Of a DNA stretch of 64,000 bases, positions 1 to 64,000 are shown piece after piece; within the stretch, counting starts at the first letter, position 1; every line of letters starts with the position of its first letter. The notes under the pieces are model-generated. The model was given only the letters and a program-made list of their open reading frames with translations, had not been told where the DNA came from and searched no databases. Made by a program: the position numbers and the translations under genes. This DNA is from Candidatus Nomurabacteria bacterium. GTDB lineage: Bacteria; Patescibacteriota; Minisyncoccia; Phycocordibacterales; UBA918. The stretch covers positions 65,421 through 129,420 of the forward strand of contig JACKGI010000003.1 in the NCBI GenBank assembly GCA_020632015.1, written 5' to 3'.

Positions 1-4
1 ATTC

Positions 5-280
5 ATGACTCATGAAGAGGTTCTTTGCTCGATGAGCGTATTTGACCATATTGGGTCATGGCAGTCAGCTTTTTCGGCAGTGATCCCGTCACTTACGTTG
101 TTACTATCAGCATTAGTCGCTGCGGTACTCATTCTTTCAGTCGCTCCAAATCTGCTTCTCAAACAGAAATTTAGAGAACCGCCACTCTCCAGAGAATTAC
201 TACACCGTACCTACTCATATTCCTACCGCCCACTACAGGAATTATTTTCTAGTGGCATTCTTCACCCAAAACTTTTCTAG
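5..280 (+). CDS. hypothetical membrane protein, possibly the 3' part of an ORF entering from upstream
   Basis: Frame is open from the window edge. One hydrophobic helix (IPSLTLLLSALVAAVLILSV). No recognisable motif. Confidence 0.3.
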   Translation: MTHEEVLCSMSVFDHIGSWQSAFSAVIPSLTLLLSALVAAVLILSVAPNLLLKQKFREPPLSRELLHRTYSYSYRPLQELFSSGILHPKLF

Positions 281-348
281 CGCATTTCAACCAGTAGGAC
301 ATTTTTCTATGTCACTGCTGTTTTTTATGAGCGTAATGAAAAGTAATA

Positions 349-1203
349 ATGAATCAAACAATAATAATTGTCCTCGCTATCGGTATCCTTGCATTGGTTG
401 GTGTAGGTTTCTATTTCTCCAATAGCACAATGATGTCTGATGGAATGGATGAAATGCGTGAACACAATGATAACCTTGCCCCACATGAAATAAGTCCTGG
501 TGATGTCGTGAAAAAAGTGCAGTCAAAAGAAGATTTTGTACTACTTGATGTACGAACTTTAGAAGAATACGAAGAAATGCATTTAGAGAATGCTCTCTTG
601 TTACCAGTCCAAGAGTTGTCACAGGAAACCCTTACCAGAATCGGACTTGGTGAAGATGCAAAAGACAAAGAGATTGTTCTGTATTGTCGGAGTGGTGCTC
701 GAAGCCAAACGGCATACAACGTCATGAAATCACTTGGCTATACGAATATTAAAAGTGTGGCTGGAGGCATGATCCACTGGGAGGAGGATCAGTACCCACT
801 CACAGAGTCTGGTGCCTATACTGGACCGATGATGATGTCTGGTAGTGAAGAAAAAGCAACAAAGGCAGAAGGACCAAAAGTAGCGGTCGACCGCACACTG
901 CATGACTTTGGTATCATCCCGCAATATGGAGGGACTGTTGAGGCAGACTTCACAATAACCAACTCTGGAACAGAAGTTCTTGAGGTAGGGCAACTTACTA
1001 CTAGTTGTAGTTGCACATCAGCAACAATCTCAAACTCATCAATAAAACCAGGTGATAAAGCTACATTAACCGTAGTGTTTGACCCTGACTTCCACGAAGA
1101 GCCGTTTGATGTCTTCAAGCGCACTGTCTTTATTCCAACCAATGACCCAAATAACCCTGAAGCAGAAGTATCAGTGCAGGTTGATATTGCTGAAGGAGAA
1201 TAA
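349..1203 (+). CDS. membrane-anchored rhodanese-domain sulfurtransferase fused to a DUF1573-type domain
   Basis: N-terminal TM helix. Rhodanese active-site loop YCRSGARS. C-terminal HDFG...TSCSCTS...VFDP pattern typical of DUF1573. Confidence 0.75.
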   Translation: MNQTIIIVLAIGILALVGVGFYFSNSTMMSDGMDEMREHNDNLAPHEISPGDVVKKVQSKEDFVLLDVRTLEEYEEMHLENALLLPVQELSQETLTRIGLGEDAKDKEIVLYCRSGARSQTAYNVMKSLGYTNIKSVAGGMIHWEEDQYPLTESGAYTGPMMMSGSEEKATKAEGPKVAVDRTLHDFGIIPQYGGTVEADFTITNSGTEVLEVGQLTTSCSCTSATISNSSIKPGDKATLTVVFDPDFHEEPFDVFKRTVFIPTNDPNNPEAEVSVQVDIAEGE

Positions 1204-1225
1204 TTACTCACTTAAATTAAAAATT

Positions 1226-1699
1226 ATGAACAAATACATTATCGGCACCGTCATACTTGCTGTTGTACTAATTTTTGGAGCAAACTATCTTGGCAACAAG
1301 GATGAAACAACAAAAGCTGCCACAAACGTCACTTCTCCAATTGTCGTGTTAGAAAAGCCATACGATTTTGGAGACATAGACATCTTTGCAGGAAAAGTGA
1401 GTACAAACTATACGCTCAAGAACGAAGGGTTGGAAGATGTGACCATTACGCAAGCAGCCACCAGTTGTATGTGCACTGAGGGTGAAATTGCAGGTTTAAC
1501 ATTCGGCATGCATGGTAGCGAAGTAAAATCAGTTGTCATACCAGCTGGAGGTGAAGAAGTCGTTAAAGCTACGTTTGACCCGCTTGCACACGGTCCAGAA
1601 GGTACTGGGCCAATAACAAGAGAGTTGATACTCAAAACTAATTCACAAGAAACCCCAGACATTAGATTGAAGTTTAGCGGAAATGTTATTAAGAACTAG
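1226..1699 (+). CDS. DUF1573-type anchored/secreted protein
   Basis: Internal ATG at 1226 lies just after the stop of the previous gene, so the tracked 1079 start would overlap it. Signal/TM MNKYIIGTVILAVVLIF. YDFG...TSCMCTEG...FDP motif. Paralogous to the C-terminus of 349-1203. Confidence 0.7.
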   Translation: MNKYIIGTVILAVVLIFGANYLGNKDETTKAATNVTSPIVVLEKPYDFGDIDIFAGKVSTNYTLKNEGLEDVTITQAATSCMCTEGEIAGLTFGMHGSEVKSVVIPAGGEEVVKATFDPLAHGPEGTGPITRELILKTNSQETPDIRLKFSGNVIKN

Positions 1700-1705
1700 A
1701 TAAAA

Positions 1706-2449
1706 ATGACTGAAAATATTCAAACAAAAACTTCCAATAATTATCTCGTCCCCCTGGCAATTGTGATTGCCGGTGGCTTGGTGGCAGGAGCTGTCTTCAT
1801 GAGTAATGGAAGCGGAGGCAACAGCACTGCTACAGCAACAGAGACAGGTCAGCAAGTACAAAAAGAACCAGCTGGGACAACCGACGCGGTGAGAGCTGTT
1901 ACTAAAGATGACCATATCAAAGGAAATCTAGATGCTGCAGTAACGATTGTTGAGTACTCTGACTTTGAGTGCCCATTCTGCAAACGTTTCCACGACACCA
2001 TGAATGAAGTTATGAAAGAAGTCGATGACGGTCAGGTGGCGTGGGTCTTTAGACATTTTCCACTCGACCAATTACATCCAGTTAAAGCACGAGCTGTTGC
2101 AGTGGCCTCAGAGTGTGCAAGTGAACAAGGAGGCAATGAAAGCTTTTGGAAGTTTTCAGATAGGTATATGGAACTGACTCTGTCGAACAACAAAACTCCA
2201 ATCGAAACGGTGATTCCACAAATTGTACAAGAAATTGGTCTTAATAAATCAGCTTTTCAGACTTGTTTTGAGAGTGGAAAGTATGACCAACATATAGAAG
2301 ACGATATAGAGAATGCTATCGAGACTGGCGGACGAGGTACTCCATGGAGTGTGGTCATTGCACCAAATGGAAAAACTTTTCCATTAAATGGAGCACAACC
2401 ACTTGAAGCAGTAAAACAACTTATTAATCTTGCTGCGCAAGAGAAGTAA
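1706..2449 (+). CDS. DsbA-family thiol:disulfide oxidoreductase, membrane anchored
   Basis: Thioredoxin-fold CPFC active site (SDFECPFCKRF), N-terminal TM helix, DsbA-like length. Confidence 0.85.
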   Translation: MTENIQTKTSNNYLVPLAIVIAGGLVAGAVFMSNGSGGNSTATATETGQQVQKEPAGTTDAVRAVTKDDHIKGNLDAAVTIVEYSDFECPFCKRFHDTMNEVMKEVDDGQVAWVFRHFPLDQLHPVKARAVAVASECASEQGGNESFWKFSDRYMELTLSNNKTPIETVIPQIVQEIGLNKSAFQTCFESGKYDQHIEDDIENAIETGGRGTPWSVVIAPNGKTFPLNGAQPLEAVKQLINLAAQEK

Positions 2450-2454
2450 TTGGT

Positions 2455-3009
2455 ATGTGGCAAAGGCAACTTGGTACAGTATTCGCTAACCCAGTGTATG
2501 TATCCACTGCCATATTTATTGCGTGGGCCGTGTTTACCTTTGCTGTCTTACTGCCCAATATTCAACTTATCGGTGTGGTGTTGTTTTCGGATACTGCCTC
2601 AGCTTTAGAGAAAGCAAATTTTCTTTTTAGCCTCTACGGTTCAATTGGCACTAACTTCACACTTGTTTCAGCTTCGTCTACAGTCGTCATAGCAATACTT
2701 TTCGGTATTAATGTGACACTGCTTCTGTATTACATCCGTAAGGTTCGTGATGCTGTAAGTAACTTACGGTCAACAGGTGCAGCGGGTATCAGTGGGCTCA
2801 TAAGTGGAGTACTTGGCATTGGATGTGCTGCTTGTGGAACATTTGTTCTCACTTCAGTGTTGGCTCTCATTGGAGCAGGTGCCCTAGTTACATACCTACC
2901 ATTCAAGGGAGTAGAGTTTGGATTTATAGGGATAGGTTTATTGCTTTACTCTACTTACTCCCTCATTCGAAAAATAAACAGTCCACTGGTGTGTCGTATA
3001 GAAGAATAA
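2455..3009 (+). CDS. polytopic membrane protein with an intramembrane CxxC (GIGCAACGTF)
   Basis: Four to five hydrophobic helices with a CAAC pair inside one helix. Adjacent to the DsbA-like gene, so a redox-partner role is inferred only. Confidence 0.55.
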   Translation: MWQRQLGTVFANPVYVSTAIFIAWAVFTFAVLLPNIQLIGVVLFSDTASALEKANFLFSLYGSIGTNFTLVSASSTVVIAILFGINVTLLLYYIRKVRDAVSNLRSTGAAGISGLISGVLGIGCAACGTFVLTSVLALIGAGALVTYLPFKGVEFGFIGIGLLLYSTYSLIRKINSPLVCRIEE

Positions 3010-3024
3010 TTAATAAATAAAAAT

Positions 3025-4698
3025 ATGAAATATATAGTAGTTATAGGAGCGTTGGTGTTGTTGGTTATTGGAGGATTTTGGTATACCAACAATACTGAGA
3101 ATGGCTACCACATGGACTTCGATGGGGCGATGTCGGGGATGATGCAAGGTGGTGGCAAGGAAAGTCTCACAACACTACCAGACAGAGCATTAGAGAATGT
3201 TAAACCAACGGAGGTTGTTGAATTGAAAGACGGAGATACTTTTGATCTCACTGCATCAATCGTACAACAAGAAGTTGGTAATCGGACAGTGAAGCGACTG
3301 GCATACAATGGTCAGATTCCTGGTCCAGTCCTGAAGGTACAAAAGGGTGCAAAAGTGACCGTAAACTTTACCAACAACATAGATATGGAGACATCACTGC
3401 ACTCACATGGTCTGCGTGGAGATTATCTGATGGACGGTGCTGTTCCAATTACTCCCGCTATTCCGGTCGGAGAAAGTTTCTCATATGAATTGGAGTTCCC
3501 TGATACAGGAGTGTACTGGTATCACCCGCACGTTCGTGAAGACTACCAGCAAGAACTCGGTCTCTATGGAAACATGATTGTTACTGAGGATGGATATTGG
3601 AATCCGGTTGATACAGAGGAATACTTGATTCTTGATGACATTCTCGAGGGAGGTGACTTTAAGAAAGAGGTTGTGACCAACACCTTAATGGGTCGCTTCG
3701 GAAACACGCTTCTAATCAATGACCAAGAAGACTACATCTTAAACGTCAACCAAGGTGAGATAGCTCGATTGTTTCTCACGAACGTTGCCAACACACGGAC
3801 GTTCGACGTCACTTTCGATGGAGCAAAGACAAAACTAGTTGGAGGCGACAATGGACGTATTGAGAAAGAAGTTATGGTTGATGATGTAATTATTGGTACT
3901 TCAGAACGATATGTTGTTGAAGTGCTATATCCAGAAGCAGGCACCTATCCTATTACTCATCGAGGTAAAAAGATTGGTATGGTTGTGGTCAAAAGTAGCA
4001 CTGTGAACAAAAATGCGGAGTTTATGACTCTTCGTTCAAATACAGGTGACTATAGTAATATCCGCTCAAAACAAAGTCAGTTACTTGCTAAGACACCAGA
4101 TAAAAATCTGCGGTTGGACATCGAAATGAAAGGCGTGATGGGTAGCATGATGAATGATATGGGAGGTCAAGGTAACGGCATGATGATGGGTGGGAGTAAC
4201 GACGACGAGATGATGCGGGACCACTGTCAGATGATGCCAGAGATGGCTGGTTGTGAACCGTATCTTGATGAAGGAAGCGAGGAAGCTGGACATGGTGAAG
4301 ATGGTATCGAATGGGAAGACGATATGGCCATGATGAATAACATGAGTACCGATGAAAATATCGAGTGGGTTATTGAAGATACAGACTCAGGAAAGAAGAA
4401 CGACAAAATTGACTGGTCATTCAAGACTGGTGACTTAGTTAAGGTTCGTATATACAATGATGAAAAAGGACTGCATCCGATGCAGCATCCAATCCACTTC
4501 CATGGACAGCGGTTTGTGGTCTTGGCTCGTGATGGTCAAGCTAATGACAACCTACAATGGAAAGACACAGTGTTGATTCCAAAGGGACAGACAATTGATG
4601 TATTGGTCGACATGAGCAACCCAGGCACATGGATGGCACATTGCCACATTGCGGAGCACTTGCACTCAGGAATGATGTTCCAGTTTGAGGTGAAATAA
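3025..4698 (+). CDS. multicopper oxidase (CueO/CopA-like) with a Met/Gly/Asp-rich insert
   Basis: Copper-ligand motifs HSHG, WYHPH, HPIHFHG and HCHIAEHLHSGMM. About 80 aa of Met-rich sequence (MKGVMGSMMNDMGGQGNGMMMGG...). Confidence 0.85.
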   Translation: MKYIVVIGALVLLVIGGFWYTNNTENGYHMDFDGAMSGMMQGGGKESLTTLPDRALENVKPTEVVELKDGDTFDLTASIVQQEVGNRTVKRLAYNGQIPGPVLKVQKGAKVTVNFTNNIDMETSLHSHGLRGDYLMDGAVPITPAIPVGESFSYELEFPDTGVYWYHPHVREDYQQELGLYGNMIVTEDGYWNPVDTEEYLILDDILEGGDFKKEVVTNTLMGRFGNTLLINDQEDYILNVNQGEIARLFLTNVANTRTFDVTFDGAKTKLVGGDNGRIEKEVMVDDVIIGTSERYVVEVLYPEAGTYPITHRGKKIGMVVVKSSTVNKNAEFMTLRSNTGDYSNIRSKQSQLLAKTPDKNLRLDIEMKGVMGSMMNDMGGQGNGMMMGGSNDDEMMRDHCQMMPEMAGCEPYLDEGSEEAGHGEDGIEWEDDMAMMNNMSTDENIEWVIEDTDSGKKNDKIDWSFKTGDLVKVRIYNDEKGLHPMQHPIHFHGQRFVVLARDGQANDNLQWKDTVLIPKGQTIDVLVDMSNPGTWMAHCHIAEHLHSGMMFQFEVK

Positions 4699-4710
4699 CA
4701 ATAAGTAAAT

Positions 4711-4757
4711 ACACTAATAAAACAGGCCTCATAAAGAGGTCTGTTTTATTAGTGTGG
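4711..4757. terminator. long hairpin, bidirectional terminator-like
   Basis: ACACTAATAAAACAGGCCTC / GAGGTCTGTTTTATTAGTGT form 20-bp arms with one mismatch and an ATAAA loop, directly after the oxidase gene. Confidence 0.6.
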
Positions 4758-4776
4758 CTAATGCTATAAATGATTA

Positions 4777-5409
4777 ATGTCAGATAGATGGACAGAAAAT
4801 GTTAAGACAAATCTCTTGCCACTGAGTATTGAGAAAAATGATCTCAGAAAAGCCTTGGCTGAGTGGTTTTATACTGGTAATACATACGACCTTAGTTATC
4901 CTGATGAAAATTGCGAACTATGTAATCACCAAGGAATCAGGTTTCAGTTTGAAATTCAAAATTATCTTACCAAGAGTATCCTTTTAATTGGTTCAGAATG
5001 TATATTGCGTTTTTCTATTTCTGCAGTTGATGATCAAGGAAAAGTCTTAGACCAGAAAGAAACCACCAAAAAAGTTCATAAAGACAGACGGCAGTTAATA
5101 TCAGATGCAAGAACAAAGCGAGTAATTAATAGCTTGGTTGAATTAGCACAAAAAGACACAAAGTTTGACGGGATTGATAGTTCTATTGAATATTTTCAAG
5201 AGAGAGGTGCTTTTTCTCCTAAACATCTATTATTTTTACTTTGGAGGATGAAAGAGAGCGGTGTCTCTTTCAATAAGTCAGATTTCAAAATGACAATTAA
5301 AAGAAACAGAGAAAAGGATCAACTTTTAGATATGAAAGACTGGGAGGTTAGAAAAATATTACCAGCAATGTCTGCCTCACAACAAAAATGGTACCACGAG
5401 CATTCTTAA
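4777..5409 (+). CDS. hypothetical protein with an N-terminal CxxC motif
   Basis: 210-aa ORF containing CELCNHQGIRFQFEIQN...LLIGSECILRF. Its stop overlaps the convergent recombinase stop (TTAA). Confidence 0.5.
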   Translation: MSDRWTENVKTNLLPLSIEKNDLRKALAEWFYTGNTYDLSYPDENCELCNHQGIRFQFEIQNYLTKSILLIGSECILRFSISAVDDQGKVLDQKETTKKVHKDRRQLISDARTKRVINSLVELAQKDTKFDGIDSSIEYFQERGAFSPKHLLFLLWRMKESGVSFNKSDFKMTIKRNREKDQLLDMKDWEVRKILPAMSASQQKWYHEHS

Positions 5410-6701
5410 TTGATACTTAGCGAGAGTGTTTTATTTTTTAATATTAATTTACTTTCCAAACTTTCGAGCAATCTACGTTTTTCATCAATATTTCCATCTT
5501 TCAATATAAACTTGAAGTAAGTCTTAATATCTTTATCCGATACTTTGATTGCAGTACTTTTACCAGACAAAGCCAATTGAAATTTCTTGAATCTAGTCAC
5601 TTCTTCTTTAAGTTTCTTTAGCAGAGTATTTTCTTTTAACTTTATAGTGTCAACTAAATCTTGTAATTGTTTAATTAAATCATTTTCGTTTATATACCCA
5701 CATTTACAATTCTTGTCTTTTGCTTTTGTACAGCCATAGTAGATATGAGTATTAAACTTTCCATTCTTTAATTTCTTGTATTTTTCGTCTGCACTAATAC
5801 CAGAGCCGCACAGACCACAGGTCATTAGCTTGGTAAAAGCGAATTCTTTATCTTGTCTAGTTTTGAGTTGGTTGCCTTTTAGTTGTAATTGAACGGCATC
5901 AAATAGTTCTTTAGTAATTATTGGTTCATGTTTTCCTTTGTACCAAATACCAGCACCTCTTGGGTATTCAAACTCACCATAGTAGAAAGTATTTTCTAAG
6001 AGTTTGTATATGTTGCCGAGGCTGAGATGCTTCTTCCCAAGATGAGTACGAAAGTTTAAATCAAATTTAAGCCAATGATAGAGCTTTCTGCCTGACCATT
6101 GTTCATGGGCAACTTTTTCAAATATCTGCTTGATGACTGGTGCTCTGTCGGGGTCGATAAGACATTCATTCTTTCTGTCTAGTCTCCGTTCTTTTATATA
6201 GCCAGTAGCGGCTGTAGTTGGCCATAATCCAAGTTCACACCTTGCTCTTAGTCCTCGCTTCACATTAATACCCCGGTTGTCATTCTCTAGTTTTGCTTGG
6301 CTACAAAGAATCATTAAGAGAAACTTCTCATTTGGAGAGTTGCTGAATGTCTGTCCATATGTGCGAATAGATAAGAGTTTCCGTTCATCCATCAAATCAA
6401 CTACAGAGCCTAAATCTCCAGCGTTTCTACTTAATCTATCTGGTGCCCACGTAAGAATAGCGTTGAACTTTTCTTGCTTTACATCACCTAGTAATTCTTT
6501 GAATACTGGTCTGTTACCAGAATCCTTGGCTGACTTAGACTCACGTCTTATATCTACAACATCAATATTTTCACGCTCAGCGATTTGGAGCATTTCATTC
6601 ACTTGAGATTCAATTGATAGAGCTTGTCGCTCGTCACTCTCAGTACTTTTTCTTGCATACAAGCAGTATTTTAATTTCTCCACCGTTGCTCCTTCTGACA
6701 T
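5406..6701 (-). CDS. large serine recombinase (rec1)
   Basis: N-terminal resolvase motif YARKSTESDERQALSIESQ; the recombinase-domain and zinc-ribbon cysteines (TCGLCGSG...YYGC); and the coiled-coil C-terminus. Homologous to the 15423-16934 product (shared HEPIITKELFDAVQ). Confidence 0.85.
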   Translation of the reverse strand: MSEGATVEKLKYCLYARKSTESDERQALSIESQVNEMLQIAERENIDVVDIRRESKSAKDSGNRPVFKELLGDVKQEKFNAILTWAPDRLSRNAGDLGSVVDLMDERKLLSIRTYGQTFSNSPNEKFLLMILCSQAKLENDNRGINVKRGLRARCELGLWPTTAATGYIKERRLDRKNECLIDPDRAPVIKQIFEKVAHEQWSGRKLYHWLKFDLNFRTHLGKKHLSLGNIYKLLENTFYYGEFEYPRGAGIWYKGKHEPIITKELFDAVQLQLKGNQLKTRQDKEFAFTKLMTCGLCGSGISADEKYKKLKNGKFNTHIYYGCTKAKDKNCKCGYINENDLIKQLQDLVDTIKLKENTLLKKLKEEVTRFKKFQLALSGKSTAIKVSDKDIKTYFKFILKDGNIDEKRRLLESLESKLILKNKTLSLSIN

Positions 6702-6879
6702 ATCTATATTAATGACAGAACCACAAACCCTGCATAGCTATGCAAACAACAGAAACGTTATATACTCGCTTAGCAAAGGTTGAGTTTTGCGATATGATTG
6801 CCTTTAATAGCTTGGGAAGCTATTATATTGAACACAACAAAGACCTAACCCGACAGCTTGCTGGCGATATGGTCGTAAA

Positions 6880-6997
6880 ACCCGCTAGAGATCAAAGGAC
6901 TCCCAGTCAGAGTCACTCTAGCGGGTCATACCTGGAAACGGGTATGGGTCTGGCCGAAAGGTTGGATCGCAATGGCTGGGAGCCTTTTGGTATCCCA
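6880..6997 (+). ncRNA. candidate structured RNA or recombination-site region (unclassified)
   Basis: Consecutive stems: CCCGCTAGAG/CTCTAGCGGG enclosing GACTC..GAGTC; CATACC/GGTATG; CTGGCC-GAAA-GGTTGG with G.U pairs valid only on the + strand; CTGGGA/TCCCAG. Confidence 0.3.
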
Positions 6998-7028
6998 GTA
7001 TTTAACAAAATTAAATCCCGCTAGATTT

Positions 7029-7490
7029 ATGACAAATGAACAAACAAAGAAATGTAAGGAATGCCAGATGGACATTCCTAAAAAAGCACGACGGTGTCCT
7101 CATTGCCGAGCTAAACAAGGAATTGGATTGGGAGGACTAATATTAATTCTATTTCTTGGAGGATCTATCCTATCAGTTGTGATGTCCACGATAAGTGATA
7201 TCAGTAGTACCTCTAATACTAACTACGATGTAGGGACATATGTGCCTCCAGTTCGTGAAGGGGCATTTGAATTAGGAACATACAAAGTTGAATCAACTGA
7301 ATTCGCATATATCAATCCAAAAGAAGTTAACCTTTGGCAGTCATATTCTGACCGAAAGAAAGTTGGCTCAGTGAAAGAACACGCTGTGGTTGAGGTAACT
7401 GCTTATGATGAAGCGAATGACTACTGTAAAGTAACGGCTGGTGAGCAGACGGGCTGGACGGCATGTAATTGGTTAGTAAAAGCAGAGTAA
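7029..7490 (+). CDS. zinc-ribbon, TM and SH3b-like domain protein
   Basis: CKEC...CPHC zinc ribbon, one TM helix, C-terminal SH3-like segment. Start moved to ATG 7029 because upstream codons lie in the structured intergenic region. Confidence 0.55.
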   Translation: MTNEQTKKCKECQMDIPKKARRCPHCRAKQGIGLGGLILILFLGGSILSVVMSTISDISSTSNTNYDVGTYVPPVREGAFELGTYKVESTEFAYINPKEVNLWQSYSDRKKVGSVKEHAVVEVTAYDEANDYCKVTAGEQTGWTACNWLVKAE

Positions 7491-7492
7491 TT

Positions 7493-8929
7493 TTATCCCA
7501 GTAGGATACCTCGCTTTTTAGGTTTGCGATTCACTAGTATCTCAAGAATTGACATCGAAAAGGCGTCGGCTAGATCGTCGTGTTTTTCAACTCCAAAGTG
7601 AATTAATTCCTGCTCTAGTTTTGAGGATGCTCCAAAGGGAAAGAATACCTGTCCCGCACTTAACGGTGTGGCAGCTAAACTCAGCCGTTCACGCTTATCT
7701 CCTTGTGGTCTGATGCCTTCGACTTTAACATCATCTTCCTTAAGCTGTTGCACGATTGCTTCTTGATAGGCTACGTTCTCAATAAAGAACAATGGATCAA
7801 GTAAATACTTGGAGCGGAGTTTGTATTCAAGAAGCTTTATCTCCTGACAAGTCTCAGGAAAACTTAATCGTTTGTGTACGATTTCAGGTAGAATGTAAAG
7901 ATAAAGTTTTCTATCTTTCTCACAAGCTAGTATAGGTACTATTGCTGTGAAGTCAGCGTAGCTTTGTTTTGAAATAGCTAAATCAACTCCCACATATATT
8001 CCAAGCTGATGCATATCAGTGGGTATGTCGTGATAATGCTTGATCCATAGAGGATCTATGATTTGTCCTTCGTCAGCTATTAGTCTAAGTAGGTATTCTC
8101 GCTCCCATGCTTTAGCACTCATGACCTCTTTCTTGAGTTCAGCTAATGACTCAGGAGTTGTAAACTTTTCAGGCCATAAACACTCTCCGTTCTTGTCGAT
8201 AAGCGGAAACGCCTTGAATACACCTGACACCTCATCATTCTGAATCTTCTCTCGTAATCGCAAGATAAGTGAATCGTCATGGACTAAATTACCGATTAGA
8301 ATAATCTTTGTACCTAGATCACCCGAGGGAATAATTTCACTGGTAAACCAATTGAATGTCTTGTCTCGACCCTCTTGGGTTTTAGTGGAGCTAATGTCTT
8401 CAATGTCGTCACAGATAATTAAATCAGGTCGATGACTTTTATGTCGCAGTCCACGCATACTTTGATCGGCAGAAAGGACAGTAATGCGTGCATCATACTT
8501 AGGAATTACAATTGAAGATGCTCTCCATTCGTCTTGTGGTTCCTCAAACGGTCCAAGGTCTTGTCGCAAAAGTTCATTCCGTTCCAACTCTGCTTTAATG
8601 TTTTGTAGTAGCTGTTTCGCTTGAGGTTGTGTACGGGAGATTAACAGCACAAACTTTTTTTGTTGTACTCCAAGTATCGACCAAATTGGGTAGGACAGTG
8701 AAAAAATAGTGGACTTGGCAGATCCGCGGAAGGCTACCAAAACTGCTAGTTTTAGATCAGTCCGTTCAGTTATTTCAATCATTTCAGAATGAAACTTTGC
8801 ACTTGGATATTTCAGGTATTCACTAAAATACACAGGCAAGAAATAACCATGACTACGTGTAGTTATTTCACGTCTCACTAACGGATCAGAGATAACTCGT
8901 TCAAGTAATTCAAGTGGCATGTTATACAT
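7493..8929 (-). CDS. phage terminase large subunit-like protein
   Basis: Walker A-like FRGSAKST, Walker B LIICDDIED, and C-terminal RNase H-like nuclease acidic residues (GVDLA, ENVAYQ, HDDLADAF). Length 478 aa. Confidence 0.75.
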   Translation of the reverse strand: MYNMPLELLERVISDPLVRREITTRSHGYFLPVYFSEYLKYPSAKFHSEMIEITERTDLKLAVLVAFRGSAKSTIFSLSYPIWSILGVQQKKFVLLISRTQPQAKQLLQNIKAELERNELLRQDLGPFEEPQDEWRASSIVIPKYDARITVLSADQSMRGLRHKSHRPDLIICDDIEDISSTKTQEGRDKTFNWFTSEIIPSGDLGTKIILIGNLVHDDSLILRLREKIQNDEVSGVFKAFPLIDKNGECLWPEKFTTPESLAELKKEVMSAKAWEREYLLRLIADEGQIIDPLWIKHYHDIPTDMHQLGIYVGVDLAISKQSYADFTAIVPILACEKDRKLYLYILPEIVHKRLSFPETCQEIKLLEYKLRSKYLLDPLFFIENVAYQEAIVQQLKEDDVKVEGIRPQGDKRERLSLAATPLSAGQVFFPFGASSKLEQELIHFGVEKHDDLADAFSMSILEILVNRKPKKRGILLG

Positions 8930-9308
8930 GATCAGTTTTGATTAAATTAGCGTATTGAAGTGCTTGTTTAATAGTGTCTTTTTGTTCATCAGATAGCTCG
9001 GTATGTTTTGCTTCTTGAGTACGTAGTGGTTTGCTAGCGAAACGTTGGTGATTATTAGTAAGCCACAGACGTATGGCTGAGAACTTGCGATCTTTGATTA
9101 ACTGAAGCAACTGACTTTCACTCATGTCATTTACGAATGCCACACCTTCAGCTTCCGCTTCGGTAAGTCGTTTAGCAAAGTCTGAGTCTTCTCGTTTCCA
9201 TCGGTAGACAGTATTGCGTGAGATACCAGATTTTTCGCACGCAACTTGTATGATCGGCACTTTCCGTACCTCATCAAGAAATGTATCCATGTGACTAATT
9301 TTCTTCAT
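8922..9308 (-). CDS. HTH protein, probable terminase small subunit
   Basis: N-terminal HTH (SGISRNTVYRWKRE). Overlaps and precedes the large terminase gene. Confidence 0.5.
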   Translation of the reverse strand: MKKISHMDTFLDEVRKVPIIQVACEKSGISRNTVYRWKREDSDFAKRLTEAEAEGVAFVNDMSESQLLQLIKDRKFSAIRLWLTNNHQRFASKPLRTQEAKHTELSDEQKDTIKQALQYANLIKTDHV

Positions 9309-10578
9309 AGAAATTTTTGATTATCTCTACTTTGTTTCCAGTTAGTTTCTCGTATCGCCGACGAGCCAGTTCACAAAAAATCGGCTCTGACTCAAGAGAA
9401 TAGACACGACGATTCAGACTCTCAGCACAGACGAGCGTGCTGGCAGAACCTGAGAACGAGTCGAGAATAATGTCGTTTGGTTTTGTGCACCGCTTAATCG
9501 CTTTCTCATGCAGACTTGGCGGTTTAGATGTTGGATGTTCGTATTCACTAATCTTGATTCGTTTCGAAGCCCAGATATTGCTCACTGATTCAACTAAGTC
9601 ATTCCCAACGGCGACTTCAGCATTCATGATTTCAGTACAGTTCGTCATCTTCTTAGCGAGGTATGGAGATCCTTTTGTTCCGTAGACGCAGAATTCAATT
9701 GCTTTGTTAAAGGCGACAGTAGGGGTAGGGCTGGCATTGTTCTTTAACCAGATGTTGAGTCTACGGTTCTTTATACCTAGCTCGTTATATAAGGTCTGAA
9801 AAATCCAGACCCAAGCTTCATCACACCAGTACATGATGTGAGTATTCGGCGTGGCAACCGATAGCCCTGCTTCAAGTGTCTTGCGAATAAATGATTTGTA
9901 GTCATCGGGACTCTTGTTGTCCTGTACGTTACCTCCATAGTTAGCTTTGTTCCCGACGCCTTTGTTGTAGTCGAGGTTAATGTTGTATGGAGGATCTGAA
10001 TAGATCATGCTTGTTTTCTCTCCATCAAAGAGTACTTGAACAGCTTTTGAATCAGTAGAGTCACCACAGAGGATTTTGTGTTTACCTAGGATTAGCAAAT
10101 CACCTCGTTTTATATCGGTTGTCTTAATTTCCTTGAGTGCTTTTTCTTCATCAAACTCATCATCCTCGCTATGTTTATCTGTATCCCAGAAATCAGCTAA
10201 CTCGATATCTTCAAATCCAGCTTCAGTCAGGAGGTCAATATCGAAGCTCTTTAAAGCGTCGAGATCCCAGTCCCCGCCCAGCTTATTTGAAGATATGAGA
10301 TACTGCTCAAATTCTTTTTCAGTCAGTTTTCGATTAGGAACTCGTACATCAATCTCCTCATCGCCACGACCTAACAACTGCAATACTTTGAGACGTTGGT
10401 GTCCTGCGATTACTCGACCTGTAGTGTCGATGGCTGGTATTTCTACTAAGTTGAATTTACTCAGACTCTTTTTTAGTTTCTCCAACTGAATAGGGCTGAT
10501 AGTACGAGGGTTCTTCTCGTAGGGGACAAGATCACTTACTTTTCGCTTCTGTGTACTCCACTCTAGTTTTTTAGTCAT
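9295..10578 (-). CDS. ParB-like nuclease domain fused to a DNA methyltransferase (N6-A/N4-C, beta class)
   Basis: N-terminal ParB/Srx-like motif (NPRTISP...GHQR). Motif IV SDPPYN is followed later by motif I DSFSGSAST. Confidence 0.85.
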   Translation of the reverse strand: MTKKLEWSTQKRKVSDLVPYEKNPRTISPIQLEKLKKSLSKFNLVEIPAIDTTGRVIAGHQRLKVLQLLGRGDEEIDVRVPNRKLTEKEFEQYLISSNKLGGDWDLDALKSFDIDLLTEAGFEDIELADFWDTDKHSEDDEFDEEKALKEIKTTDIKRGDLLILGKHKILCGDSTDSKAVQVLFDGEKTSMIYSDPPYNINLDYNKGVGNKANYGGNVQDNKSPDDYKSFIRKTLEAGLSVATPNTHIMYWCDEAWVWIFQTLYNELGIKNRRLNIWLKNNASPTPTVAFNKAIEFCVYGTKGSPYLAKKMTNCTEIMNAEVAVGNDLVESVSNIWASKRIKISEYEHPTSKPPSLHEKAIKRCTKPNDIILDSFSGSASTLVCAESLNRRVYSLESEPIFCELARRRYEKLTGNKVEIIKNFYEEN

Positions 10579-10620
10579 AACTATATTTGTTTATTTGTTA
10601 ATAAAAACAAAGCAAACAAA

Positions 10621-10697
10621 AAGCCTGACTTCATACGAAGACTCAACACATCAAATTGACGTGCTCAGGCTTTCTGTATGAAATCAGGCGGGTTAAA
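10621..10697 (-). terminator. Rho-independent terminator-like long hairpin (minus strand)
   Basis: On the minus strand GCCTGATTTCATAC...GTATGAAGTCAGGC is followed by TTTTT, downstream of the 10728-11084 gene. Confidence 0.5.
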
Positions 10698-10727
10698 AAT
10701 TAAGCGGCTCGATTTCTGTATATGTTT

Positions 10728-11084
10728 TTAGAAGAGTAGTCCTGCTTCAAGGAGTTCGATTGCACTGGCATCTTGCCATCGCTTACCCTTAAGCTTCTGC
10801 TGAGCTGAAAGGTCCAACATTTCTTCAATCTCTGAATCGGTACTCTCTGGAAAGAAAACACCTTGGCTAGTCACCTTGCCATCGCGGACTGCATCATTGA
10901 AGTAGTCGGGGACAGCGTATTTGATAGTGACATCACCATCTGATCCGTCGATTGAGACAGACTGCTTTTCTAAGAACACTCTTTGTTCTTCGGAATCACG
11001 CCAGTTTTTCTCAGACTTATTACGCAACTTCCTTGTAGGGAAGGTTAGCGAAGTGAGCTTGAGATTGCTGAAACGTAACTCCAT
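10728..11084 (-). CDS. hypothetical protein
   Basis: Start moved to the internal ATG at 11084. On the minus strand TGCTATTAT lies 6 nt upstream, matching the promoter style of this genome. Confidence 0.5.
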   Translation of the reverse strand: MELRFSNLKLTSLTFPTRKLRNKSEKNWRDSEEQRVFLEKQSVSIDGSDGDVTIKYAVPDYFNDAVRDGKVTSQGVFFPESTDSEIEEMLDLSAQQKLKGKRWQDASAIELLEAGLLF

Positions 11085-11104
11085 AGGAATATAATAGCAT
11101 GGAT

Positions 11105-11143
11105 TTTGTGAAAAAGTAAAAATGCTGTATACTATGTACACCT
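11105..11143 (+). promoter_or_regulatory. promoter (extended -10 TGTATACT) overlapped by the imperfect palindrome TGTATACTATGTACA, a possible LexA-type operator
   Basis: -10 at 11128-11133 with TG at 11126-11127. ATG lies 10 nt downstream. Palindrome at 11126-11140. The operator role is inference. Confidence 0.35.
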
Positions 11144-11761
11144 ATGATAGATAACTTAAGTGATAAGGACCGCAGAGCGTTCTCCTTCATCCGAAACATG
11201 ATCATTAGTCAAGGCAGAAGTCCCTCACTGCGTGAAATAAACACAGTAACCAAAGACAGCTCCCCTCGCTCAGCTGGTCTAGCAATTGACCGACTGATAA
11301 AGGCAGGACTGCTTGAAAGGAAGGGGCGAAATTTGATCCTTACATCTGAACGCGATTCAAGTTCTGTACATACTGTGAACGTAAAACTCGTTAACAGTGT
11401 TGCTTGCGGTACACCAATGCTTGCTGAGGAAAATGTTGAAGCGGAAATCGCTGTATCAACCGCCTTAGCTAAGCCAGGTTTCCAATACTTTCTGCTACGC
11501 GCTAGTGGAAACTCCATGGATCAAGCGGGTATTAACTCTGGTGATCTACTATTGATTCGTCAGCAAACTACAGCAGAGAATGGACAGCGAGTAGTGGCGC
11601 TCATCAATGATGAAGCGACTGTAAAAGAATTTGAAAAGAACGGTGAAGTAGTAATACTCCGCCCACGTTCATCTAATAAGGAGCTTAGACCTATCGTACT
11701 TACCGATAACTGCATTATTCAGGGAGTGGTACAAGCAGTACTCCCTTCAGATATTTACTAA
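11144..11761 (+). CDS. LexA-type repressor (winged HTH + S24 peptidase)
   Basis: N-terminal LexA-like wHTH. S24 catalytic Ser in GNSM and Lys in TVKEF. The cleavage-region motif VACGTPMLAEE has CG where LexA has AG. Confidence 0.8.
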   Translation: MIDNLSDKDRRAFSFIRNMIISQGRSPSLREINTVTKDSSPRSAGLAIDRLIKAGLLERKGRNLILTSERDSSSVHTVNVKLVNSVACGTPMLAEENVEAEIAVSTALAKPGFQYFLLRASGNSMDQAGINSGDLLLIRQQTTAENGQRVVALINDEATVKEFEKNGEVVILRPRSSNKELRPIVLTDNCIIQGVVQAVLPSDIY

Positions 11762-11764
11762 ACT

Positions 11765-11977
11765 ATGGCAAACAAAAGAATTACAGTGACCGGAGAATCA
11801 GATTCGGGTCGTAATACAAATTTTCACGATAATCGCACAGGTGCAGATATGAGCCGTGCTCAATTTGTGAAGAAGATTGAAGATGGTAGTTACGACAACT
11901 ACCACGTTCGGAAGATTAACAATATAAAGACCCCTGTTTCAAATCCTGACGGAAAGGAAGGAAACAATCTTGACTAG
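11765..11977 (+). CDS. small conserved-looking protein of unknown function (weak DUF3892-like resemblance)
   Basis: 70-aa ORF starting 3 nt after the LexA-like stop. The C-terminal ...PDGKEGNNLD recalls the ...NNL motif of DUF3892 proteins; this rests on memory only. Confidence 0.5.
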   Translation: MANKRITVTGESDSGRNTNFHDNRTGADMSRAQFVKKIEDGSYDNYHVRKINNIKTPVSNPDGKEGNNLD

Positions 11978-11980
11978 TAT

Positions 11981-12931
11981 ATGAATTTATCAAATGCACA
12001 ACTACTGAATTTCAAAGACCGAATTAAATTCACCGATGAAGATAAGAGAAAATTCCAACCTCAAATTGACCACTTGGTTTCTTCAATCAAGTCACATATT
12101 TCGGAAAAAACTGACACACGAGTGTTGAAAGTTCTGCAGTGCGGGTCTTGGCGAAAGGGTACTATTTTAAAGCCCAAAGATGATGTTCCTGTTGATATAG
12201 ATCTCGTTTTCTTTTTAGATATTGATCACGAGGATATTGATTCTTTAGAGCAAGCAAATAATTTTATTTTGCCGATTCTAAAAAGCATCTATCCCAAAAA
12301 GGAGGATAAGGATTTCTGGGATAGTCCGAAGACCGCAGGAATTGAATTTGTTGCTTCTGGATTAAATGTTGATGTTGTACCTGTTGGCAAAACGGACTAT
12401 GAAGACTACGTTGCTCAACCTGACAAAGATTCTAGGCAATACTTCACCTCGCCCAAAAAGCAATTGGAGTTTATTTCTGAAAGAAAAGAGGCAAATGTAA
12501 ATTTCACAGCAATCGTTCGTATCTTAAAAAAATGGCGTAACGTTCACGATGTTGATCTACCATCCTTCGCTATTGAACTAATTGTTGCTCATTTAGATAT
12601 AGTGAAAGGAGTTGAAATAGACATACAAGAGGCAATTTTGAGATTTTTGAAATTAGTAAGCAAAAAACAAATGCCTGTAATATTGTTTGACACTCCATAT
12701 GGCAGTTATGCCCATGATGGTGCGCATACCTACATAGCTGACCCTACCAATCAAGAAAATAATATTATGAAGAACTCATCTGATCTTGATTGGAATCGTA
12801 TTCGTATTGATGCTGATACAGCATTTGAAACCCTTTTATTAGCTGAAGAGCAGGATCATATAACCACTACAATAGATTTATGGAAAGAGGTGTTTGGTTC
12901 TAGCTTTAACATTGACCCTATAGAAAATTAA
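11981..12931 (+). CDS. CD-NTase/SMODS-like nucleotidyltransferase (putative signalling-nucleotide synthase)
   Basis: Pol-beta NTase signature QCGSWRKGT...VPVDIDLVFF, a third acidic strand NVDVVPV, and the OAS/cGAS/DncV-type helix KKWRN...LPSFAIELIVAH. Length 316 aa. Confidence 0.7.
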   Translation: MNLSNAQLLNFKDRIKFTDEDKRKFQPQIDHLVSSIKSHISEKTDTRVLKVLQCGSWRKGTILKPKDDVPVDIDLVFFLDIDHEDIDSLEQANNFILPILKSIYPKKEDKDFWDSPKTAGIEFVASGLNVDVVPVGKTDYEDYVAQPDKDSRQYFTSPKKQLEFISERKEANVNFTAIVRILKKWRNVHDVDLPSFAIELIVAHLDIVKGVEIDIQEAILRFLKLVSKKQMPVILFDTPYGSYAHDGAHTYIADPTNQENNIMKNSSDLDWNRIRIDADTAFETLLLAEEQDHITTTIDLWKEVFGSSFNIDPIEN

Positions 12932-12932
12932 T

Positions 12933-13406
12933 ATGACACAATCTGAACTTAATCAACTTTATAAAAGTATTGCTACTGACTTTAAGTTAGCTACACGCAA
13001 GACAGAATTGTGGGAGTTAAATTATTGTTACGACATATTACATGATGTTAAAAAGTTTATTCTTTTTGACTATGCAACAGCAGTGTCTTTAATGCTTTTA
13101 GATAATAATCAAACCACTCTCAAAGCAAAGAAATATCAATTAGGTACAGCTGTACAGCAAGCAAGCGATCGCCCAGGCTCAATCGAATGGGAGGATGGGG
13201 AAGGTAATGTTTTGACTGTGGTTGTCAGTAATACTGACCGGTATTTAAATCTGAGTCACGAGCAGAAATTGGCATTTTATGATGAATTAAGAATTCCTAC
13301 ATGGGGTCCAAGTAGTCTAGATGCAAATTTTTATGGCTTGCCATCTCAAACTGCTAAAAGATACACATCAGGTAATAGTGGCGTGGTACGCACTGATTTC
13401 AATTAG
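12933..13406 (+). CDS. uncharacterised 157-aa protein between the NTase and the 2-TM protein
   Basis: ORF starts 1 nt after the NTase stop and ends 1 nt before the next start. No motif recognised. Confidence 0.6.
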   Translation: MTQSELNQLYKSIATDFKLATRKTELWELNYCYDILHDVKKFILFDYATAVSLMLLDNNQTTLKAKKYQLGTAVQQASDRPGSIEWEDGEGNVLTVVVSNTDRYLNLSHEQKLAFYDELRIPTWGPSSLDANFYGLPSQTAKRYTSGNSGVVRTDFN

Positions 13407-13407
13407 T

Positions 13408-13929
13408 ATGGAAACTCTGCAAAAACTTTATAAAGTGGCTGACCAGACTCGAACAATTCATAGTTTACTTAGGGATAAACTAGTTTTTATTGAAACCCTT
13501 GTGCTTGTGTATGTGACAGTAGGATCAGCGATTTCGGCAATGCTTATATTTGCACCCATATCACCTAGTTACGAGATGTGGGTAGGAATTTTTATAGCTA
13601 GCATTTTTATTGTTAGTTTAATTCCTAACGCTTTTGACTTTAAACAGAAAATTTTGGAAAGGTCGCTAGCTGTTAACGCCTGGGGTAAGTGGGTTCGTGA
13701 CGCAAAATCCTTGTGTGATAACGGTGGTACTTCAGATGAAGTAAAACATATATCTGACCAGTACAAAGTAGTCATGGATGAAACTCCTTTGATACCTGAT
13801 CGTGTATTTAATAAGTACAAGCAAAAGCATCTGCAAAAAGTAGCCATATCTAAAGCACTGAGTGAGACCCCTTTTAGATCAATTAGAGAAATTAAGAAAT
13901 CTTTGAAAAATGATGATTTGTCGAAATGA
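13408..13929 (+). CDS. SLATT-like two-TM effector candidate
   Basis: Start ATG 13408 lies 1 nt after the upstream stop. Two adjacent TM helices (FIETLVLVYVTVGSAISAMLIF, WVGIFIASIFIVSLIPNAF) are flanked by helices. This is the SLATT-type architecture that typically partners SMODS enzymes. Confidence 0.55.
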   Translation: METLQKLYKVADQTRTIHSLLRDKLVFIETLVLVYVTVGSAISAMLIFAPISPSYEMWVGIFIASIFIVSLIPNAFDFKQKILERSLAVNAWGKWVRDAKSLCDNGGTSDEVKHISDQYKVVMDETPLIPDRVFNKYKQKHLQKVAISKALSETPFRSIREIKKSLKNDDLSK

Positions 13930-13947
13930 TAGAAAGATGATTACTGT

Positions 13948-14703
13948 ATGTTTGGATTTTTTAATAAACCATCTAGAAAAAAAGATTTAAAAGCTGTTAA
14001 GGATTTTCTAATTGCTCATTTTCAGCAAATCTATAGCGCTAAGGATAGGATCCCTCCGGATGTCTTTGACGTGTCCATGTTTTTTATAACAGAAGCGATC
14101 CAGCTATTTGACTCAATAGATATTCTGAGCCGAAAAAATCACCTTAGAGGGTGCTTGCCAATTGCTCGAACAATCATGGAGATTTCAATTAATCTTCAAT
14201 ACATATATAGAAAAGATGTAGAACAACGAGCTAAGCTCTTTAAACTTGACTCGATGTATGAGATGAGAAGAAAAGGAGACAGTATCGAAGACGAGTCTAA
14301 AGATAATCCTGTTTATCAAGAGTATATGAAAAAACTTGATGAAGAACTAAAAGACTATAAAAAAGAAAAGAAGACTATTTATGAAAAGGCAGCCGAAGTA
14401 AATATGAAATCATTTTATGTCAGTACATATCGACGTCTGTCTGAATATGTTCACTCGGGCTATAGACCAGCTCGTGATTTTGATGAAGAGGGTCCATATA
14501 ATGATTTTTTAAAGAGGGTGGTATTTACAGATACTGTTATGTTTATGTTGATGGGTCTTAAATCGGTGTGTGAGGAATATGATTTAGATGGCGGATTTAT
14601 GGTTATTGATGATCCTGGCTACAAAGGAATTGTATTCTTTTCCACTAACCCTAAAAAGGAAGAGGAACGCAGTAAAGCTTATGAAGAAAGTAAGAAAAAG
14701 TAA
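13948..14703 (+). CDS. helical protein of unknown function (possibly DUF5677-like)
   Basis: 251-aa ORF in the same operon. Motifs ARTIMEISINLQYIY...RAKLF and LSEYVHSGY. The family assignment is tentative. Confidence 0.5.
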   Translation: MFGFFNKPSRKKDLKAVKDFLIAHFQQIYSAKDRIPPDVFDVSMFFITEAIQLFDSIDILSRKNHLRGCLPIARTIMEISINLQYIYRKDVEQRAKLFKLDSMYEMRRKGDSIEDESKDNPVYQEYMKKLDEELKDYKKEKKTIYEKAAEVNMKSFYVSTYRRLSEYVHSGYRPARDFDEEGPYNDFLKRVVFTDTVMFMLMGLKSVCEEYDLDGGFMVIDDPGYKGIVFFSTNPKKEEERSKAYEESKKK

Positions 14704-14713
14704 TATATAAAAT

Positions 14714-15274
14714 ATGGAAAATAGAGCCCACATGGAGCCAATAGCAAATCGAATTGCAAGATTTCAGAATGGTCATCCGATTGAAATTATCGACACGTTA
14801 TTAAACTCAATTGATAATCATTTCAATAATGAGATCCGTTTGACTATTCAAGAAGATCACTATCAAACATCTTTAATGTTTTTAGGTATTCACGCTGTTG
14901 CGCTCACAATCTCAGAAGGTTTTTTTAATGTAGGTGGTCCAGATGGATATAAAAAGTTCTTAGAAAACTATGTTGATGGAAGCACTTCCGATACTAAATT
15001 TTCAGATATAGCAACAGAAATTCATAATTGGCGTAACATACTTGCACATCAATGGCTTGGTATTGGCGGATATGATATCGGATATGACTATACTCAAACT
15101 GAGGGATGGGTCGAGCGTGACGGAATAAAATTTATAAATCCACGAATCTATTGTGAACACTATCTAGCTGCCTTTAAAGCAGGGGGCAGAATGTGGGATT
15201 ATGACAAGCGTTTTCCTGAAGAAGAATTGAAACAAATCAAAGTGCGATTACTTAAAAAGTTTTTGTCTAAATGA
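14714..15274 (+). CDS. HEPN-domain protein (putative RNase)
   Basis: Canonical HEPN motif R-N-x-x-x-H in IHNWRNILAHQW. Predicted all-helical. Last gene of the operon. Confidence 0.6.
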   Translation: MENRAHMEPIANRIARFQNGHPIEIIDTLLNSIDNHFNNEIRLTIQEDHYQTSLMFLGIHAVALTISEGFFNVGGPDGYKKFLENYVDGSTSDTKFSDIATEIHNWRNILAHQWLGIGGYDIGYDYTQTEGWVERDGIKFINPRIYCEHYLAAFKAGGRMWDYDKRFPEEELKQIKVRLLKKFLSK

Positions 15275-15422
15275 AATGTTCTGTAAAGTTACAGACTAAT
15301 GTAACTATTTAAGATATTGAGAAATCTGTCACTTTTGTCACTTTTTCTTGCGCACGAGGAACTATCAAATTGGATTGTGAATAGTACTAAATCGGTCAAG
15401 CCAGGCTTGACCGTCCACGGTT

Positions 15423-16934
15423 CTAACTCGAGGAAGCCCGCACTTTAGGACAATCAACGGAAACAGAACCCGAGGCCGCCGCCGCGCAAGCGGCGGCGTG
15501 CCATGTGGCGGCCAAAGCAAAGGGCGAACGGCGCGGCACGCACAGCGTGCGCGCGGAAATGGACGGGTTCGAACCGATCTTTTTGAGGAAATCTCGATTT
15601 TCTTCGAGATTTCCTCGTGAAGTGATTTTTCCGGCTTGGTTGAGCGATTTAAGGAAGCGGGTCAAAGGTTCGAACCGATTATCACTCGTTCGCTCAAAAA
15701 CGGCGATTTGCTCTTTGAGGTCGGTCTTGCGATTTAGGAGCACTTGCTTTTTGTTTGTGTACTCGGTGTGTGTAATGGAACCATCAAGTTGGAGATCAAG
15801 CAAAGCGTCGAGTTTCTTCTCGATCGTTGTTATCTCACTTTCGAGTTTTTGAACGGACGACCGTTCCGCGTGTTGGTGGTGCGTGCGTTCTTTTTCTAAA
15901 ATTTGCACGCACGCATCCACCCACGCGGACGGCAAAGAAACTTTTTGGACTTCTTCTCGTACTTGCTCGGCTATTGCTTCCTCGCGCACATAGGGTTGGG
16001 TACATACTCCGCGGCGTTTGGTGCAGCGAAGGTAGTTGTGTCCTTTCTGAGTCTCGGTGGTTATCATGCAATCACACTCGCCACAACGGAACACGCCGCG
16101 GTAACTGTACGGCTTCAGTTTGGGTGCGCGAGTAGTGCGCGACTTGCTTCCCATGATGCTCTGTACCGCATCAAAAAGTTTCTTAGTGATAATCGGTTCA
16201 TGGACTCCGTCATAGAGTTCACCACCATATCTGATAGCTCCGTAGTAGATTGGATTCTTGAGTAGGTACTGATAGTTTGAAATTGAAAGGAGTTTATCCC
16301 GCTTCCCAACCAAGCCAGATTCGTTGATAACCTTTCGGAGTTTCAATAAGGGGTATTCGCCAGTTGCATAAAGCTCAAATGCTTTGCGGATGAGGGTTGC
16401 CTTGTCTGTATCGGGGACAATAGTGCGATTTGTTTTGTCATTCAAATATCCGATAGGTGCATATCCTGGCCATACGCCATTGCGGAGCTTCTGGCGAATA
16501 CCCCTCCTGATGTTCTCCGAAAGGTTATCAACGTAGTATTTGGATTGGCCGAAGGCGATGTTGAGCATGAACTTACCTTGCGGTGTATTTTCAAACCACA
16601 GGGTTGGAAACTTCAAGTACTTCAACTTACCAACATCCAGCAGATAAATAATCTTGCCGCCATCTACACTATTGCGCGCCAACCTATCCGCGTGCCACGC
16701 TACGATACCTTCAACATCGCCGTTCTCGACGCTCGCAAGCATCTCATTGAAAACTTCTCGTCCTGGTTCTTTCGCCGTCTTGCTCTCAACAAACTCACGG
16801 ACGATATGCAAATTCTCTTTTCGTGCAAACTCTCTCAATTCATGGAGCTGCGCCTCTATGCTTAGCACTTGCCTCTGCGCTTCGTCCGTGGACTTGCGAG
16901 CGTAGAGATAAAATTTTTGCGGAGTATCTTTCAT
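15423..16934 (-). CDS. large serine recombinase (rec2)
   Basis: YARKSTDEAQRQVLSIEAQ catalytic region, zinc-ribbon cysteines (RCGECDC...LRCTKRRGVC) and the coiled-coil C-terminus. Start set at the MKDTPQKF ATG. The last ~49 codons run through repeat A' and 14 nt into flanking DNA. Confidence 0.8.
   Translation of the reverse strand: MKDTPQKFYLYARKSTDEAQRQVLSIEAQLHELREFARKENLHIVREFVESKTAKEPGREVFNEMLASVENGDVEGIVAWHADRLARNSVDGGKIIYLLDVGKLKYLKFPTLWFENTPQGKFMLNIAFGQSKYYVDNLSENIRRGIRQKLRNGVWPGYAPIGYLNDKTNRTIVPDTDKATLIRKAFELYATGEYPLLKLRKVINESGLVGKRDKLLSISNYQYLLKNPIYYGAIRYGGELYDGVHEPIITKKLFDAVQSIMGSKSRTTRAPKLKPYSYRGVFRCGECDCMITTETQKGHNYLRCTKRRGVCTQPYVREEAIAEQVREEVQKVSLPSAWVDACVQILEKERTHHQHAERSSVQKLESEITTIEKKLDALLDLQLDGSITHTEYTNKKQVLLNRKTDLKEQIAVFERTSDNRFEPLTRFLKSLNQAGKITSRGNLEENRDFLKKIGSNPSISARTLCVPRRSPFALAATWHAAACAAAASGSVSVDCPKVRASSS
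15438..15571. repeat. inverted repeat A' (reverse complement of 17202-17335)
   Basis: 134 bp aligned by eye, with about 6 mismatches clustered around 15536-15556. Confidence 0.85.
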
Positions 16935-17201
16935 ATGGAAACTATAATAGCCGTCCTTGGTGTACCCAACCCGAGAAGACCTCGAATTGCCCAAAGACGG
17001 CCATTAAAAAAGACCTTCTCGATTTGGTTGGGTACACTCACATTCTATCATACACAGAATAAACAGAGCAAAAATTTTCGGACAATCCAAATACTCAAAA
17101 TCGCTTCACGCCGCTCAAATAGAGCAGACAAAAAGATCGGTTGTTTTGTGCAACAAAACGCGTGCGTGGTTGTGAACCTTAAATATTCACAACAAGCACG
17201 A

Positions 17202-17335
17202 CGAACCCGTCCATTTCCGTGCGCACGCTCTCTGTGCCGCGCCGTTCGCCCTTTGCTTTGGCCGCCACATGGCACGCCGCCGCTTGCGCGGCGGCGGCCT
17301 CGGGTTCTGTTTCCGTTGATTGTCCTAAAGTGCGG
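17202..17335. repeat. inverted repeat A (inner copy)
   Basis: Reverse complement of 15438-15571. Contiguous with repeat B. Confidence 0.85.
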
Positions 17336-17545
17336 TGCTTTTTGAACGAAGTTCGAACGCTCTACGAACAAAATCCGCAAGAGTTTGACTAATAACCCGC
17401 TCAGCCGCGCCCTCGGCTCCACTCCGTTCCGCCGACCGAAACAAACTCTTTTCTTTTCCGCTTTTAACAAGAAAAAATGGGGGGCGAAAAAAATGAAAAA
17501 GCAAAGAAAAGAGATTTGTTTCGGGAGTTCGCGAGGTGCTGCAAA
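17332..17545. repeat. inverted repeat B (inner copy)
   Basis: 214 bp, apparently perfect reverse complement of 20668-20881. This also explains the identical peptides in tracked ORFs 17048-17470(-) and 20659-21003(+). Confidence 0.9.
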
Positions 17546-17570
17546 ATTGGCTAGCTCATATAAAAAAGAA

Positions 17571-17606
17571 AGCCCCGAGCACTCTTGCGAGTACTCGGGG
17601 ACTTGG
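17571..17606 (-). terminator. Rho-independent terminator of the flotillin operon
   Basis: On the minus strand CCCCGAGTACTCGCAAGAGTGCTCGGGG is followed by CTTTCTTTTTT. Confidence 0.7.
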
Positions 17607-17628
17607 TTTAGGTTAGAGGACAGAAGGC

Positions 17629-19017
17629 TTACTTCTCTTCGTCGAGCTGCGTCTGCTCTTCTTCAGTTGGTTGCGGCTTCTCCGGAGTGTCCACCACCTT
17701 GTCTGAAGTCGAGTTGGCCAGCTTGCCCATGATGGACTTGCCGAGCGGGCTCTGTGCGAACGCTTCGACCGCCGAGGCCAGGTGGGTGCCACCCTTGGAA
17801 GTGAATAGGTCCATGACGTTGGTCATCCCTTCGCCAGGCTTACCGGCGTTGGAGATGACCTTGACGTCGGCCGACTGCAGTGCTTTCGCCTGCTCGCTGC
17901 CGACCGTCCGGTAGGCTCCGATCGCCTCGATCGCCCGCAGGTACTCCTGGTACTCGGGCAACGAAGCGATCTTCTCCGCCAGAGCGATCTGGGCATTGAC
18001 CGGCGCCATGAGGATTGCCTGTTCGGCCTCACCTTTAGCGACACCGTTCACACGCACACCCTCGGCTTCACGCTTGGCAGCTTCGAGCTTACCATCCGCT
18101 TCACGGATAGCAACCTCGCGCTGCTGGTCAGCAGCGACAATGGCCGCGTCGCGATCGATCTCGGCTTGTTGCACCTGACCGACTTTGACGACTGCCATTT
18201 CCTTGGCTTTGGTGTTGGCTTCTTCGGTCTTCACCTCCTGCGACGCCTTCTGCTGCGCGATGCCGACGACCTTTTCCTTCTCGGCCGTCCGTTCACCGAC
18301 AGCCTGTTCGGCCTGCTGGCGTTGGATGTCGACTTCACGTTGCGCGGTTATCTCCGCCATTTCGGCCTCACGTTTGTTCGACGCGACTTCCTTCCGGCTT
18401 TCCATCTCGATGTGAGACTTCTTCTTCGCCATGATGTTGGAAATTACGTGGCTGTCGTGGCTGTCACGGATGTCCATGAGCTCCATTGCCTTGACTGGTT
18501 CCACACCCCACTCGGCGAGTTGTTCGGTAACCTCGTTAGTGAAGAGGTCGCCAAACTGTGCGCGCTCGAGCATGATCTTGTCGATCACGTCAGAGGCGAG
18601 CACCTTGCGGACGGCGCCTTGGACGATCAGGTCCAATTGCTCGTCGAGGTCTCCCATACTCGCTACACGCTGTGCAGCACGCGCCGTATCGGCAATCCGG
18701 AAGAACGCCGTAACGTCGACCATGAACGGTACCCGGTCCTTGTCATACGCTTCGTAGCCCTTGAGGCTGCGATCGAAGTTGGACACAGGAAGTTCGATGA
18801 CAGTGACCCCAAACCTCGGAATCCAGCTCGGCCAACGGTAATAGACGTTGCCACTGTTGTTGCCGGTGCCGTAGGGTGTGGTCTTATGGCTACTCTGGAC
18901 GATATGCACCATATTGGTGCTCACGACCTTGCGGAAGAGGATCGCCAGAATGATGACAAAAACGAGCAGGATGCCGACCAGAATGAGTCCGACCGACAAG
19001 AAGGGAATATTTAACAT
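17629..19017 (-). CDS. SPFH/Band-7 flotillin-family protein (FloT/YqiK-like)
   Basis: N-terminal TM helix, SPFH domain, and a long Ala/Glu-rich flotillin-type coiled coil (EAEMAEITAQREVDIQRQQAEQA...). GC-rich codon usage. Confidence 0.8.
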   Translation of the reverse strand: MLNIPFLSVGLILVGILLVFVIILAILFRKVVSTNMVHIVQSSHKTTPYGTGNNSGNVYYRWPSWIPRFGVTVIELPVSNFDRSLKGYEAYDKDRVPFMVDVTAFFRIADTARAAQRVASMGDLDEQLDLIVQGAVRKVLASDVIDKIMLERAQFGDLFTNEVTEQLAEWGVEPVKAMELMDIRDSHDSHVISNIMAKKKSHIEMESRKEVASNKREAEMAEITAQREVDIQRQQAEQAVGERTAEKEKVVGIAQQKASQEVKTEEANTKAKEMAVVKVGQVQQAEIDRDAAIVAADQQREVAIREADGKLEAAKREAEGVRVNGVAKGEAEQAILMAPVNAQIALAEKIASLPEYQEYLRAIEAIGAYRTVGSEQAKALQSADVKVISNAGKPGEGMTNVMDLFTSKGGTHLASAVEAFAQSPLGKSIMGKLANSTSDKVVDTPEKPQPTEEEQTQLDEEK

Positions 19018-19049
19018 GAGTTACCTCTCTTTGTGTCTGTTGTGTGGAG

Positions 19050-19286
19050 TCACAGAAGCGCGACATCCACGGCCTTTTGGACAGGATGTCCGTCTTTCAG
19101 GAAGTTGCCGAGCAAAAACTCAACCTCAAGCCCCTTGGCAAGCTGAATACCTCCGTGAACGGAAGCAACTTCAAACTTTTTCCAATGAAGCTTATTGGTC
19201 TTGTCATTGACTCGGACCTTCCAAACCGTATCGTCACCGACTCTGTCAGAGCCAATAACGAAGCCTTTTAGCCTTACGTTTTCAAT
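19050..19286 (-). CDS. small protein upstream of flotillin (NfeD-like position), no canonical start codon
   Basis: Open frame IENVRLKGFVIGSDRVGDDTVWKVRVND...VDVALL found by manual translation. AGGAGG lies 7 nt upstream of an ATT codon. No ATG/GTG/TTG near the 5' end. Confidence 0.35.
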   Translation of the reverse strand: MENVRLKGFVIGSDRVGDDTVWKVRVNDKTNKLHWKKFEVASVHGGIQLAKGLEVEFLLGNFLKDGHPVQKAVDVALL

Positions 19287-19443
19287 CGTAATTCCTCCTC
19301 TATGTTAAGGTTCAAAAAATTTCGGCATACAAATGCCGAAAACTAATGCTAGTATACACAATATTGTCAATATGTCAAGCCCAAGATTTTGCTACACGGC
19401 TTCAAATAAGGACTAATGTCACACAAATTGATACAATGCGCAT

Positions 19444-20436
19444 ATGAAACAGTTAAAACAACTATCGCCCTTGTTTCCGAAAGATATTGTGACTGATCCG
19501 GTCACAAGCCAGGAAGAGCTTGATGCGGCATTTCAACAGCACGCTGAATACTCGCACACCTACGTACAGACTGCCGTGTACTGGGAAGATCTACGAAAAT
19601 GGTATGAGGATCGCTGGCCCAAGGTGCATAAATATCTTGATAGTGATTTTCTTGATCGCTTCAAGCTAGAACAAGAGCATCAAGCTCGTGTTTGGGAATT
19701 TCATCTTGCAGCGACGCTTCTCGACAAGGGCTTTATACTCAAAGAAAAGGCTTGGGATTATGGACCAGATTTTTGTATAACACTACCGAGCGCAAAAAAT
19801 ATTTGGATTGAAGCGATTACTTGTGATCTGGGAACAGTAGACCCCGTAGAACCACATCCACATATGGAGTCAGGTGTCATCTATTCCTTTGGCGGAAATA
19901 TTGAAGATACGCATCGTCCGCGCGCACTCAGAATAACCAACGCGATAGGGACAAAGTATGAGAAGTTCAAACAATATCTGAAAGACTCAGAGCACAGCGG
20001 TGTCAAGGACAAGGACTGCTTAATCGTCGCAATTAACGGTAGCGCGATACAACATTTTGCTGATCCGAATATGCTTTTCAAACGAGCCGTGTTTGGGCAA
20101 GGGCCTGACGTACTTGTGAAAGTTCCCGGCAAAGAAAAGTTACAGGGTGGTTTTTACAAACCTGTTCCTACAATTCCCAAGAAAGCAATCGGAGGCGAAT
20201 ACAATGTGCCTGCAACATTCATGGAGATGGATGAATTTTCTCAGATCAGTGCGATATTGTACTGTGGCCACACAGTGTCGCATAGCTGGTTAAACGAATA
20301 CAACGTCGGTGATGATTTTTTGTTTGCGTACCACGCAAAGCCGAAGAATCCTATTCCGACAGAGACGTTTCGATTTGGTCGAGGTATTCGTAAAAATATA
20401 CAGACGTCAGCGATAACAGACCAAGAGCAAACATAG
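19444..20436 (+). CDS. hypothetical protein, weak PD-(D/E)xK-like pattern
   Basis: 330-aa ORF containing GPDFCITLPSAKNIWIEAIT (D...E-x-? spacing). TACAAT lies 7 nt upstream of the ATG. The function call is weak. Confidence 0.5.
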   Translation: MKQLKQLSPLFPKDIVTDPVTSQEELDAAFQQHAEYSHTYVQTAVYWEDLRKWYEDRWPKVHKYLDSDFLDRFKLEQEHQARVWEFHLAATLLDKGFILKEKAWDYGPDFCITLPSAKNIWIEAITCDLGTVDPVEPHPHMESGVIYSFGGNIEDTHRPRALRITNAIGTKYEKFKQYLKDSEHSGVKDKDCLIVAINGSAIQHFADPNMLFKRAVFGQGPDVLVKVPGKEKLQGGFYKPVPTIPKKAIGGEYNVPATFMEMDEFSQISAILYCGHTVSHSWLNEYNVGDDFLFAYHAKPKNPIPTETFRFGRGIRKNIQTSAITDQEQT

Positions 20437-20667
20437 TCAAACATGCATGTACGTGGGCACCACGAACTCAAATCGAAGCCACTAAGCGAACACCCGCAAC
20501 ACCGAGCAGCCCACGCGAGCATCTTATGCGAGCAAAGCGTGCGAGGTGTTGCAGGTGTGAGCGGACGTTACATTACCACAAACGCTTGAAGGTGGCGCCC
20601 GAGTGAGCGAGGTGCGGAGAAGTAGCGAACGGTATTGCGTAAGCAATAAACTGGTTTAGTGAGCTAC

Positions 20668-20881
20668 TTTGCAGCACCTCGCGAACTCCCGAAACAAATC
20701 TCTTTTCTTTGCTTTTTCATTTTTTTCGCCCCCCATTTTTTCTTGTTAAAAGCGGAAAAGAAAAGAGTTTGTTTCGGTCGGCGGAACGGAGTGGAGCCGA
20801 GGGCGCGGCTGAGCGGGTTATTAGTCAAACTCTTGCGGATTTTGTTCGTAGAGCGTTCGAACTTCGTTCAAAAAGCACCGC
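20668..20881. repeat. inverted repeat B' (outer copy)
   Basis: Perfect reverse complement of 17332-17545. Ends with CCGC at the junction with AT-rich flank. Confidence 0.9.
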
Positions 20882-20940
20882 TACGAATACTGGTTATCGG
20901 CAGACCTGCAGGCTCTTATTTAGAGCCATATAAAATTGCC

Positions 20941-20981
20941 GTTCGAATCCCTGAGGGGTTACACCCCTCAGGGATTCGAAC
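20941..20981. repeat. perfect palindrome with 19-bp arms containing a T-loop-like TTCGAATCC
   Basis: GTTCGAATCCCTGAGGGGT-TAC-ACCCCTCAGGGATTCGAAC, located between the element's right junction and the HIT promoter. Confidence 0.8.
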
Positions 20982-20999
20982 TTTTGGTATACTCTGGAC

Positions 21000-21359
21000 A
21001 TGAATGACTGTATTTTTTGTGACATTGTAAATAAAACATCTCCAGCAACATTTCTCTACGAAGATGAAGAAGTCGCTGTCATTGAAACAATCGAACCTAT
21101 TTCGAAAGGTCATGTCTTGGTTATTCCTAAACATCACTATGTGAACATTCTTGATATAGACAACATTCTATTAGAGAGAATCACAGCCGTGACTAAAAAT
21201 ATAGCAAAAGGCCAGATTTCTAAACATCATGCCGGTGGCGTTAATGTTCTGCATGCAGCTGGCAAAGCGGCGCAGCAATCAGTTTTTCATTTTCACATTC
21301 ACATTGTACCTCGGTATGAAGATGATAATTTAGATCTCTGGTTTAGAAACAATCTATAA
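21000..21359 (+). CDS. HIT-family nucleotide hydrolase/transferase
   Basis: Histidine triad HFHIHIVPR and HVLVIPKHH. Preceded by TGGTATACT 6 nt upstream. Confidence 0.85.
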   Translation: MNDCIFCDIVNKTSPATFLYEDEEVAVIETIEPISKGHVLVIPKHHYVNILDIDNILLERITAVTKNIAKGQISKHHAGGVNVLHAAGKAAQQSVFHFHIHIVPRYEDDNLDLWFRNNL

Positions 21360-21363
21360 AAGT

Positions 21364-22005
21364 ATGCATATACTTCACTACCACTTCCTGCAGACCAATA
21401 AAGAACTCGGAGAAGTTGCTGAACGAATGCGAGAAATTTTTGATGCAACGATAGAAAAGATAGTTTCACTCACCGAAGAAGTAGAAACAGATATTGTCAT
21501 TCGCCACAGCCCACAAAATGTAATTTCGGAATTAGGTATCTCGGGGCAATACACCAAAGATGCACGATGCATTGATATCTACGTAGATCTCGATAATACA
21601 CATCTCAAAAACAACTTCGAAACAGAAGTTGCACGTACACTTATTCATGAGTACATGCATGTGGTGCGTGAACAGTATGTGCCATGGGAAAACGGGACGT
21701 TGCTAGATTCTCTCATTGCAGAAGGTCTAACCCAAAGCTTTGAGTTAGAGGTGCAACCAGAGCTGCCCCCTTCAATTTACGCCACTTCTTTCACAGAAGA
21801 TGAGTTACAGGATTTGTGGAATAAGGCAAAAGATATCTTAGATCAACGTGGCTGGGCCAATGACGAATGGTTTTTTGGTGGCGATAATATTAAACGTTGG
21901 TCTGGGTATTCACTCGGTTTTAAGCTGGTGCAAGAAAAAATTAAAGAGAGCGGTTTAAAGTCGAGTGAGCTATACAAGTTACCATCAGCAGAGTTTATAG
22001 GGTAG
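21364..22005 (+). CDS. putative zinc metalloprotease-like protein (HExxH; DUF2268-like)
   Basis: HEYMH motif in a 213-aa ORF. The family call is tentative. Confidence 0.5.
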   Translation: MHILHYHFLQTNKELGEVAERMREIFDATIEKIVSLTEEVETDIVIRHSPQNVISELGISGQYTKDARCIDIYVDLDNTHLKNNFETEVARTLIHEYMHVVREQYVPWENGTLLDSLIAEGLTQSFELEVQPELPPSIYATSFTEDELQDLWNKAKDILDQRGWANDEWFFGGDNIKRWSGYSLGFKLVQEKIKESGLKSSELYKLPSAEFIG

Positions 22006-22066
22006 CGGGACTAAATACTTAGTATCGGATGACCCGGAGGGTTCGAGTCCCGGAGCCCCCGCCGTT
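22006..22066 (+). other. tRNA-like 3' fragment (T-loop GGTTCGAGTCC plus acceptor-like CCCCCGCC), not a complete tRNA
   Basis: GCGGG...GGGTTCGAGTCCCGGAGCCCCCGCC lies directly after the stop codon. No anticodon arm could be folded. Confidence 0.3.
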
Positions 22067-22119
22067 TAGAGCTAGCACGAAACACTATGTTTAGTGCTAG
22101 TTTTGTTTATAATAAAAAC

Positions 22120-22416
22120 ATGGCAGTTAAAAAAGCAAATACTGACTTTAGACATCGTATGACCAGTGACATACAGGCAGTATTAGATAAGAATAAAGAT
22201 GTGATGAAGTTATGGGAAAAACTAACCCCACTAGCTCGTAACGAGTGGATTTGTTGGGTAACAATAGTAAAGAAAAAAGAGACTCGTGAAGAACATTTAA
22301 TACGACTGTGCGAAGATTTAAAAAAGGGTAAACGTCGTCCTTGTTGTTGGCCGGGCTGTCCGCATCGTAGGGAGGGCGCAAAGAAATGGTTTGGAAAAAA
22401 TCAAAAAGCAAAGTGA
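22120..22416 (+). CDS. YdeI/OmpD-associated family-like protein
   Basis: W(I)CWVTIVKKKETREEHLIRLCEDLKKGKRR resembles the WI..AK..ETR..R motif of YdeI C-terminal domains. Start at the second ATG. Confidence 0.5.
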   Translation: MAVKKANTDFRHRMTSDIQAVLDKNKDVMKLWEKLTPLARNEWICWVTIVKKKETREEHLIRLCEDLKKGKRRPCCWPGCPHRREGAKKWFGKNQKAK

Positions 22417-22433
22417 TATTTTACTGTTTGTGT

Positions 22434-22464
22434 TAATGGCCGGAAAGCTTCGCTTTCCGGCCAT
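22434..22464. terminator. strong hairpin (14-bp stem) after the YdeI-like gene
   Basis: AATGGCCGGAAAGC-TTC-GCTTTCCGGCCATT followed by an A-run, so it could also act for the minus strand. Confidence 0.5.
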
Positions 22465-22465
22465 T

Positions 22466-22489
22466 AAAAAACCGCAGTTACCTGCGGTT
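22466..22489 (-). terminator. terminator of hydrolase paralog 1
   Basis: Minus strand AACCGCAGGTAACTGCGGTT plus TTTTTT. The same hairpin recurs at 23303-23325. Confidence 0.7.
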
Positions 22490-22508
22490 AGATTTTGTCT
22501 GCTATTTC

Positions 22509-23222
22509 CTAAATTCTATCAGTTATTATTTTAAGAACAGGAATACTAGACACTAGTCCGTAATGGCTAGTTTTCACAGTGGTATTTTCCAACTGGTCAG
22601 ATTCCTTCACGACATCTTCTGGAAAAAAGGCATTATCTCCAAACACTATACAATCAAGTGCGCCACGTACAGCCGTGATTGGTATTTCTTCAGGTATGAC
22701 CTGTATACCATTTGTTAAATCATGCTGGATTTGTTTGTGTAACCACTCCTTGAACCATTCCGGTAGAAAATTGTGAACGGGATTGTGTTGCGTGGGGGAA
22801 CCAAGAGTTATTATCTGTCTAATCAAGTGCGGGTATTTGGTCGCTAGATATCTAGCGTCAACACCTCCCAAACTTGAGCCGACAAGAGTAACTTTTTGGT
22901 TGTGTAAGGCAGAAAGTAATTCCAGAACAGGAACAATGTATCGTTCACGGTCAAAGATTCTGCCGTTGTTAAATCCAAGTCCCCAGGTTGAAGCATTGTA
23001 TCCAAGGCTACGTAAGGATTGAGCCATAAGCCACATGGTCAAGTCATTGGCACCAAATCCCGGTATACAAACTATCAGTTCTCCATTTCCTCGCTTGATT
23101 TTATTAAGAAGCAAATACACATAAAGTGTTGGTTTGTGTATGAGTATGCTGACGAGGCCAACGATAAATTCAAACACAACTAACACTATGTACGGAAAAC
23201 AGAGAAGCTTTTTAATCTCCAT
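22509..23222 (-). CDS. alpha/beta hydrolase (lipase/esterase-like), TM anchored
   Basis: Nucleophile elbow GSSLGG, N-terminal TM. Paralog of 23335-24177. Confidence 0.7.
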   Translation of the reverse strand: MEIKKLLCFPYIVLVVFEFIVGLVSILIHKPTLYVYLLLNKIKRGNGELIVCIPGFGANDLTMWLMAQSLRSLGYNASTWGLGFNNGRIFDRERYIVPVLELLSALHNQKVTLVGSSLGGVDARYLATKYPHLIRQIITLGSPTQHNPVHNFLPEWFKEWLHKQIQHDLTNGIQVIPEEIPITAVRGALDCIVFGDNAFFPEDVVKESDQLENTTVKTSHYGLVSSIPVLKIITDRI

Positions 23223-23302
23223 TTAACCCTCTCCAAATTTTAATGAACCAAACTAGACTATATGATAATAAATACAACGTGTCTATCTTTATATGTAAGT
23301 GT

Positions 23303-23325
23303 AAAACCGCAGTTACCTGCGGTTT
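23303..23325 (-). terminator. terminator of hydrolase paralog 2 (duplicate of 22466-22489)
   Basis: Identical AACCGCAGGTAACTGCGGTT hairpin plus T-run on the minus strand. Confidence 0.7.
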
Positions 23326-23334
23326 GAATAGTAC

Positions 23335-24177
23335 TCATTTCTCACAATAAGGAGCCCAAGTCTTCTCTTGAGAAAGTCTATCAGCAATTATTCTCAGGGC
23401 CGAGACACTAAATCCAAGTCCAAAATGATTGTTGATTACTGGTAGGTTTTCTCTAGGAAAATGTACTAAGTTTTCTTCATACATTGCTCCGTTTTTATCT
23501 TTGACCAAAGTATCAGCTAGGCCGTAAATTGCCGTGACAGGTATATTTGGTGAAACTGTATTTAGTGCTCCACTTACATCGTGATAAAAATAATCATTTA
23601 GACTATCTCTGAGAAAAGTGGGGAGCGGGTTACTTCTGAAGGGTGTCCCGAGTGTAATCACACTTCTCACTAGTTCAGGGTGTCTACTGGCAAAATCAAC
23701 TGCTCTGGCTCCACCAATACTCCAGCCAACCAAATTTACCTTTTGGTCATGTTTGAGAACGAGCTCTAAGATAAACTCCAAAAACAAATTATTTTTGGTA
23801 GAAAAGTTACTAGTACTCAGTCCTTGTTCCCAAGTGTGAGCTCTGAACCCTAGTCGATTGAGCGAACTTACCATTGGACTGACTATCAAGTCATTAGTCC
23901 ACAGTGGGGGGATAACTACAACCAGCTCTCCGTCGCCTCGACTGATTGTTTTGTTCTGTATGTTTAGGTAGAGGAAAGGTTTGTGTGTAATTAATGTTAC
24001 TGTGCCGAAAATTGGTTCGGTCGGAAAAAGTACAAGATATATTACTTCATCTAAGAAAGTCCTTTCAGTTTGTTCTGAGTAGTTGATTTCGCAGGCCACC
24101 TTTTTACTCAAGGTAGTACAGCCACCTAGTATTCCTGTAAACGTAAGGAATACAAAGAAAAGCAGTGTCTTTTTCAT
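23335..24177 (-). CDS. alpha/beta hydrolase lipoprotein (lipase/esterase-like)
   Basis: Lipobox ILGGC after the signal peptide. Nucleophile elbow GWSIGG. Confidence 0.7.
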   Translation of the reverse strand: MKKTLLFFVFLTFTGILGGCTTLSKKVACEINYSEQTERTFLDEVIYLVLFPTEPIFGTVTLITHKPFLYLNIQNKTISRGDGELVVVIPPLWTNDLIVSPMVSSLNRLGFRAHTWEQGLSTSNFSTKNNLFLEFILELVLKHDQKVNLVGWSIGGARAVDFASRHPELVRSVITLGTPFRSNPLPTFLRDSLNDYFYHDVSGALNTVSPNIPVTAIYGLADTLVKDKNGAMYEENLVHFPRENLPVINNHFGLGFSVSALRIIADRLSQEKTWAPYCEK

Positions 24178-24282
24178 GAGCTATTCCTTTTATTAATGAA
24201 CAAGTGTTTAACTAAAATCAGAGTATCAAACACTAAGGTTTAGGCAAGGGCAAGAAAATCCATATTTGCTATACTTATTGCC

Positions 24283-24993
24283 ATGACAAAATCTAAGACA
24301 GCTCTGGTGATTGGAGCAAGTGGAGGTATTGGGCAAGCGGTAGTAGAGGAATTAGTTAGCGCCGGTTTTAAAGTGGTTATCTCTGCTCGCAACAAAGAAA
24401 AACTAGAAACGCTAGCCAGCTCGTTGCCAGAGAACACTGTCACTATAATTCCTGCAAATATCTCAGAAAAAGATTCTATCGAAAAGCTTTTTCTGGAAAT
24501 TGAGAACAGGCTAGAAAATCCTGTTGGTGTAGTAGTGGTGGCGGCTGGTGGCTGGGCTCCAAATACTTTTGAGAATGACCTCGCTAGTTTTGAAGATAAC
24601 TTTACACAAATGGTTGAGCAAAATTTGACTGGTCCAGCTTTGGCTTTATTCGCAGGAGCTAAGTATTTAAAGAAACAAGGTGGGGGAATCTTGGTAAATG
24701 TCTCTTCTCATGCTGCACGAAAATCATTAGCCGGAAATCTCGGTTATGGTCCAACAAAAAGTGGAATCCATTGGTTTACTCAGCTACTCAATAACGAGGT
24801 TGGTGAGACTGTCAGGGTGACAGACATTCAGCCGGCCGTAGTTAATACCGGAAGTATGACTAAACAATTAGGTGAGTGTTCCCATAAGGCTATCCAGCCT
24901 GAAGATATTGGCAAGGTGGTTGTGCTTTTAACTCAGTTGTCATTACACACCACTGTTTCCCAGATTCATCTTGATGCAAATTACGAGTTTTAA
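24283..24993 (+). CDS. short-chain dehydrogenase/reductase
   Basis: Cofactor motif GASGGIGQA and SDR length. TGCTATACT lies 7 nt upstream of the ATG. Confidence 0.85.
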   Translation: MTKSKTALVIGASGGIGQAVVEELVSAGFKVVISARNKEKLETLASSLPENTVTIIPANISEKDSIEKLFLEIENRLENPVGVVVVAAGGWAPNTFENDLASFEDNFTQMVEQNLTGPALALFAGAKYLKKQGGGILVNVSSHAARKSLAGNLGYGPTKSGIHWFTQLLNNEVGETVRVTDIQPAVVNTGSMTKQLGECSHKAIQPEDIGKVVVLLTQLSLHTTVSQIHLDANYEF

Positions 24994-25012
24994 AATGTTA
25001 AAATAATTTCCA

Positions 25013-25456
25013 ATGCCTTTCCCAGAAAAAAAATTGAAAGTACTACAAACCGTAGATAATGCGTTTGATATCGGAACACGTGAAAATTACGTCCTCAATA
25101 ACTGGTTGCTATTTATCAACCTCCTGCTAATTGGAGTTTTTGCCCTAGATGTAGTGGAGCACTATGGTTTGGTACACGCTAGTGAAAGCTTTCATACATT
25201 AATTAGAGATTTGGAGATAATCTTTGGAATGATATTCCTGATGGAGTTTACTCTACGTTCGGTGTTTGTGTATATTCCTGACAAAAAGTTTTTGTCCTTG
25301 TATTCGATTATTAACGCCTTAGTCATAGTCTCACTTTTAGCACCGCATTTTATTGGGAATCTAGCTCTACTTAGATTCTTACAAATCTATAAAATCTATA
25401 AAGTCTATAATTTGAATAAAGATAAAAGGAGTTATCACTCTGAATCAACTATTTAA
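25013..25456 (+). CDS. small membrane protein resembling a stand-alone voltage-sensor (S1-S4-like) domain
   Basis: Four hydrophobic helices. The last carries spaced basic residues (LRFLQIYKIYKVYNL) encoded by a 9-mer DNA repeat. Assignment tentative. Confidence 0.45.
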   Translation: MPFPEKKLKVLQTVDNAFDIGTRENYVLNNWLLFINLLLIGVFALDVVEHYGLVHASESFHTLIRDLEIIFGMIFLMEFTLRSVFVYIPDKKFLSLYSIINALVIVSLLAPHFIGNLALLRFLQIYKIYKVYNLNKDKRSYHSESTI

Positions 25457-25502
25457 CTTAAAACCCACCTCTGACATTAGATTTCAGGGTGGGTGCAGTG
25501 TT

Positions 25503-26150
25503 TTAGAAATAGAAAAATATACCTATTTCAAAAGCGCCAAAGTTACGCGTCGTGTCTTCTCGCCAGTAGCCTCTGTTTTCCGCCCTTCTAACCGGGTCCC
25601 AGATAGCTCCTTCTTGATCAGCTTCCATCCATCTAGCTGAGGCGGATAGTTTGGTGTGTGGAAATAGATCTATACTGATACCAAGCCTTCCCATTAGAGC
25701 ATTATCAATTTCGTATGAATGCTCGTAGTCTCTTGGGTCGACAGGAATCGGCCTAAACTTACTGTGGTGAGTATCGACCAAATCAGTATAGATAATCTCC
25801 TCCTGAACATCATGATTTGTTTTAACGTCGATTACTGCGTAGCCAAACTCAGCAAAGAAAGTAAGCCTTTCCCACTTTTGTTTACCGCCAAAACCAAACG
25901 TCCAGATAGTAGAATCACCAAGGGGTTGCCCCAGCATTCTTACTTTAGGAGTTTCGTAACCAGCAAACAGGTAGACAGGAAAGTCAGTGAGACCACCTTT
26001 TATATGTAGGCCCATTTCAGAGCCTGCGTCATCCTCGTAAATAGATTCAGTTATACCGGCTTCAAACTCGAGTATCTCTCCGGCAAAGGTGTGAGCAGAG
26101 AATAAAACAAAACTCACAAGCAGAAACAACACTTTTGTTGACCTGATCAT
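25503..26150 (-). CDS. secreted OMP-like beta-barrel protein
   Basis: Signal peptide MIRSTKVLFLLVSFVLFSAHTFA. Alternating-hydrophobic strands. C-terminal beta-signal-like FEIGIFFYF ending in Phe. Confidence 0.6.
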   Translation of the reverse strand: MIRSTKVLFLLVSFVLFSAHTFAGEILEFEAGITESIYEDDAGSEMGLHIKGGLTDFPVYLFAGYETPKVRMLGQPLGDSTIWTFGFGGKQKWERLTFFAEFGYAVIDVKTNHDVQEEIIYTDLVDTHHSKFRPIPVDPRDYEHSYEIDNALMGRLGISIDLFPHTKLSASARWMEADQEGAIWDPVRRAENRGYWREDTTRNFGAFEIGIFFYF

Positions 26151-26310
26151 GGTAGACCTCTCAATGTGGCAAAAAAGATTTAACGTACAAATGTACAGTG
26201 CTACAGCTAAAGGGTATATCATCATTTTTTAGATGTGGTGTCAATGCGACGCTTATTATCCACATGGATACAAAAAGATAATAATTTTATGTGGTAAAAA
26301 GTAAGTAATG

Positions 26311-26339
26311 GAGGTCGATCCGAAAGGGTCGACCTCTTT
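26311..26339 (+). terminator. orphan hairpin with GAAA tetraloop and T-run (possible sRNA terminator)
   Basis: GAGGTCGATCC-GAAA-GGGTCGACCTC includes one G.U pair valid only on the + strand and is followed by TTT. No upstream + strand gene. Confidence 0.35.
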
Positions 26340-26398
26340 GTGCGTATATAAGCACGCGATTACAAATTTAGAAGCTAACCAAGGATAAAAATATTAAT

Positions 26399-27133
26399 AT
26401 GCATATTACAAAAACACACCAGAACCTATTTGCCACTTTATTGCTAGCAGTAGCGTTTCTATTTGCTTTCTTTGCGGTCGGCACAACAGCTGTACACGCA
26501 GAAGAAAATTCTGATACAGAAGAATCTTCACAAGGAGATGAAAAAAAGAGGGAAGAAATGAAGAAGCGCATTGAAGAACTAAAAGCAGTTCTTGAGGCGC
26601 GTAAAGAAAATTTTAAAGAAAAGCGAGAAGAAGCTAAAGAAGAGTTTCAAGAAAAGCGTGAAGAGCACAAGGAAGAAATGAAGACAAACAAGGAAGACTT
26701 TTTTGCTAGTCTAGAAGGTTTGTCAGAAGAGGAGCGAAGGTCAAAGATGATGGAGTTTGTTCAGAACTTGCGACAAATAATAGAAGCAAGAAAAGCGGAG
26801 TTCCAATCTCAGTTAGACGCTAAGAAAGAAGAGTTTAAAGAAATGCGTGAAGAAGCTAAAGAAGAAAGAGTAGAATTTCGTTCAGATTTAGAAGGAATGA
26901 GTCGAGAAGAAAAGATTGCGGCGATTATGGATAGAGTTGCAGCTATCAAGAAACAAATGGAAGACAAAATGAACAGTGACGACGATGATGATATGGATGA
27001 TACTTCAGATGAAGATGAAGATGAAGATGAAGATGAAGATGAAGATGAAGATGAAGATGAAGATGAAGATGAAGATGACGATGAAGATGAAGATGACGAT
27101 GACGATGACGATGACGACGATTCAGAAGTATAA
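26399..27133 (+). CDS. secreted Lys/Glu-rich coiled-coil protein with a ~60-aa poly-Asp/Glu tail
   Basis: Signal peptide, repeated KEEFKEKREEAKEE units, and the C-terminal DEDEDEDE...DDDDDDDD tail. Confidence 0.7.
   Translation: MHITKTHQNLFATLLLAVAFLFAFFAVGTTAVHAEENSDTEESSQGDEKKREEMKKRIEELKAVLEARKENFKEKREEAKEEFQEKREEHKEEMKTNKEDFFASLEGLSEEERRSKMMEFVQNLRQIIEARKAEFQSQLDAKKEEFKEMREEAKEERVEFRSDLEGMSREEKIAAIMDRVAAIKKQMEDKMNSDDDDDMDDTSDEDEDEDEDEDEDEDEDEDEDEDDDEDEDDDDDDDDDDSEV
27008..27120 (+). repeat. coding microsatellite (GATGAA)n then (GATGAC)n
   Basis: About 12 perfect GATGAA units followed by GAC/GAT units; this encodes the acidic tail. Confidence 0.9.
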
Positions 27134-27154
27134 GACTCAATAATGAGCTAAACA

Positions 27155-27180
27155 AAAACAGCCCCTTTGGGGCTGTTTTT
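27155..27180 (+). terminator. Rho-independent terminator
   Basis: AAAAACAGCCCC-TTTG-GGGCTGTTTTT followed by ATTTTT. Confidence 0.8.
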
Positions 27181-27213
27181 ATTTTTGTATTGCAAAAAGG
27201 TATACTCATTATT

Positions 27214-27828
27214 ATGAACAAGTTTTATATTGTTTCAGGAGTTTTAATCACAATTATAATTTTGTGTCTTTCTTTTTTTAGAGACACTACCAAAATTGTT
27301 AACTACCCATCTTCTGGTACTACAATTGTTGCTTTTGGTGATAGTTTAGTTGAGGGCGTTGGGTCCACAAAAGGCAACGACTTTGTGAGTCTGCTTTCTG
27401 ATACTACTGGTGAGTCTATACAAAATTTAGGGGTAAGTGGAGATACAACAAGAGACGGCCTCGCAAGAGTAGATGAAGTATTAAATTTAAAACCTAAAAT
27501 AGTTTTACTTTTGCTTGGAGGTAATGACTATATTAAAAAAATACCCAAGGAAGAGACGTTTTCAAATTTAGAAAAAATAATAACTCAAATACAAGAAGAA
27601 GGATCAATAGTGATTTTGCTTGGTGTGAGGGGTGGGGTAATAAGGGACGAATACAAAGACGATTATAAAGCCTTAGCTAAAAAGACCGGTAGCGCGTATG
27701 TACCCAATGTCTTGGAAGGGCTTTTCGGTCGCTCAAACCTAATGTATGACGCCATTCATTCAAACGATGCTGGGTACAAAATTATTGCAGAAAGAGTAGA
27801 GCCAGTATTGCTTGAACTGCTAAAGTAA
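27214..27828 (+). CDS. SGNH/GDSL hydrolase
   Basis: Block I FGDSLVEG and GGND. Start set at ATG 27214 because TATACT (27201-27206) would lie inside the longer ORF. Confidence 0.8.
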   Translation: MNKFYIVSGVLITIIILCLSFFRDTTKIVNYPSSGTTIVAFGDSLVEGVGSTKGNDFVSLLSDTTGESIQNLGVSGDTTRDGLARVDEVLNLKPKIVLLLLGGNDYIKKIPKEETFSNLEKIITQIQEEGSIVILLGVRGGVIRDEYKDDYKALAKKTGSAYVPNVLEGLFGRSNLMYDAIHSNDAGYKIIAERVEPVLLELLK

Positions 27829-27837
27829 CTAGTATTC

Positions 27838-27866
27838 TTTACATAGGGTACCCCCTATGCTAAAAT
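27838..27866 (+). promoter_or_regulatory. promoter (TTTACA-17-TAAAAT) with a G/C-tract palindrome operator CATAGGGTACCCCCTATG in the spacer
   Basis: The palindrome at 27842-27859 resembles CsoR/CstR-type operators (G-tract/C-tract inverted repeat). It lies directly upstream of a CsoR-family gene. Confidence 0.5.
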
Positions 27867-27874
27867 ACAGTTAC

Positions 27875-28129
27875 ATGAATAAAGATAGGAAAAAAATTAT
27901 TGATCACATTAGTCGTTTGGAAGGGCAACTAGCTTCAGTTAAAAACGAATTAAAGCTAGATGTTCCAGATTGTGAAAAGGCGAGCAAGACCTTGCAGTCG
28001 GCAGCGCGTTCTTTTGCTGGCTTACGAGAACACTTTGTAGAAACATTTTTACTTACTCACTTTATAGATACTAAAAAGAAGAAAAACGAAAAGTTATTTA
28101 CCCAATTAATAGCCTTAATAAAAAGTTAA
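27875..28129 (+). CDS. CsoR/RcnR/CstR-family metal- or persulfide-sensing repressor
   Basis: RLEGQLASV helix, conserved Cys (DCEKA) and ~85 aa length. Start at 27875, 8 nt after the -10. Confidence 0.75.
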   Translation: MNKDRKKIIDHISRLEGQLASVKNELKLDVPDCEKASKTLQSAARSFAGLREHFVETFLLTHFIDTKKKKNEKLFTQLIALIKS

Positions 28130-28131
28130 TT

Positions 28132-28662
28132 ATGAGTGAAATTAAACATATTTCGGTTCAGTCATTTAAGGAAGTGGTGGAAGCTGAGAAAAATAACCCT
28201 TCAGTGGATTTTATTAATGTCTGTACACCGGTTGAGTATAAAGAGAAGCATATTGCAGGTGTTAGGAGCGTGCCTCTAGATGAAATCAAGGACCATGCTG
28301 GAGAATTTTCTGACAAGACCACTATTTATGTCCACTGTCGAAGCGGGAACAGAAGTCAACAAGCTATAGAACAACTTAAGCAACTTGGACTTAAGGCAGA
28401 TTTAGTTAATGTTGAAGGTGGTTTACTATCTTGGGATGAGGCTGGTTTTGCAACCAACAAGCTAACCAACAGAATCCCATTAATGCGACAAATATTAATC
28501 GCCGCAGGAAGTCTTGTTCTTTTGGGCTATATTCTATCTCTAGTAGTTGCTCCTCAATTTATTCTTATCAGTGTGTTTGTCGGTGCGGGATTAACTTTCG
28601 CAGGAGTATCAGGTTGGTGTGGAATGTCATTTTTGTTAGCAAAGATGCCATGGAATAAATAG
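28132..28662 (+). CDS. rhodanese fused to a 2-TM DUF2892-type domain (YgaP-like)
   Basis: Active-site HCRSGNRS. C-terminal two TM helices with GWCGMSFLLAKMPWN. Confidence 0.8.
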   Translation: MSEIKHISVQSFKEVVEAEKNNPSVDFINVCTPVEYKEKHIAGVRSVPLDEIKDHAGEFSDKTTIYVHCRSGNRSQQAIEQLKQLGLKADLVNVEGGLLSWDEAGFATNKLTNRIPLMRQILIAAGSLVLLGYILSLVVAPQFILISVFVGAGLTFAGVSGWCGMSFLLAKMPWNK

Positions 28663-28690
28663 TGATATTTAGAAGTTAACTAGATAAGTT

Positions 28691-29608
28691 ATGACAGAAA
28701 AAAATAACTATAAAAATTACTTTGAACACAAGCCAGTAGTGCAGGGATTCTTTGATGAACGCACAAATACAATTAGTTACGTAGTAGCTGATACTGAAAC
28801 AAAAAAGTGCGCAATCATAGATAGTGTTATGGATTACGAACCGCATGGCGCAACTCTATTCTTTGAGAACGCAGATGCGATTATTGATTACGTAAAAGAA
28901 AAGGGGTATGAGGTTGAGTGGATACTAGAAACTCATGTTCACGCTGATCATCTTTCTGCTGCTCCATATCTAAAGGAAAAGCTTGGTGGAACCATGGCTA
29001 TCGGAAAGTACATTGTCGATGTGCAAAATATTTTTGGAAAAGTATTTAATGAAGGGACTGAGTTCCAAAGAGACGGAAGTCAGTTTGATAGATTGTGGAG
29101 TGACGGTGACGATTTCACTCTAGGAAATATCCCAGCTTTTGTTATGCATACACCCGGACATACTCCTGCCGATATGGTGTACGTCATTGGCGACGCTGTG
29201 TTTGCTGGTGACACGATGTTTATGCCAGATTACGGTACAGCTAGGTGCGATTTTCCGGGTGGAAGTTCGTCGACCTTGTATGAATCTACGCAAAAAATAT
29301 TTGCGCTACCAGATGAGATGAGAATGTTCATGTGTCACGATTATCTGCCAGAAGGTAGAACTGAATATGCTTGGGAGACAACTGTTGGCGAACAAAAGAA
29401 AAACAACATTCATTTAAAACAAGGGACAGATGGAGAGAGGTTTAAAAAGATGCGCGATGACAGAGACGAGGCTTTAGGAATGCCAAAACTAATTATCCCG
29501 TCAATTCAAGTAAATATGAGAGCTGGCAATATGCCGAAAGACAAAGAAACTGGAAGCATGATGTTGAAGACTCCGGTCAATAGTGCTTTTTCAAAACAGC
29601 CGAAGTAA
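28691..29608 (+). CDS. MBL-fold hydrolase, persulfide dioxygenase-like (ETHE1/CstB-like)
   Basis: Metal motif ETHVHADH and HTPGHTP. Operon context with a CstR-like repressor and a rhodanese. Confidence 0.7.
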   Translation: MTEKNNYKNYFEHKPVVQGFFDERTNTISYVVADTETKKCAIIDSVMDYEPHGATLFFENADAIIDYVKEKGYEVEWILETHVHADHLSAAPYLKEKLGGTMAIGKYIVDVQNIFGKVFNEGTEFQRDGSQFDRLWSDGDDFTLGNIPAFVMHTPGHTPADMVYVIGDAVFAGDTMFMPDYGTARCDFPGGSSSTLYESTQKIFALPDEMRMFMCHDYLPEGRTEYAWETTVGEQKKNNIHLKQGTDGERFKKMRDDRDEALGMPKLIIPSIQVNMRAGNMPKDKETGSMMLKTPVNSAFSKQPK

Positions 29609-29631
29609 TCATATTGTCGAACATAAATTAA

Positions 29632-29656
29632 AAAGGCCTCGCTTCGCGAGGCCTTT
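29632..29656. terminator. bidirectional terminator between convergent genes
   Basis: AAAGGCCTCGC-TTC-GCGAGGCCTTT flanked by A-run and T-run. Confidence 0.75.
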
Positions 29657-29675
29657 GATTTGATGATTGCTCATC

Positions 29676-30419
29676 TCAGAATAAATACTTCACACCAACA
29701 ATCTTAGTGGCGTTAGTTGTTTTGCCGTCACCGGGGACGATGTAGATTTTCCCAGGTCCGGTAATGGTTAGATTTTTCCTTAAGGAATAGTCAACTCCAA
29801 GTTCAACTTTTATGTGCTCACCAGACAACACGTCGGTGTAGACCAGATCGGTTGTCAGATAGGTCTGAAACTTCCCGACTGGTATAGTTAGGCCAATGCC
29901 GACTACCGCATAGGGAGAGCTTTCTGTACTATCAGACAAAGACTCAGTGTAACCTCCTCCAGCTTGAAAATAGGTGTTTGGTAACCAGTCCAAATCTCCT
30001 TTTAGGTTAAAGCCAAGGCTAACCAAAGTGCCTTCAATTCCGCTGATGCTAACTTGGTAATTGTCACTCGCGTCATGCGTCTCTGCTGAGATGCCGGTTG
30101 AGAGTGACCAGTCCATGTTGCCAGTTGAAAATTTATAGAAGGTGTAGTCAGCGCTACCAAAAGTTGAAACCGGTTTACTCCCGATGTTGTCTCCGATAGA
30201 AACAGCTCGGAACTCAAGTTTCAGGTTGTTCCAGTTCACCAAAACTTCAAGGGGAACGATGTCTCCGTCATAGAAAATTTCTGTGGTGTATCCGTTGCGG
30301 GCACCTATATAATCATTTCCGTAGGAAAGAGAGACTTCGCCATTTATCTCAGCCAAAGCATGAGGAACAGTGATTGTGCTAAAAAAGAACAAAGTTCCGA
30401 ATATTCTTTGAGTTTTCAT
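29676..30419 (-). CDS. secreted OMP-like beta-barrel protein
   Basis: Signal peptide MKTQRIFGTLFFFSTITVPHALA. Amphipathic strands. C-terminal IVGVKYLF with hydrophobic/aromatic residues at -1, -3, -5 and -7. Confidence 0.6.
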   Translation of the reverse strand: MKTQRIFGTLFFFSTITVPHALAEINGEVSLSYGNDYIGARNGYTTEIFYDGDIVPLEVLVNWNNLKLEFRAVSIGDNIGSKPVSTFGSADYTFYKFSTGNMDWSLSTGISAETHDASDNYQVSISGIEGTLVSLGFNLKGDLDWLPNTYFQAGGGYTESLSDSTESSPYAVVGIGLTIPVGKFQTYLTTDLVYTDVLSGEHIKVELGVDYSLRKNLTITGPGKIYIVPGDGKTTNATKIVGVKYLF

Positions 30420-30590
30420 CGTCTGACACCTCAGTAAATTATTATGGAAAGCCATTTTCATCGTACTCCGATATAGGTGTCAGTCAATATTTAATAGGGG
30501 TATATCGTGTTGTGGTTGTTTACAGTGTGTTGTAAATGTAGTAATTTTCTGAGCGGTAGCACTTCACATAAATGAAACGGGAGTTTCGAA

Positions 30591-31937
30591 ATGACACAAA
30601 CGCATGAGGTCTTAGACCTGACTTCACATTGGGTGGGGTATGTGGCAATAGTAATTTTTGTTGCTGTTTACCTCGTTGTTATCCTTGAAGAAAGGATTCA
30701 TTTAAGGAAAAGCAAACCAGTGTTATTGGGGGCTGGGTTGATTTGGATATTCATCGCTATGGCGTATGTCCAAAAAGGAATGAATCATACGGCCGAAGAA
30801 TTGATACGGCACAATTTCCTAGAGTTTACAGAGATGTTCTTCTTTTTATTTGTCGCGATGACTTACATAAATGCGATGATAGAAAGAAATGTCTTCGACG
30901 CTTTGCGAACTTGGCTTGTCAGGAAGGGTTTTGGACTGAGGTCGCTGTTCTGGATGACTGGAGCATTGGCTTTTTTCATCTCACCTATTGCTGATAATTT
31001 AACTACTGCTCTTATTATGGGGGCGGTGATATTGTCTGTTGGGGGAGAGGATAAAAAGTTCATTTCAATCGGTTGCGTCAACATCGTGGTGGCAGCAAAT
31101 GCGGGTGGAGCCTTCAGTCCCTTTGGTGATATCACTACTCTCATGGTCTGGCAAAAAGGTATCCTTCCTTTCGGGGATTTCTTTGCTTTGTTTTTGCCGT
31201 CGTTGGTGAACTGGCTTATTCCCGCAACAGTCATGAGTTTCTTTGTGGCAACGACACCAGCCGGCGACTCAAGTGAGCCGGCAATTGGTATGAGAAGGGG
31301 AGCGAAGACAGTAATGCTGTTGTTTTTGGTTACGATTATAACCGCAGTATGCTTTCACAACTTCCTGCACCTACCTCCAGTCTATGGAATGTTGTTCGGC
31401 CTCAGTTTCCTAAAGTTCTTTGGTTATTACTTGTCAAAGACAAATGAGTCAATGTTTCCTCTGGAGTCTACTCAGGCAGATAATCCTGTTGGTAAGTACG
31501 ATATTTTTAAAAAAATCGAACGAGCTGAATGGGATACCCTGTTTTTCTTCTACGGCATCATTATGTGCGTCGGAGGACTTGGGGTAATTGGCTACTTGGA
31601 AATACTCTCGAAGTTTGCTTATGATGGATATGGAGCAATGACTGCAAATGTGTTGGTTGGTGTTTTATCTGCAATTGTTGATAATATACCAGTGATGTTT
31701 GCGGTGTTGACCATGAATCCTGACATGAGTGCGGGGCAGTGGCTTCTGGTCACGCTGACAGCTGGAGTCGGAGGTTCTTTGTTGTCTATTGGATCAGCTG
31801 CGGGAGTGGCTTTGATGGGAGGTCGAGCTAGAGGGAAGTATACGTTCTTTGGCCACTTGAAATGGACGCCGGTCATAGCTCTTGGCTATGTAGCGTCAAT
31901 CCTTGTTCATTATTATTTAAACCAGTCTCTTTTTTGA
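30591..31937 (+). CDS. nhaD: NhaD/ArsB-family Na+/H+ antiporter
   Basis: 448-aa polytopic permease with NhaD-like N-terminus and repeat topology. Family assigned by overall resemblance. Confidence 0.65.
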   Translation: MTQTHEVLDLTSHWVGYVAIVIFVAVYLVVILEERIHLRKSKPVLLGAGLIWIFIAMAYVQKGMNHTAEELIRHNFLEFTEMFFFLFVAMTYINAMIERNVFDALRTWLVRKGFGLRSLFWMTGALAFFISPIADNLTTALIMGAVILSVGGEDKKFISIGCVNIVVAANAGGAFSPFGDITTLMVWQKGILPFGDFFALFLPSLVNWLIPATVMSFFVATTPAGDSSEPAIGMRRGAKTVMLLFLVTIITAVCFHNFLHLPPVYGMLFGLSFLKFFGYYLSKTNESMFPLESTQADNPVGKYDIFKKIERAEWDTLFFFYGIIMCVGGLGVIGYLEILSKFAYDGYGAMTANVLVGVLSAIVDNIPVMFAVLTMNPDMSAGQWLLVTLTAGVGGSLLSIGSAAGVALMGGRARGKYTFFGHLKWTPVIALGYVASILVHYYLNQSLF

Positions 31938-31951
31938 GTTGGTTTGACCTA

Positions 31952-31986
31952 CAGCCCTGCGTAAGCGGGGCTGCTTTCTTTTTTAG
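31952..31986 (+). terminator. Rho-independent terminator
   Basis: CAGCCCTGC-GTAA-GCGGGGCTG followed by CTTTCTTTTTT. Confidence 0.8.
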
Positions 31987-32080
31987 CTAAAAAGCTAGTC
32001 TTATCTATATTGACAAACAGCTATTTTAAGTATATAATAATAGATAGTATAAACACTCAGATTGTTCTTGGGAGGGTAAA

Positions 32081-32671
32081 ATGACCGAGGTAAAGTTGCT
32101 TCAAAAAGAAGTCTCAAGGCTGACCAAGTTGGTTGCTAGTCAAGAGGAGGTGATAAAAAAACTCCAAAAGGAAGCGGAGTTGGCAATCACCGATTCGTTG
32201 ACTGGTTTGCCAAATCGTCGAGCTTTTGATAAAGCCTTTGACCGTATAACTAGTGAGCTGAGACGGAAAGGAGGGAGACGGACTAGAGGTTCGGTCAAGA
32301 GTGTCGGCTTGTTGTTTGTAGACGTTAATCGGTTCAAACCGATTAACGATACTTTTGGACATGAAGCTGGAGACAAGGTTTTGGTAGTAATTGCCGGAGC
32401 CCTGAAGAAATGCTTTCCTCGAGAAAGCGACTTGGTAGCCAGACTTGGTGGAGATGAATTTGTTGTAATTCTGCCAAGGGTCTCAGAAGAAGATCTTCTT
32501 CGCCTCACCAAAAAGCTCAAGTCTGTAGTGAAGAAAGCAGACTATGATATTGGTGACGATTTTGAGGTCACTGTGAGTGTGGGTGCAACTCTTGCAACGA
32601 ATCAAACAGAGGCAAAAAATCTCTTAGACAGAGCCGACAAGGCTATGTATAAAGATAAGTCCGAGGGTTGA
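32081..32671 (+). CDS. GGDEF diguanylate cyclase with an N-terminal coiled coil
   Basis: A-site RLGGDEFVV and I-site RESD five residues upstream. LTGLPNRRAF start of the GGDEF domain. Confidence 0.85.
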   Translation: MTEVKLLQKEVSRLTKLVASQEEVIKKLQKEAELAITDSLTGLPNRRAFDKAFDRITSELRRKGGRRTRGSVKSVGLLFVDVNRFKPINDTFGHEAGDKVLVVIAGALKKCFPRESDLVARLGGDEFVVILPRVSEEDLLRLTKKLKSVVKKADYDIGDDFEVTVSVGATLATNQTEAKNLLDRADKAMYKDKSEG

Positions 32672-32698
32672 TTAGGGCGGAGATGCTTCTCAAATCAA

Positions 32699-32726
32699 AT
32701 AGACGGCACGAATCTGTGCCGTCTAT
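32699..32726 (+). terminator. terminator hairpin
   Basis: ATAGACGGCAC-GAATCT-GTGCCGTCTAT followed by ATTT. Confidence 0.65.
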
Positions 32727-32762
32727 ATTTATTTATAAATCTATGTATACTGGGGAATACTT

Positions 32763-33566
32763 ATGTTTTTAGAAGCAGTCGGGATATCTATTTTAATCGC
32801 GTTGTTGTCAGTGTTGGGTGTAGTAGCCTTTGGTCATGATAAAAAACTGATTGGAGCAGAACGTTATGTTGTACCGGTAGCGGCGGGTGTTTTTCTTAGT
32901 TTAGTTTTAAATGAGTTGTTGCCTGAAACATTAGAAGCTTCACCTGAGTGGGGTGGGACAGTGGTGGTGGTTGGTTTTTTAGCTTTTTATATTTTGTCCC
33001 ACAAGTTACACGAAAGGTTTCATCATCTCGAAACTGAAGACTGTAATAGGAAGGGGGCAGCTTCGCTTCTTTTGATAGGAGATGGTATTCATAATTTTAC
33101 AGACGGAATAATTTTAGGTGGAGCATTTTTGATTGACCCAACTGTTGGTGTGGCAACTGCGATTGGTTTAGCGATGCATGAAATTCCACAGGAAATTGTA
33201 GAATTTGGAGTTTTAATTCGAGCTGGCTACACCAGACTTCAAGCAGCTATTTTAAATTTAATTTCAGCTAGTACGATTGTTCTTGGTACGGTGGTTGTGT
33301 TGTTCTTGTACAACAGTGCCGATGAATACGTTTGGATTTTGGTTGGTCTGGCGGCCGGTAATATGTTGTATTTAGCAGCCGGAGATTTTATACCTAGAAT
33401 ACACGACAACCTCAAGCATTATGGGAGTATTTGGCGTTCGACTATATCGATAGCTATTGGTTTTATTTTGATGACACTATTGCTTACATGGGTGCACGAG
33501 AATTTCGCTCCCACACATGAGCATGATCATTCTCACGAAGAAGAAAGTCATTTGATTTTGGATTAG
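32763..33566 (+). CDS. ZIP-family metal transporter (ZupT-like)
   Basis: HNFTDG and HEIPQE motifs, polytopic. Confidence 0.8.
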   Translation: MFLEAVGISILIALLSVLGVVAFGHDKKLIGAERYVVPVAAGVFLSLVLNELLPETLEASPEWGGTVVVVGFLAFYILSHKLHERFHHLETEDCNRKGAASLLLIGDGIHNFTDGIILGGAFLIDPTVGVATAIGLAMHEIPQEIVEFGVLIRAGYTRLQAAILNLISASTIVLGTVVVLFLYNSADEYVWILVGLAAGNMLYLAAGDFIPRIHDNLKHYGSIWRSTISIAIGFILMTLLLTWVHENFAPTHEHDHSHEEESHLILD

Positions 33567-34171
33567 TGAGCTATTGCTAAACATCTGAGTTTTACTCCAG
33601 AGGGTACATGAGGCGCGAGCGTAGCTCGCGCCTCTTCCAAAGTCGCTCCGGTTGTAAGTACGTCGTCAATGATTACAATTTGATCGTATTGAGATAAATC
33701 AACTTTTTCATTTTTATAAACAAAGGCACCTTGTATATTTTTGGTTCGAGAGTCTTTATCTAATTTTGATTGTGGCTCTGTTTCCTTAATGCGACATAAA
33801 ATCGAACTATCTATACATATATTATTATCAAGGGCGTCCAGAATATTTTCTACTTGGTTGTATCCTCGTTCTCTCAATCTATTTTTACCTAGAGGTATAG
33901 CTATATATAAAGTCGGCAGTATCTGATGCTTTGTCCACTGTAAAAGAATTTGTGCCAAAAGCTCAGTAGATCTTTTATTATTATGGAATTTATTTTCAGT
34001 GACACAGGCTTGTATAAGAGGTGTTTTGTAGGAACTTAAATATATACAAGATTGAAATGTACCTGGTGAGTACAATTTCATAATGTCTTCAGTAGTTGAT
34101 TCTTGAATCAACTTTTCAGTCGGTCTGGGTGGGAAGACAAGATTAAGTAATTGTGTGAGTAACTTAAGCAT
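33563..34171 (-). CDS. comF: ComF-family phosphoribosyltransferase-like protein
   Basis: PRT motif VIIDDVLTTGATLEEA. Adjacent to the pilus/competence cluster. Confidence 0.75.
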   Translation of the reverse strand: MLKLLTQLLNLVFPPRPTEKLIQESTTEDIMKLYSPGTFQSCIYLSSYKTPLIQACVTENKFHNNKRSTELLAQILLQWTKHQILPTLYIAIPLGKNRLRERGYNQVENILDALDNNICIDSSILCRIKETEPQSKLDKDSRTKNIQGAFVYKNEKVDLSQYDQIVIIDDVLTTGATLEEARATLAPHVPSGVKLRCLAIAH

Positions 34172-34222
34172 AGATGGCTATTATACTCGAATGTACATGA
34201 TAGAATAATCATAACTATATCT

Positions 34223-35314
34223 ATGAGTCTTTTTGGAAACATCATCTCTTCAGTTAAAGCAGGATCACAATCCTCGAATGGTGTTGTTGGTATTGATATT
34301 GGATCATCATCAATAAAAGTAATTGAGTTGCATGAACAAAAGGGTGTTATCACATTGGCAACTTATGGTGAGATTCAGCTCGGCCCCTATGTTGGTAAGT
34401 CAAACGGTGAGTCCGTTTCCTTGGAAGCCAAGCAAGAGCAAGTGGCCTTGGTAGACGTAATTAGAGAGTCAGCAGTAAAGGCGAGGCAAGGAGTTTTTGC
34501 TATGCCACTTTCTTCTAGTTTTGTAACAAACGTAAGTATTCAAGCAGATCCAGACGCTGACTTGGCGGCGCTTGTAAGGATAGAAGCTCGAAAAGTAATA
34601 CCGGCCTCACTTAGTGAAGTGACACTAGATTGGGCTGAAGTAGAGATTACTAAAAAAGAATCAAAAACTACTGAAGCCAATCAACGAAACGTCTTAATCG
34701 CCTCTATCCAAAATGTAGCTCTTGAGCGCTTCAAAGTTTTAATGCAATTCGTTGGTCTTACCAAACCACCAACAGAAATAGAATGCTTCAGCACAATCAG
34801 AGGTTTATATGATAGTGACGAGGACGATATAGCAATCGTTGACATAGGAGCTGTTTCTTCAAAGTTGTATATTGCAAGAAAAGGTCTGCTGATGCGAATG
34901 TATCGCATCAGAGCTGGTGGTGTAATAGCAACCCAAAAAATTGCAGAAGCATTAGGTACTGATTTCGAAACAGCAGAAGAAACAAAGTGTTCAATTAATA
35001 AACAAGCTAGTAATTTCTCTGAGGTAAAGCGAGCTCATGATCAAAGTTATGAACGCGCTTTTCGCGAGTTTAGTCAGGTTATAAGAGAATACGAAAACAA
35101 AACAGGTATTACTATTAGTACAGTTTATCTTTCAGGAGGCGGGGCACTTTTCCCTGGCATTGACTCTCAACTAAAGTCTGTCTTGGACAGGGAGGTTCTG
35201 CCAGCGAATCCTTTTTCAAAAGTTGCTTACCCAGCATTTATGGAAGACACGATGAAAGAAATTGGTCCGTCTTTTGCCGTGGCTCTTGGGGCGGCACTTA
35301 GGGCCTTCGAGTAG
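34223..35314 (+). CDS. pilM: type IV pilus assembly protein PilM (actin-like ATPase fold)
   Basis: VGIDIGSSSIKVIEL N-terminus and SGGGALFPG. First gene of the pilus operon. Confidence 0.85.
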   Translation: MSLFGNIISSVKAGSQSSNGVVGIDIGSSSIKVIELHEQKGVITLATYGEIQLGPYVGKSNGESVSLEAKQEQVALVDVIRESAVKARQGVFAMPLSSSFVTNVSIQADPDADLAALVRIEARKVIPASLSEVTLDWAEVEITKKESKTTEANQRNVLIASIQNVALERFKVLMQFVGLTKPPTEIECFSTIRGLYDSDEDDIAIVDIGAVSSKLYIARKGLLMRMYRIRAGGVIATQKIAEALGTDFETAEETKCSINKQASNFSEVKRAHDQSYERAFREFSQVIREYENKTGITISTVYLSGGGALFPGIDSQLKSVLDREVLPANPFSKVAYPAFMEDTMKEIGPSFAVALGAALRAFE

Positions 35315-35368
35315 TAGTGTCCACAGCAGAGAAGTTTTTTCACATAGTTCCAACGTATAATAAAAAAT

Positions 35369-36109
35369 ATGGCAGATCTTTCCAATAGTTCATTTATTCC
35401 TAAGCGTGGCCCAGTAAAGCAAAAGAAGCGGTCTTCGTCGCGCAAGGTATACATTTTTACATTAGTGAGCTACACCCTCATGTTTGCAACTTTGCTCGGT
35501 GCAGGAGGTGTTTATTTATATAGTAATTACATAGACAGGCTGCTTGAAACAGAAGTTACTAATCTGTATTCAGAAATCAGAAGTTTCGACGAAGCGCAGA
35601 TGTTAAACGTTCAAGATTTTAATGCCCGCCTAAGTCAGGCATCTGACCGAATAGACAATAGTGTTTCAGTAGGTTCAATTTTTTCTGCTTTAGAGGCGGC
35701 TACTATTGGCACCGTTAAAATTGATTCTCTTTCTCTGGTTAGAGAGTTTGACGAAAAATTCTTATTGAACGCATCTATCCAAACAGATTCTTTTGATTCA
35801 ACAATTTTTCAGCGTGGAGTTTTCACTCGTAATAACGAAGTTGTTACTTCCGTCGCTATCAATAACCTAAGAGCTTCTGGTCTTGGGGGAGGTCTTGCTG
35901 TGTCTGAAGAGGACGGTGACGAATACACAGCACCAGTAACTTTTGACGTAGAATTAGAAATTCCGATATCGACAGTTCCTTATACAGTTATAGAAGATAT
36001 CGCTCAACCTCTGACAATTACTGAACCAGAAGCTGTTTTCACAGATGGTGAACAAGTTGACTCTCTTGAGGATGATGAGGTATTGGAAGATAATCAAACT
36101 GACATATGA
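35369..36109 (+). CDS. PilN-like pilus alignment protein
   Basis: Short cytoplasmic N-terminus, single TM, periplasmic-type domain. Position after pilM. Confidence 0.55.
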   Translation: MADLSNSSFIPKRGPVKQKKRSSSRKVYIFTLVSYTLMFATLLGAGGVYLYSNYIDRLLETEVTNLYSEIRSFDEAQMLNVQDFNARLSQASDRIDNSVSVGSIFSALEAATIGTVKIDSLSLVREFDEKFLLNASIQTDSFDSTIFQRGVFTRNNEVVTSVAINNLRASGLGGGLAVSEEDGDEYTAPVTFDVELEIPISTVPYTVIEDIAQPLTITEPEAVFTDGEQVDSLEDDEVLEDNQTDI

Positions 36110-36693
36110 TCCCTCAAGGTTTATTTACACAAATTGGAATGGTTATTATTTCGGCGGCTGTCATAGTCACGTATATTCAACCAATCTTTACAGAAATCGG
36201 AGTAAAGCAAAAAGACATATCTATCTATCAGGATAAGATTAAAAGTGTCTCAGCGGTAAATGATAAGTTGGATTCTTTAACAGCTCGTCTAAATAGCGTT
36301 TCAACAGATGACAATAGAAGATTGTTGACCTATATGCCAGATGAGATTGATTCGATATCTGTCATAAGAGATTTATACTTAATATCCAATCAGGCTGGTG
36401 TATTTTATGTGGATGCACAGTATGAAGGTGAGGTCGAAGACAGAAAAGCTTCCGCTTCATCAGAAGGGGTTGATACAGATCCTCGAAAGTACTCATTCCT
36501 GCTTTCAGTTGAAGGTACATATAGTCAGATAAAAGGATTGATTAGTCTCTTAGAGCAAAATAATTATCCTTTAGAAATTCATAGTCTAGATATTGATCAG
36601 TTGGAAGGAGGTTTTTTGTCAGTAAATCTATCACTGGTCACATATTCATATAAGAGTTTCATTATTGGTGGCGATAACAAGATAGAATTGTAG
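36106..36693 (+). CDS. PilO-like pilus alignment protein
   Basis: Single TM plus coiled coil plus C-terminal domain. Overlaps the previous stop. Confidence 0.55.
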   Translation: MIPQGLFTQIGMVIISAAVIVTYIQPIFTEIGVKQKDISIYQDKIKSVSAVNDKLDSLTARLNSVSTDDNRRLLTYMPDEIDSISVIRDLYLISNQAGVFYVDAQYEGEVEDRKASASSEGVDTDPRKYSFLLSVEGTYSQIKGLISLLEQNNYPLEIHSLDIDQLEGGFLSVNLSLVTYSYKSFIIGGDNKIEL

Positions 36694-36694
36694 T

Positions 36695-37012
36695 ATGGGA
36701 AAAACACTAACAAACCTCTCTGTTGTACTTGGTTTAATCACTATTGCTTTTGGTGGTTTCTACTTGTATACCCAGTACGGATCTTCTACTTTAGGTTCCA
36801 GTGCAAATAGTCAAAATATGCTTAATGAGACAAAAGTTTTCATTGAGCGTGGTGAAATTCTCGAGAAAACAACTCTTGATATTGGTTTTTTCGAAGATGA
36901 GCGTTTCCGTTCTTTACAAAGCTACACTACACCAATTAATGAATATCCAATCGGTCGACCCGATCCTTTTTCAGACACGAACTCTAATTCAGTAGTAGAA
37001 GACAACTCATAA
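36695..37012 (+). CDS. small single-TM protein of the pilus operon
   Basis: 105-aa ORF with an N-terminal TM, tightly coupled to its neighbours. Confidence 0.5.
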   Translation: MGKTLTNLSVVLGLITIAFGGFYLYTQYGSSTLGSSANSQNMLNETKVFIERGEILEKTTLDIGFFEDERFRSLQSYTTPINEYPIGRPDPFSDTNSNSVVEDNS

Positions 37013-37021
37013 ATTTTAACT

Positions 37022-38866
37022 ATGGATCCGCTACAAGCACTCAAGGAACGTGGTGGGACAGAAGAAGCCTTCATAAATGAGGCTGAGAGAATTGTTGCGG
37101 AAACAGGCAGAACATACGAGTCTGTCTTTTTGGAGTTGGGAATGTCAAAAGATGAGGTCAGAAATTTTTTGGCTGATTTTTATCAAGTGCCAGCTTTTCA
37201 GATACCTGAAGGATTTTCGGTATCCCAAGAAGTGCTTGATTATATCTCCGAAGAATCAGCGACTCACTATCGAATGATTCCTCTGAAGATAGAAGACGAG
37301 GTTCTGATTATTGGTGTTAATAATCCGGACAATCTTCAGATGCGGGAGGCTCTGAACTTTATCAGTACCAAGAACAATCTTCCTTATCGCTTGGTCTTCA
37401 TGCTTGATGAGGACATTGAAAAAGTTCACACTTTTTATGCAAACCTAGAGGGGGACGTGGGGCATGCTCTTGAAACTCTGGAAACAGAACTAGATGCTGA
37501 GATTGCAGCTAGTCTGGAAGAGTCCTCAGAAGACACCAAGCAATCTTTCGAACATATTGAAGAAGATGCACCGGTAACAAAAATTGTAGCTACAATTCTA
37601 CGTTATGCAGTAGATGGAAGTGCGTCTGATATTCACATAGAACCAACTCCACGAAAAGTAGGTGTCAGATTTAGAGTGGATGGTGCTTTGGCCAAGAGTC
37701 TAGAGCTACCTAAGAACGTCCACATGGCAGTCGTGGCTAGAGTAAAAATTCTTTCTTCAATGCGTCTAGACGAGAGACGCAAGCCTCAAGATGGACGTTT
37801 TTCTGCAACCTTTGATGATAGAAAAATCGATTTCCGTGTCTCAGTACTGCCGACCAACCATGGAGAAAAGGTGGTGATGCGTATTTTGGATACTAGTAAG
37901 GGTGTTCGAAGTCTGCTCGAAAGTGGTATTTCCAAGGTTAATATGGAAATAATCAAGAAGGTCGTTAAAGAACCTTATGGCATCATTTTAATTTCTGGTC
38001 CAACTGGTTCTGGTAAGTCGACGACTCTCCGAGGGATGATTCAAGAAGTCGATACTTTGACTAAGAACGTGATGTCTTTGGAAGATCCGGTGGAATACAA
38101 CATGGACAATGTTAGTCAGTCACAGGTAAGACCAGAAATTGGTTACACTTTTGCGCGAGGTCTTAGGGCCGCTCTCCGTCAAGACCCGGATATCATTATG
38201 GTGGGTGAGATTCGAGATAAAGAAACCGCACAGTTGGCTATTCAAGCAGCTCTTACCGGACACTTGGTGCTGTCTACAATTCACACCAACAATGCCATTG
38301 GTGTTATTCCTCGGTTGGTAGACATGGGGGTAGATCCATATTTGATTGCGCCAACGCTCAAAATGGCGATTGCGCAAAGATTGGCGAGAACTCTATGTAA
38401 GGGTACCGGTAAAGAAGAGGAGATAGATGTTAGTACAAAATTTAGAATAGAGAAAACTTTTAGTACTTTGCCAACAAAGTACCACAAACATATTCCTGAA
38501 AGTCGAACTGTCCTGCACCCAGAAGTAACTCCAACCTGTGCCACTGGCTATAGCGGACGAACAGCGGTTACTGAGGTTTTGGAAATCAATGAAGAAATGC
38601 AAGAATTAATTCTTAAGAATGCTTCAGAAGAAGAGTTTTTCCAAGCGGCTAGAAAGAATGGTTTTATTACAATTCAAGAAGATGCCATTATCAAAGCCTT
38701 GAATCACGAGATACCTTATGAAGAGATGAATGCCTTTAGTACAATGATTGGAATCGAAAGTGCTGAAGAGGGAATAGATACTGAGATGTTTGATACTGTC
38801 GATAACCTTCAAGAGCTTGAGGTGTCAGAGGCTATAATGAAAGATGATGAAGCTACTACTCATTGA
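37022..38866 (+). CDS. pilB: type IV pilus extension ATPase PilB/GspE family
   Basis: Walker A GPTGSGKST, Asp box, tetracysteine-like region, N-terminal GSPII_E domain. Confidence 0.9.
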   Translation: MDPLQALKERGGTEEAFINEAERIVAETGRTYESVFLELGMSKDEVRNFLADFYQVPAFQIPEGFSVSQEVLDYISEESATHYRMIPLKIEDEVLIIGVNNPDNLQMREALNFISTKNNLPYRLVFMLDEDIEKVHTFYANLEGDVGHALETLETELDAEIAASLEESSEDTKQSFEHIEEDAPVTKIVATILRYAVDGSASDIHIEPTPRKVGVRFRVDGALAKSLELPKNVHMAVVARVKILSSMRLDERRKPQDGRFSATFDDRKIDFRVSVLPTNHGEKVVMRILDTSKGVRSLLESGISKVNMEIIKKVVKEPYGIILISGPTGSGKSTTLRGMIQEVDTLTKNVMSLEDPVEYNMDNVSQSQVRPEIGYTFARGLRAALRQDPDIIMVGEIRDKETAQLAIQAALTGHLVLSTIHTNNAIGVIPRLVDMGVDPYLIAPTLKMAIAQRLARTLCKGTGKEEEIDVSTKFRIEKTFSTLPTKYHKHIPESRTVLHPEVTPTCATGYSGRTAVTEVLEINEEMQELILKNASEEEFFQAARKNGFITIQEDAIIKALNHEIPYEEMNAFSTMIGIESAEEGIDTEMFDTVDNLQELEVSEAIMKDDEATTH

Positions 38867-39212
38867 TGACGATGCATTTTTGCGTGATATGTACGCAACG
38901 AAATTTACTGCTTCTGGATATAGTGTAGAGGTTGCGGACAGTGCGTCTTCAGCTTTGCGAATACTCCAAGGCGGGCAAGATTTTTCGGTGATTCTGCTTG
39001 ATATGGTTATGCCAGGGATGACAGGGGTTGAGCTAATTGAAGAGATTAAGAATCAGTTCCCAGACCTAAAAGCCAAATGCATTGTGTTATCAAACCAAGG
39101 GCAACAAGAAGATATAGATAAGGCAATGGAAGCTGGGGCCGTTGGATACATTATTAAGGCAGAGTCAGTACCAAGTGACGTTGTTAAAAAAGTAGAAGCC
39201 CTTTCAAAATAA
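38844..39212 (+). CDS. CheY-like response regulator receiver protein
   Basis: LLIDDD, phospho-acceptor LLDMVMPGM, and the conserved K in GYIIK. Overlaps the pilB 3' end. Confidence 0.85.
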   Translation: MMKLLLIDDDAFLRDMYATKFTASGYSVEVADSASSALRILQGGQDFSVILLDMVMPGMTGVELIEEIKNQFPDLKAKCIVLSNQGQQEDIDKAMEAGAVGYIIKAESVPSDVVKKVEALSK

Positions 39213-39217
39213 ATATT

Positions 39218-40285
39218 ATGGCAGTTGATTACAAAAAAGAACTAAATGGTCTAATAGAACTAATTCTCAAAGAACAGGCTTCTGACCTGCACTTTTCAGT
39301 TGGCGCTCACCCGCTTATTAGAGTTTCTGGAACATTGATTCCGCTTCTAAAAAAACCAGTCCTAACTGATGCTGATGTAAATTCTTTTGCCAAAGTACTA
39401 ATGCGAGAAGACCAGTACGCTCGATATGCTCAATTTAATGAGATAGATTTTTCTTTTGAAAATACTGAAGGTGTTCGTTTCCGAGGTAATGCATTTCACC
39501 AGCGAGGCAAAATGGGTATTGCGCTTCGATTAATTCCAAATGTAATTAGAAGTTACGAAGAATTAAATCTTCCACCTATTTTGGAAAGTTTTACACAGCG
39601 TTCACAAGGTTTCTTTCTCTGTGTAGGACCAGTTGGTCAAGGTAAGTCAACGACTTTAGCTGCGATGATTAATACAATCAACAAGACTAGAGCAGAACAC
39701 ATTGTTACCATCGAAGACCCAATTGAGTACGTTTACGAAGAAGAGAAGGCTCTAATTGACCAGCGAGAAATTGGTATCGATTCAAAAGATTTTCAAACTG
39801 CCCTCAATGCTGCTTTCCGTCAGGACGTGGATGTGATTCTGGTTGGTGAGATGAGAAATACAGAGACAATCGCAGCAGCGGTTACAGCTGCAGAAACCGG
39901 TCACTTGGTATATTCAACCCTTCACACCAATGATGCAGCGCAGACAATCAACCGTATCGTTGACTCGTTCCCAGGAACACAGCAAGATCAAATTCGAGTC
40001 CAATTAGCAGGTTCACTAATCGCTATTTTTTCACAAAGACTAATTCCTCACATAACTGGAGGTTTGGTCCCTGCTTATGAGCTTTTGATCAATAATCATG
40101 CGGTCAGTAACTTGATTCGTGAGAATAGAATCCATGAAATACCTTCGGTAATCGAAACTGGTCTTGAGCAAGGAATGATTGATATGAATCGATCTTTAGC
40201 AAGATTGGTGCAAAACGGGGATATCACAGTCGAGAATGCCTTTACTTATTCAGTGAACCCTAAGGGATTAGAACGTCTTATTTAA
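39218..40285 (+). CDS. pilT: twitching-motility retraction ATPase PilT
   Basis: Walker A GPVGQGKST, ASDLH and GHLV(Y)STLHTN motifs. Confidence 0.9.
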   Translation: MAVDYKKELNGLIELILKEQASDLHFSVGAHPLIRVSGTLIPLLKKPVLTDADVNSFAKVLMREDQYARYAQFNEIDFSFENTEGVRFRGNAFHQRGKMGIALRLIPNVIRSYEELNLPPILESFTQRSQGFFLCVGPVGQGKSTTLAAMINTINKTRAEHIVTIEDPIEYVYEEEKALIDQREIGIDSKDFQTALNAAFRQDVDVILVGEMRNTETIAAAVTAAETGHLVYSTLHTNDAAQTINRIVDSFPGTQQDQIRVQLAGSLIAIFSQRLIPHITGGLVPAYELLINNHAVSNLIRENRIHEIPSVIETGLEQGMIDMNRSLARLVQNGDITVENAFTYSVNPKGLERLI

Positions 40286-40295
40286 CAAATAGTAT

Positions 40296-41513
40296 ATGCT
40301 CTTTAATTACAAAGCAGTTGATGGAAATAACATACAGCGCGAAGGAACGGTGGAAGCCCCTTCTATAGACGCGGCTATCTCTGCTGTACAAAAACGAGGC
40401 TACACTTTGGTTTCTATTGATGAGCAGGGTAAGTCAGATGGAATTCTTGGCGCTCTCAATATTGAATTTTCGTTCTTTCAGACTGTTTCAAATAAGGACG
40501 TGGTTATTTTGTCACGACAGATTGCCACCCTTTTCCAAGCCCAGGTATCACCACTTCGAATTTTTCGATTACTTTCAGCTGAGGTAGAAAATCCACAACT
40601 ACAGTTGGCCATGAACCGTATTGTAGAAGACTTGCAAGCTGGTAGTTCTATCTCAAGGGCTTTGGCCATGCATCCAGATATATTTTCTTCATTCTATGTA
40701 AACCTCGTACGTGCAGGTGAAGAGTCTGGTTCACTAGAGAAATCTTTTGATTATTTAGCCGATTATCTTGATAGACAATACGAAGTAGTTGCTAAAGCAA
40801 GAAATGCACTAGTCTATCCAGCCTTCGTGGTTACTATTTTTGTTGTGGTGATGGGAATGATGCTTACGTTGGTGATTCCAAATATTGCAAAAATCCTTAC
40901 TGATTCTGGACAGGAGTTACCAATCTACACCAAGATTGTCATTGGGATATCCAACTTCATGGTCGACTACATAGGGGTAATACTTTTGCTACTTCTTGCT
41001 GGAGGTGTCTCCCTATGGAGATTTTCAAAAACTTCAGTCGGGAAGCGTGCTATAGATGAGTTTATTATTTCTGTTCCATATCTAGGGGATTTGCAACGTA
41101 AACTCCTTTTGACACGTATCTGTGACAACATGGCAACCATGCTTGATAGTGGTATTTCTATTGTGCAGGCACTTGAAGTGACTTCAGATGTTGTAGACAA
41201 TGAAGTTTATAGAGAAATAGTCCAATCAGCTCTGGTAGAGGTAACGGGCGGTAGATCTTTTGCAGATGCTATTTCAGAGTATCCAGAAATTCCTGGTGTG
41301 TTGGCACAAATGGCAAAAGTCGGTGAAGAAACTGGAAGTCTTGGTAGTATTCTGACTACATTGGCGAACTTCTATCGTCGTGAAGTAAACAATGCGGTAG
41401 ATACACTCATCGGACTTATCGAGCCGGCAATGATTGTGATGCTTGGTCTCGGGGTGGGGGTATTGTTGGCTTCAGTACTTATGCCTATCTACAATCTTTC
41501 GAGTGCGTTCTAG
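40296..41513 (+). CDS. pilC: type IV pilus platform protein PilC/GspF family
   Basis: Duplicated T2SF domains and three TM segments. Length 405 aa. Confidence 0.9.
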   Translation: MLFNYKAVDGNNIQREGTVEAPSIDAAISAVQKRGYTLVSIDEQGKSDGILGALNIEFSFFQTVSNKDVVILSRQIATLFQAQVSPLRIFRLLSAEVENPQLQLAMNRIVEDLQAGSSISRALAMHPDIFSSFYVNLVRAGEESGSLEKSFDYLADYLDRQYEVVAKARNALVYPAFVVTIFVVVMGMMLTLVIPNIAKILTDSGQELPIYTKIVIGISNFMVDYIGVILLLLLAGGVSLWRFSKTSVGKRAIDEFIISVPYLGDLQRKLLLTRICDNMATMLDSGISIVQALEVTSDVVDNEVYREIVQSALVEVTGGRSFADAISEYPEIPGVLAQMAKVGEETGSLGSILTTLANFYRREVNNAVDTLIGLIEPAMIVMLGLGVGVLLASVLMPIYNLSSAF

Positions 41514-41530
41514 TTTTGAATTGGAGTAAC

Positions 41531-41558
41531 AAAAACCGACCTAAAAAGGTCGGTTTTT
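41531..41558 (+). terminator. Rho-independent terminator after pilC
   Basis: AAAAACCGACC-TAAAAA-GGTCGGTTTTT followed by GTTTT. Confidence 0.8.
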
Positions 41559-41630
41559 GTTTTAGGTATTTCAAAAGTTTCAGTGTTTCAAAAAACCTTC
41601 GCATAATACTGTAGGTCAAGAAATGTCTAT

Positions 41631-41682
41631 AAAAGTGACCAAAATCATAGTCGGCTTCGCCTCGTTGATTTTGGTCACTTTT
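41631..41682 (+). other. 17-bp perfect-stem hairpin in the pilin upstream region
   Basis: AAAAGTGACCAAAATCA ... TGATTTTGGTCACTTTT with an 18-nt loop. Confidence 0.7.
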
Positions 41683-41751
41683 CCCCACGCTAAAAATTAT
41701 TTGCATAACAAAGGCTTATAATAAAAGAAGCCGCGAACAACGTAGGCAACG

Positions 41752-41782
41752 CATTTCAGATACACAGCTGATATCTGAAATG
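41752..41782 (+). other. 11-bp perfect-stem hairpin 28 nt upstream of the pilin start
   Basis: CATTTCAGATA-CACAGCTGA-TATCTGAAATG. Confidence 0.7.
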
Positions 41783-41809
41783 GGTATTAAAGTTTAACTT
41801 AACAAAAAT

Positions 41810-42271
41810 ATGAAAAAGACATTCCAACGAGGTTTCACATTGATTGAACTTCTCGTCGTGATTGCAATTATTGGTATCTTGGCAGCGGTGGTTCTTGCTT
41901 CTTTGAACGATGCTCGACAGAGTGGTTCTGATGCAGCAATCAAACAAAGTCTAGGAAACGCACGTTCACAAGCTGAGATTGTTTACAACGCAAACGGAGT
42001 ATTCTCATACGCAGGAGTGTGTGCTGACCCTAAGGTTCAACAATTATTAGATGCAGCGGTAACTGCGGCTGGTCAAGATCCAGCTGATATTGAACTTACA
42101 GGTACTGCACAAACTGCTACAAATGGCGTGTGTCATGATTCAGCCTCAGCTTGGGTTATCTCGTCTCCTTTGGCTAGTTCTGCCGGAACATCATATTGGT
42201 GTGTAGACAGCGATGGATTCGTAGCTAGTACCTCAGCTCTTGTTGGTGCTAGTGATATGGCTTGTAACTAG
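41810..42271 (+). CDS. type IV pilin (major pilin candidate)
   Basis: Prepilin leader MKKTFQRG|FTLIELLVVIAIIGIL with E5. C-terminal Cys pairs. Confidence 0.9.
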   Translation: MKKTFQRGFTLIELLVVIAIIGILAAVVLASLNDARQSGSDAAIKQSLGNARSQAEIVYNANGVFSYAGVCADPKVQQLLDAAVTAAGQDPADIELTGTAQTATNGVCHDSASAWVISSPLASSAGTSYWCVDSDGFVASTSALVGASDMACN

Positions 42272-42291
42272 TATTAATTTACTTTTGCTAC

Positions 42292-42315
42292 AAAAGGCGC
42301 CGTTAGGCGCCTTTT
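42292..42315 (+). terminator. Rho-independent terminator after pilin 1
   Basis: AAAAGGCGCC-GTTA-GGCGCCTTTT followed by TG. Confidence 0.8.
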
Positions 42316-42363
42316 TGTGTATTCCTTTGTTTTCTGGATGTTTGAGAATGTATAATGAACCTA

Positions 42364-42777
42364 ATGAAAATGACGCAAAAGGGATTTACACTCATAGAAC
42401 TTCTCGTCGTGATTGCAATTATTGGTATCTTGGCAGCGGTAGTTTTATCGGCTCTGAATGACGCTAGAACTCAAGGTATCGAGGCGAAGATTAAGGGAGA
42501 GATGGATAGTTTGGCAAAACGCGCGGCCATAGACGAGGCTCGCTCTTTTACCTTCGATACGGTTTGCGGTTCAAATGGCTTCTCAACTTCCACCGAAATA
42601 GTAGAACTAATCGCATCTATTAACTCACTGGCTTCCAGTTCGGTAGTCTGTAATAGTGACACTACCGCCTTTGCCGCTTCGGTACCAATCGGTAACATAC
42701 ATTGGTGCGTCGATAGTTTTGGTGGAAAAGAAGAACTGTCTGCTCCCTTAGGTTCCGGCGTTCTTGCTTGTCAATAA
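42364..42777 (+). CDS. type IV pilin paralog
   Basis: Leader MKMTQKG|FTLIELLVVIAIIGIL. 44 bp of its 5' coding DNA are identical to pilin 1 (42397-42440 = 41846-41889). Confidence 0.85.
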   Translation: MKMTQKGFTLIELLVVIAIIGILAAVVLSALNDARTQGIEAKIKGEMDSLAKRAAIDEARSFTFDTVCGSNGFSTSTEIVELIASINSLASSSVVCNSDTTAFAASVPIGNIHWCVDSFGGKEELSAPLGSGVLACQ

Positions 42778-42783
42778 TTTGTC

Positions 42784-43623
42784 ATGATTTCTTTACTTGA
42801 AATATCCTTTCTGCCAATGAGTTGGTGGTACACGGTCGCATTTACTTTTGGAATTATAATTGGAAGTTTTCTTAATGTTTACATTTATCGTTTCCACACT
42901 GGTAAATCTTTAGCTGGACATTCGCACTGTCTGTCTTGTGGAACCCAGCTACGCTGGTACGAGTTATTTCCTCTTTTTTCCTACGTTAGTCTTTTGGGGA
43001 AGTGTCGCACGTGCGGGTGTCGGATAACACCTCGCTACTTTCTTGTTGAGTTGTGTACAGGGGTACTTTTTTCACTTGTCTTGACGATAACATTAGATCC
43101 ACTATTGATTCTTTTGCTGTGGTCTGTAGTTTCTATGTTAGTTGTTATCACCGTTTATGATTTGTACCATTTTATTATTCCGGATGCTCTGACTTTGGCT
43201 CTAAGTATAAACTCACTGGCTATTATGCTGTACAAATTTTTTGCTTACGGCGGTCTTCAATCGCAGTTACTTTGGACATTTGGGGCTAGTCTTCTCGGCT
43301 CACTCTTCTTTTTTATTTTGTGGTTTGTTTCAAAAGGAAAATGGCTTGGCTTTGGTGATGTAAAACTAGCTTTTCCTCTTGGTCTTTTGGTTGGTCCGGA
43401 ACTAGTTTTCTCTTTCGTCGTTTTATCTTTTTGGGTTGGTGCAATTATAAGTTTGGCTATGCTTGGCTGGGAAAATTTGAAAAGGGGAAAAGCTCACTTA
43501 CATTTAAGGAGCAGAGCCCTTACAATGAAGAGTGCTGTTCCGTTTGCTCCGTTTCTGGTGGCCAGCTGTCTCATAATTTTATTTACTCACTTCAATGTCT
43601 TGGAACTTTTTAGCTTCATATAA
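42784..43623 (+). CDS. pilD: prepilin peptidase (A24, PilD)
   Basis: N-terminal CxxC...CxxC zinc motif, polytopic, catalytic Asp regions (VYDL..., GFGDVKL). Confidence 0.9.
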   Translation: MISLLEISFLPMSWWYTVAFTFGIIIGSFLNVYIYRFHTGKSLAGHSHCLSCGTQLRWYELFPLFSYVSLLGKCRTCGCRITPRYFLVELCTGVLFSLVLTITLDPLLILLLWSVVSMLVVITVYDLYHFIIPDALTLALSINSLAIMLYKFFAYGGLQSQLLWTFGASLLGSLFFFILWFVSKGKWLGFGDVKLAFPLGLLVGPELVFSFVVLSFWVGAIISLAMLGWENLKRGKAHLHLRSRALTMKSAVPFAPFLVASCLIILFTHFNVLELFSFI

Positions 43624-44227
43624 CAAAACCGCAGACGTGCGAAATTACAAAGCCCAAGCTGGTTTTGGATTGGTTGAGCTTTTGGTGAGTATCAGTATCG
43701 TGGTGATTGTGGCTAGTATTATTCTAACCAAACAAAGTACTTTTAACAGCTCTGTGCTCTTACGAGGGCAAGCTTACGAGGTGGCTTTGCGAGCACGCGA
43801 GGTGCAACTTAGTGCGGTTAGTGCTACTAACGATGCTGCTAGTGATTTCCGTTCAGTTTTAGGTTTGCACTTTGATGTGACAAATGGAAATGAAGGCGGA
43901 TACAAAATCTTTAGGGATGCAAATCTTGATGGTTTCTATAGTGGAAGTGGGGAAGAGTATGATGTTCAAGGGCAACTTGATAATCGTTTTGAAATTCGGG
44001 AAATAAGAGTAATTGATGGTGGGGGGACATCTGTCGAAAATGACTTGTCGATTATTTTCGTACGACCAAACTTCGACGCTAGATTTTTTGTTGATGCTGG
44101 ACAGGCTAATGAGAAAACTCAGGCAACAGCAGAAATAGATGTGGCCAGACGTGGAATCGTCGGTACAGGTAATGAGGTTTTAAGGACAGTTGTGATTACT
44201 TCTACTGGTCAGATTAGCGTAAAATAG
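43595..44227 (+). CDS. minor pilin / pseudopilin
   Basis: Class III signal ...KAQAG|FGLVELLVSISIV. An in-frame GTG at 43637, after the pilD stop, would give a more typical short leader. Confidence 0.7.
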   Translation: MSWNFLASYNKTADVRNYKAQAGFGLVELLVSISIVVIVASIILTKQSTFNSSVLLRGQAYEVALRAREVQLSAVSATNDAASDFRSVLGLHFDVTNGNEGGYKIFRDANLDGFYSGSGEEYDVQGQLDNRFEIREIRVIDGGGTSVENDLSIIFVRPNFDARFFVDAGQANEKTQATAEIDVARRGIVGTGNEVLRTVVITSTGQISVK

Positions 44228-44231
44228 TTAT

Positions 44232-52203: not shown

Positions 52204-52357
52204 AAATGAGAAAAAATGAAAAGGTTTGCTTTTACACTCTTTCCGGACATGGTGTAGAAGGATTTTCTTACGACCACAGATTTACGTCTAAAACGTAAGT
52301 GGCAAGAGTATAGCGGTTTTGGACATTTTTTGCAATAACCGATGCTATACTTTTGTT

Positions 52358-52957
52358 ATGAGACTTACAAAAACCCAAAAGACTCTTTTGTCTACAAACG
52401 TCGCAATTGTTATCGGATTTAGTTGGTATTACGCCCAAGCCCTTAATTATGAATTTTTAGCATATGCAGTAACCATTGCTGTGGTGACAGTAGTATTGTT
52501 TGGGACTCTAAAATGGTCTCGTTTTTCTACAGGTATTATCATCGGAGTTACTATCTGGGGACTACTGCATATGTTGGGTGGTAGCATTATGACTTCAGAT
52601 GGAGTCCTTTATGCTTATCGGATATTTCCATTCTTTGATGGTGGAGGAGAATTTTTTATTTTAAAGTTTGATCAAGTTGTACATGCGTTTCTTTATGGTG
52701 TAGTCGGATTAATGTTTTTTCACTTGTTACGAGAAGTGGTTGGAATAAGAACCCATTTACCACTTATTGCAGCCACAGCAATATTTGCAGCCGCTGGTTT
52801 TAGTATCATAAATGAAATAGTTGAATTCCTAGCGGCGGTGAACCTACCAGAAACTGGAGTGGGAGGGTATCACAATACAGTCTTGGATATGATATTTAAT
52901 CTTGGAGGAGCTACAGTTGCTGTGTTGGTAAAGATTATGTTATTTAGAAATAAATAA
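52358..52957 (+). CDS. polytopic membrane protein of unknown function
   Basis: Five to six TM helices. Start at ATG 52358, 6 nt after TGCTATACT (52343-52351). Confidence 0.6.
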   Translation: MRLTKTQKTLLSTNVAIVIGFSWYYAQALNYEFLAYAVTIAVVTVVLFGTLKWSRFSTGIIIGVTIWGLLHMLGGSIMTSDGVLYAYRIFPFFDGGGEFFILKFDQVVHAFLYGVVGLMFFHLLREVVGIRTHLPLIAATAIFAAAGFSIINEIVEFLAAVNLPETGVGGYHNTVLDMIFNLGGATVAVLVKIMLFRNK

Positions 52958-52997
52958 CTAGAATAATATAAAAATGTTTGGTATCCTGTCAGACATT

Positions 52998-53070
52998 GCC
53001 AACATAGCTCAGTCGGTAGAGCGCATCCATGGTAAGGATGAGGTCCACAGTTCAATTCTGTGTGTTGGCT
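52998..53070 (+). tRNA. tRNA-Thr(GGT)
   Basis: GCCAACA..GCTC-AGTCGGTA-GAGC..CATCC-ATGGTAA-GGATG..CACAG-TTCAATT-CTGTG-TGTTGGC-T. TGGTATCCT lies 10 nt upstream. Confidence 0.9.
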
Positions 53071-53077
53071 CAAAGAA

Positions 53078-53104
53078 ATCCTCGTAATCGAGGATCTTGT
53101 ATTT
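53078..53104 (+). terminator. terminator after tRNA-Thr
   Basis: ATCCTCG-TAAT-CGAGGAT followed by CTTGTATTT. Confidence 0.6.
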
Positions 53105-53173
53105 CTATAGAGAGGTTTAAGTAAAAACTGGAATGCGGAGCTTATTTAGGCACTTTTTGCTATACTCTTACTC

Positions 53174-53671
53174 ATGAAAGAAATCGAGGTGCCATTTTAT
53201 AGACAAGACAAAGAATATACTTGTGGTCCAACTTCACTCCAGATGGTCTTGGCCTATTACGGAGTACATTACTCTGAGGAGCAGTTAGTTGAAAGACTAA
53301 AGACAAATAATGAGGTTGGTACTTGGCGTTCTCGAATGTATGAAGTGGCTGTAAAATTGGGGTTTTATTGTTATGAAAACGAAGGTTCAAACATAGCGAA
53401 TATTCACTATTTACTAGATTTAAAAATACCACCAATCGTACGTTTCCTTGAGGAGGGGGAAAATGAAGATCATTACGGCGTTGTGGTTGGAGCAAGTGAT
53501 AGTGTTCTCAAGATTCATGACCCATGGAATGGACCACTGCAAGAGTATTCATTAGAGAATTTCCTAAGCAGGTGGACTTTGAACATGTACGAAGAGAGTA
53601 AGCAGTGGTTGATGGCGATTTCTCCAGCACCGATTCCGACCGTACAAGAAGTTACTATTTCTTATGACTAG
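53174..53671 (+). CDS. C39-like cysteine peptidase domain protein
   Basis: [22 protein letters not shown] (catalytic Cys context) and DHYGVVVG (His). TGCTATACT lies 7 nt upstream. Confidence 0.65.
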
Positions 53672-54536
53672 CGATAACAAAAACCGAATAGATGAAATCG
53701 AAGGTGCTATGCTCAAGCCAGATTTTTGGTCAGACCCAAAAGTTGCTCAAGCAATGATTAAGGAATTGCAAGAACTTAAAGATGAATCTGAAGGAAAGGG
53801 TAAGTACGATAGGAGCGACGCAGTATTTACTGTTGTGGCTGGAGCTGGCGGGGATGATGCGGAGGATTTTGCTCGCATGTTGGTAGAAATGTATCAAAAA
53901 TATGCAGAAGGAAGAGGTTGGGGCGTGGTAATTATCGACAGCAATACAAATAATGAGAATGGTTACCGAAATATCACTTTTGAGATACAAGGCAAAGGTG
54001 CTTATGGAACACTTCAAAATGAATCAGGTGTACATCGACTCGTGCGCATCTCTCCTTTTAATAGTAACGGCAAACGCCAGACATCTTTTGTACTGGTAGA
54101 AGTTTCTCCAAAGTTAGAAGACGTAAGTGCTGTCGAATTGGATGAAGATGATTTGGAGATTTCTTTTGCTAGAGCTGGCGGTGCTGGTGGGCAAAATGTA
54201 AATAAGCGAGAAACAGCAGTTCGAATAGTACACAAGCCAACCAACATCTCAGTAAACATTTCCTCTGAGCGTTCTCAGCAACAAAATAGAGAAAAAGGCA
54301 TGGCGCTTTTAGCGGGGAAAATATTTGCTTTTCAAGAAGAACAACGTAAGCGAGAGTTGCAAGGTTTGTCAGTTGAAAAAACTATTAAAATTGAATGGGG
54401 TAGTCAGATTCGTTCCTACGTTTTGCATCCTTATCAGTTAGTAAAAGACCATAGAAGTAACTTAGAAGTCAGGAATGTTGATAAGGTTTTAGACGGCTAT
54501 ATACAGCCTTTTCTCGAAGTTTCTGATAATGCCTAA
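53664..54536 (+). CDS. prfB: peptide chain release factor 2, short form without a programmed frameshift
   Basis: RF2-specific SPF (RISPFNS) and GGQ ([11 protein letters not shown]). At 290 aa, domain 1 is about 75 aa shorter than in E. coli RF2. Single uninterrupted frame. Confidence 0.85.
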
Positions 54537-54560
54537 GGTCATGATATACTGTCTCAATAT

Positions 54561-55244
54561 ATGATTTACTTTGATAATGTTTCAAAGGTGTACAACGACG
54601 GGCGGTCAGCCGCTCTTCAAGAGGTAACCTTTCAAGTTGCGCCGAAAGAATTTGTTTCTATTGTTGGACATTCAGGAGCTGGTAAAACCACACTTCTGAA
54701 AATGATTATCGCAGAAGATAAACCTTCACATGGTCAAGTATTTTTTGAATCTCTAGATGTACATCGCATCCCGCGCACAAAGTTGCCAAACTATCGACGT
54801 AAGATTGGAACAATATTCCAAGACTTCAAACTTCTTCCTCATAAAACTGCCTACGAAAATGTCGCTTTCGCTATGGAAGCGAATGGGCGGACTGACGCAG
54901 AAATTGCCGAAAACGTCCCGCACGCTCTGTCACTAGTAGATCTAGATGATAAAGCTTGGAACTTCCCAAACGAACTTTCTGGAGGAGAAAAGCAAAGAGT
55001 AGCGATTGCTAGAGCGATTGTAAATCAGCCTGACATTATCATTGCAGATGAGCCAACCGGCAACCTGGACCCGATTGCAACGTATGAGGTTGTTCAGATA
55101 CTTAGAAAGATTAATGACCTAGGAACAACTGTTATAATGACCACACACAACAAGGGGGTGATTGATGAGATAGAGAGACGGGTCATCACAATGGATGACG
55201 GTCGAATTGTAAGAGATGATACTACTGGTAAATACGTTTTATAA
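54561..55244 (+). CDS. ftsE: cell-division ABC ATPase FtsE
   Basis: Walker A GHSGAGKTT, signature LSGGEKQR, Walker B IIIADEPT. Confidence 0.9.
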   Translation: MIYFDNVSKVYNDGRSAALQEVTFQVAPKEFVSIVGHSGAGKTTLLKMIIAEDKPSHGQVFFESLDVHRIPRTKLPNYRRKIGTIFQDFKLLPHKTAYENVAFAMEANGRTDAEIAENVPHALSLVDLDDKAWNFPNELSGGEKQRVAIARAIVNQPDIIIADEPTGNLDPIATYEVVQILRKINDLGTTVIMTTHNKGVIDEIERRVITMDDGRIVRDDTTGKYVL

Positions 55245-55250
55245 TAAATT

Positions 55251-56171
55251 ATGGTAACTGGAATTCGTAGAGTAGTAAAAGCTGGGTTTGTTGGTTTTTG
55301 GCGTAATGCGTACGTTTCATTGGCGTCCATTTTTGTACTGTCAATCGCTTTGTTTGTGATTGGAGCAACGATGTTTATCAATCAGCTTTTAGATACTTCA
55401 CTTTCAACCTTGCAGTCTAAGGTTGATATAAACGTATACTTTGTACCAGATGCTCCAGAAGATGAGGTACAACGTATCTTACAGGCGGTAGAAGCTTTGC
55501 CAGATGTTTCTTCTGTCACTTTTACATCACGAGAAGATGCGTTACAGCAATATCGTGAACGAAACAAAGATAACGCTATTTCACTTCAAGCTCTTGAAGA
55601 ATTAGACGAGAACCCTTTGGGGGCAAATATTGCAATCCAAGCTAAGGAGACTTCTCAATACGAAAATGTCGCGCTGTTCCTTGAGGAACAACGAGAACAA
55701 GAATTGCCACAGGTTCAGGTTATTGATGAAATCAACTACGCTCGAAACAAGGATTCAATCGATACTTTAACTTCAATAATAAATGCAACTGAACAGGCTA
55801 GTTTGATAATAATGAGCATTCTACTAATTGCAGCTATTTTAATTACTTTCAACACTATTCGTTTAGCTATATATACTTCAAGAGAGGAGATTTCTATTAT
55901 GCGTTTGGTTGGCGCAGGCAATATGTTTATTCGTGGACCGTTTATGCTCCAGGGTATTATGTACGGCTTTATTTCTGGAGTATTAGCTTTGCTTCTTTTT
56001 TATCCACTTCTCGTGTGGCTAGGTCCACGTACTGAAGCATTTTTCGATTTAAACCTGTTCACATATTACATGGCTCACTTTGGTGAAATATTTGGACTGT
56101 TAGTAGGTATTGGAATCGTCTTAGGACTGCTCTCTAGTACCTTTGCCGTTGCTCGTTACTTACGAACTTAA
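55251..56171 (+). CDS. ftsX: cell-division permease FtsX
   Basis: N-terminal TM, large extracytoplasmic loop, three C-terminal TM helices. Follows ftsE. Confidence 0.85.
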   Translation: MVTGIRRVVKAGFVGFWRNAYVSLASIFVLSIALFVIGATMFINQLLDTSLSTLQSKVDINVYFVPDAPEDEVQRILQAVEALPDVSSVTFTSREDALQQYRERNKDNAISLQALEELDENPLGANIAIQAKETSQYENVALFLEEQREQELPQVQVIDEINYARNKDSIDTLTSIINATEQASLIIMSILLIAAILITFNTIRLAIYTSREEISIMRLVGAGNMFIRGPFMLQGIMYGFISGVLALLLFYPLLVWLGPRTEAFFDLNLFTYYMAHFGEIFGLLVGIGIVLGLLSSTFAVARYLRT

Positions 56172-56181
56172 ACTCATTTTC

Positions 56182-57855
56182 ATGCCTAAGAAATCTAAAC
56201 AAAAAAAGACGACTGCCAAACAGCCGGCTACGAAGTGCATCTTTATCGTGGGTGGAGTGATGAGTGGGGTAGGAAAGGGAGTGGCCTCTTCTTCTATTGC
56301 AACTCTTCTTCAGTCTCGTGGTCACAGAGTGACAGCGATAAAAATTGACCCATATATAAATGTCGATGCGGGGACTATGAACCCCACCGAACACGGTGAA
56401 GTTTTTGTGCTTAAGGATGGTCTCGAGACTGACCAGGATATGGGTAACTATGAACGCTTTCTTAACACTGATTTACCTTCAATCAATTACATGACCACTG
56501 GTAGTGTTTATCAGTCAGTGATTCAAAAAGAGCGAAACTTAGAATATAAAGGAAAGAATGTTGAGGTGGTTCCAGATATTCCACTTGAGGTAATCAGTCG
56601 CATAAAGACTGCGGCCAAAACTGCTAAAGCAGATATTGTGCTGGTTGAAGTTGGAGGAACTGTTGGGGAGTACCAGAACGTTCTCTTTCTTGAGGCAATT
56701 CGTATGATGAAGACCGAAGAGTCAGAAAATGTAGCAGTTGTCATGGCAAGTTATTTGCCGGTACCGGGGTCTATTGGGGAAATGAAAACCAAGCCTACTC
56801 AAACAGCGGTGCGAATGCTAAACAGTGTAGGAGTATTTGCAGACATGATAGTTTGCCGTAGTCCGATTGGAGTAGATAGGAAGCGAAAAGAAAAGATTGC
56901 TAAGTTTTGTAACGTAAAAGTAGAAAATGTAATTTCAGCACCTGACGTTGAAAGTATTTATGATATTCCACTACATTACGAAAAAGACGAGTTATCGTTA
57001 CGGCTGCTGGAGACTCTTGGTCTTTCCACTAGAAAAAAAGCAGATTTAAAAGAGTGGAAGCGGTTCGTTAATCGTTCTAAAGGCGGGGATGATGTGGTGA
57101 AGATTGCTGTGGTAGGAAAGTATTTTAACTCAGGTGATTTTGTATTGTCTGATGTATATCTCTCTGTCCTTGAGGCTATCAAGTTTTCAGCTTACAAACT
57201 TAAGCTAACTCCAGAAATCTCATATCTATCATCTCAGGACTTTGAAGATAAGAAAAACCTAAAGAATTTGAAAAAGTATGACGGAGTACTAGTGCCGGGT
57301 GGCTTTGGTACAACAGGTATCAAAGGCAAGCTGAATGTGATTGAGTATGTCCGTAAGAATAGGATTCCTTATTTTGGAATTTGTTATGGTATGCAACTTG
57401 CTGTTCTAGAATTTGCTATGAATGTAGCAAAAATCAAAAACGCTAGTACAGAAGAAATAAATCCTAAAGCAGAGAATTTGGTAATTGGAGTAATGGACGA
57501 GCAAAGAGATAATATTGCTGAGCAAAAGATGGGTGGAACTATGCGTTTGGGGCAGTACCCAGCTGTGCTTTCAAGTGGTTCTGTGGCCGCAAAGGCATAT
57601 AGGTCCAAGGAGATAGTAGAACGTCATCGTCATCGTTATGAAGTAAATCCAGAGTATATAGAAAAACTTGAGGTAAAGGGCTTGAGGTTTTCTGGTAAGT
57701 CACCAGATGGCAGATTAATGGAAATTGCTGAGCTTCCAGTTGAGGACCATCCATTTTTTGTAGGAGTGCAGTTTCATCCTGAGCTTCAAGCTCGTCCGCT
57801 GGACCCACACCCACTTTTTACAGCTTTTGTAAAAGCATCTTATGAGGCTGACTAA
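56182..57855 (+). CDS. pyrG: CTP synthase with a Lys-rich N-terminal extension
   Basis: GGVMSGVGKG start and glutaminase GICYGMQ...HRHRYEVN. Start at ATG 56182, after the ftsX stop. Confidence 0.95.
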   Translation: MPKKSKQKKTTAKQPATKCIFIVGGVMSGVGKGVASSSIATLLQSRGHRVTAIKIDPYINVDAGTMNPTEHGEVFVLKDGLETDQDMGNYERFLNTDLPSINYMTTGSVYQSVIQKERNLEYKGKNVEVVPDIPLEVISRIKTAAKTAKADIVLVEVGGTVGEYQNVLFLEAIRMMKTEESENVAVVMASYLPVPGSIGEMKTKPTQTAVRMLNSVGVFADMIVCRSPIGVDRKRKEKIAKFCNVKVENVISAPDVESIYDIPLHYEKDELSLRLLETLGLSTRKKADLKEWKRFVNRSKGGDDVVKIAVVGKYFNSGDFVLSDVYLSVLEAIKFSAYKLKLTPEISYLSSQDFEDKKNLKNLKKYDGVLVPGGFGTTGIKGKLNVIEYVRKNRIPYFGICYGMQLAVLEFAMNVAKIKNASTEEINPKAENLVIGVMDEQRDNIAEQKMGGTMRLGQYPAVLSSGSVAAKAYRSKEIVERHRHRYEVNPEYIEKLEVKGLRFSGKSPDGRLMEIAELPVEDHPFFVGVQFHPELQARPLDPHPLFTAFVKASYEAD

Positions 57856-57869
57856 GGTCAATAAACCAC

Positions 57870-57898
57870 TTCAATACTTAATACTTTTATGTTATTCT
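57870..57898 (+). promoter_or_regulatory. tRNA-Gln promoter candidate (TTCAAT-17-TGTTATTCT) with an AGCCCCAC discriminator
   Basis: The same TAYTCTAGCCCCAC block as the tRNA-Met promoter. A ~60-nt leader contains the GTAACTG/CAGTTAC hairpin. Confidence 0.45.
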
Positions 57899-57960
57899 AG
57901 CCCCACCAAAGTAACTGAGTTTGAATCTATAAAACCAGTTACAGAAAGGAACAGATCCCT

Positions 57961-58031
57961 TGCCGGATCGTCTAATGGTAGGACTACGGTTTTTGGTGCC
58001 GTCTATCGGGGTTCGAGTCCCTGTCCGGCAG
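57961..58031 (+). tRNA. tRNA-Gln(TTG)
   Basis: TGCCGGA..GTCT-AATGGTA-GGAC..ACGGT-TTTTGGT-GCCGT..CGGGG-TTCGAGT-CCCTG-TCCGGCA-G. No CCA. Confidence 0.85.
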
Positions 58032-58032
58032 C
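58014..58032 (+). repeat. direct repeat copy 1 (tRNA-Gln 3' end)
   Basis: CGAGTCCCTGTCCGGCAGC recurs at 62799-62817. Confidence 0.9.
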
Positions 58033-58156
58033 ATAATTTTGGAATTAAGTTCCGAAGCAACAACTACGGCTTTATTACTTGCTGGATTCTTTTGGAGAGT
58101 GATTTCTTCGCTATTTAGTGTATGTACACGCTTAGCAATGAACTCAAATGCCTTGT

Positions 58157-58441
58157 TTAGACAGGTGTTACCACCTTTTTTTCTACAAGTAGTTTCTCAA
58201 ATACGATACCAAGCAGCTTTCGTTTCTGTTGTTTCGTCGCGTTGTAGTAGAAGTCTTCAGCTTGTTGGGTGAGATCGAGTATATGTGAGCCTAGTTCGAC
58301 GTAGCTTAAGTTGGCGTCTTTGTGCTTTGTGATTGCTGCCGTAATAGCATCAAGTTCTTTTGAGTATTGCTCGAACTTCTTCTCGTAGAATTCGTTAGTT
58401 ATGTTGCCGTCAATCTTTTCATCATGTGGTTCCGAGCTAAA
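58157..58441 (-). pseudogene. C-terminal remnant of a large serine recombinase (rec3)
   Basis: ...DGNITNEFYEKKFEQYSKELDAI...KRKLLGIVF aligns by eye with the coiled-coil tail of rec2 (LDGSITHTEYTNKKQ...). The catalytic N-terminus is absent. Confidence 0.6.
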
Positions 58442-58545
58442 AAGAATAAACTCAAGTTTTATAAGCAGGATTATAAAAACCATCTGAACTACCAAAAGCC
58501 TTTCATCCTGACGGAAAGCAAGTTTTTGTCGTATTCAGAGAGAAG

Positions 58546-58761
58546 GTGTTACGAGAGGAGTCTCAGGTGTGGTTACATGAATTAATTAAAGAGCAGAAAA
58601 AATTCTTAGGATCTTCACTACACGACCAAGTTATTGATTTGCAGGATGTTAGAAACACATTTCATTTGTCGCGACCACGTTTTGTTTTGTCACCTGAAAC
58701 AGTCAACGATTCATTTACTGTAGTTTTGAAAATAGTTAATAAAATCGGTAAGGAAGCGTAG
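58546..58761 (+). CDS. hypothetical small protein
   Basis: 71-codon ORF with a GTG start. No motif. Confidence 0.3.
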   Translation: MLREESQVWLHELIKEQKKFLGSSLHDQVIDLQDVRNTFHLSRPRFVLSPETVNDSFTVVLKIVNKIGKEA

Positions 58762-58766
58762 TTTTT

Positions 58767-58952
58767 ATGACAAAAGATGAGTTAATTAAACGCTATAAGG
58801 AGGTACATAAAGAAAAGACAGGAGAGGATATCACTAACGTTGAGGCTTTAGATCAGGCACTTAACTTAGTAAGTTTAGTTAAGGCTGTATATCAACCCAA
58901 AAAATATACTGCTAATATGATATCCTGTGTCAATGAGTCCAGAAGAACATAA
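58767..58952 (+). CDS. hypothetical small protein
   Basis: 61-codon ORF. No motif. Confidence 0.35.
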   Translation: MTKDELIKRYKEVHKEKTGEDITNVEALDQALNLVSLVKAVYQPKKYTANMISCVNESRRT

Positions 58953-60768
58953 TCAAGAAATAAATACAGAAGAAACTGTTGTAGAGGACGCTCAGAATGT
59001 TGACCTAGTCGCTCCGAAATCTTCCTTTAATTGGAAGCAGTTATCGATAATACTCATTTCTATTATAGTAGGTGGGAGTATTGTTGCTGGAGCGTTTTTT
59101 TGGAAAGAATACCAAAAGGTTCAACCGCCCGAGGACATTACTCCTGAAGAAGAAGAGATGGTTTGGACACCTCCAGAAACAGAAGTTGATGATTGGTCAT
59201 TGCCTGAGGAAGATTATATCGATAATGACGAAGATACAGAAGATGTTGATGAAGAGGATAAAGAACCAAAAGAAGCAAAACCTTCTCTGTGGAATCTGTT
59301 AAAAAATGAACCTACTGTCGAACAGTACGAGCTTTCTGTTGACTGGTTAGACCGTCCTGTAGAAAATGAGGTGAATGAGCTACCAGTTTCTGGACCAAGT
59401 CGCTCATATACCGTTGGAACAATCACAAATGGATCCTTAGCTGATGAATCAATCTATCTACTCTATGAATCTGGAATGGGTAATGATTATCCGAGTGGTT
59501 TGTTCGTCTTAACTCCCGAGGTAATTAAGGTGACTGAATGGATGGATGACGTATCGAATCTACCAGATTCTATTTCAAGCACTGACAGCAAGATCAAACT
59601 AAAAAAAGATGGGGAGCTCTTTGCTGCAATGATTGATATCGAAGATATGCGTGAGTGGCATGATGCGACAATTGATACTCTGACGTTTGAGGGTCTGGAA
59701 AATATTCCTGAGAACCAACTATATACTTACAATGAATGTTTGTTTGCGAGAACGCCAAGTGACCTAGTGGTTGAGTATATTATTGATATTCCATTTATTG
59801 ATGATGAAGACGAGGGATCATATTCAACTCCTGAGATTACTTTCAATAGAATTGATGGAGACGTAATGACTGCTGAATACGAGATCTACGACAGAGTCTC
59901 TTATGGATGTGGCTCACTCTGTTCTCCTCTCAAGGTAGTGGAGCGTACCGATGATGAATTTATAAAGACGGGCACTACAGACGATGGTTCTGATCTATTT
60001 GTACTTAAAGATGTGTATGACGAAAGATATGATGCACTATATACACAGAAAAACACTAGGGCATTCGTCGATACTTCAAGTGGATCATACAATGCGTTGA
60101 GTGAGAACAAATACTCATATGAAGAGTTTATTGGCGTTGTGCCACTCCTTTATTGGAAGGACCCGCTGGGAAGGTGGGTAGAGTTTGTTAATACAGAATT
60201 TATCATTCTTGCTGAGAAGTGTAAGCCAGTTATTTACTTGTACCCAGAAGAGGAAACAGACCTGCATGTAGAGGTTGAACCAAATATCGGCTTCACTAAA
60301 ACTATTCCCGAGTATAAAGATGGATGGGATGTGACTGCATATCCTGACGGAACAGTTATAGATAGGGAAACTGGAGAGGATTATCATTATCTATATTGGG
60401 CAGGACTGGTTGATGGGTATCCATTGATAGAAGAAGGATGGGTAGTGACACAGTCTGATATACCTGCTTTCTTTGATTACATATTGCCTCTATACGGGCT
60501 ACAAGGAAGTGAGATAACTGACTTTACTGAATATTGGGAAGAGGACTTAGACGAAGCCCCATACTACGCAATCAGCTTTGTTGATCAAGCTATCATTGAT
60601 GAGTTATCTCCGTTAACTCTTGATAAAGAACCAGATGTAGTAATGCGTGTCCTTATGACCGCAAAACCGTTGGAGAGGCCTATTAAGCTCCCGCAACCTC
60701 AGCTTCCCGAGTTACCTGAAAGAGAAGGCTTTACTGTCATTGAGTGGGGAGGAACTATCTTGAGATAG
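58927..60768 (+). CDS. membrane-anchored acidic extracellular protein of unknown function
   Basis: 613 aa with one TM near the N-terminus and an acidic linker (EEDYIDNDEDTEDVDEEDKE). No recognised domain. Confidence 0.65.
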   Translation: MSMSPEEHNQEINTEETVVEDAQNVDLVAPKSSFNWKQLSIILISIIVGGSIVAGAFFWKEYQKVQPPEDITPEEEEMVWTPPETEVDDWSLPEEDYIDNDEDTEDVDEEDKEPKEAKPSLWNLLKNEPTVEQYELSVDWLDRPVENEVNELPVSGPSRSYTVGTITNGSLADESIYLLYESGMGNDYPSGLFVLTPEVIKVTEWMDDVSNLPDSISSTDSKIKLKKDGELFAAMIDIEDMREWHDATIDTLTFEGLENIPENQLYTYNECLFARTPSDLVVEYIIDIPFIDDEDEGSYSTPEITFNRIDGDVMTAEYEIYDRVSYGCGSLCSPLKVVERTDDEFIKTGTTDDGSDLFVLKDVYDERYDALYTQKNTRAFVDTSSGSYNALSENKYSYEEFIGVVPLLYWKDPLGRWVEFVNTEFIILAEKCKPVIYLYPEEETDLHVEVEPNIGFTKTIPEYKDGWDVTAYPDGTVIDRETGEDYHYLYWAGLVDGYPLIEEGWVVTQSDIPAFFDYILPLYGLQGSEITDFTEYWEEDLDEAPYYAISFVDQAIIDELSPLTLDKEPDVVMRVLMTAKPLERPIKLPQPQLPELPEREGFTVIEWGGTILR

Positions 60769-60772
60769 ATAC

Positions 60773-62539
60773 ATGAGTTGGATTAAAAATCACATAATAC
60801 CGCTAGTTGTGGTCTTGTTGAGTGTACTGATAGCTGTCGGTGTACTTTTGTACGAAGAGGAACTTCCAGAAGTAGAAGTTGTAGAAGAGGTTTTAAGTTC
60901 AGAGTTTCACTCAGCTTACTCTAATGATGAAACTCTTTACGGTATCAATTCTACCGATGGGTTAGATCAAAAATACACAGATACTGTTTACGGAGGGATT
61001 GTTTCTCACCATCTACTTTCAAACATTGATATTGCAAAGTTCTTTCACGAGTTCAGTGACCAAAAAGTAGATAAAGTTATTCTGATTGGACCCAACCATT
61101 TTTACCCAACAACATTTCCAGCTCTATCAACAAATCTAGATTACAAAACACCATTTGGTAACGTATTCGTTGATGAGGAATATATAGAGAAGATGGTGTC
61201 CAAGAAATTAGTACAAATTGCTGATGAGACTGTCGATACCGAGCATTCAGTTTCTTCGTTGGTGCCATATGTTGCTCACTATTTACCAGGAGCAAAGTTG
61301 GTTCCAGTCATATTTACAAGGAACGCCCCTGATGAACTCCTAGAGGACATCTCGGAGTTTTTGAAGAAGAACAATACAGAGAACACTATCGTGATTTCGA
61401 GTGTAGATTTCTCTCATCATTTGTACAGCAACGCATCTGCTCTACACGACTTAAGGTCCGTGTCAGCTATAAAGAGTTTCGACATCCCGAGCTTATCAGA
61501 GTTGGAAGTAGATAGCCCTCAATCCTTAAGTGTTCTGTTGCAGTACCTAGAGTCGATTGATGCTCAAGATATTTCTCTATGGCAACAAAACGCTGCAAAT
61601 ATTTTTGATGAATATGACATTGATGACGTTACATCGTATGTCTTTGCTCATGCTCGAAAGGGAAAAATGAAAGCCGAATCGGGTGCAAGCATGCTGTTCT
61701 TTGGAGACACAATGCTTGGTAGAGGGGTGGAAGAAATGATAGATGGGAATGTGGATTTATTCGCTGGAATTCGTGGTCCAGAGGGTAACTTCTTGAGAGG
61801 CTATGATGGTATAGCAGTAAATCTTGAGGGAGCGATTGCGGGAGATGATTGTGACTCTGTAGATGATGAGTTGCTTATACAGGCAGATAATTTGAAGTTA
61901 TTGAAGCAAGAGAATATTTCTCATGTGGGAGTAGTTAATAACCATTTTCAAAAATGTGATGAAGCTCAAGGTGTATCAGAAGTTGAGGGTAATGGTTTGA
62001 TTACACTTAACTCTAGTGATGTTATTCAAATAGAAGGTACTGATTTAGACATAGGAGTTCTGTCTGTATACGCAGCCCCTGTACCAACAGATATTTCAAA
62101 TATAGTGGAGTCGGTAAGGTTGGCTTCTCTGAAGAACGAAAAACTAATTGTGAACATACATTGGGGGGTAGAGTACAGCACTGAGCCTACTGGTGCACAG
62201 AAAGAACTAGCACACGCCATGGTTGATGCTGGAGCAGATATAGTCATTGGTCATCATCCGCACGTAATTCAATCAGTTGAAGTCTATAATGACGGAATCA
62301 TTGCTTATTCCCTTGGGAATTTTATTGCTGACCAAGAAGGAGAGATGACCAAGACAGGATTAGCTGCAGGAGTTTTCTTAAATGATACAAAAAAAGATTT
62401 ATTCTTATTTCCATTTGAGCAGAGAGAGGGTGTGCCAACACACTTAACTCAGGAAGTGGCAGGAGATATTTGCGACACTATTTTAGTATCAGAAATTAAT
62501 CACCCTAAACATAGTTGTATTATCCAAGTTGCAGATTAA
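60773..62539 (+). CDS. membrane-anchored fusion: Memo/AmmeMemoRadiSam-B-like N-domain plus CapA-family metallophosphatase C-domain
   Basis: N-part GGIVSHHLL...LIGPNHF...TEHS. C-part GDTMLGR, NLEG, NNH, HWGVEY, GHHPH and SLGNF (CapA/PGA-synthesis family pattern). Confidence 0.7.
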   Translation: MSWIKNHIIPLVVVLLSVLIAVGVLLYEEELPEVEVVEEVLSSEFHSAYSNDETLYGINSTDGLDQKYTDTVYGGIVSHHLLSNIDIAKFFHEFSDQKVDKVILIGPNHFYPTTFPALSTNLDYKTPFGNVFVDEEYIEKMVSKKLVQIADETVDTEHSVSSLVPYVAHYLPGAKLVPVIFTRNAPDELLEDISEFLKKNNTENTIVISSVDFSHHLYSNASALHDLRSVSAIKSFDIPSLSELEVDSPQSLSVLLQYLESIDAQDISLWQQNAANIFDEYDIDDVTSYVFAHARKGKMKAESGASMLFFGDTMLGRGVEEMIDGNVDLFAGIRGPEGNFLRGYDGIAVNLEGAIAGDDCDSVDDELLIQADNLKLLKQENISHVGVVNNHFQKCDEAQGVSEVEGNGLITLNSSDVIQIEGTDLDIGVLSVYAAPVPTDISNIVESVRLASLKNEKLIVNIHWGVEYSTEPTGAQKELAHAMVDAGADIVIGHHPHVIQSVEVYNDGIIAYSLGNFIADQEGEMTKTGLAAGVFLNDTKKDLFLFPFEQREGVPTHLTQEVAGDICDTILVSEINHPKHSCIIQVAD

Positions 62540-62798
62540 AACATTTTTAACCTACTTAGGTTATGTATAGTCTATATAAAGGGTGGGGGTCAATTCGGGG
62601 GTACCCCCCTTTTATATATAGAAGTTCGAGAATGATGCACCAGATTGATGTCTGTTTGATATCAACTAGGTGCAGACAGTTATTTGTTTTAAATGAAGAG
62701 TATTGGTTGATCTAAATTAGGTAGTTAACTCAAGGATATTTTCGAGGGAGTGAGATATTTTGAGTTCAAAGAACGAAGAAAATATCCACGAGAGTGAC

Positions 62799-62817
62799 CG
62801 AGTCCCTGTCCGGCAGC
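62799..62817 (+). repeat. direct repeat copy 2 of the tRNA-Gln 3' end
   Basis: Identical 19-mer located 4.78 kb from the tRNA. Confidence 0.9.
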
Positions 62818-62824
62818 TCGTAAG

Positions 62825-62848
62825 AAAAGCACCCGCAAGGGTGTTTTT
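62825..62848 (+). terminator. terminator inside the tRNA-Gln distal module
   Basis: AAAAGCACCC-GCAA-GGGTGTTTTT. An outer stem TGTCCGGCAGC/GCTGCCGGACA pairs the acceptor copy. Confidence 0.7.
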
Positions 62849-62858
62849 CTGTATACGG

Positions 62859-62905
62859 GCTGCCGGACAAGAAATAGTTTGGGAAACTATTTCGTGGGAC
62901 TCGAA
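62859..62905 (+). repeat. inverted tRNA-Gln 3'-end copy split by TGGGA-loop hairpin H3
   Basis: GCTGCCGGACA + A-GAAATAGTT-TGGGA-AACTATTTC-GT + GGGACTCGAA. This equals the reverse complement of TTCGAGTCCCTGTCCGGCAGC with a clean 26-nt insertion. Confidence 0.9.
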
Positions 62906-62947
62906 AAGCTTTTGAGATAGATTTGATTGATGTGATATGCTTTTTGT

Positions 62948-63376
62948 ATGGAGAAAACTAGTAACTCAGAAATAATGGATGAAGAAGTAGTTGCTCTTAA
63001 GCAGCTTGCTGAACAAGAAATTCGCAAAATTGAACAGCTTCCTCAGCCGGTAGTACGGGTATGTGGTCCTCTTACTTGCGATGGGCCAGAAGGATATTTA
63101 AGAAGCGCTGACCGTCTAGCGCTAGCAGAGAAGGTTTTGCAGGATAAAGGAATGTCTATCTGGACCTTTGGTGATTCAGAAGAAGAGATATTTGGTAAAG
63201 GCTATTCCGATGAGAATGTCTTTGAATTTTTCCATAAACCAATTCTAGAATCTGGTTTGATACAGGAAGCATATTTCTTGCCTAGATGGGACGAATCCAA
63301 CGGAGCTACTTTAGAAAGAAATACTGCAAGAGATGCTAAGGTTTCAATTCAGGAGTTTCTTGAAGAATGGTTCTAA
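62948..63376 (+). CDS. hypothetical protein (possibly DUF4406/nucleoside deoxyribosyltransferase-like)
   Basis: 142-aa ORF. TGATATGCT lies 6 nt upstream. The family call is weak. Confidence 0.5.
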   Translation: MEKTSNSEIMDEEVVALKQLAEQEIRKIEQLPQPVVRVCGPLTCDGPEGYLRSADRLALAEKVLQDKGMSIWTFGDSEEEIFGKGYSDENVFEFFHKPILESGLIQEAYFLPRWDESNGATLERNTARDAKVSIQEFLEEWF

Positions 63377-63568
63377 CATCGTCCCAAACGGCCAGCACGA
63401 GAATTAAGGCGCCTTCGGGCGCTTTTTATGTGAACTTATGCACATATTGCAAATTTAAACAGTAGGAGTAACATAATTATTGTATATAGACATCGTTCTA
63501 TACCCTTACATATCCAAGTAATCGCGTAGGCCCCTGTCTATGATTTACTAGAATTAACTTGGAAAAAT

Positions 63569-64000
63569 ATGAAAACAATAATTTTACGAAATTATTTTCG
63601 TTACGGGATTGGGGTGTTTGTTTTGTTCCTGGCTCTAGTTAGTTTCAATACGGTTGTCACTCAGGCGGTATTTATTGACACCGATGGTGATGGGGTGGCA
63701 GACGATATAGATAACTGTGTTAATGATTCAAACGCAGATCAAGCGGACGCAGATGGTGATGGAGTGGGGGACGTGTGCGATGAGACACCAGACACCACGG
63801 CTCCAACTGGTCGTGTGACCGACCCTGATTATGATTATGGAGAATTGTCTGGCACCTCAGTGACAGTTTATGTAGACGCAAGAGATAGTGAGTCTTTGGT
63901 TAAGGAGGTGTGTTTACAGAAAGTGTTTAGAGGTGTCGAAAGTACAATTGCTTGTATGGCATTAAGTGAGCGGGATGGAAGTAGTTACGACTACGCACCG
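63569..64000 (+). CDS. secreted protein with thrombospondin type-3-like calcium-binding repeats (partial, runs off the window)
   Basis: ATG at 63569, signal/TM, DTDGDGVADDIDNCVNDSNADQADADGDGVGDVCD. The frame is open to the window end. Not in the ORF track because no stop is present. Confidence 0.7.
   Translation, partial: MKTIILRNYFRYGIGVFVLFLALVSFNTVVTQAVFIDTDGDGVADDIDNCVNDSNADQADADGDGVGDVCDETPDTTAPTGRVTDPDYDYGELSGTSVTVYVDARDSESLVKEVCLQKVFRGVESTIACMALSERDGSSYDYAP

Follow-up and report, generated by a model that had tools for sequence, protein, structure and literature searches.

LOOT RNA in a phage-derived island of a Patescibacteria chromosome: a candidate leader of variable cargo genes

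What is encoded in the 327 bp that separate the start of a large serine recombinase gene (rec1, 6701) from the start of a zinc-ribbon gene (7029)? The gap lies in the window, by which we mean the whole stretch of 64,000 nucleotides analysed here and to which all coordinates refer. An initial annotation had described a densely structured non-coding stretch next to rec1 and had named two candidate roles, an element-encoded structured RNA or the recombination and regulatory site of the recombinase. The length of the gap and all of the stems listed there were borne out, and the question becomes which RNA or DNA element they build and what it does between its two neighbouring genes.

Identity and fold of the RNA

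A covariance-model scan (cmscan), the Rfam/Infernal check that had been proposed initially, aligned the locus with the complete Rfam model RF03000, the LOOT RNA, with a score of 76.9 bits versus a gathering score of 46.4 (E = 1e-12, model positions 1-121 of 121). We regard it as nearly certain that positions 6842-6968 of the + strand are a LOOT RNA gene. The window copy departs from the consensus at three positions (G26A, C27U and A35U), contains all the sequence blocks of the model (CCUAA-C, (G/A)(C/U)AUGG, AAAA-C, G-U and GAAA) and forms four consecutive hairpins, P1 to P4, several of them with tetraloop caps (Table 1). Nothing about it excludes membership of the family; the four stems match together with the conserved CCUAA...AUGG, AAAA and GAAA. 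The element begins 18 nt earlier than the start at 6860 that had been annotated, which missed P1. Each locus holds one LOOT copy, and no riboswitch family matched the window copy in the Rfam scan (E <= 1). The LOOT motif comes from Weinberg et al. 2017 (PMC5737381) and appears as a 'metagenomic-based RNA' in the Rfam 14 paper (PMC7779021); its Rfam entry has the class small RNA (sRNA), and neither organism nor function was given for it in the searched literature.

Table 1. Features of the LOOT locus and its neighbours in the window
Feature	Position	Strand	Details	Basis
Large serine recombinase (integrase)	5406-6701	-	divergent from LOOT	Pfam, PHROG
Predicted sigma-70-type promoter	6798-6826	+	TTGCCT, 17 nt, TATTAT	consensus scan
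LOOT RNA, Rfam-delimited	6842-6968	+	P1 to P4	cmscan
P1 hairpin	6842-6874	+	loop CUUG	sequence; stems 93-94% paired with compensatory changes
J1/2 linker	6875-6880	+	GUAAAA	AAA upper-case (highly conserved) in Rfam consensus
P2	6881-6925	+	outer stem a CCCGCTAGAG (6881-6890) : a' CTCTAGCGGG (6916-6925); apical strand b CUCCCAGUC (6900-6908)	duplex test
P3 hairpin	6927-6946	+	6927-6934 : 6939-6946, GAAA loop 6935-6938	covariation
P4 hairpin	6947-6968	+	6947-6955 : 6960-6968, GAAA loop 6956-6959	79-96% of cells paired
3' tail beyond Rfam model	6974-6988	+	b' GGCUGGGAG (6974-6982), CC, U-tract 6985-6988	covariation, duplex test
b''	6993-6998	+	UCCCAG, second partner of b'	minimum-free-energy fold
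a''	7012-7025	+	UAAAUCCCGCUAGA, copy of J1/2 and P2 5' strand	13/14 nt match 6876-6889
Cargo gene D1	7029-7490	+	153 aa; N-terminal CxxC...CxxC zinc ribbon and hydrophobic segment	ORF
Terminase-ParB module	7493-10578	-	large terminase subunit 7493-8929, small 8922-9308, ParB-DNA methyltransferase fusion 9295-10578	PHROG, Pfam

Homologues were collected from species-representative genomes using a degenerate LOOT pattern, which yielded 116 true copies, 90 of them labelled Patescibacteria/CPR. Scoring by covariance model confirmed the family in all 16 homologous loci tested (62.6-100 bits) and in none of two decoy loci. In our alignment A1 the AAA of J1/2 was fixed by the search pattern, and the alignment therefore carries no independent evidence on these bases. 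The strict pattern overlooks genuine copies such as L119, in which J1/2 is one nucleotide longer, so the two pattern scans of viral contigs that gave no LOOT match are weak evidence for its absence there.

The + strand folds with a minimum free energy of -67.7 kcal/mol versus -43.2 +/- 3.7 kcal/mol for 200 shuffled sequences (z = -6.65), none of which was as good, while the - strand reaches a z of -3.1 only. Covariation in the 116 homologues supports P1, P3 and P4. P3, of which CATACC/GGTATG is a part, is paired in 96.3% of cells with compensatory changes at 8/8 pairs, and its GAAA loop is upper-case in the Rfam consensus. P4 includes CTGGCC-GAAA-GGTTGG with its three G.U pairs, and its loop differs among homologues (GCAA in 41, GAAA in 25, UUCG in 12 and GUAA in 10). 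For the outer stem of P2, strand a pairs with its own a' at -15.7 kcal/mol versus -3.4 kcal/mol with the a' of other loci, and its own a' falls within the best 10% of partners in 100% of loci. Closure of the fold by pairing of the 5' leader with the 3' tail was rejected, the own partner giving -4.5 versus -4.2 kcal/mol for others.

With its strand-specific fold, the G.U pairs of P4 and the U.G pairs of a pseudoknot described below, the conserved element reads as RNA rather than DNA. The first of the two proposed roles, an element-encoded structured RNA, thereby stands on the full-length Rfam match, the strand-specific pairs (the G.U pairing had been recognized as such), the covariation and the location in an island beside a large serine recombinase; the comparison with shuffled sequences and the search for covariation, both suggested in the initial annotation, came out on the side of structure. 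Its doubt about a 94-aa ORF in the same place was also well founded. All six frames contain stops in 70 of the 116 homologous regions and the open frames elsewhere are inconsistent, and we rejected this ORF as protein-coding for want of a conserved open frame.

Pseudoknot, 3' tail and tetraloop receptor

RF03000 is truncated at its 3' end. It stops before a helix of 9 bp in which b' of the 3' tail pairs with b, the apical strand of P2, to form a pseudoknot. In A1 (columns 64-72 with 155-163) 94.1% of cells are paired and 9/9 pairs have changed on both sides, and the helix holds two conserved U.G pairs. A duplex test that needs no alignment gave -21.5 kcal/mol for b with its own tail versus -11.3 kcal/mol with other tails and, using refined segment limits, ranked the tail of the same locus among the best 10% of partners in 98% of loci. 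The helix measures 9 bp in the window and up to 13 bp elsewhere, and a T-rich run follows 1-2 nt after it. The apical P2 hairpin of the Rfam model competes with this stronger helix: its mean energy is -5.6 kcal/mol, it overlaps the pseudoknot by 4 nt or more in 98% of sequences and it is 67% paired on a MAFFT alignment. Because it is weak and overlaps the pseudoknot we dropped it as a stable element, and it is at most a possible transient competitor.

The strands of the pseudoknot had been read initially as parts of two mini-hairpins, GAC-TCCCA-GTC (6898-6908) and GGC-TGGGA-GCC (6974-6984). Both sequences are present, but they make one pseudoknot helix and not two hairpins. The sharing of the TGGGA pentamer with tRNA-linked hairpins is likewise factual (long TGGGA-loop hairpins lie at 6805-6825, 50613-50631, 51756-51776 and 62871-62893, with 9 such matches versus 1.6 expected), but a functional link with them lacks comparative support and we did not retain it; the positions concerned vary and covary among homologues, and the pentamer is therefore not a feature of the LOOT family.

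Because b' abuts the U-tract, the completed fold resembles an intrinsic terminator, and to judge from its sequence the 3' end would be a terminator-like helix and U-tract whose helix is a pseudoknot rather than a simple hairpin. A TTTTTG run after b' is at least 90% conserved; the window copy has only four U, and a simple terminator scanner made no call at b:b' and the U-tract in the window. The U-tract can also pair with an A-rich stretch 5' of b (63% paired, mostly invariant) and could be a mere extension of the pseudoknot helix.

The internal loop of P1, CCUAAC (6844-6849) / UAUGG (6868-6872), agrees at 10 of 11 positions with the canonical 11-nt GAAA tetraloop receptor, CCUAAG/UAUGG (PMC11381326). 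It is thus near-identical to the receptor of the group I intron P4-P6 domain and the c-di-GMP-I riboswitch, and the GAAA loop conserved on P3 is likely its partner, which would dock into P1. The family consensus at this site is CCUAAA/CAUGG. Where the canonical receptor has a G.U position LOOT has instead two non-canonical positions that covary, as A.C in 81 sequences and as C.U in 29.

The island, its cargo and a possible alternative fold

The LOOT locus is inside an integrated, phage-derived island of a CPR (Patescibacteria) chromosome. The recombinase has the Pfam domains Resolvase, Recombinase and Zn_ribbon_recom and matches PHROG 95, integrase (E = 1e-62). Among loci with at least 1.5 kb of sequence upstream of LOOT, 45 of 84 have a recombinase homologue there, encoded on the other strand; where 4 kb or more is available the figure is 31 of 47, so that the divergent arrangement is found in 54-66% of loci. 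From the other side the terminase-ParB genes converge on the cargo gene. The gene order of this module recurs (L013-type loci, L085, L030, L088, L078, L079, L100, L059, L119-122 and L126), and the elements comprise an S24 repressor, the ParB-methyltransferase, small and large terminase subunits, LOOT with its cargo and the serine integrase. No capsid genes were found within 10 kb in the annotated contexts of these islands, which may for that reason be phage satellites.

LOOT appears to keep company with the cargo. In L127/128 and L129 nothing separates the terminase gene from the integrase gene, cargo and LOOT being both absent, and since integrase-terminase modules that lack cargo also lack LOOT, we conclude that LOOT travels with the cargo. 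At L124/125 it is 5 kb from the integrase yet directly ahead of the last two cargo genes. Nearly without exception the gene after LOOT has the same orientation, and its start is called mostly about 35-100 nt past the end of P3; in homologues the U-tract ends about 45-50 nt past the same point. In 99 homologous loci the first downstream genes belong to very diverse families, including zinc ribbons, DUF2726, DUF4352, DUF805, peptidoglycan-binding domains and nucleases; neighbours in recombinase-free loci include restriction-modification, ImmA, ABC-3C, GmrSD and Ltp genes. CD-NTase genes are also frequent in the islands. The cargo gene of the window, D1, had no match in Pfam and weak matches in PHROG to families of unknown function, and is probably co-transcribed with LOOT by the predicted read-through. 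Upstream, the -10 box of the predicted promoter falls within the 3' arm of a hairpin or inverted repeat (6805-6825), and homologues have a -10-like box followed by a motif, ACAAyTrAATA, 5-15 nt before P1. Pairing of the 5' leader with the region before the cargo start was rejected (-8.7 versus -8.4 kcal/mol).

Two segments between the tail and the cargo start offer other partners to the strands of the fold. The first, b'', pairs with b' (CTGGGA 6976-6981 with TCCCAG 6993-6998) and leaves the U-tract within the loop. Across the family, duplexes of b' with the 30 nt that follow it in its own locus have an energy of -11.9 kcal/mol versus -8.7 kcal/mol for other loci, and its own downstream partner is in the best 10% in 33% of loci versus 10% expected; b'' is a feature of a subset of loci only. 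The second, a'', lies 3 nt before the cargo start codon, at positions -4 to -17 from the AUG, and can pair with a'. About 25 of 114 loci have a copy of this type, which invariably sits a short way ahead of the AUG and matches the a of its own locus (at least 15 different a sequences are represented), and a' can form 9 bp or more with sequence downstream in 21% of loci versus 4% in controls. Homologous zinc-ribbon cargo in the window, L010 and L119 comes with three different matched sets of a, a' and a''. As a'' is the only extra copy of a in 8-kb loci, we rejected this single local repeat as a cassette array or att core. The nested order a'...b' / b''...a'' allows a clean four-way junction, and RNA truncated at its 5' end folds into one, made of a':a'', P3, P4 and b':b''. 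For 12 of 111 loci, energy minimization of the read-through RNA already yields the alternative fold.

Possible modes of action

Taken together, these observations lead us to propose, with a probability of roughly 0.5, that LOOT is a cis-acting structured leader that gates both transcription and translation of the variable cargo operon between the terminase and integrase genes. The predicted promoter would fire away from the integrase gene and into LOOT, and docking of the P3 GAAA in the P1 loop would keep the RNA compact. Completion of the pseudoknot might then act much as an intrinsic terminator does, and most transcripts would end near 6988 as an RNA of about 150 nt. In read-through transcripts LOOT would become the leader of the cargo gene, and the alternative pairing of a' with a'' and of the tail with b'' would bury the start region. 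A ligand, a protein, RNA processing or temperature are candidates for the signal that would shift this balance. Since no more than about 20-30% of loci show a'' and b'' clearly, such a translational lock is not the general mechanism of the family. The promoter, the 3' end and the read-through are predictions from the DNA itself, and the gate model has drawbacks of its own. Its two outputs are opposed, as the fold that would stop transcription would also keep the start site accessible; a pseudoknot is unusual as a terminator helix; the cargo families are too diverse to point to a ligand; and an RNA with so much tertiary structure might equally work in trans.

Known leaders offer a partial parallel. 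As in the three-part switch of riboswitches and attenuators (anti-anti-RBS, anti-RBS and RBS), a, a' and a'' are mutually exclusive partners; as in riboswitch terminator platforms, a helix and a U-tract stand ahead of the gene; and riboswitch expression platforms vary within a class as the downstream pairing of LOOT varies by locus. Unlike riboswitch leaders, LOOT precedes genes with no metabolic theme, its terminator helix would be a pseudoknot and the competitor of that helix, the apical P2 hairpin, is weak.

That LOOT instead works in trans, as a stand-alone RNA of 150 nt serving as a protein scaffold or decoy or as an antitoxin-like partner of island proteins while terminator leakage feeds the downstream gene, we consider rather unlikely. 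Such an RNA would suit the predicted promoter and terminator-like end of its own, the Rfam class sRNA and a compact architecture (receptor-tetraloop pair and pseudoknot) typical of partner-binding RNAs, and the ACAAyTrAATA motif upstream of P1 could serve as a single-stranded 5' seed. It would, however, need neither a start codon that nearly always follows closely on the same strand nor the complementarity of a'' and b''; the cargo proteins are too varied for one common RNA partner, and no pairing of the 5' leader with the integrase start region or with downstream sequence was found. Type III toxin-antitoxin loci consist of a promoter, a structured RNA, a terminator and a protein gene, a layout that by analogy may favour a role in trans. 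With them and with the abiF-motif RNA, reportedly the leader of prophage abortive-infection genes, LOOT shares its setting, a mobile element in which a structured RNA, with a terminator or, in LOOT, a terminator-like end, precedes a gene of defence or exclusion type. Type III antitoxin RNAs are tandem repeats processed by the downstream endoribonuclease toxin, whereas LOOT is a single copy, and the proteins encoded behind it differ by locus and have no relation to ToxN or AbiF; the 25 Pfam families listed as commonest among the downstream genes include none of ToxN or AbiQ type. With one copy per locus and diverse downstream proteins, LOOT was rejected as a type III antitoxin RNA.

The leader reading can also be taken further. 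LOOT may be a new class of signal-sensing switchable leader, with a pseudoknot terminator and an a/a'/a'' start lock, for defence or exclusion cassettes in an undescribed family of compact CPR integrative elements; the signal might be a small molecule, a protein of the phage or host, or RNA processing in the course of an infection. We hold this further reading to be doubtful.

The second role named initially, that of a site for the recombinase, fared badly, and so did any wider partnership of LOOT with the enzyme, whether as a DNA attachment site or as an RNA cofactor, guide or directionality factor, which we judge highly improbable. The serine recombinase is by far the commonest neighbour family and often only 127-163 nt away, and at L076 and L063 it is co-directional and ends 39-40 nt before LOOT, so that adjacency is kept in two arrangements. 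The IS110 bridge RNA and the omega RNAs were orphan RNAs beside recombinase or nuclease genes before they proved to be guides, and LOOT might by analogy be another. Against this, recombinases 74-87% identical to that of the window (L123 and L127/128) have no LOOT, nor has the module of L129, a viral contig and the one IMG/VR terminase relative, in which the integrase directly follows the large terminase gene. Conversely, 15 loci with at least 3 kb of upstream sequence have LOOT and no nearby recombinase, and at L124/125 the 5 kb between them leave LOOT adjacent to cargo. The variable segments of LOOT are all used in internal helices, which leaves no free guide loop; the sole matching DNA, a'' and b'', is local, nested and confined to a minority of loci. 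Pairing of LOOT, leader or whole, with the integrase start region was not found (leader -14.6 versus -9.9 kcal/mol on average, with equal medians and the own partner in the best 10% in 11%). With such internal pairing and a co-occurrence with the enzyme that is not strict, LOOT was rejected as a guide or bridge RNA. Recombinase, LOOT, cargo and terminase are contiguous within large chromosomal contigs; integration has thus not divided any att site that might lie between recombinase and LOOT, and the G.U and U.G pairs further speak against a duplex DNA site. LOOT was accordingly rejected as an attP of the serine integrase, its conservation obeying RNA pairing including these wobble pairs.

In integrons as in these islands, the recombinase gene points away from a conserved element close to the promoter, and behind that element come same-strand genes that vary greatly. 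Unlike integrons, the LOOT islands have a serine and not a tyrosine recombinase, their cargo is bounded by a terminase gene, no attC-like repeats follow the cargo and the a-type repeat occurs once only.

Folded single-stranded DNA also tolerates G.T wobble and GAAA-type loops, and some LOOT loci encode a protein (cluster 9) with a HUH-like motif, as judged by eye. The discovery method of Weinberg et al. can moreover, as those authors note, pick up attC-like DNA structures (PMC5737381). That the structure acts as + strand single-stranded DNA, as an island replication or packaging origin or an integron-attC-like site, is nevertheless scarcely credible, given the 11-nt receptor/GAAA module, which is an RNA tertiary motif, the predicted promoter upstream and the U-tract right behind the last helix, the fixed orientation towards the downstream gene with a'' at its start codon, and a single copy rather than an array.

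Compared with the RF03000 model and the searched literature, what is new is the pseudoknot with the 3' tail and U-tract, the CPR/Patescibacteria-labelled hosts, the position as a cargo leader and, in a subset of loci, the alternative downstream pairing. The omission of the pseudoknot and the U-tract from the Rfam model matters for homology searches and for structural work, and both the tetraloop-receptor pair and the a/a'/a'' switch are proposals specific enough for mutational tests. With no structural genes nearby, the series repressor, ParB-methyltransferase, terminase, LOOT-cargo and integrase may be the hallmark of a satellite-like family of CPR elements. LOOT, previously an orphan motif, thus becomes a testable regulatory element in the poorly understood CPR/Patescibacteria.

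A LOOT RNA in the window and its hosts

The Rfam 15 scan of the whole window gave a single non-tRNA match, the LOOT RNA (RF03000), which scored 76.9 bits (gathering score 46.4) over the full model, positions 1-121 of 121. This copy is a new member of the known family. Folded as RNA, the + strand of 6860-7010 reached -67.7 kcal/mol, clearly beyond the -43.2 +/- 3.7 of 200 dinucleotide shuffles (z = -6.65, no shuffle equal), whereas the - strand gave a z of only -3.1; the fold signal is therefore real and strand-specific. The structured stretch proposed in the initial annotation is thus borne out by both scan and shuffles, and all the stems that it named were found within 6842-7028. The element starts 18 nt earlier than the proposed 6860, at 6842, and hairpin P1 had been overlooked.

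LOOT was originally reported by Weinberg et al. 2017 (PMC5737381), whose main text does not discuss it; the Rfam papers list it as a metagenomic-based RNA and record R-scape refinements, and a CaCoFold paper gives it ~43 base pairs in six helices. In the literature searched neither host nor function was given; the family is known, but an orphan in function. Compared with the model and this literature, four points described below appear to be new: the assignment of hosts, the setting in islands, the 3' extension with its pseudoknot and putative terminator, and the a/a'/a'' arrangement. The supplementary drawing of the original paper or the full-hit lists of Rfam might already hold part of them.

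Homologues were searched with a degenerate pattern built from conserved Rfam positions. It had no match in a viral contig collection and at least 118 loci in a species-representative genome collection, and 116 of the 118 matches listed were true LOOTs (16 of 16 tested loci scored 62.6-100 bits in Rfam). Two decoys, from Verrucomicrobiales and Bacteroidaceae, were rejected as they had no Rfam match. The strict pattern overlooks copies such as L119, a real LOOT whose P1-P2 linker (J1/2) is one nucleotide longer, and the family is therefore wider than counted. Among the matches listed, 90 of the 116 LOOT loci are assigned by name to CPR/Patescibacteria (Saccharibacteria, Paceibacterota/Parcubacteria, Gottesman-, Curtiss-, Levy-, Roizman-, Falkow-, Uhr-, Magasanik-, Berkel-, Doudna- and Andersenbacteria, WWE3 and others); a further 11 have the label 'bacterium' and 15 bear other labels, the latter mostly co-assembly bins, with one 'Pseudomonadales' isolate being HK-STAS-PATE-15. 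Many LOOT contigs are 0.1-1.1 Mb long and therefore chromosomal. Three genomes among the matches listed hold two copies, nearly identical in JBAQWP01 (L013, L015) and clearly different in JBAXAF01 (L022, L042) and JAPLXT01 (L026, L061), and a single near-identical LOOT, the L013 family, was found across at least eight species bins. Sequence comparison thus points to an accessory, mobile distribution.

Features of the window island and of the LOOT region
Feature	Position	Strand	Sequence or remark
Copper/redox flank	349-4698
Large serine recombinase	5406-6701	-
14-bp perfect palindrome	6731-6744		TGCATAGCTATGCA
Predicted LOOT promoter	6798-6826		TTGCCT-17-TATTAT
UGGGA hairpins	6805-6825, 50613-50631, 51756-51776, 62871-62893	+
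5' motif region	6827-6841		GAACACAACAAAGAC
LOOT	6842-6988	+
Rfam match	6842-6968	+
J1/2 + P2 5' strand	6876-6889	+	duplicated in a''
P2 outer stem, a/a'	6881-6890/6916-6925	+
Pseudoknot strand b	6900-6908	+	CUCCCAGUC
Pseudoknot strand b'	6974-6982	+	GGCUGGGAG
b''	6993-6998	+	second partner of b'
a''	7012-7025	+	UAAAUCCCGCUAGA
Cargo D1	7029-7490	+	153-aa zinc-ribbon/membrane protein
Large terminase subunit	7493-8929	-
Small terminase subunit	8922-9308	-
ParB-methyltransferase	9295-10578	-
LexA/S24-type repressor	11144-11761	+
SMODS nucleotidyltransferase	11981-12931	+	CD-NTase-like, after LexA-like repressor
Second large serine recombinase	15423-16994	-	523 aa

Pseudoknot, tetraloop receptor and 5' region

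The 116 listed LOOT sequences, extended 60 nt 3', were aligned with MAFFT. In this alignment the known helices covary, with 93-94% of cells paired in P1, 96% in P3 and 79-96% in P4. The P2 outer stem was smeared by length variation; scored without alignment, it gave -15.7 kcal/mol with its own partner and -3.4 with partners from other loci. The fold also reaches past the end of the Rfam model, where the tail strand b' pairs with strand b at the top of P2 in a pseudoknot. What had been read as two independent mini-hairpins are actually both strands of this one helix, which is 94.1% paired across the 116 sequences and changes on both sides at 9 of 9 pairs (at one position CG 34, AU 33, GC 28, UG 10 and UA 5). 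Alignment-free energies were -21.5 kcal/mol for own strands and -11.3 for those of other loci, and this support is unbiased because the tail lies outside the search pattern. Two conserved U.G pairs in the helix are possible on the + strand only. A T-rich run, at least 90% conserved in the alignment, follows 1-2 nt after it. The apical P2 hairpin drawn by Rfam is weak (mean -5.6 kcal/mol) and overlaps the pseudoknot by at least 4 nt in 98% of sequences; the two are alternatives.

The canonical 11-nt GAAA tetraloop receptor, CCUAAG/UAUGG (PMC11381326), has a close variant in the internal loop of P1, which reads CCUAAC/UAUGG in the window and CCUAAA/CAUGG in the consensus; the two positions that depart from the canonical sequence covary (A.C in 81 and C.U in 29 sequences among the matches listed). 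P3 is capped by a GAAA loop that the Rfam consensus shows as strongly conserved, and the loops of P1 and P4 are variable; we infer that the P3 loop contacts the P1 receptor.

LOOT transcription would start from the predicted promoter. In many loci a motif, ACAAyTrAATA, outside the coverage of the Rfam model, lies 5-15 nt 5' of P1. Its place directly after a -10-like box makes it the probable 5' end of the LOOT transcript; a pairing partner for it was looked for and none was found. The four long UGGGA hairpins of the window (a GGG triloop closed by U-A) have similar arms (consensus AAAnAGTYTGGGARACTnTTT); one overlaps the predicted -10 box, the other three being close to tRNA genes or gene starts. 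Counted over the window, TGGGA or TCCCA loops on stems of 3 bp or more number 9 vs 1.6 expected from shuffles. In LOOT relatives the equivalent place holds an inverted repeat with different loops.

Gene neighbourhoods and the reverse test

LOOT holds a fixed place ahead of variable genes. The gene 3' of it is almost always on the same strand, with a called start mostly ~35-100 nt past the end of P3; the U-tract ends ~45-50 nt past P3, leaving little space for a separate cargo promoter. What this gene encodes differs extremely from locus to locus: zinc ribbons, DUF2726, DUF4352, DUF805, peptidoglycan-binding domains and nucleases are among the products, and many genes fit no family. Among the matches listed, 45 of the 84 loci with at least 1.5 kb upstream, and 31 of the 47 with at least 4 kb, have a homologous serine recombinase there, encoded on the opposite strand; in ~16-18 loci the genes for both terminase subunits and the ParB-methyltransferase converge from the downstream side. 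Fifteen listed loci with no recombinase in reach have restriction-modification, ImmA, ABC-3C, GmrSD and Ltp-type genes as well as host genes.

Protein clusters at 74-94% identity to the window recombinase number more than 120; where names are given, they are mainly from Patescibacteria, Parcubacteria, Paceibacterota and Falkowbacteria. In a reverse test we inspected the contexts of five such recombinases and of one viral-contig terminase relative. LOOT was present at L119-122 (87% identical), a window-like module including the copper-oxidase flank, and at L126 (74%), where it adjoins the recombinase. At L124/125 (76%), with four cargo genes, it lies 5 kb from the integrase, immediately 5' of the last two cargo genes, which adjoin the large terminase gene. 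At L127/128 (74%) the large terminase gene is followed directly by the integrase gene, and at L129 (IMG/VR, terminase 81% identical) by a 439-aa ORF taken to be the integrase, both without cargo and without LOOT; L123 (79%) has neither terminase nor LOOT. From these presences and absences, LOOT travels with the cargo operon, whose insertion point is between the large terminase gene 3' end and the integrase gene 5' end.

The window is host chromosome of CPR type, with type IV pilus genes, NAD-dependent DNA ligase, GatA and tRNAs, in which the island stands from ~4.7 kb on. The compact layout of the island recurs in CPR contigs (window 4.7-20 kb; L119-L129): S24/LexA-like repressor, small ORF, ParB-methyltransferase, small and large terminase subunits, optional LOOT and cargo, serine integrase. 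No capsid or portal family was matched among the scanned island ORFs, several ORFs at 10.7-20.4 kb being without match or unscanned, nor within 10 kb in five recombinase contexts with annotated neighbours. Frequent neighbours are CBASS-type nucleotidyltransferases, DUF4238, helicase-NYN genes, a diversity-generating retroelement and restriction-modification genes. Copper/redox genes (multicopper oxidase, rhodanese-DUF1573, DsbA-like protein, heavy-metal P-type ATPase) stand repeatedly at the integrase end in different bins (the window; L119, 11337-21290; L099, L067, L100, L023), either as island cargo or as a preferred integration neighbourhood. The second serine recombinase, in a higher-GC stretch at 16-20 kb, has no accompanying LOOT.

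The palindrome, in the integrase 5' region between recombinase gene and LOOT, is a candidate operator or recombinase site. It is kept in L043, L054, L067, L074, L086, L099, L119 and L123, and differs by one substitution in L078 and L100. In its place, other subfamilies of the integrase have GCCAAC-AAGTT-GTCGAC, a distinct conserved site whose half-sites are swapped in L127. Elsewhere in the window, one tRNA-Met upstream region and 5' end is partly duplicated (~50590-50612 vs 50735-50760), and a second tRNA-Met 3' end with following sequence (ATCCTCCCGTCGACACAGTTATAAAAACC) recurs ~150 bp downstream (~51700 vs 51853); these att-like direct repeats suggest that integration took place at the tRNA genes in the past.

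A possible second conformation before the cargo start

In the window, a'' duplicates J1/2 and the P2 5' strand and ends 3 nt before the cargo AUG. Equivalents occur in ~25 of 114 loci among the matches listed, usually 0-12 nt from the start codon and in at least 15 versions, each matching its own locus's a; a'' is the only extra copy of a found within the loci, and its mismatches sit at a single J1/2 position that is also variable in LOOT itself. Homologous zinc-ribbon cargo comes with three different matched sets (CCCGCUAGAG in the window, CGUAAGCCAC in L010/L085, CGCAAUCAAC in L119). A second tail partner, b'', lies 3' of the U-tract in a subset, the own partner ranking in the best 10% for 33% of loci vs 10% expected; the CTGGGA/TCCCAG stem described initially corresponds to b':b'' in the window. 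The order a'...b' / b''...a'' is nested, and RNA without its 5' part folds cleanly into a four-way junction made up of a':a'', P3, P4 and b':b''; in 12 of 111 loci among the matches listed, the read-through RNA already has this fold as its nested minimum-free-energy structure. A downstream partner of at least 9 bp for a' is found in 21% of loci vs 4% when downstream sequence is swapped between loci; the alternative complementarity is present in a subset of loci. T counts after the tail were 6.09/9 with a'' and 6.68/9 without (p = 0.005). A Shine-Dalgarno-like motif precedes only 8 of 56 window genes, and its absence before the cargo gene is therefore unremarkable. Several genes have a TATAnT box 6-8 nt 5' of the ATG (e.g. 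24283, 50878, 53174); the sequence suggests that leaderless mRNAs are frequent in the host.

Taken together, the observed and inferred points lead us to favour LOOT as a cis-acting gate on the cargo operon, with a probability of about 0.5. The tetraloop would dock into its receptor, the pseudoknot and U-tract would halt most transcripts, and read-through transcripts would be able to refold, masking a''. Against this gate weigh the pseudoknot, unusual as a terminator helix, and the restriction of the downstream switch to a minority of loci. The main rival, a stand-alone RNA acting in trans, is possible but distinctly less probable, set beside the fixed place of LOOT ahead of same-strand genes. 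A role tied to the recombinase, offered initially as a recombination or regulatory site next to that gene, is unlikely: LOOT is linked to the cargo, not to the integrase, which has no need of it. Action as single-stranded DNA is the least likely of all. The gate in cis that we favour would thus serve the cargo operon of a recurring CPR module, perhaps a family of islands with a phage-satellite-like or defence character.

Follow-up and report, generated by a model that had tools for sequence, protein, structure and literature searches.

A type III-like CBASS cassette with a tail-less HORMA-domain protein and no TRIP13 gene in Candidatus Nomurabacteria

What a small protein encoded between a nucleotidyltransferase and a membrane protein does for its neighbours is the question raised by a compact locus in the window, a 64,000-nt stretch of DNA from a Candidatus Nomurabacteria bacterium (GCA_020632015.1 JACKGI010000003.1:65421-129420). 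The gene concerned (12933-13406, + strand) encodes a protein of 157 aa. It is preceded on the same strand by the gene of a CD-NTase (11981-12931, 316 aa), a CdnC-like cyclase of the SMODS family, and followed by that of an all-helical, SLATT-like CBASS effector with two transmembrane segments (2TM; 13408-13929, + strand, 173 aa). The original prediction took the 157-aa protein for an orphan and a candidate new signal receptor or adaptor, which would sense the ligand for, or gate, a 2TM protein devoid of a sensor.

The one-nucleotide spacing on both sides of the gene is read directly from the sequence, as TAA-T-ATG at 12929-12935 and TAG-T-ATG at 13404-13410. An alignment of 29 homologues favours 13408 as the start of the 2TM gene over an in-frame ATG further 5' at 13321, and the NCBI gene call agrees. 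Across 24 distinct loci, the gap from the stop of the cyclase to the start of its neighbour ranges from -4 to +6 nt (median 1), and gene calls in relatives place the 2TM start -8 to +22 nt from the preceding gene, mostly 1-6. The tight packing is conserved and is no chance property of the window locus. Co-translation stoichiometry had been deduced from these junctions. The junctions themselves hold in relatives; a stoichiometric complex does not follow from them, as such spacing is normal operon packing and insufficient alone.

The 157-aa protein is neither an orphan nor of unknown type. It is a member of the curated family bacHORMA_1 (PF18138), scoring 64.2 bits where the gathering score is 35.6 (E 1.7e-17), and the match spans profile positions 12-169 of 169. 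The same family is found in all 34 of its close homologues, and the PADLOC HORMA model is matched at E 1.3e-21. Searches of the PDB with the HORMA sequence, singly and as a profile, returned nothing meaningful, and the fold search alone succeeded. The AF2 model (pLDDT 89.7, pTM 0.86; 17 homologues used) has three helices behind a β-sheet and a C-terminal safety-belt hairpin. Its best Foldseek matches are the HORMA protein of E. coli MS115-1 in complexes with CdnC, 6p8v_H and 6u7b (E 2e-9; TM 0.79-0.80, rmsd 2.8 Å, ~160 columns), followed by the eukaryotic Rev7 and Mad2. Comparison with the HORMA fold, one of the checks first proposed for this locus, thus gave the E. coli CBASS HORMA as best match at TM 0.80, at a sequence identity to canonical HORMAs of ~24-25%. 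A CBASS cassette member of the sensor or adaptor type was therefore rightly suspected, but it is not a new one, belonging as it does to a known HORMA-domain family. No relative was found in the GenBank phage collection or among IMG/VR contigs, and readings as a phage structural protein or recognised phage gene are rejected on that ground.

The neighbouring enzyme is equally well placed. It matches Pfam SMODS (2.8e-10), NCBIfam CBASS_cyclase_a (245 bits, cut-off 200) and the PADLOC Cyclase model PDLC00808 (3.4e-76), and its active-site residues are intact (GS at 54-55, D72/D74 and D131). The closest PDB sequence is the CdnC of E. coli MS115-1 (6p80, E 7.7e-18), with whose catalytic pair D72/D74 the DID motif is aligned. 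Relatives of CdnC produce cAAA. The bacHORMA_1 and fold matches, together with a CdnC-like NTase, identify the locus as a type III-like CBASS that is regulated by HORMA and has a small SLATT-like effector. Type III CBASS reportedly consists of a cyclase, an effector, a HORMA protein and TRIP13. The window has a CD-NTase with an intact site, an adjacent HORMA gene and an effector; the TRIP13/Pch2 AAA+ gene is missing. The locus is a TRIP13-less form of one-HORMA type III CBASS, an already known kind of system.

The distribution of this arrangement was followed in 49 loci, which came from searches with proteins, from contig look-ups and from two scans of collections, and were typed by home-made HMMs and BLAST. 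The CD-NTase-HORMA-2TM triad was found in about 25 distinct loci, mostly from Patescibacteria (Paceibacterota, Saccharibacteria and Nomurabacteria, the window itself coming from a Candidatus Nomurabacteria MAG). It is also present in one Cyclobacteriaceae MAG and one Leptospiraceae MAG, in defence islands where, for instance, type I R-M genes lie on either side, and with no LexA or terminase context. The expectation that the HORMA and 2TM genes would be found together elsewhere was confirmed by this recurrence: they co-occur outside the window in every clade locus with enough DNA, in several phyla.

The closest solved cyclase and HORMA structure is that of the E. coli MS115-1 type III CBASS (CdnC-HORMA-Trip13/Pch2-NucC), in which the HORMA protein contacts CdnC mainly via helix αA and activates it (Ye et al., bioRxiv 10.1101/694695). 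The effector there is the nuclease NucC, whereas that of the window is a 2-TM membrane protein. In the window protein, αA is predicted from residue 3. This CdnC-binding helix is conserved in the window clade and is the most conserved segment of its HORMA proteins, with a mean column identity of 0.87 against 0.52-0.72 elsewhere. With conservation centred on the contact to the cyclase, a role for HORMA as the receptor of the 2TM protein is unlikely. The HORMA protein also evolves fastest of the three (mean pairwise identity 0.47, against 0.65 and 0.55 for the others), which fits the expectation for a phage-facing component. By analogy with E. coli, the most likely tasks of the HORMA protein are to sense infection and to activate the cyclase. 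Closure-motif binding and CD-NTase activation would both be carried over from that system, and the conservation of αA lends them indirect support. A full-text literature search returned no closure-motif work from after 2020.

The effector itself has hydrophobic segments at residues ~24-52 and ~54-79, as judged by hydropathy. It matches the PADLOC CBASS '2TM' Effector models PDLC00681/00684 at ~5e-23 over nearly the full model length. Its AF2 model (pLDDT 82) contains six helices, and the C-terminal cytosolic part of ~95 residues is all-helical, with the conserved cytosolic motifs ADQTR[ST]IH and FNKYKQxHLQKVAISKAL. Profile and fold searches agree with the first description of the protein as one without a recognised sensor domain: no solved relative is present in the PDB by sequence or by fold, and no recognisable nucleotide-binding fold was seen. 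The layout of the SLATT superfamily is matched in its two central TM helices, its flanking cytosolic helices and its association with an adjacent SMODS gene, according to the model and hydropathy, but the profile matches are sub-threshold. NCBIfam SLATT_4 gave 21.5 bits against a threshold of 55, and all SLATT matches fell below the curated thresholds. Among 30 homologues of 2TM, Pfam SLATT_4 was found in 4 and SLATT_5 in 2, at E 4e-4 or weaker. Weak matches to DUF4231 and to the DRT-associated RTasSLATT model were also seen. Cap15 combines 2 TM helices with a β-barrel sensor of cyclic dinucleotides; a Cap15-like β-barrel was considered for the window protein and ruled out, its predicted model being all-helical.

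It was from this lack of a sensor that the HORMA protein had been proposed to act downstream of the nucleotide, as a receptor for the NTase product or as a gate or adaptor of 2TM. The strict co-occurrence of the HORMA and 2TM clades wherever the cyclase is CdnC-like agrees with such a role, as does the tight coupling of the HORMA gene on both sides. Mirror-tree analysis gave a HORMA-2TM partial r of 0.49 after controlling for the cyclase and 0.61 for HORMA-cyclase, which links all three genes and does not discriminate between partners. Since distances of the HORMA protein correlate with those of both, it may contact 2TM directly in addition to the cyclase. A downstream role is nevertheless judged very unlikely. 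HORMA domains bind peptides, not nucleotides, and the nearest solved relative acts at a step before signalling, by binding CdnC and activating it. Small TM proteins are, moreover, the commonest class of CBASS effector and are described as direct sensors of the signal, as in Cap15.

The same effector family is, furthermore, used in operons that have no HORMA gene, so a HORMA sensor is probably not needed for a 2TM protein of this type. CBASS classes reportedly include type II-short, with an E2 protein, and type IV, with TGT and OGG. At one locus (L027) a 53% identical 2TM protein is found, but a different cyclase (PDLC00803) and an E2 protein stand in the place of the cyclase and HORMA. This locus shares the backbone of the mobile element described below (identities of 41% for TerS, 42% for the ParB-methyltransferase and 62% for the LexA-like protein). 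Its 254-aa protein was tried as a cryptic HORMA; hhalign gave a probability of 0.2%, and it is an E2 instead. More distant relatives of 2TM, with 24-36% identity and a match to the same PADLOC model, belong to TGT-cyclase-2TM-OGG operons, which are type IV-like and also without HORMA. The '2TM' effectors of the type II-short and type IV operons, at 24-53% identity, are thus likewise encoded immediately 3' of the cyclase or in its vicinity, and differ from that of the window in their ancillaries, E2 or TGT/OGG in place of HORMA. Pairing with such ancillaries makes the HORMA protein an unlikely nucleotide receptor for the effector and argues, from operon comparisons, that the effector reads the signal itself. 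Comparison of the gene sets suggests that HORMA occupies an interchangeable ancillary slot as a regulator of the cyclase, with the effector common to HORMA, E2 and TGT/OGG operons. The reading that best accommodates these data, and one that is likely to be correct, is that HORMA is the ancillary subunit of a three-gene anti-phage CBASS, licensing the cyclase for a self-sensing 2TM effector in a switch that is probably one-way.

The last element of this reading concerns what the cassette lacks. In canonical plasmid-borne type III relatives, as in the window, the HORMA gene follows the cyclase gene and is tightly coupled to it. In all three such relatives inspected, a TRIP13-like ATPase of 296-298 aa is encoded directly 3' of HORMA. 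With the three operon ATPases as probes, tblastn and HMM searches found no TRIP13 in the window and 16 loci (225 kb; best E 0.06), and an HMM search of the 49 loci found it in the three controls only. TRIP13 is absent from the local DNA, as distinct from the whole genome, of every CD-NTase-HORMA-2TM triad locus examined. The only Walker-A ORFs of the window are at 37-40 kb and 54.5 kb. No mention of a TRIP13-less HORMA CBASS was found in the full-text literature searched, a scope outside which the surveys of Millman 2020 and Burroughs 2015 fall.

The part of HORMA on which this ATPase works is missing as well. Pch2/TRIP13 is a negative regulator that threads residues 2-10 of the HORMA tail through its pore, and a HORMA-ΔN form evades it (bioRxiv 10.1101/694695). 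Among distant relatives, 89 of 91 have an N-terminal overhang of 6-14 residues (mode 10), which is 57% Ser/Thr, as in MSTYTQSSTYTTTD. The overhang is missing in 36 of the 39 members of the HORMA clade, which match the clade profile from their first residue onwards. The Ser/Thr-rich disordered tail of the family is likewise not seen in the window protein, where an in-frame stop 3 codons 5' of the ATG makes an N-terminal extension impossible. Such a stop lies within 6 codons 5' of the HORMA ATG in 15 of 24 loci. P0084 and P0147, two distant relatives in which cyclase and HORMA are fused, show another route to dispensing with a free HORMA N-terminus. The E. coli MS115-1 system has both Trip13 and the Ser/Thr tail; the window cassette has neither. 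As far as sequence can tell, the clade is a natural ΔN form, with no remodeller at its loci and without the handle of the remodeller. The lack of both TRIP13 and tail makes it probable that the HORMA switch runs one way, without reset.

How such a switch would be kept off is suggested by the head of the operon. The first gene (11144-11761, + strand, 205 aa) encodes a LexA-like S24 repressor, with 134.3 bits to TIGR00498 lexA (equivalog cut-off 110.95), a Pfam match to Peptidase_S24 at 6e-26 and a further match to LexA_DNA_bind. The catalytic dyad is present (Ser in SGNSM, Lys in TVKEF). The putative cleavage site, read from the sequence as VACGTP, has Cys-Gly in place of Ala-Gly. Cys-Gly is also the scissile pair of UmuD. 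Directly 5' of the gene is a putative promoter and operator region rich in TATAC (11106-11143, + strand), with a promoter-like TTGTGA-16-TATACT at 11106-11133. GTATA(C/G)...TTATAC motifs are found at the same position in 8 other loci, and the LexA-like gene is syntenic in most of the Patescibacteria loci. Between repressor and cyclase lies a gene for a DUF3892-like protein of 70 aa (11765-11977, + strand), which scores 22.1 bits against Pfam DUF3892, slightly under the cut-off of 22.3. It is an optional passenger, seen only in three loci (L004, L005 and L010); another locus (L016) has DUF2188 in its place, and elsewhere the gene is absent. The LexA-like gene, the 70-aa ORF, the cyclase, HORMA and 2TM genes form an apparent single operon, in which the first two genes are as closely spaced as the others.

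Basal control of the window cassette is probably transcriptional, by co-transcription behind the LexA-like repressor. In CapH/CapP systems, overexpression driven by DNA damage has been proposed to activate CBASS ectopically. CapH/CapP and CapW resemble the window in having a cleavable or damage-sensing repressor at the head of a CBASS operon. They differ in kind, CapH/CapP being an HTH protein with a metallopeptidase and CapW a WYL protein, against a single LexA/S24-type protein of putative regulatory role in the window. By this analogy, expression of the operon is probably raised by DNA damage.

The same features allow the tail-less HORMA to be read as a constitutive activator that senses nothing, always closed and bound to the cyclase, with the real trigger elsewhere: either derepression through self-cleavage of the LexA-like protein upon SOS induction or phage DNA damage, or binding of dsDNA by the cyclase. 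An ordered N-terminal β1 strand is the hallmark of the published HORMA open state (bioRxiv 10.1101/694695), and the clade is without β1 and N-tail. The E. coli HORMA can be closed when empty, and CdnC:HORMA has been published as also requiring dsDNA. The repressor gene with its conserved operator-like element at the head of the operon, and the CapH/CapP precedent, would suit a trigger of this type. The triads of L015, L020 and L021, however, have no LexA-like gene, the fast evolution of HORMA is better suited to a phage-facing sensor than to a passive subunit, and the safety-belt region is kept in the predicted model. Constitutive activation is therefore regarded as unlikely, and HORMA as a sensing activator of the cyclase is retained as the preferred reading.

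In the window the cassette is carried by a mobile element of ~10 kb. Its backbone (5406-10578, - strand; Pfam and PHROG matches) comprises a serine integrase (5406-6701, -), a Zn-ribbon ORF (6972-7490, +), TerL (7493-8929, -), TerS (8922-9308, -) and a ParB-N6/N4 methyltransferase (9295-10578, -), followed by a small ORF and then by the divergent LexA-like gene and the cassette. The order of backbone genes is the same in L001-L016, L024 and L028, with proteins 45-90% identical across MAGs. Variable cargo follows the cassette, in the window a DUF5677 gene and an ORF of 186 aa. No capsid, portal, tail or lysis genes were found on the element, and its flanks are host-type genes. A search for direct repeats that might delimit the element gave only a weak 31-nt pair (74% identity) at 6633 and 15328. 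In a further difference from CapH/CapP and CapW, the LexA-like protein of the window is also likely to be the repressor of the mobile element. Repressor-linked exclusion genes are known from the cI-rexAB region of lambda.

An integrase, TerS, TerL and methyltransferase element with neither lysis nor structural genes, on which the cassette lies directly 3' of the repressor, could be thought to use the cassette for its own ends, either for addiction or for lysis or exit triggered by SOS, with 2TM acting like a holin. In other phyla, however, the triad also lies in chromosomal defence islands, remote from any element of this kind, and all three of its genes match established anti-phage families. 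Its orientation is that of the repressor, as expected for an exclusion module expressed during lysogeny, and it lies outside the divergent packaging operon. A function in the service of the element is on these grounds highly improbable, and the cassette is treated here as anti-phage defence.

The course of events proposed for the preferred reading, modelled largely on the E. coli system, begins with the LexA-like repressor, which would hold expression of the operon low. Upon infection, the safety belt of HORMA would capture a phage-derived peptide, and the closed HORMA would dock through αA on the C-lobe of the cyclase. The cyclase would then synthesise a cyclic oligonucleotide. This product may be bound by 2TM via its conserved cytosolic helices, and the effector would permeabilise the membrane, possibly as a pore, and abort the infection. 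In the absence of TRIP13 and tail no reset would follow, a cost that would be tolerable for abortive infection.

A more elaborate version has also been considered, in which the clade represents a distinct, TRIP13-independent HORMA switch with no reset and probably no canonical open state. Instead of holding a phage peptide only, the belt would clamp a motif of 2TM or of the cyclase, giving a membrane-tethered complex of cyclase, HORMA and effector, deployed by a LexA-controlled, satellite-like element in ultra-small Patescibacteria. This is quite doubtful as it stands. If the clamp were true, HORMA would serve as a physical adaptor as well as an activator, and the earlier idea of an adaptor would be partly vindicated.

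HORMA and TRIP13 have been treated as an inseparable switch-and-reset module, both in eukaryotic checkpoints and in type III CBASS. A clade spread over several phyla that keeps HORMA and cyclase, and has neither TRIP13 nor tail, offers a natural experiment on the purpose of the remodeller. An abortive-infection switch may run as a one-shot device, with its leakiness limited by other means, in the window probably by the LexA-type repressor. The locus also places a complete signalling defence cassette on a small mobile element in Patescibacteria, organisms of tiny genomes whose interactions with phages are little known.

The CBASS cassette of the window is carried on a conserved mobile element of approximately 10 kb (window positions 5406-15300), which was also observed in other Patescibacteria MAGs (loci L001-L016, L024 and L028 of those gathered for comparison). 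The element encodes a serine integrase, TerL and TerS, a ParB-N6/N4 methyltransferase and a LexA-like repressor, along with the CBASS cassette and cargo that varies between loci. This cargo is a DUF5677 gene in the window and GmrSD, PemK, NUDIX or radical-SAM genes in other loci. Capsid, portal, tail and lysis genes are all absent from the element, which looks like a satellite or PICI-like element, or a very reduced prophage that has retained its own terminase.

The LexA-like gene (11144-11761, + strand) is the first of the operon that contains the cassette. A TATAC-rich, operator-like motif lies at 11106-11143 and is conserved at equivalent positions in L003, L004, L007-L009 and L011-L013. 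Its consensus, GTATA(C/G)-N7-8-TTATAC(T), overlaps with a -10-like hexamer, and the end of the motif is separated from the ATG of the LexA-like gene by only about 5-10 nt. This proximity points to a transcript with no leader or a very short one, and to autoregulation. On the opposite strand, a 137-aa ORF (10728-11141, - strand) is listed with a GTG start, which would leave only 2 bp to the divergent LexA-like start. The ORF more likely begins at an internal ATG at approximately 11084 (MELRFSN...), in which case the divergent promoter region spans about 60 bp and matches the related loci. Between the repressor and cyclase genes there is a 70-aa DUF3892-like ORF (11765-11977), which is found in a subset of the loci only and is absent in most; in L016 a DUF2188 protein is encoded instead.

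A second large serine recombinase of 523 aa is encoded at 15423-16994 (- strand). It is flanked by 134-nt inverted repeats (15438-15571 and 17202-17335) which are 97% complementary. The surrounding region, at 16-20 kb, has a GC content of approximately 50% versus approximately 40% for the genome, and an SPFH/Band-7 gene (17629-19017) lies inside this stretch. The segment at 15438-17335 may represent an IS-like element, an invertible element or a chimera created during assembly.

A natural module swap was noted on the metagenome contig Ga0114931_10000042 (L027, positions 3652-6546), within the same element backbone as that of the window. Here, the LexA-like gene is followed by a different cyclase (PADLOC PDLC00803), an E2 protein (PDLC00872, 3e-24) and a 2TM protein 53% identical to that of the window. 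The effector is kept, with E2 and another cyclase in place of the HORMA protein and the CdnC-like cyclase. More distant relatives of the effector (24-36% identical) are encoded in TGT-cyclase-2TM-OGG operons, which are type IV-like CBASS, on soil and sediment metagenome contigs (L037, L039, L044, L046, L048 and L049).

The search of representative proteins also returned two single polypeptides, P0084 (462 aa) and P0147 (529 aa), in which an N-terminal CD-NTase-like region is followed by a bacHORMA_1 domain at the C-terminus, matched by the profile at residues 317-461 in P0084 and 384-528 in P0147. These fusions are another arrangement that leaves the HORMA domain without a free N-terminus for TRIP13.

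Follow-up and report, generated by a model that had tools for sequence, protein, structure and literature searches.

The window analyzed here, a 64,000-nucleotide stretch of a Candidatus Nomurabacteria contig, carries between positions 15438 and 20881 an island whose features are collected in Table 1. The ORF between arms A' and A encodes a protein with Resolvase, Recombinase and Zn_ribbon_recom domains, confirming the serine recombinase that an earlier sequence-only reading had placed beside the inner repeat and assigning it to the large type (large serine recombinase, LSR; gene rec). Among the NCBIfam models it comes closest to XisF and CcrB, though far under the cut-offs of both, and it shares at most 29% sequence identity with any characterized LSR. 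The switch to GC-rich DNA that the same reading described at the island ends is real, from 33-40% in the flanks to 45-62% in the interior, but the interior is not evenly GC-rich, with the stretch 19150-20350 reaching just 39-46%.

A repeat search recovered two inverted pairs, A'/A of 134 nt and 97% complementarity and B/B' of 214 nt and 100% complementarity; all other repeats in the 8.5-kb region are at most 34 nt long and at most 85% identical. The A'/A pair stands as originally described except for its mismatches, of which there are four (arm positions 103, 104, 106 and 116, numbered from the core) rather than about six, and the perfect B/B' pair is borne out entirely, as are the GCGG overlap of the inner arms A and B (17332-17335) and the common CCGC at which both outer arms break off. 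Given their length and identity, the two pairs cannot have arisen within 8.5 kb by chance. The outer ends, A' on the left and B' on the right, are the two halves of an attachment sequence, attP = B'-CCGC-A'. The inner copy, A-GCGG-B (17202-17545), lies upstream of rec and parts the island in two: the A arms enclose the rec module, the B arms the cargo module.

Table 1. Features of the island and its insertion sites (positions in the window)
Feature	Position	Strand	Remarks
Insertion site 1, left half, tRNA T-loop-like pseudo-site	15419..15441	+	GGTTCTA-N12-CCGC; aligned with true tRNA-Ser targets
LSR gene (rec) in integrated state	15423..16934	-	503 aa, identical to P0121 / MCB9818383.1
A' arm, attP right half	15438..15571	.	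minus strand encodes final ~44 recombinase residues before core
Core CCGC, left junction attL	15438..15441	.	crossover within these 4 bp
U, non-repeated DNA upstream of rec	16935..17201	-	
A arm, inner inverted copy of A'	17202..17335	.	4 mismatches, present in every element copy
B arm, proximal	17332..17545	.	with A forms the intact inner junction copy (attP, inverted)
Spare recombinase tail, in frame with A arm	17336..17392	+	CFLNEVRTLYEQNPQEFD then stop codon
Terminator-like hairpin, SPFH/Band 7 gene	17573..17600		
SPFH/Band 7 protein, cargo	17629..19017	-	462 aa
Cargo ORF upstream of SPFH gene, 80 codons	19050..19292	-	no canonical start codon; AGGAGG then ATT
Promoter-like site, SPFH/Band 7 gene	19351..19378		
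Cargo ORF, 330 aa	19444..20436	+	no Pfam or NCBIfam match
B' arm, distal, attP left half	20668..20881	.	minus strand 20821-20877 holds the tail codons completing rec after end joining
Core CCGC, right junction attR	20878..20881	.	
Secondary insertion site 2, empty in window	22040..22062	+	GGTTCGA-N12-CCGC in tRNA-like pseudo-gene; occupied by same element in L092-L094

Insertion sites and mobility

Four sites contain the identical 5.4-kb element, its outer ends unchanged and the common CCGC the sole target duplication: site 1 of the window, site 2, and the 3' ends of two tRNA-Ser(GCT) genes. Sites 1 and 2 are tRNA-like pseudo-sites in the window's host, and the two tRNA-Ser(GCT) sites belong to other hosts; one copy at a tRNA-Ser(GCT) 3' end, with its internal order unchanged, lies in the closed genome CP060229 of another organism. 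The usual target of the element is the last bases of a tRNA gene, and the window copy sits in a tRNA-like pseudo-site instead. The empty form of site 1 that the earlier reading had reconstructed, GAGGAAGC-CCGC-TACGAATAC, has no match among the JGI metagenome contigs; an equivalent empty/occupied pair is present for site 2, empty in the window but occupied in contigs of a near-identical host. Both island junctions are crossed, by 30 or 87 nt, in contigs of at least six independent samples (Logan and JGI). A search for the excised circle or the circle-specific junction B'A', which that reading had proposed to look for, returned no match for this element.

The pattern GGTTCNA-N12-CCGC occurs three times in the 64 kb against 0.08 expected, and two of these matches are insertion sites 1 and 2. 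CCGC comprises the sole bases common to attP, both pseudo-sites and both tRNA-Ser sites. In the targets GGTTCRA is placed 12 nt from CCGC, whereas in attP CGTTCGA is placed 17 nt from it. Rutherford and colleagues are said to have found in 2013 that the zinc-ribbon contact in the attP of LSRs is displaced 5 bp outward relative to attB, and the 12- versus 17-nt spacing agrees with this shift. The four A/A' mismatches have been retained across at least four transpositions, and therefore the arms are not re-homogenized at each move. These comparisons show 15438-20881 to be a real, recently mobile unit, a small LSR-driven island that stands integrated in the window.

The recombinase gene and its tail

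The crossover point falls within the terminal (3') part of the recombinase reading frame. Once A' and B are joined, the frame runs on for 17-21 conserved codons and then stops, the tail showing the motif …C-F-L-x-x-V/I-R-T-F-F-E/Q-x-N-P… (…VRTFFEQNP… within it). Only in this joined configuration, which is that of the proposed circle junction, is rec complete with its conserved tail and stop codon. Integration moves the tail codons to the far end of the island, and rec then reads into host or tRNA-antisense sequence; in the window the final four residues (ASSS) and the stop codon are supplied by host DNA. This recombinase, at 100% amino-acid identity, bears four different junction-encoded tails, and the seven-member protein cluster of the recombinase contains no full-length variant. 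Among about 107 clusters of homologues at least 19 are full length with the conserved tail and 71 have tRNA-antisense tails. The inner A+B copy retains an open frame phased with rec in every clade, with a stop 17-21 codons past the core.

Codon-level patterns indicate that the tail is coding sequence. Of the codon differences, 24% are synonymous in the tail frame, compared with 13% and 4% in the two alternative frames; variability increases from codon position 2 through 1 to 3, and in locus L080 a synonymous CGA-to-AGA change at an arginine disrupts the DNA motif. As the tail codons overlap the left half-site of attP, part of their conservation may lie at the DNA level. An AlphaFold model, with a pLDDT of about 55 for the tail, is uninformative on this part of the protein.

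Related loci and alternative configurations

An inverted repeat of ~133 nt flanks rec in 57 of 80 related genome loci (Patescibacteria, Elusimicrobia and others), and at 62 of these 80 loci rec and a tRNA gene (Ser, Gln, Asn, His, Asp or Glu) adjoin by their 3' ends. Both repeat pairs are complete in 16 of the 80 loci, overlapping by 4-6 nt at the terminal bases of the tRNA; all 16 lie at a tRNA 3' end and carry variable defence cargo, mainly type I/III/IIG restriction-modification genes, GmrSD, Mrr and similar. The internal AB copy is present in homologous elements, and its boundaries stay the same from clade to clade even where recombinase identity is just 51-68%, over a range of six different tRNA targets. 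Without exception the A arm starts inside the KKIGS|N codons and stops at the core, and in several elements the arms have decayed to 86-92% identity with the rec reading frame still open. The order A'-rec-AB-cargo-B' is a family trait. The large family sharing this plan, of which we found no earlier description, is apparently undescribed; in it, insertion severs the conserved tail from the recombinase gene, and the island retains an inverted spare of the joined ends.

Several relatives display other configurations. In form 2 the rec module is reversed and the gene is full length (L108, at tRNA-Gln with arms 86.5% identical; L116, at tRNA-Ser, 88%; L078). This form accounts for 2-3 of about 65 loci, implying that either event, a flip or use of the second copy, happens infrequently or is counterselected. 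Cargo isomers distinguish L095 and L099 from L096-98 and L100-101 (repeat of just 56 nt, 89% identical), and on weaker evidence L103 from L104 and the window from L006; with the reversed rec modules they provide the inversion isomers that had been predicted from the window. In the P0081 element the crossover of the cargo inversion lies in a 56-nt imperfect repeat without a core, and hence the recombinase did not mediate this inversion at the core. L066, L095, L109 and L115 contain tandem arrays with hybrid junctions, and a lone rec module lies between two inverted tRNA-Ser genes at L022. All junction-type reading frames that could be placed belong to tandem arrays or form 2, and none to circles. 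Form 2, the tandem arrays and the cargo isomers are not assembly ambiguities, as the arms are too diverged.

Proposed mechanism and competing explanations

The explanation that we favor, at a probability of roughly 0.7, joins the observed anatomy of an integrated LSR island, with its split rec tail and inner spare junction, to a circular mobile form and a re-arming function that we infer from it. The mobile form would be a circle on which the junction is present twice, in inverted orientation. If the copy at the 3' end of rec is used for integration, the common form would result; in it rec lacks its tail, and we propose that this form is inactive or attenuated. The rare form, with rec full length and co-oriented with the tRNA, would result if the other copy is used or if the rec module inverts between the A arms. 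Because either route would restore a full-length rec, the inner copy could serve as a spare part from which the integrated element rebuilds a complete recombinase gene, and re-arming the recombinase is its most likely role. A second element arriving at the retained tRNA half-site would likewise complete the resident's rec, building tandem arrays, and recombination between the B arms would invert the cargo. Arms of 134-380 nt would be unnecessary were short-core site-specific recombination all that mattered; homologous recombination or gene conversion loosely explains their length and identity. The geometry proposed in the sequence-only reading, a circle with two inverted AB copies opened at the A/B boundary of one of them, gains support from the identical ends at four sites, the family-wide architecture, the dependence of a complete rec on the A'-B joint and the alternative forms in relatives.

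It is conceivable, though rather unlikely, that the inner copy has no function of its own and is a tolerated by-product (e.g. an ancient inverted duplication under gene conversion) or a recombinase-binding operator upstream of rec, the isomers being incidental products of homologous recombination between repeats. The rarity of form 2, the core-less crossover in P0081 and the decayed arms beside open rec frames would fit such a scenario. However, boundaries kept across divergent recombinases and six tRNA targets, the invariant limits of the A arm and an A+B frame open and phased in every clade are more exact than is usual for neutral relics. The alternative raised in the earlier reading, that two independent transposon-like units (A'-rec-A and B-cargo-B'), each with its own terminal inverted repeats, abut here, is improbable because the 5.4-kb composite moves as a single unit, to four sites, without target duplication beyond CCGC. 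A separate inverted repeat does surround each module, the modules invert independently in relatives, and L022 has the rec module alone; yet in the family the modules are always found together in the same order, the rec frame is incomplete without B, and the cargo modules encode no transposase.

The reconstructed circle also has the exact geometry of the yeast 2-micron plasmid (FLP/FRT), in which two target-containing inverted repeats part two unique regions, one with the recombinase gene. FLP, however, is a tyrosine recombinase, and the 2-micron circle is a nuclear replicon with amplification logic. That the island is a small plasmid of this kind, flipping for copy-number amplification in replication and integrating only secondarily, is very improbable: the cargo of 16 elements yielded no common replication gene or origin-like feature, every placed copy is chromosomal, no circular contig was found, and the family is almost absent from viral contigs. 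Scarcely credible is the proposal that a single-stranded copy, arriving by transformation or transfer, folds into a double-stranded attP as in the CTX phage and integron cassettes. AB and B'A' of a single-stranded circle would indeed pair as a 344-bp stem with the core at its center, and Patescibacteria are thought to rely on DNA uptake. However, serine recombinases break all four strands when they act on duplex sites, and with a stem of this kind as substrate the chromosome would be left with hairpin-capped ends; moreover, the A/A' mismatches stay unrepaired between transpositions and no single-strand replication or transfer genes were found in the cargo examined. An assembly or amplification chimera, also considered in the earlier reading, can be rejected. 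Perfect inverted repeats longer than the k-mer do break short-read assemblies at these positions, but the junctions are spanned in at least six independent read sets, the order is the same in the closed chromosome of another organism, and the architecture recurs in dozens of relatives, many with diverged arms that assemble unambiguously.

Relationship to known systems

Tn4451/TnpX, Tn5397/TndX, SCCmec/CcrAB and the fdxN element/XisF have recombinases with the same three-domain build, and the island resembles LSR transposons and islands in its short att-site ends with few common bases, absence of target duplication and implied circular intermediate. In Tn4451 joined ends are required for expression of the recombinase; in the island they are required for completeness of its gene. 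To our knowledge, none of Tn4451, Tn5397, SCCmec and the fdxN element has a full inverted internal copy of its junction, splits its own recombinase frame upon insertion, or targets tRNA 3' ends via one conserved half-site.

In archaeal integrases of the SSV1 and pTN3 type attP lies inside the integrase gene and the target is a tRNA gene; as the crossover falls within the reading frame, the gene is partitioned upon integration. The island shares the crossover within the recombinase frame and the tRNA target, but these integrases are tyrosine recombinases whose gene is cut mid-way, whereas the serine recombinase of the island loses just its last 17-21 codons and, unlike the archaeal systems, has a spare inverted junction copy. 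The Tycheposons of Prochlorococcus are likewise small islands at tRNA genes that carry defence or adaptive cargo and sometimes stand in tandem. According to the Tycheposon preprint, 910 of 937 have tyrosine recombinases, a minority have LSRs, and many have replication genes; its passages on serine recombinases, inverted repeats and tandem arrangement describe no internal inverted junction copy or split recombinase.

The small invertases Gin (Mu G segment), Hin, Cin and Pin resemble the island in that inverted repeats enclose the DNA beside a serine recombinase gene. The crossover of Mu, P1 and e14 occurs inside a gene, and inversion exchanges C-terminal coding ends. These invertases are about 190 aa long, act on 26-34-bp sites with an enhancer and Fis, and swap the ends of tail-fibre genes; in contrast, the island has a ~500-aa LSR, its repeats measure 134-380 nt and each have one partner that forms an end of the element, and the gene end that is swapped is the recombinase's own.

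Anatomy of the element

The sequence-only reading had interpreted the GC-rich island of 5.4 kb, ordered A'-recombinase-AB-cargo-B', as an integrated circle carrying two inverted repeat copies, and the anatomy that it described is largely borne out. The B/B' repeat pair (214 nt, 100% complementary) occupies exactly the coordinates claimed for it, A and B overlap by GCGG, CCGC ends both outer arms, and the composition boundary is real in that the outer arm ends meet AT-richer DNA. The A/A' pair likewise has the place and length attributed to it (134 nt, 97% complementary), with four clustered mismatches in place of the approximately six that had been counted. In a repeat search of the rest of 14000-22500 the longest other repeat was at most 34 nt.

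Positions of features in the window, and in two related contigs where these are named
Feature	Position	Strand	Description
Element (island)	15438-20881		A'-recombinase-AB-cargo-B'
A'	15438-15571		outer arm, left
A	17202-17335		inner arm
B	17332-17545		inner arm
B'	20668-20881		outer arm, right
Recombinase tail, inner copy	17336-17392		KVR-CFLNEVRTLYEQNPQEFD, then stop
Tail codons, integrated state	20821-20877	-	far end of island
Cargo	17629-20436		SPFH/Band-7 and other genes
Site 1	15419-15441		occupied pseudo-site
Site 2	22040-22062		pseudo-site, empty in the window
tRNA-like pseudo-gene	22005-22065		holds empty site 2
Hairpin	20941-20981		perfect 19-bp stem, 60 nt right of island
Target-like pattern	15553-15575	-	GGTTCGA-N12-CCGC in the recombinase gene, at the distal A' boundary (codons KIGSNPSIS)
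Left-hand island	4714-15437		directly left of the element
Second serine recombinase	5406-6701	-	431 aa
LOOT RNA	6842-6968	+	RF03000
Weak direct repeat	6633-6663 / 15328-15358		31 nt, 74%
L022, tRNA-Ser(GGA) pair	9645-9734 / 11474-11563	+ / -	identical, inverted, flanking the recombinase module
L095, degenerate element	11499-11610		beside tRNA-Ser(CGA); cargo and attL scar remain

The minus strand between A' and A encodes a large serine recombinase (LSR) of 503 aa with Resolvase (PF00239, 1.6e-21), Recombinase (PF07508, 1.4e-13) and Zn_ribbon_recom (PF13408, 4.5e-07) domains; its catalytic-serine motif YxRxS (Y11 R13 K14 S15) is invariant in the alignment of homologues. The interval between B and B' contains three cargo genes, namely an SPFH/Band-7 gene, an 80-codon ORF and a 330-aa ORF without a family match. 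This cargo is atypical for the family, with SPFH/Band-7 and the other genes in place of restriction-modification genes; the small ORF upstream of the SPFH gene has no canonical start codon, and the 330-aa protein has no Pfam or NCBIfam match. ARAGORN and an Rfam search at the gathering threshold detected no structured RNA inside the island, so neither A nor B is supported as an RNA structure of a known kind. A promoter and terminator scan gave counts not above those of shuffled sequence and located no recombinase promoter. Two further candidates were discarded: a small protein from the frame through inner A and B is unsupported, as its start codon is not conserved (in the window the first one, a GTG, comes only after 17 nt of the arm), and two direct motifs of about 22 nt in B, considered as extra binding sites, are accounted for by codons of the recombinase tail (CFLxxVRT / FFEQNP).

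Mobility of the element

Contigs assembled independently from other read sets carry the host genes of one side or the other and extend into A' or B' by 30 nt (k-1 for Logan) or by 87 nt before they end. As they reach this far into the arms, reads cross both junctions in at least six independent samples. The closed chromosome CP060229 (Ca. Nomurabacteria HK-STAS-PATE-25) holds the whole 5.4-kb element at 99.4% identity and in the same internal order, in flanks unrelated to those in the window; there the A' end adjoins the final bases of an intact tRNA-Ser(GCT) gene. The 90% cluster of the recombinase includes the same protein, 100% identical, with C-terminal ends of four kinds. Following the shared KVR, these read ASSS in the window (P0121, MCB9818383.1), RVWDLNP at the tRNA of CP060229, RVRDSNP at a different tRNA-Ser in L006-L008, and GLRDSNPPGHPILSI where the frame reads into window 22015-22062, which takes in site 2. 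The last of these is found in L092-L094, whose host sequence is 99.8% identical and in which the element lies at site 2, 1.2 kb right of site 1, providing an empty/occupied pair for its insertion. Four insertion sites, in three hosts sampled by related metagenome datasets, carry the identical element, which is a recently active member of its family. Datasets with the element include the activated-sludge sets SRR14234111/112/133 and ERZ27309364 and the HK-STAS Nanopore data that underlie CP060229. An exact 36-mer search for empty site 1 gave no hits in JGI metagenome contigs, nor did the circle or flipped junction of the element (B' joined to A' with the A'-specific variant bases) in the same contigs; a circle-type, full-length variant is absent from the seven members of the recombinase's protein cluster.

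These observations bear on the other origins that may be proposed for such a structure. An assembly or amplification chimera, which had been kept as an alternative, is contradicted by the recurrence of the junctions in at least six samples and by the same order in the closed chromosome. The second alternative considered earlier, two abutting units each with its own terminal inverted repeats, would give the observed succession of repeats; against it, nothing but the shared core is duplicated at the target, the cargo units have no transposase, and the composite moves as a whole. Regeneration of the arms at each transposition, as in LTR-like elements, was rejected since all independent insertions have the same four A/A' mismatches, whose persistence through at least four insertions shows that moving does not rebuild the arms. 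A viral origin was likewise dismissed, with five weak loci as the only matches in IMG/VR and at most 29% identity to any phage integrase.

Target sites and their recognition

When aligned on the core, within which the crossover occurs, attP (B'-CCGC-A'), both pseudo-sites and both tRNA-Ser sites have only CCGC in common, and there is no target-site duplication. All four targets carry GGTTCRA 12 nt left of CCGC; the window has three occurrences of this pattern, where 0.08 would be expected, and two of them are the insertion sites. Right of the core the sites show no relation to one another, and the enzyme therefore appears to read only the tRNA-like half of its target. In attP a similar motif, CGTTCGA, lies 17 nt from the core. 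The zinc-ribbon contact of serine integrases is reportedly displaced 5 bp outward in attP, and the 17-nt and 12-nt spacings match such a displacement. A target defined by one conserved half, the tRNA T-loop plus acceptor end, would explain both the insertions at tRNA-like pseudo-sites and the tandem stacking described below.

The pseudo-gene that holds site 2 is called by neither ARAGORN nor Rfam. Right of its core, CGTTTAGAGC resembles the start of the A' arm, ACTTTAGGAC, and the pseudo-gene may itself be the scar of an earlier insertion. The hairpin to the right of the island has arms resembling the tRNA T-loop and acceptor 3' end (GTTCGAATCCCTGAGGGGT), and could represent either a terminator or what is left of an earlier insertion at a tRNA.

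A crossover within the recombinase gene

At their C-termini, homologues have …WRRGRDSNPR…, the peptide that a tRNA T-arm would encode in antisense. Reading inner A and then B in the phase of the recombinase yields, in every clade, a frame that remains open for 17-21 codons past the core and then stops, with the consensus [R/L]-C-[F/L]-L-x-x-[V/I]-R-T-F-F-[E/Q]-x-N-P-…. Three results point to constraint on this tail at the level of the protein: the synonymous share of codon differences is 24% in the recombinase frame, compared with 13% and 4% for the two alternative frames; variability is lowest at codon position 2 and highest at position 3; and the Thr, Phe, Asn and Pro codons wobble, with a CGA-to-AGA change in L080 that breaks the DNA motif and keeps the Arg residue. 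Since the frame crosses the core, and the tail and stop lie in B, a complete gene requires A' to be joined to B. Upon integration the tail codons are left at the far end of the island, and the recombinase ends in host-encoded residues. Of approximately 107 clusters of homologues, 71 show ends of the tRNA type and at least 19 the full-length tail. In an AlphaFold2 model of the full-length homologue P0006 (mean pLDDT 66.8) the tail is given as a helix, at an uninformative pLDDT of only about 55.

The family and its cargo

The recombinase has about 7,600 homologues in all. A homologue-alignment search with one genome per species yielded 80 loci, mostly in MAGs of Patescibacteria and Elusimicrobia, with recombinases 51-68% identical to that of the window. 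An inverted repeat flanks the recombinase gene in 57 of the 80 (about 133 nt where both arms are complete), and both repeat pairs are complete in 16; the architecture with its internal AB copy is a trait of the family, and most remaining loci are interrupted by contig ends at the repeats. One arm of the A-type repeat is the 3' end of the recombinase gene up to the core, and the other lies 90-280 nt upstream of its start. The near arm of the B-type repeat (150-380 nt) adjoins this upstream A arm with an overlap of 4-6 nt, and the far arm is 1.3-8.5 kb away. In 62/80 loci the 3' arm of the recombinase gene overlaps the 3' end of a convergent tRNA gene by 4-6 nt. The targets of the nearest clade are four tRNA-Ser isoacceptors, and those of other clades tRNA Gln, Asn, His, Asp or Glu. 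The distal A-arm boundary is identical in every clade, falling within the codons for the invariant motif KKIGS|N (…GGTT|CGAAC…); in all clades this boundary is also the centre of the palindrome GGTTCGAACC.

The cargo varies from element to element and comprises mostly type I, III and IIG restriction-modification systems, GmrSD, Mrr, RadC, HTH regulators and ATPases. No replication gene is shared among the cargo of 16 elements, and all placed copies are chromosomal. The family is large and apparently undescribed, with an unusual conserved design: the literature searched, with incomplete coverage, nowhere describes an LSR element that has an inverted attP copy inside it or a recombinase that truncates itself.

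Alternative states in related loci

In a rare state, here termed form 2, the recombinase module has the opposite orientation and the gene is full length. In L108 the order along one strand is a tRNA-Gln gene, the A arm, the unrepeated stretch upstream of the recombinase gene, the full-length gene, A' joined to B, and the cargo; the same order is seen at tRNA-Ser(CGA) in L116 and at tRNA-Gln in L078. The arms are only 86.5% (L108) and 88% (L116) identical, and form 2 in these two loci is therefore not an assembly ambiguity. The single visible cargo gene of L108 faces the junction, which on thin evidence is the direction predicted by integration via the other junction copy and not by a simple flip. 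Cargo is also found in both orientations. In the P0081 element this is seen across several samples (L095 and L099 versus L096-98 and L100-101), with an inversion repeat of 56 nt at 89% identity, far below the k-mer length; in L103 versus L104, and the window versus L006, the repeats exceed k and the evidence is weak.

Tandem arrays in L066, L095, L109 and L115 contain a full-length recombinase gene whose own A' is joined to the B of a neighbour, followed by the cargo of that neighbour. Such arrays are the expected outcome of an incoming circle targeting the attL (left junction) of a resident element, and fit recognition of the tRNA half alone; the arrival would also restore the tail of the resident recombinase. 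L115 was considered as a circular contig, but the B arm at its junction is a different allele from the inner B arm, which identifies it as a tandem array; L095 and L109 too are arrays. In L022 the two A arms that accompany the inverted tRNA-Ser(GGA) genes differ as alleles near the core, and the arrangement could have arisen by recombination of the inner copy with the tRNA site, or by a chromosomal inversion or duplication via the inner junction copy. The degenerate element of L095 has lost its recombinase module through a deletion whose endpoints, in the B arm and in the A' arm, share the microhomology CAAAATCC.

Proposed mechanism

The exact ends, the reading frame across the crossover and the conserved inverted junction copy support the geometric reading originally put forward. 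We place a probability of about 0.9 on what the data show: a mobile LSR island with exact ends and a tRNA or tRNA-like target, a frame spanning the crossover, a conserved tail, an inverted spare junction, both orientations of recombinase module and cargo, and arrays. Transposition would proceed through a circle that carries the junction in two inverted copies. In the common integrated form the enzyme, lacking its tail, might be inactive or altered, in which case integration would switch the recombinase off, and the inner copy would be kept as a route back to the complete gene via inversion between the A arms. That the inner copy acts as such a re-arming switch we regard as having slightly less than an even chance. 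RecA-dependent inversion would account for long arms that are usually 97-100% identical in apparently young copies and decayed in others; it is also possible that the recombinase itself inverts the module by acting on inner attP and attL. The tail-less form predominates over the full-length form (62 versus 2-3), which fits a ratchet whereby active forms continue to move while the amputated one remains in place, and equally fits a plain preference for one junction.

A broader and more tentative proposal, to which we would give roughly one chance in three, is that these elements are an unrecognised class of tRNA-linked carriers of defence cassettes, common in Patescibacteria and Elusimicrobia, whose recombinase is self-regulated by DNA topology alone. 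Under this proposal amputation of the conserved C-terminal tail upon integration would be a built-in off switch, and the gene would be rebuilt via the inverted spare junction, by a flip of the module or the arrival of a neighbouring element. With the tRNA half alone recognised, attL would stay a live target, and attP x attL recombination would be symmetric and could run backwards with no directionality factor. In combination, these properties would allow arrays of defence cassettes to be assembled, rearranged and taken apart.

Large serine recombinases are prized in genome engineering as simple and one-directional enzymes; to our knowledge, how direction and timing are controlled in small natural elements with only a recombinase is largely unknown. 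The family suggests a protein-free form of control: with the crossover inside the recombinase gene, the state of the DNA (circle, integrated, flipped or tandem) decides which version of the enzyme is made, and the spare inverted junction preserves a way back. Should the tail indeed control activity, this would be a new principle of directionality control and a compact engineerable switch. The family would also be a widespread vehicle moving restriction-modification and other defence genes among the ultra-small Patescibacteria, whose means of gene exchange are, as far as we know, poorly understood.

Comparison with known systems

By domain content the window element is an LSR integrative element, but of no named family: its best NCBIfam scores are 102 bits for XisF (cut-off 375) and 100 bits for CcrB (cut-off 900), which place it outside XisF and CcrA/B/C. 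Elements of the Tn4451, Tn5397 and SCCmec type resemble it in insertion and excision by one LSR, and we know of no internal junction copy or split recombinase frame in them. Small serine invertases such as Hin and Gin are proteins of about 190 aa with a C-terminal HTH, acting on inverted sites of 26-34 bp with a recombinational enhancer, unlike the 503-aa LSR with repeats of 134 and 214 nt. Inversion of the Mu G-segment type also swaps C-termini by a crossover inside a gene, but uses small invertases. The yeast 2-micron circle shares the two inverted repeats each containing a target; however, plasmids of that type are replicons (origin, Rep and partition genes) with an FLP-type tyrosine recombinase, whereas the present family has a serine recombinase, no replication genes found in 16 cargoes and chromosomal copies wherever placed. 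In SSV1 and pTN3 an attP crossover within the integrase frame splits the gene, comparable to the conserved tail and stop in B, yet their enzyme is a tyrosine recombinase of the SSV family and the window enzyme has serine recombinase domains only. Tycheposons are likewise tRNA-linked cargo islands in tandem arrays (62/80 at tRNA 3' ends in the present family). According to their published description, 97% have tyrosine integrases, often with primase, helicase or polymerase genes, and the hosts are Prochlorococcus and marine bacteria. The present family differs in its LSR, in having no replication genes found, and in its hosts (Patescibacteria, Elusimicrobia and similar).

Neighbouring features in the window

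The region directly left of the element looks like another mobile or defence island, with genes for a terminase-like protein, an N6/N4 methyltransferase, an S24/LexA-like repressor, SMODS and bacterial HORMA proteins (CBASS-like) and a DUF5677 protein. The weak direct repeat (31 nt) might mark its ends. A LOOT RNA match scores 76.9 bits (gathering score 46.4); 140 nt separate it from the start of the second, shorter serine recombinase, whose Resolvase, Recombinase and Zn_ribbon domains were read on the matching Logan contig.

Follow-up and report, generated by a model that had tools for sequence, protein, structure and literature searches.

The tRNA-Gln gene analysed here is followed, some 4.8 kb downstream, by a second copy of its own 3' end and then by a terminator and a split, inverted copy of the same sequence. 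What is the segment between the two direct copies, and what is the structured module behind it? We analysed a stretch of 64,000 nt from a Candidatus Nomurabacteria bacterium (the window) together with related loci, given below by L numbers. The analysis assigns the organism, a MAG, to the Patescibacteria (Ca. Kaiserbacteria/Paceibacteria). The best explanation, which we hold to be probable, is a decayed large serine recombinase (LSR) island in tRNA-Gln, with the module as the distal non-coding arm of such elements. The island itself is ordinary; the module family is the new part.

Boundaries and contents of the tRNA-Gln island

The segment and its borders contain the following features:

57961–58032, + strand: intact tRNA-Gln(UUG) (ARAGORN; Rfam tRNA, 53.9 bits); its last 19 nt (58014–58032) are the proximal repeat, the putative attL core
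58033–58495, − strand: LSR pseudogene, C-terminal ~150 codons with one frameshift near 58157 (three-frame translation, P0001 homology, colinear alignment to the L005 LSR)
58546–58952, + strand: two small ORFs of 71 and 61 aa, no family match (ORF list, family searches)
58927–60768, + strand: 613-aa protein with an N-terminal hydrophobic segment, no family match; gene 1 of a two-gene operon (Pfam; L103 homologue)
60773–62539, + strand: 588-aa protein with an N-terminal hydrophobic segment, fusing Memo-like and PGA_cap (CapA-like) parts (Pfam, E = 2e-22 and 7e-38; NCBIfam AmmeMemoSam_B)
62735–62798, + strand: the island's distal arm, with the hairpin GGATATTTTC...GAAAATATCC and then ACGAGAGTGAC, adjoining the distal repeat (inverted repeat, fold, comparison with L004, L008 and L017)
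62799–62817, + strand: distal direct repeat (exact, 19 nt), the putative attR core and former tRNA-Gln 3' end

ARAGORN places the tRNA-Gln(ttg) gene at 57961–58032 and Rfam at 57961–58031. The 19-mer CGAGTCCCTGTCCGGCAGC at its end has only two exact copies, at 58014–58032 and 62799–62817, against none expected from 100 shuffles even when 2 mismatches are allowed; the preliminary description had proposed an island bounded by this repeat, and we agree. The arrangement is that of tRNA-gene integration: the insert lies between direct repeats of the 3' segment of the tRNA, which itself stays intact. The G+C content of the island equals that of its surroundings. Judged by its sequence, the DNA enclosed by the repeats (~4.8 kb) is an integrative element that has decayed.

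The ORF at 58157–58495 on the − strand contains no Pfam domains, only the tail that follows the zinc ribbon being left. Its homologue P0001 (66% identity) has the LSR zinc-ribbon domain PF13408 and is colinear with residues 268–489 of an intact Resolvase, Recombinase and Zn_ribbon protein that adjoins tRNA-Gln in L005, and the same tail is present in L002. Past one frameshift, the reading continues to 58033 and then into the tRNA antisense (..MLPDRDSNPD..). The element had been described as carrying a serine recombinase C-terminal remnant ending short of the tRNA; the identity is right, but the remnant is longer and reaches the tRNA. A working LSR was considered and rejected, since the Resolvase and Recombinase domains and the zinc ribbon are absent and the copy is a pseudogene.

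LSR genes or tail remnants homologous to that of the window adjoin tRNA-Gln likewise in 13 related loci. The LSR lineage of the window does so in all six metagenome loci (L089–L094) and in L002, and a second lineage in L005 and six of seven further loci. Intact homologues hold the tRNA-proximal position in L005, L089–L092, L096 and L098–L102, where the window has only its frameshifted remnant, and in the elements seen at tRNA-Gln the last ~20 codons of the LSR are tRNA antisense. This recurring gene arrangement shows tRNA-Gln to be a target site for LSR integrative elements and a recurrent landing site of at least two LSR lineages.

The larger genes of the island form an operon. Its second product had been taken for a Memo-like/CapA-like fusion, and the Pfam Memo and PGA_cap and NCBIfam AmmeMemoSam_B matches bear this out; it has 237 homologues across Patescibacteria. 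The 613-aa protein is 82% identical, over 501 aligned codons, to the product of the gene upstream of the Memo/PGA_cap homologue in L103. The earlier view of a two-gene cargo needs qualification: the location of the operon varies among relatives, but it is widely conserved in Patescibacteria and is not a sporadic accessory set, so that 'cargo' may mean captured or relocated host genes. No replication gene (primase/polymerase or RCR Rep) of the kind that would liken the island to tycheposons or AICEs was found in 58033–62798.

An island-free arrangement is seen in relatives. In L001, the closest relative found (PyrG 83% identity), tRNA-Gln is followed by the terminator, the inverted copy and the hairpin with nothing between, which is the order predicted beforehand for a deletion of the island; in L017 and L029, a module likewise directly follows the tRNA. 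The empty site for the island of the window would read tRNA-Gln joined to TCGTAAGAAAAGCACCC... Within the same species, neither an excision junction nor an allele without the island turned up; contigs L082–L085 all carry the island and L086–L088 stop inside the tRNA.

The L001 arrangement argues against the view that no integration took place, the 4.8 kb being native and the 19-nt repeat being part of a module unit (tRNA-like end, terminator and inverted copy) kept identical to the tRNA by gene conversion. So do the recombinase tail, which adjoins and overlaps the tRNA as in the 13 other loci, the occurrence of the operon in three other contexts with no tRNA nearby (L103–L105) and a search between the recombinase remnant and the operon that found no degenerate tRNA end. 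We regard this view as quite improbable, even though the operon is a conserved Patescibacteria gene pair of unremarkable composition, PGA_cap homologues adjoin PyrG/tRNA-Gln in distant relatives and L005 has a degenerate tRNA-like block with the same terminator at the position equivalent to the distal repeat.

A module remnant and its family

Beyond the distal repeat, and further upstream at tRNA-Asp and tRNA-Met, the window contains:

62825–62848, both strands: intrinsic terminator, bidirectional, at the tip of a long palindrome with arms 62807–62822 and 62854–62869
62859–62928, + strand: truncated module, 5' half (nhmmer E = 5.6e-7, profile positions 4–69; alignment; pattern search)
62948–63376, + strand: 142-aa ORF with a weak DUF4406 match, occupying the expected place of the module 3' half
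63369–63428, + strand: conserved pseudo-tRNA-end block GGTTCTAACATCGTCCCAAACGGCCAGCAC with a terminator at 63409–63422 (terminator prediction, comparison with L005, L100 and L101)
51954–52128, − strand: full-length module after tRNA-Asp, ending in an exact 20-nt tRNA-Asp 3'-end repeat (nhmmer E = 2.3e-26)
51716–51878, + strand: divergent module after tRNA-Met2, with a terminator and an inverted tRNA 3' end split by a TGGGA hairpin (weak nhmmer match, E = 0.34)
50584–50757, + strand: third module subtype, TGAG-hairpin-CGCAAGAC...GGTGTAC, between the tRNA-Met1 27-nt repeats (nhmmer E = 1e-5)

The terminator reported at 62825–62848 is present and acts, by prediction, on both strands. The split reverse complement of the tRNA-Gln 3' 21 nt is likewise real: GCTGCCGGACA-[26 nt]-GGGACTCGAA at 62859–62905 matches at 21 of 21 positions and is the sole match in the window, with none expected by chance. 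Its 26-nt insert is a perfect 9–10-bp hairpin (stem 62871–62880 / 62884–62893). The truncated module comprises the inverted acceptor strand (62859–62869), the P2 hairpin (62870–62895), the inverted T-arm (62896–62905) and the 5' strand of P4 to ~62928; a promoter-like site (62912–62941) falls inside it. The segment 62795–62910 forms one three-way fold, with −44.6 kcal/mol as DNA against −13.4 ± 2.4 in shuffles (z = −13).

A likeness to the modules at tRNA-Met and tRNA-Asp had been claimed, and a profile built from such modules matches both 62863–62928 (E = 6e-7) and the tRNA-Asp module (E = 2e-26). However, only a 5' half is present beyond the distal repeat, ending near 62928 before the ORF at 62948–63376. 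The hairpin described as TGGGA is conserved at its position, but the TGGGA loop is common rather than universal. The tRNA-Met and tRNA-Asp modules are themselves real, each with a repeat of the local tRNA: 32 nt of the tRNA-Met2 3' end in an exact direct repeat (spacing 150 nt), an exact 20-nt repeat of the tRNA-Asp 3' end (spacing 170 nt) and a 27-nt repeat (93%) of the tRNA-Met1 leader and 5' end (spacing 147 nt). The third subtype also occurs in L009, L100 and L104.

The island's own distal arm departs from the canonical module. The outer copies of the GATATTTT motif are the arms of a hairpin with a 10-bp stem (GGATATTTTC at 62735–62744 and GAAAATATCC at 62780–62789), and the triple motif, for which a protein-binding array had been suggested, is better read as a hairpin before ..GTGAC/CGAGTCC, as in a second module subtype (L004, L008, L017). 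The arm resembles only the 3' end of that subtype.

Full modules, of ~130–150 nt, accompany tRNA-Met, Asp, Thr and Gln genes in Paceibacteria. The parts of a module, in order, are a terminator, the acceptor strand of the local tRNA in reverse complement, hairpin P2, the T-arm in reverse complement, the long hairpin P4, a conserved GTACTGA, hairpin P5 (TGTAA loop) and the tRNA 3' end repeated in direct orientation. Profile searches of 1.25 Mb of sampled Paceibacteria DNA gave 27 matches, 15 of them on the same strand as a tRNA and 21–78 nt downstream of it (~0.2 expected). Structure is clearly conserved: 91% of cells are paired, compared with 69% in shuffles and 32–51% in slid controls, double-change cells number 80 vs 27 in shuffles, at least 10 different perfect stems occur at the P2 position and folding z-scores are −9 and −13. 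A search with the Rfam 15 covariance models gave no match to the module at the gathering score or at E <= 5, beyond generic hairpin noise. We also considered a MITE- or REP-type repeat and rejected it, as the flanks are 19–32-nt copies of the local tRNA end and not short duplications, and no transposase lies nearby.

Strong covariation and a same-strand position just past tRNAs would also suit a host structured RNA or a device of the tRNA-gene 3' flank (a read-through clamp, a substrate for RNase or a small tRNA-like RNA with an acceptor/T helix that copies the tRNA next to it), unrelated to mobile elements, with islands merely inserting beside it. The best pairing partner of the inverted copy is the upstream tRNA end with 5–6 nt of trailer, across the terminator, and the order in the window fits a resident module displaced by the island. 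Moreover, the modules of the window, L001 and L005 stand at equivalent positions and their P2 stems differ by a compensated pair, which could mean selection in place, independent of mobile elements. We nevertheless consider a host RNA unlikely. Mismatches are G.T in 17 and A.C in 13 of 417 cells and the two strands fold equally well, which fits DNA rather than a one-strand RNA; no promoter-like site was found ahead of the modules, and the terminator lies upstream of the inverted copy. Modules also occur in tandem arrays, in inverted orientation (L009, L100) and at a site without a tRNA (L104).

Returning to a decayed island as the probable reading, we propose that a single LSR element would have recombined within the T-loop-to-3'-end segment of the gene and supplied its own copy of that segment, which would have kept the tRNA intact at 58014–58032 and pushed the old 3' end 4785 bp downstream, to 62799–62817. 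Loss of the recombinase except for its last ~150 codons would then have left a fixed island with a conserved two-gene envelope-type operon. The terminator, inverted tRNA copy and hairpin would have been carried along with the old tRNA end, as the 5' half of an older resident module.

Modules in intact islands and their possible role

L005 has its LSR intact, and exact 19-nt repeats bound its island of 4752 bp. The module lies at the far end, next to the distal repeat, in three of three intact LSR islands with a visible far end (L005, L100 and L101), a count that covers lineages other than that of the window, whose intact islands extend beyond the sequence reached. In these three, the module is 4.6–4.9 kb from the tRNA, just inside the distal repeat, and is preceded by the GGTTCTAACATCGTCCCAAACGGCCAGCAC block, which mismatches the local tRNA; such a position also speaks against a host RNA serving the adjacent tRNA gene. 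An HUH Rep gene (PF23343, E = 5e-12 to 3e-21) adjoins the LSR gene in L098–L102, its product showing weak RepSA similarity below the Pfam cut-off, and the L089 element carries LSR, Prim-Pol, FtsK/SpoIIIE and type I R-M genes. No Rep gene was found in L005 or the window, and the rolling-circle link therefore comes from L098–L102 and the combination of module and Rep from L100 and L101 only. The arrangement of these loci shows the module family as the non-coding arm beside the distal repeat of intact LSR islands, Rep being encoded in some of them as well. Because the arm is next to the distal repeat in all three, the module is most likely a cis-acting end of these elements.

The module putatively acts through its nucleic-acid fold, whose basal stem has the attachment core as one of its strands; this would explain why its arms always match the neighbouring tRNA. 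Our best guess is a single-stranded-DNA role in the excised, replicating element, such as a lagging-strand origin or a packaging-type structure. Solo modules and arrays would be leftovers after deletion of the coding part or products of repeat-mediated duplication.

The split antisense copy could alternatively be a guide (guide-hairpin-guide) by which a recombinase or nuclease would find the tRNA gene, comparable to bridge RNAs, omega RNAs or the homing crRNAs of CRISPR-associated transposons. We think this very improbable: LSRs, to which the associated enzyme belongs, are a protein-guided family, none of the modules examined has an IS110, TnpB, IscB or Cas gene beside it, and G.T and A.C mismatches are symmetric. 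The arms around the conserved hairpin do complement the target and vary with the target tRNA, and the element ends in a sense copy of the target, as for an omega-RNA guide, but intramolecular pairing with the core fully explains the complementarity.

A more far-reaching idea, tentative and in our judgement unlikely, is that the module represents a new class of cis-acting structured nucleic acid, with which a mobile element folds its attachment core on a built-in antisense copy, putatively as single-stranded DNA or cruciform. Such a module could link the excised element's replication to its integration by the serine recombinase, or determine directionality with no need for a dedicated excision factor. 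Since the fold needs complementarity between arm and core, changes of tRNA target (Met, Asp, Thr, Gln) would also be recorded in it and might be made easier by it.

The genomes of CPR bacteria are tiny, and few descriptions exist of their mobile elements. Among the elements at tRNA-Gln, some have rolling-circle or primase-type replication genes, and one has decayed and holds a conserved envelope-type operon. Modules may mislead annotation through tRNA fragments, spurious ORFs (e.g., 62760–62915) and assembly breaks. LSRs are genome-engineering tools, and an LSR family whose tRNA target is conserved and easy to predict, and which may bring a structured accessory arm, could have practical value.

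Comparison with known systems

The tycheposons of Prochlorococcus integrate into tRNA genes and restore the tRNA, leave partial-tRNA direct repeats and push older insertions outward; their account also describes degenerate remnants, fragmented integrases, a minority with large serine recombinases, and primase/polymerase with cargo (bioRxiv 10.1101/2020.12.28.424599). Features common to the tRNA-Gln elements here are shared with tycheposons and with tRNA islands in general, L089 being the element to compare. The ~140-nt structured arm with its antisense attachment core sets our elements apart, the consulted parts of the tycheposon account making no mention of such an arm (bioRxiv 10.1101/2020.12.28.424599). 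Unlike tycheposons, the elements reside in Patescibacteria, and every one seen at tRNA-Gln uses an LSR that ends in tRNA antisense.

AICEs have tyrosine integrases with Xis, and pSAM2 encodes the rolling-circle initiator RepSA and an FtsK-like translocase. Similarly, L098–L102 have a Rep, weakly RepSA-like, beside the recombinase, and L089 has an FtsK/SpoIIIE gene. AICEs are small elements that sit in particular tRNA genes, and the consulted part of their description does not mention a structured antisense-core arm (PMC2440964). The recombinase also differs, being an LSR here.

LOOT RNA (RF03000) is, like the module, a structured motif of these phyla; unlike LOOT, the module matches no Rfam family. 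LOOT RNA itself occurs in the window at 6842–6968, beside an LSR gene, and also inside the L005 island.

In its size of ~150 nt, its extensive intrastrand pairing, its few conserved unpaired motifs and its presence on elements with HUH Rep (L100, L101), the module resembles a single-strand origin (sso) of rolling-circle plasmids or the intergenic region of filamentous single-stranded-DNA phages. RCR replicons encode an HUH Rep, and the sso and the phage intergenic region are non-coding stretches of ~150 nt, highly paired with a few conserved unpaired motifs. The structure is present in our loci, together with Rep in L100 and L101 and without it in L005 and the window. Predictions for CPR hosts include inoviruses that encode an RCR Rep, a serine or tyrosine recombinase and toxin-antitoxin genes (PMC6813254). 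Unlike the sso and the phage region, the module has the attachment core in its basal stem, and L100 and L101 showed no phage morphogenesis gene.

The integron attC, which PMC5737381 discusses, is a folded site at the 3' ends of cassettes on which the tyrosine recombinase IntI acts. We considered the module as an attC and rejected this, as no IntI gene is present in the window region or the loci examined and the associated enzyme is an LSR. In attC and the CTX-phage attP(+), direct and inverted copies of the recombination sequence ~100 nt apart form an imperfect palindrome with a bulged hairpin, and occur in arrays; the module likewise has direct and inverted core copies that fold together, and occurs in arrays. 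The users of attC and attP(+) are tyrosine recombinases (IntI, XerCD), which exchange one strand pair, whereas an LSR makes concerted double-strand breaks, which on a hairpin would leave capped chromosome ends.

Repeats and relatives of the tRNA-Gln island

The window contains two exact copies of the 19-mer CGAGTCCCTGTCCGGCAGC and no more (58014-58032 and 62799-62817), against a chance expectation of 0. tRNA-Gln has the first copy as its 3' end, and the second is followed by a series of elements that return to the same tRNA sequence.

Features at the two ends of the island
57961-58032, tRNA-Gln(UUG), with the first 19-mer copy as its 3' end
62825-62848, terminator (A-run, hairpin, T-run); the minus strand also scores as a terminator
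62859-62869, GCTGCCGGACA, 3' of the second 19-mer copy
62870-62895, 26-nt insert forming a perfect 9-10-bp hairpin
62896-62905, GGGACTCGAA, second flank of the hairpin insert

Joined and reverse-complemented, GCTGCCGGACA and GGGACTCGAA are identical to the final 21 nt of tRNA-Gln, and the gapped pattern (the two flanks separated by 26 nt) has a single match in the window, where none is expected by chance. As single-stranded DNA, 62795-62910 adopts one three-way fold of -44.6 kcal/mol, compared with -13.4 +/- 2.4 kcal/mol for shuffles. The preliminary description had reported the exact repeat and, beyond its distal copy, the terminator, the split inverted tRNA copy and the hairpin; all are present, with coordinates only slightly amended.

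The order PyrG-tRNA-Gln is kept across 80 Patescibacteria loci. The closest relative found is L001 (PyrG 83%). Its tRNA-Gln is followed by a terminator, then GCTACCCAGATA (an imperfect inverted copy of the acceptor strand) and the hairpin AGAAATAGTCCGGGGGACTATTT, the counterpart of the window hairpin, at which point the contig ends. The island-free locus that had been proposed for comparison is therefore represented, as an empty-type arrangement, in the nearest relative. In L017 and L029, tRNA-Gln is followed by a terminator, a full module and a tRNA-end repeat; L016, L012 and L009 lack all of these elements. Exact-protein look-ups with the downstream ORF and PyrG found no empty allele in the same species, and every contig with the identical downstream ORF also has the island. 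Three independent Logan contigs with identical PyrG stop inside tRNA-Gln (L086 and L087 at 58028, L088 at 57993). These are uninformative, because tRNAs common to strains break assemblies anyway; the stops fit strain-level variation or common tRNA k-mers and are no evidence of an empty site. An empty-site junction would be expected to read ...ATCGGGGTTCGAGTCCCTGTCCGGCAGCTCGTAAGAAAAGCACCC, and an excised-circle junction ...ATATCCACGAGAGTGACCGAGTCCCTGTCCGGCAGCATAATTTTGGAATT.

Two further tRNA-like sequences were seen elsewhere in the window. At 20940-20982 lies a perfect palindrome with a 19-bp stem, GTTCGAATCCCTGAGGGGT-TACA-CCCCTCAGGGATTCGAAC, which resembles a tRNA T-arm and has no tRNA gene near it. 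At 22030-22100, a tRNA- or tmRNA-like 3' fragment (..CCGGAGGGTTCGAGTCCCGGAGCCCCCGCC) precedes a terminator hairpin; neither ARAGORN nor Rfam reports a gene there, and the fragment could be a displaced attachment-site remnant.

Recombinase remnant and cargo

ORF 58157-58495 (minus strand) has no Pfam match. All-frame translation extends it past one frameshift to 58033 and then into the tRNA antisense (..SELNSKIMLPDRDSNPD..). The repaired 146-aa tail aligns over 95% of its length, at 66% identity, with the homologue P0001, which bears the recombinase zinc-ribbon domain PF13408 and is colinear with residues 268-489 of a 500-aa L005 protein that has Resolvase, Recombinase and Zn_ribbon_recom domains. 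Through these two proteins, the reported C-terminal remnant of a serine recombinase can be assigned to the recombinase family. The L005 large serine recombinase (LSR) gene lies on the opposite strand directly after tRNA-Gln, its final codons being tRNA antisense, and the L005 island measures 4752 bp with exact 19-nt repeats at both sides.

A tail-alignment scan of metagenomes gave six loci, and in all six tRNA-Gln overlaps the recombinase 3' end. None of the six showed a distal end within 10 kb, so for the LSR lineage of the window itself the far arm was not seen. One element, L089, has genes for an LSR, a Prim-Pol primase, FtsK/SpoIIIE and type I R-M, and L002 carries the same tail remnant as the window. 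The L005-type lineage has 4431 matches at E <= 1e-20 and ends in tRNA-Gln in six of the seven contexts fetched. Since loci of both types end in tRNA-Gln, at least two LSR lineages of the clade have this tRNA as their dedicated target; the window carries the tail of one of them. The island is an insert bounded by repeats; it contains a recombinase remnant and lies at a target proven for LSRs.

An intact second LSR gene is present at 5406-6701 (minus), 140 nt from a LOOT RNA at 6842-6968 (Rfam, 76.9 bits); the interval includes a TGGGA-loop hairpin (6803-6827). By eye, the neighbouring ORF 7493-8929 resembles a phage terminase large subunit. LOOT also occurs within the L005 LSR island (14321-14429) and may be an RNA that belongs to mobile elements with an LSR; the main text of the LOOT paper (PMC5737381) does not mention the motif's context. 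A third LSR homologue, at about 15519-16916 (minus), is 32% identical to the L005 LSR over 476 aa and ends in an unusually G+C-rich stretch (15430-15560) with a T-loop-like GGGTTCGAACC, in which no tRNA or Rfam family was found. A tmRNA or other RNA at 15430-15560 and 22030-22065 was dropped for want of Rfam support.

The island encodes two small unmatched ORFs, a 613-aa protein without a family match and a 588-aa Memo + PGA_cap fusion. Of the two large membrane-anchored proteins described before, the fusion is confirmed, and anchoring is represented by a hydrophobic N-terminal stretch seen in both translations. Across Patescibacteria, 237 homologues of the fusion were found, their identity falling gradually from 71% to 32%. 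In L103, L104 and L105 it again lies downstream of a ~610-aa gene (in L103 homologous to the 613-aa gene, with 82% identity over 501 aligned codons), amid three distinct gene sets with no tRNA in any. This recurrence in differing contexts indicates a conserved gene pair at a variable location. In the window the operon lies within the repeat-bounded segment, the stretch between it and the recombinase remnant contains no degenerate tRNA end, and island G+C is unremarkable.

A PGA_cap (CapA-like) gene is also found beside PyrG in five more distant loci, between PyrG and tRNA-Gln in L021 and L078 and elsewhere beside PyrG in L043, L055 and L079. The window fusion lies 3' of the tRNA, inside the island. 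A ~70-nt motif (..GTGGAAGACTTTGTACCAnGTTAGAACCTCTnT..ATGGAGTGTnCnAATTT..) recurs 5' of the 610-aa/Memo-PGA_cap operon and again 5' of the gene that follows (L105 7020-7140 and 10850-10970; L104 800-930). It may be a common leader or regulatory element, and was not noticed in the window by reading alone.

A folded module beside tRNAs and at island ends

The module begins, after the tRNA and a terminator, with the reverse complement of the local acceptor strand (5' strand of P1) and hairpin P2, continues with the reverse complement of the T-arm (GGGAYTCGAA), the long hairpin P4 and a conserved GTACTGA, and closes with hairpin P5 (TGTAA loop) and a direct copy of the tRNA 3' end. A profile made from ten copies and searched against 1.25 Mb (E < 1e-3) gave 27 matches. 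Fifteen lie 21-78 nt 3' of a same-strand tRNA gene for Met, Asp, Gln or Thr, compared with about 0.2 expected, and most of the others are in arrays or at island ends.

Modules in the window
50584-50757, third module subtype, 5' of tRNA-Met1, between 27-nt repeats of leader and 5' end
50634-50696, profile match within that same element 5' of tRNA-Met1, E 1e-5
51746-51826, tRNA-Met2 module, profile E 0.34
51958-52087, minus strand, tRNA-Asp module, profile E 2e-26
62863-62928, tRNA-Gln module remnant, profile positions 4-69 only, E 6e-7

The likeness drawn earlier between the tRNA-Gln and tRNA-Asp modules is borne out by this single profile; that to the tRNA-Met modules extends to the copy 5' of tRNA-Met1, the tRNA-Met2 copy falling short of the cut-off. 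Across 17 aligned copies, 91% of cells are paired (69% in shuffles, 32-51% in slid controls) and 80 cells are changed on both sides, compared with 27 in shuffles. At P2, at least ten different perfect stems occupy one position. The P2 loop is often, not always, YGGGR, and TGGGA was rejected as the module-defining feature: loops vary (GGG, TAAAT, GAA, AAAG and others), and the TGGGA hairpin at 6803-6827 has no further module features.

The best pairing partner of the inverted copy is the upstream tRNA end together with 5-6 nt of its trailer, the two making a palindrome with the terminator inside it. Mismatches of the G.T and A.C types are about equally frequent (17 and 13 of 417 cells) and both module strands fold equally well; neither observation carries the one-strand signature expected of an RNA. 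Rfam searches of the window and full modules, at the gathering score and at E <= 5, gave no module family; the matches were limited to tRNAs, LOOT, group I introns and hairpin noise. An IMG/VR scan for GTACTGANNCTGTAAGNNTCGA gave one chance match within a phage coding region. On reading the sequence, hammerhead or other ribozyme cores, T-box-like UGGN pairing, H/ACA-like pockets and RNase P guide mimicry were set aside, as their defining motifs or partner genes are absent.

The third subtype (TGAG-hairpin(TGGGA)-CGCAAGAC-long hairpin-GGTGTAC-hairpin) also occurs at L009 7160-7300(-), L015 881-948, L100 ~5850-5945 and L104 4746-4850(-); it is found inverted too, and in L104 is distant from any tRNA. 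Group I introns (RF00028, 60-63 bits) lie near the tRNA cluster in two related Paceibacteria loci, L010 (61-319) and L029 (608-834).

All three intact LSR islands with a visible far end share one layout directly inside the distal repeat (L005 16808-17004; L101 ~6519-6750; L100 ~5840-6140): a GTTCCAACTTCGTCCCAGAC(A/G)GCCAGC block, a terminator (in L005 and L100, with just a short spacer instead in L101), the inverted tRNA-Gln end, P2, GGGAnTCGAA and the rest of the module. The covarying family thus both flanks tRNAs and makes the far arm of intact LSR islands. The block resembles the tRNA-Gln 3' end, yet is independent of the local tRNA sequence, all copies sharing three substitutions and a CAACTTC insert; a secondary recombination site and a nick site are possibilities.

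Copies of the GTTCCAACTTCGTCCCAGAC(A/G)GCCAGC block
Window 63369-63398, terminator next
L005 16808-16838 and 17690-17715
L100 ~6115-6140
L101 ~6720-6750

The window island ends differently, with a hairpin (62735-62789) and then ACGAGAGTGAC, resembling the end of the second module subtype (..GTGAC|CGAGTCC) in L004, L008 and L017. The L098-L102 islands carry toxin genes and, directly 5' of the LSR gene, an HUH rolling-circle initiator gene (PF23343, E = 5e-12 to 3e-21; motifs HYH and FYLAKYMTK). Among known elements, pSAM2 has a RepSA-type initiator.

Proposed history and comparison with known systems

The overall reading of the preliminary description, a tRNA-Gln island with a displaced module, holds on the repeats, the remnant and the L001 arrangement. 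We propose that the module was resident beside tRNA-Gln beforehand, as in L001, that entry of the island moved it 4.8 kb, and that ORF 62948-63376 later took the place of its 3' half, for which a promoter-like site lies within the module remnant.

The module would act as folded DNA of the excised element, probably while single-stranded, its basal stem being formed by the attachment core and the core's antisense copy; such pairing would explain why arms track the local tRNA. An origin-like function is a guess that we consider unlikely to be right. An LSR working directly on the folded hairpin, in the style of CTX phage, was rejected on mechanism, because concerted double-strand cleavage of a hairpin would cap chromosome ends. 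Solo modules and arrays (unit spacing 147-196 nt) would come from loss of the segment that separates the tRNA end from the internal tRNA-like block, or from duplication mediated by repeats. Since the right half of the target, the tRNA 3' end, is the same in element and chromosome, attL resembles attB and attR resembles attP. As predicted from these sequences, this would allow repeated insertion and perhaps, given B' = P', excision without a directionality factor.

Taken by itself, the island is decayed and of an ordinary type. It belongs with known tRNA-targeting cargo elements, among them tycheposons, which show partial-tRNA repeats, stacked insertions, remnants and some LSRs (bioRxiv 10.1101/2020.12.28.424599). 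It also resembles AICEs, which integrate into tRNA genes (PMC2440964). Predictions for CPR hosts include inovirus-like elements with RCR Rep and serine recombinases (PMC6813254). A structured arm with an antisense core is not described in the papers searched, which is weak negative evidence. What is new by comparison is the consistent use of LSRs, with the LSR tail overlapping the tRNA, and the structured arm that holds an antisense copy of the core; the module family is real and conserved, and apparently undescribed.
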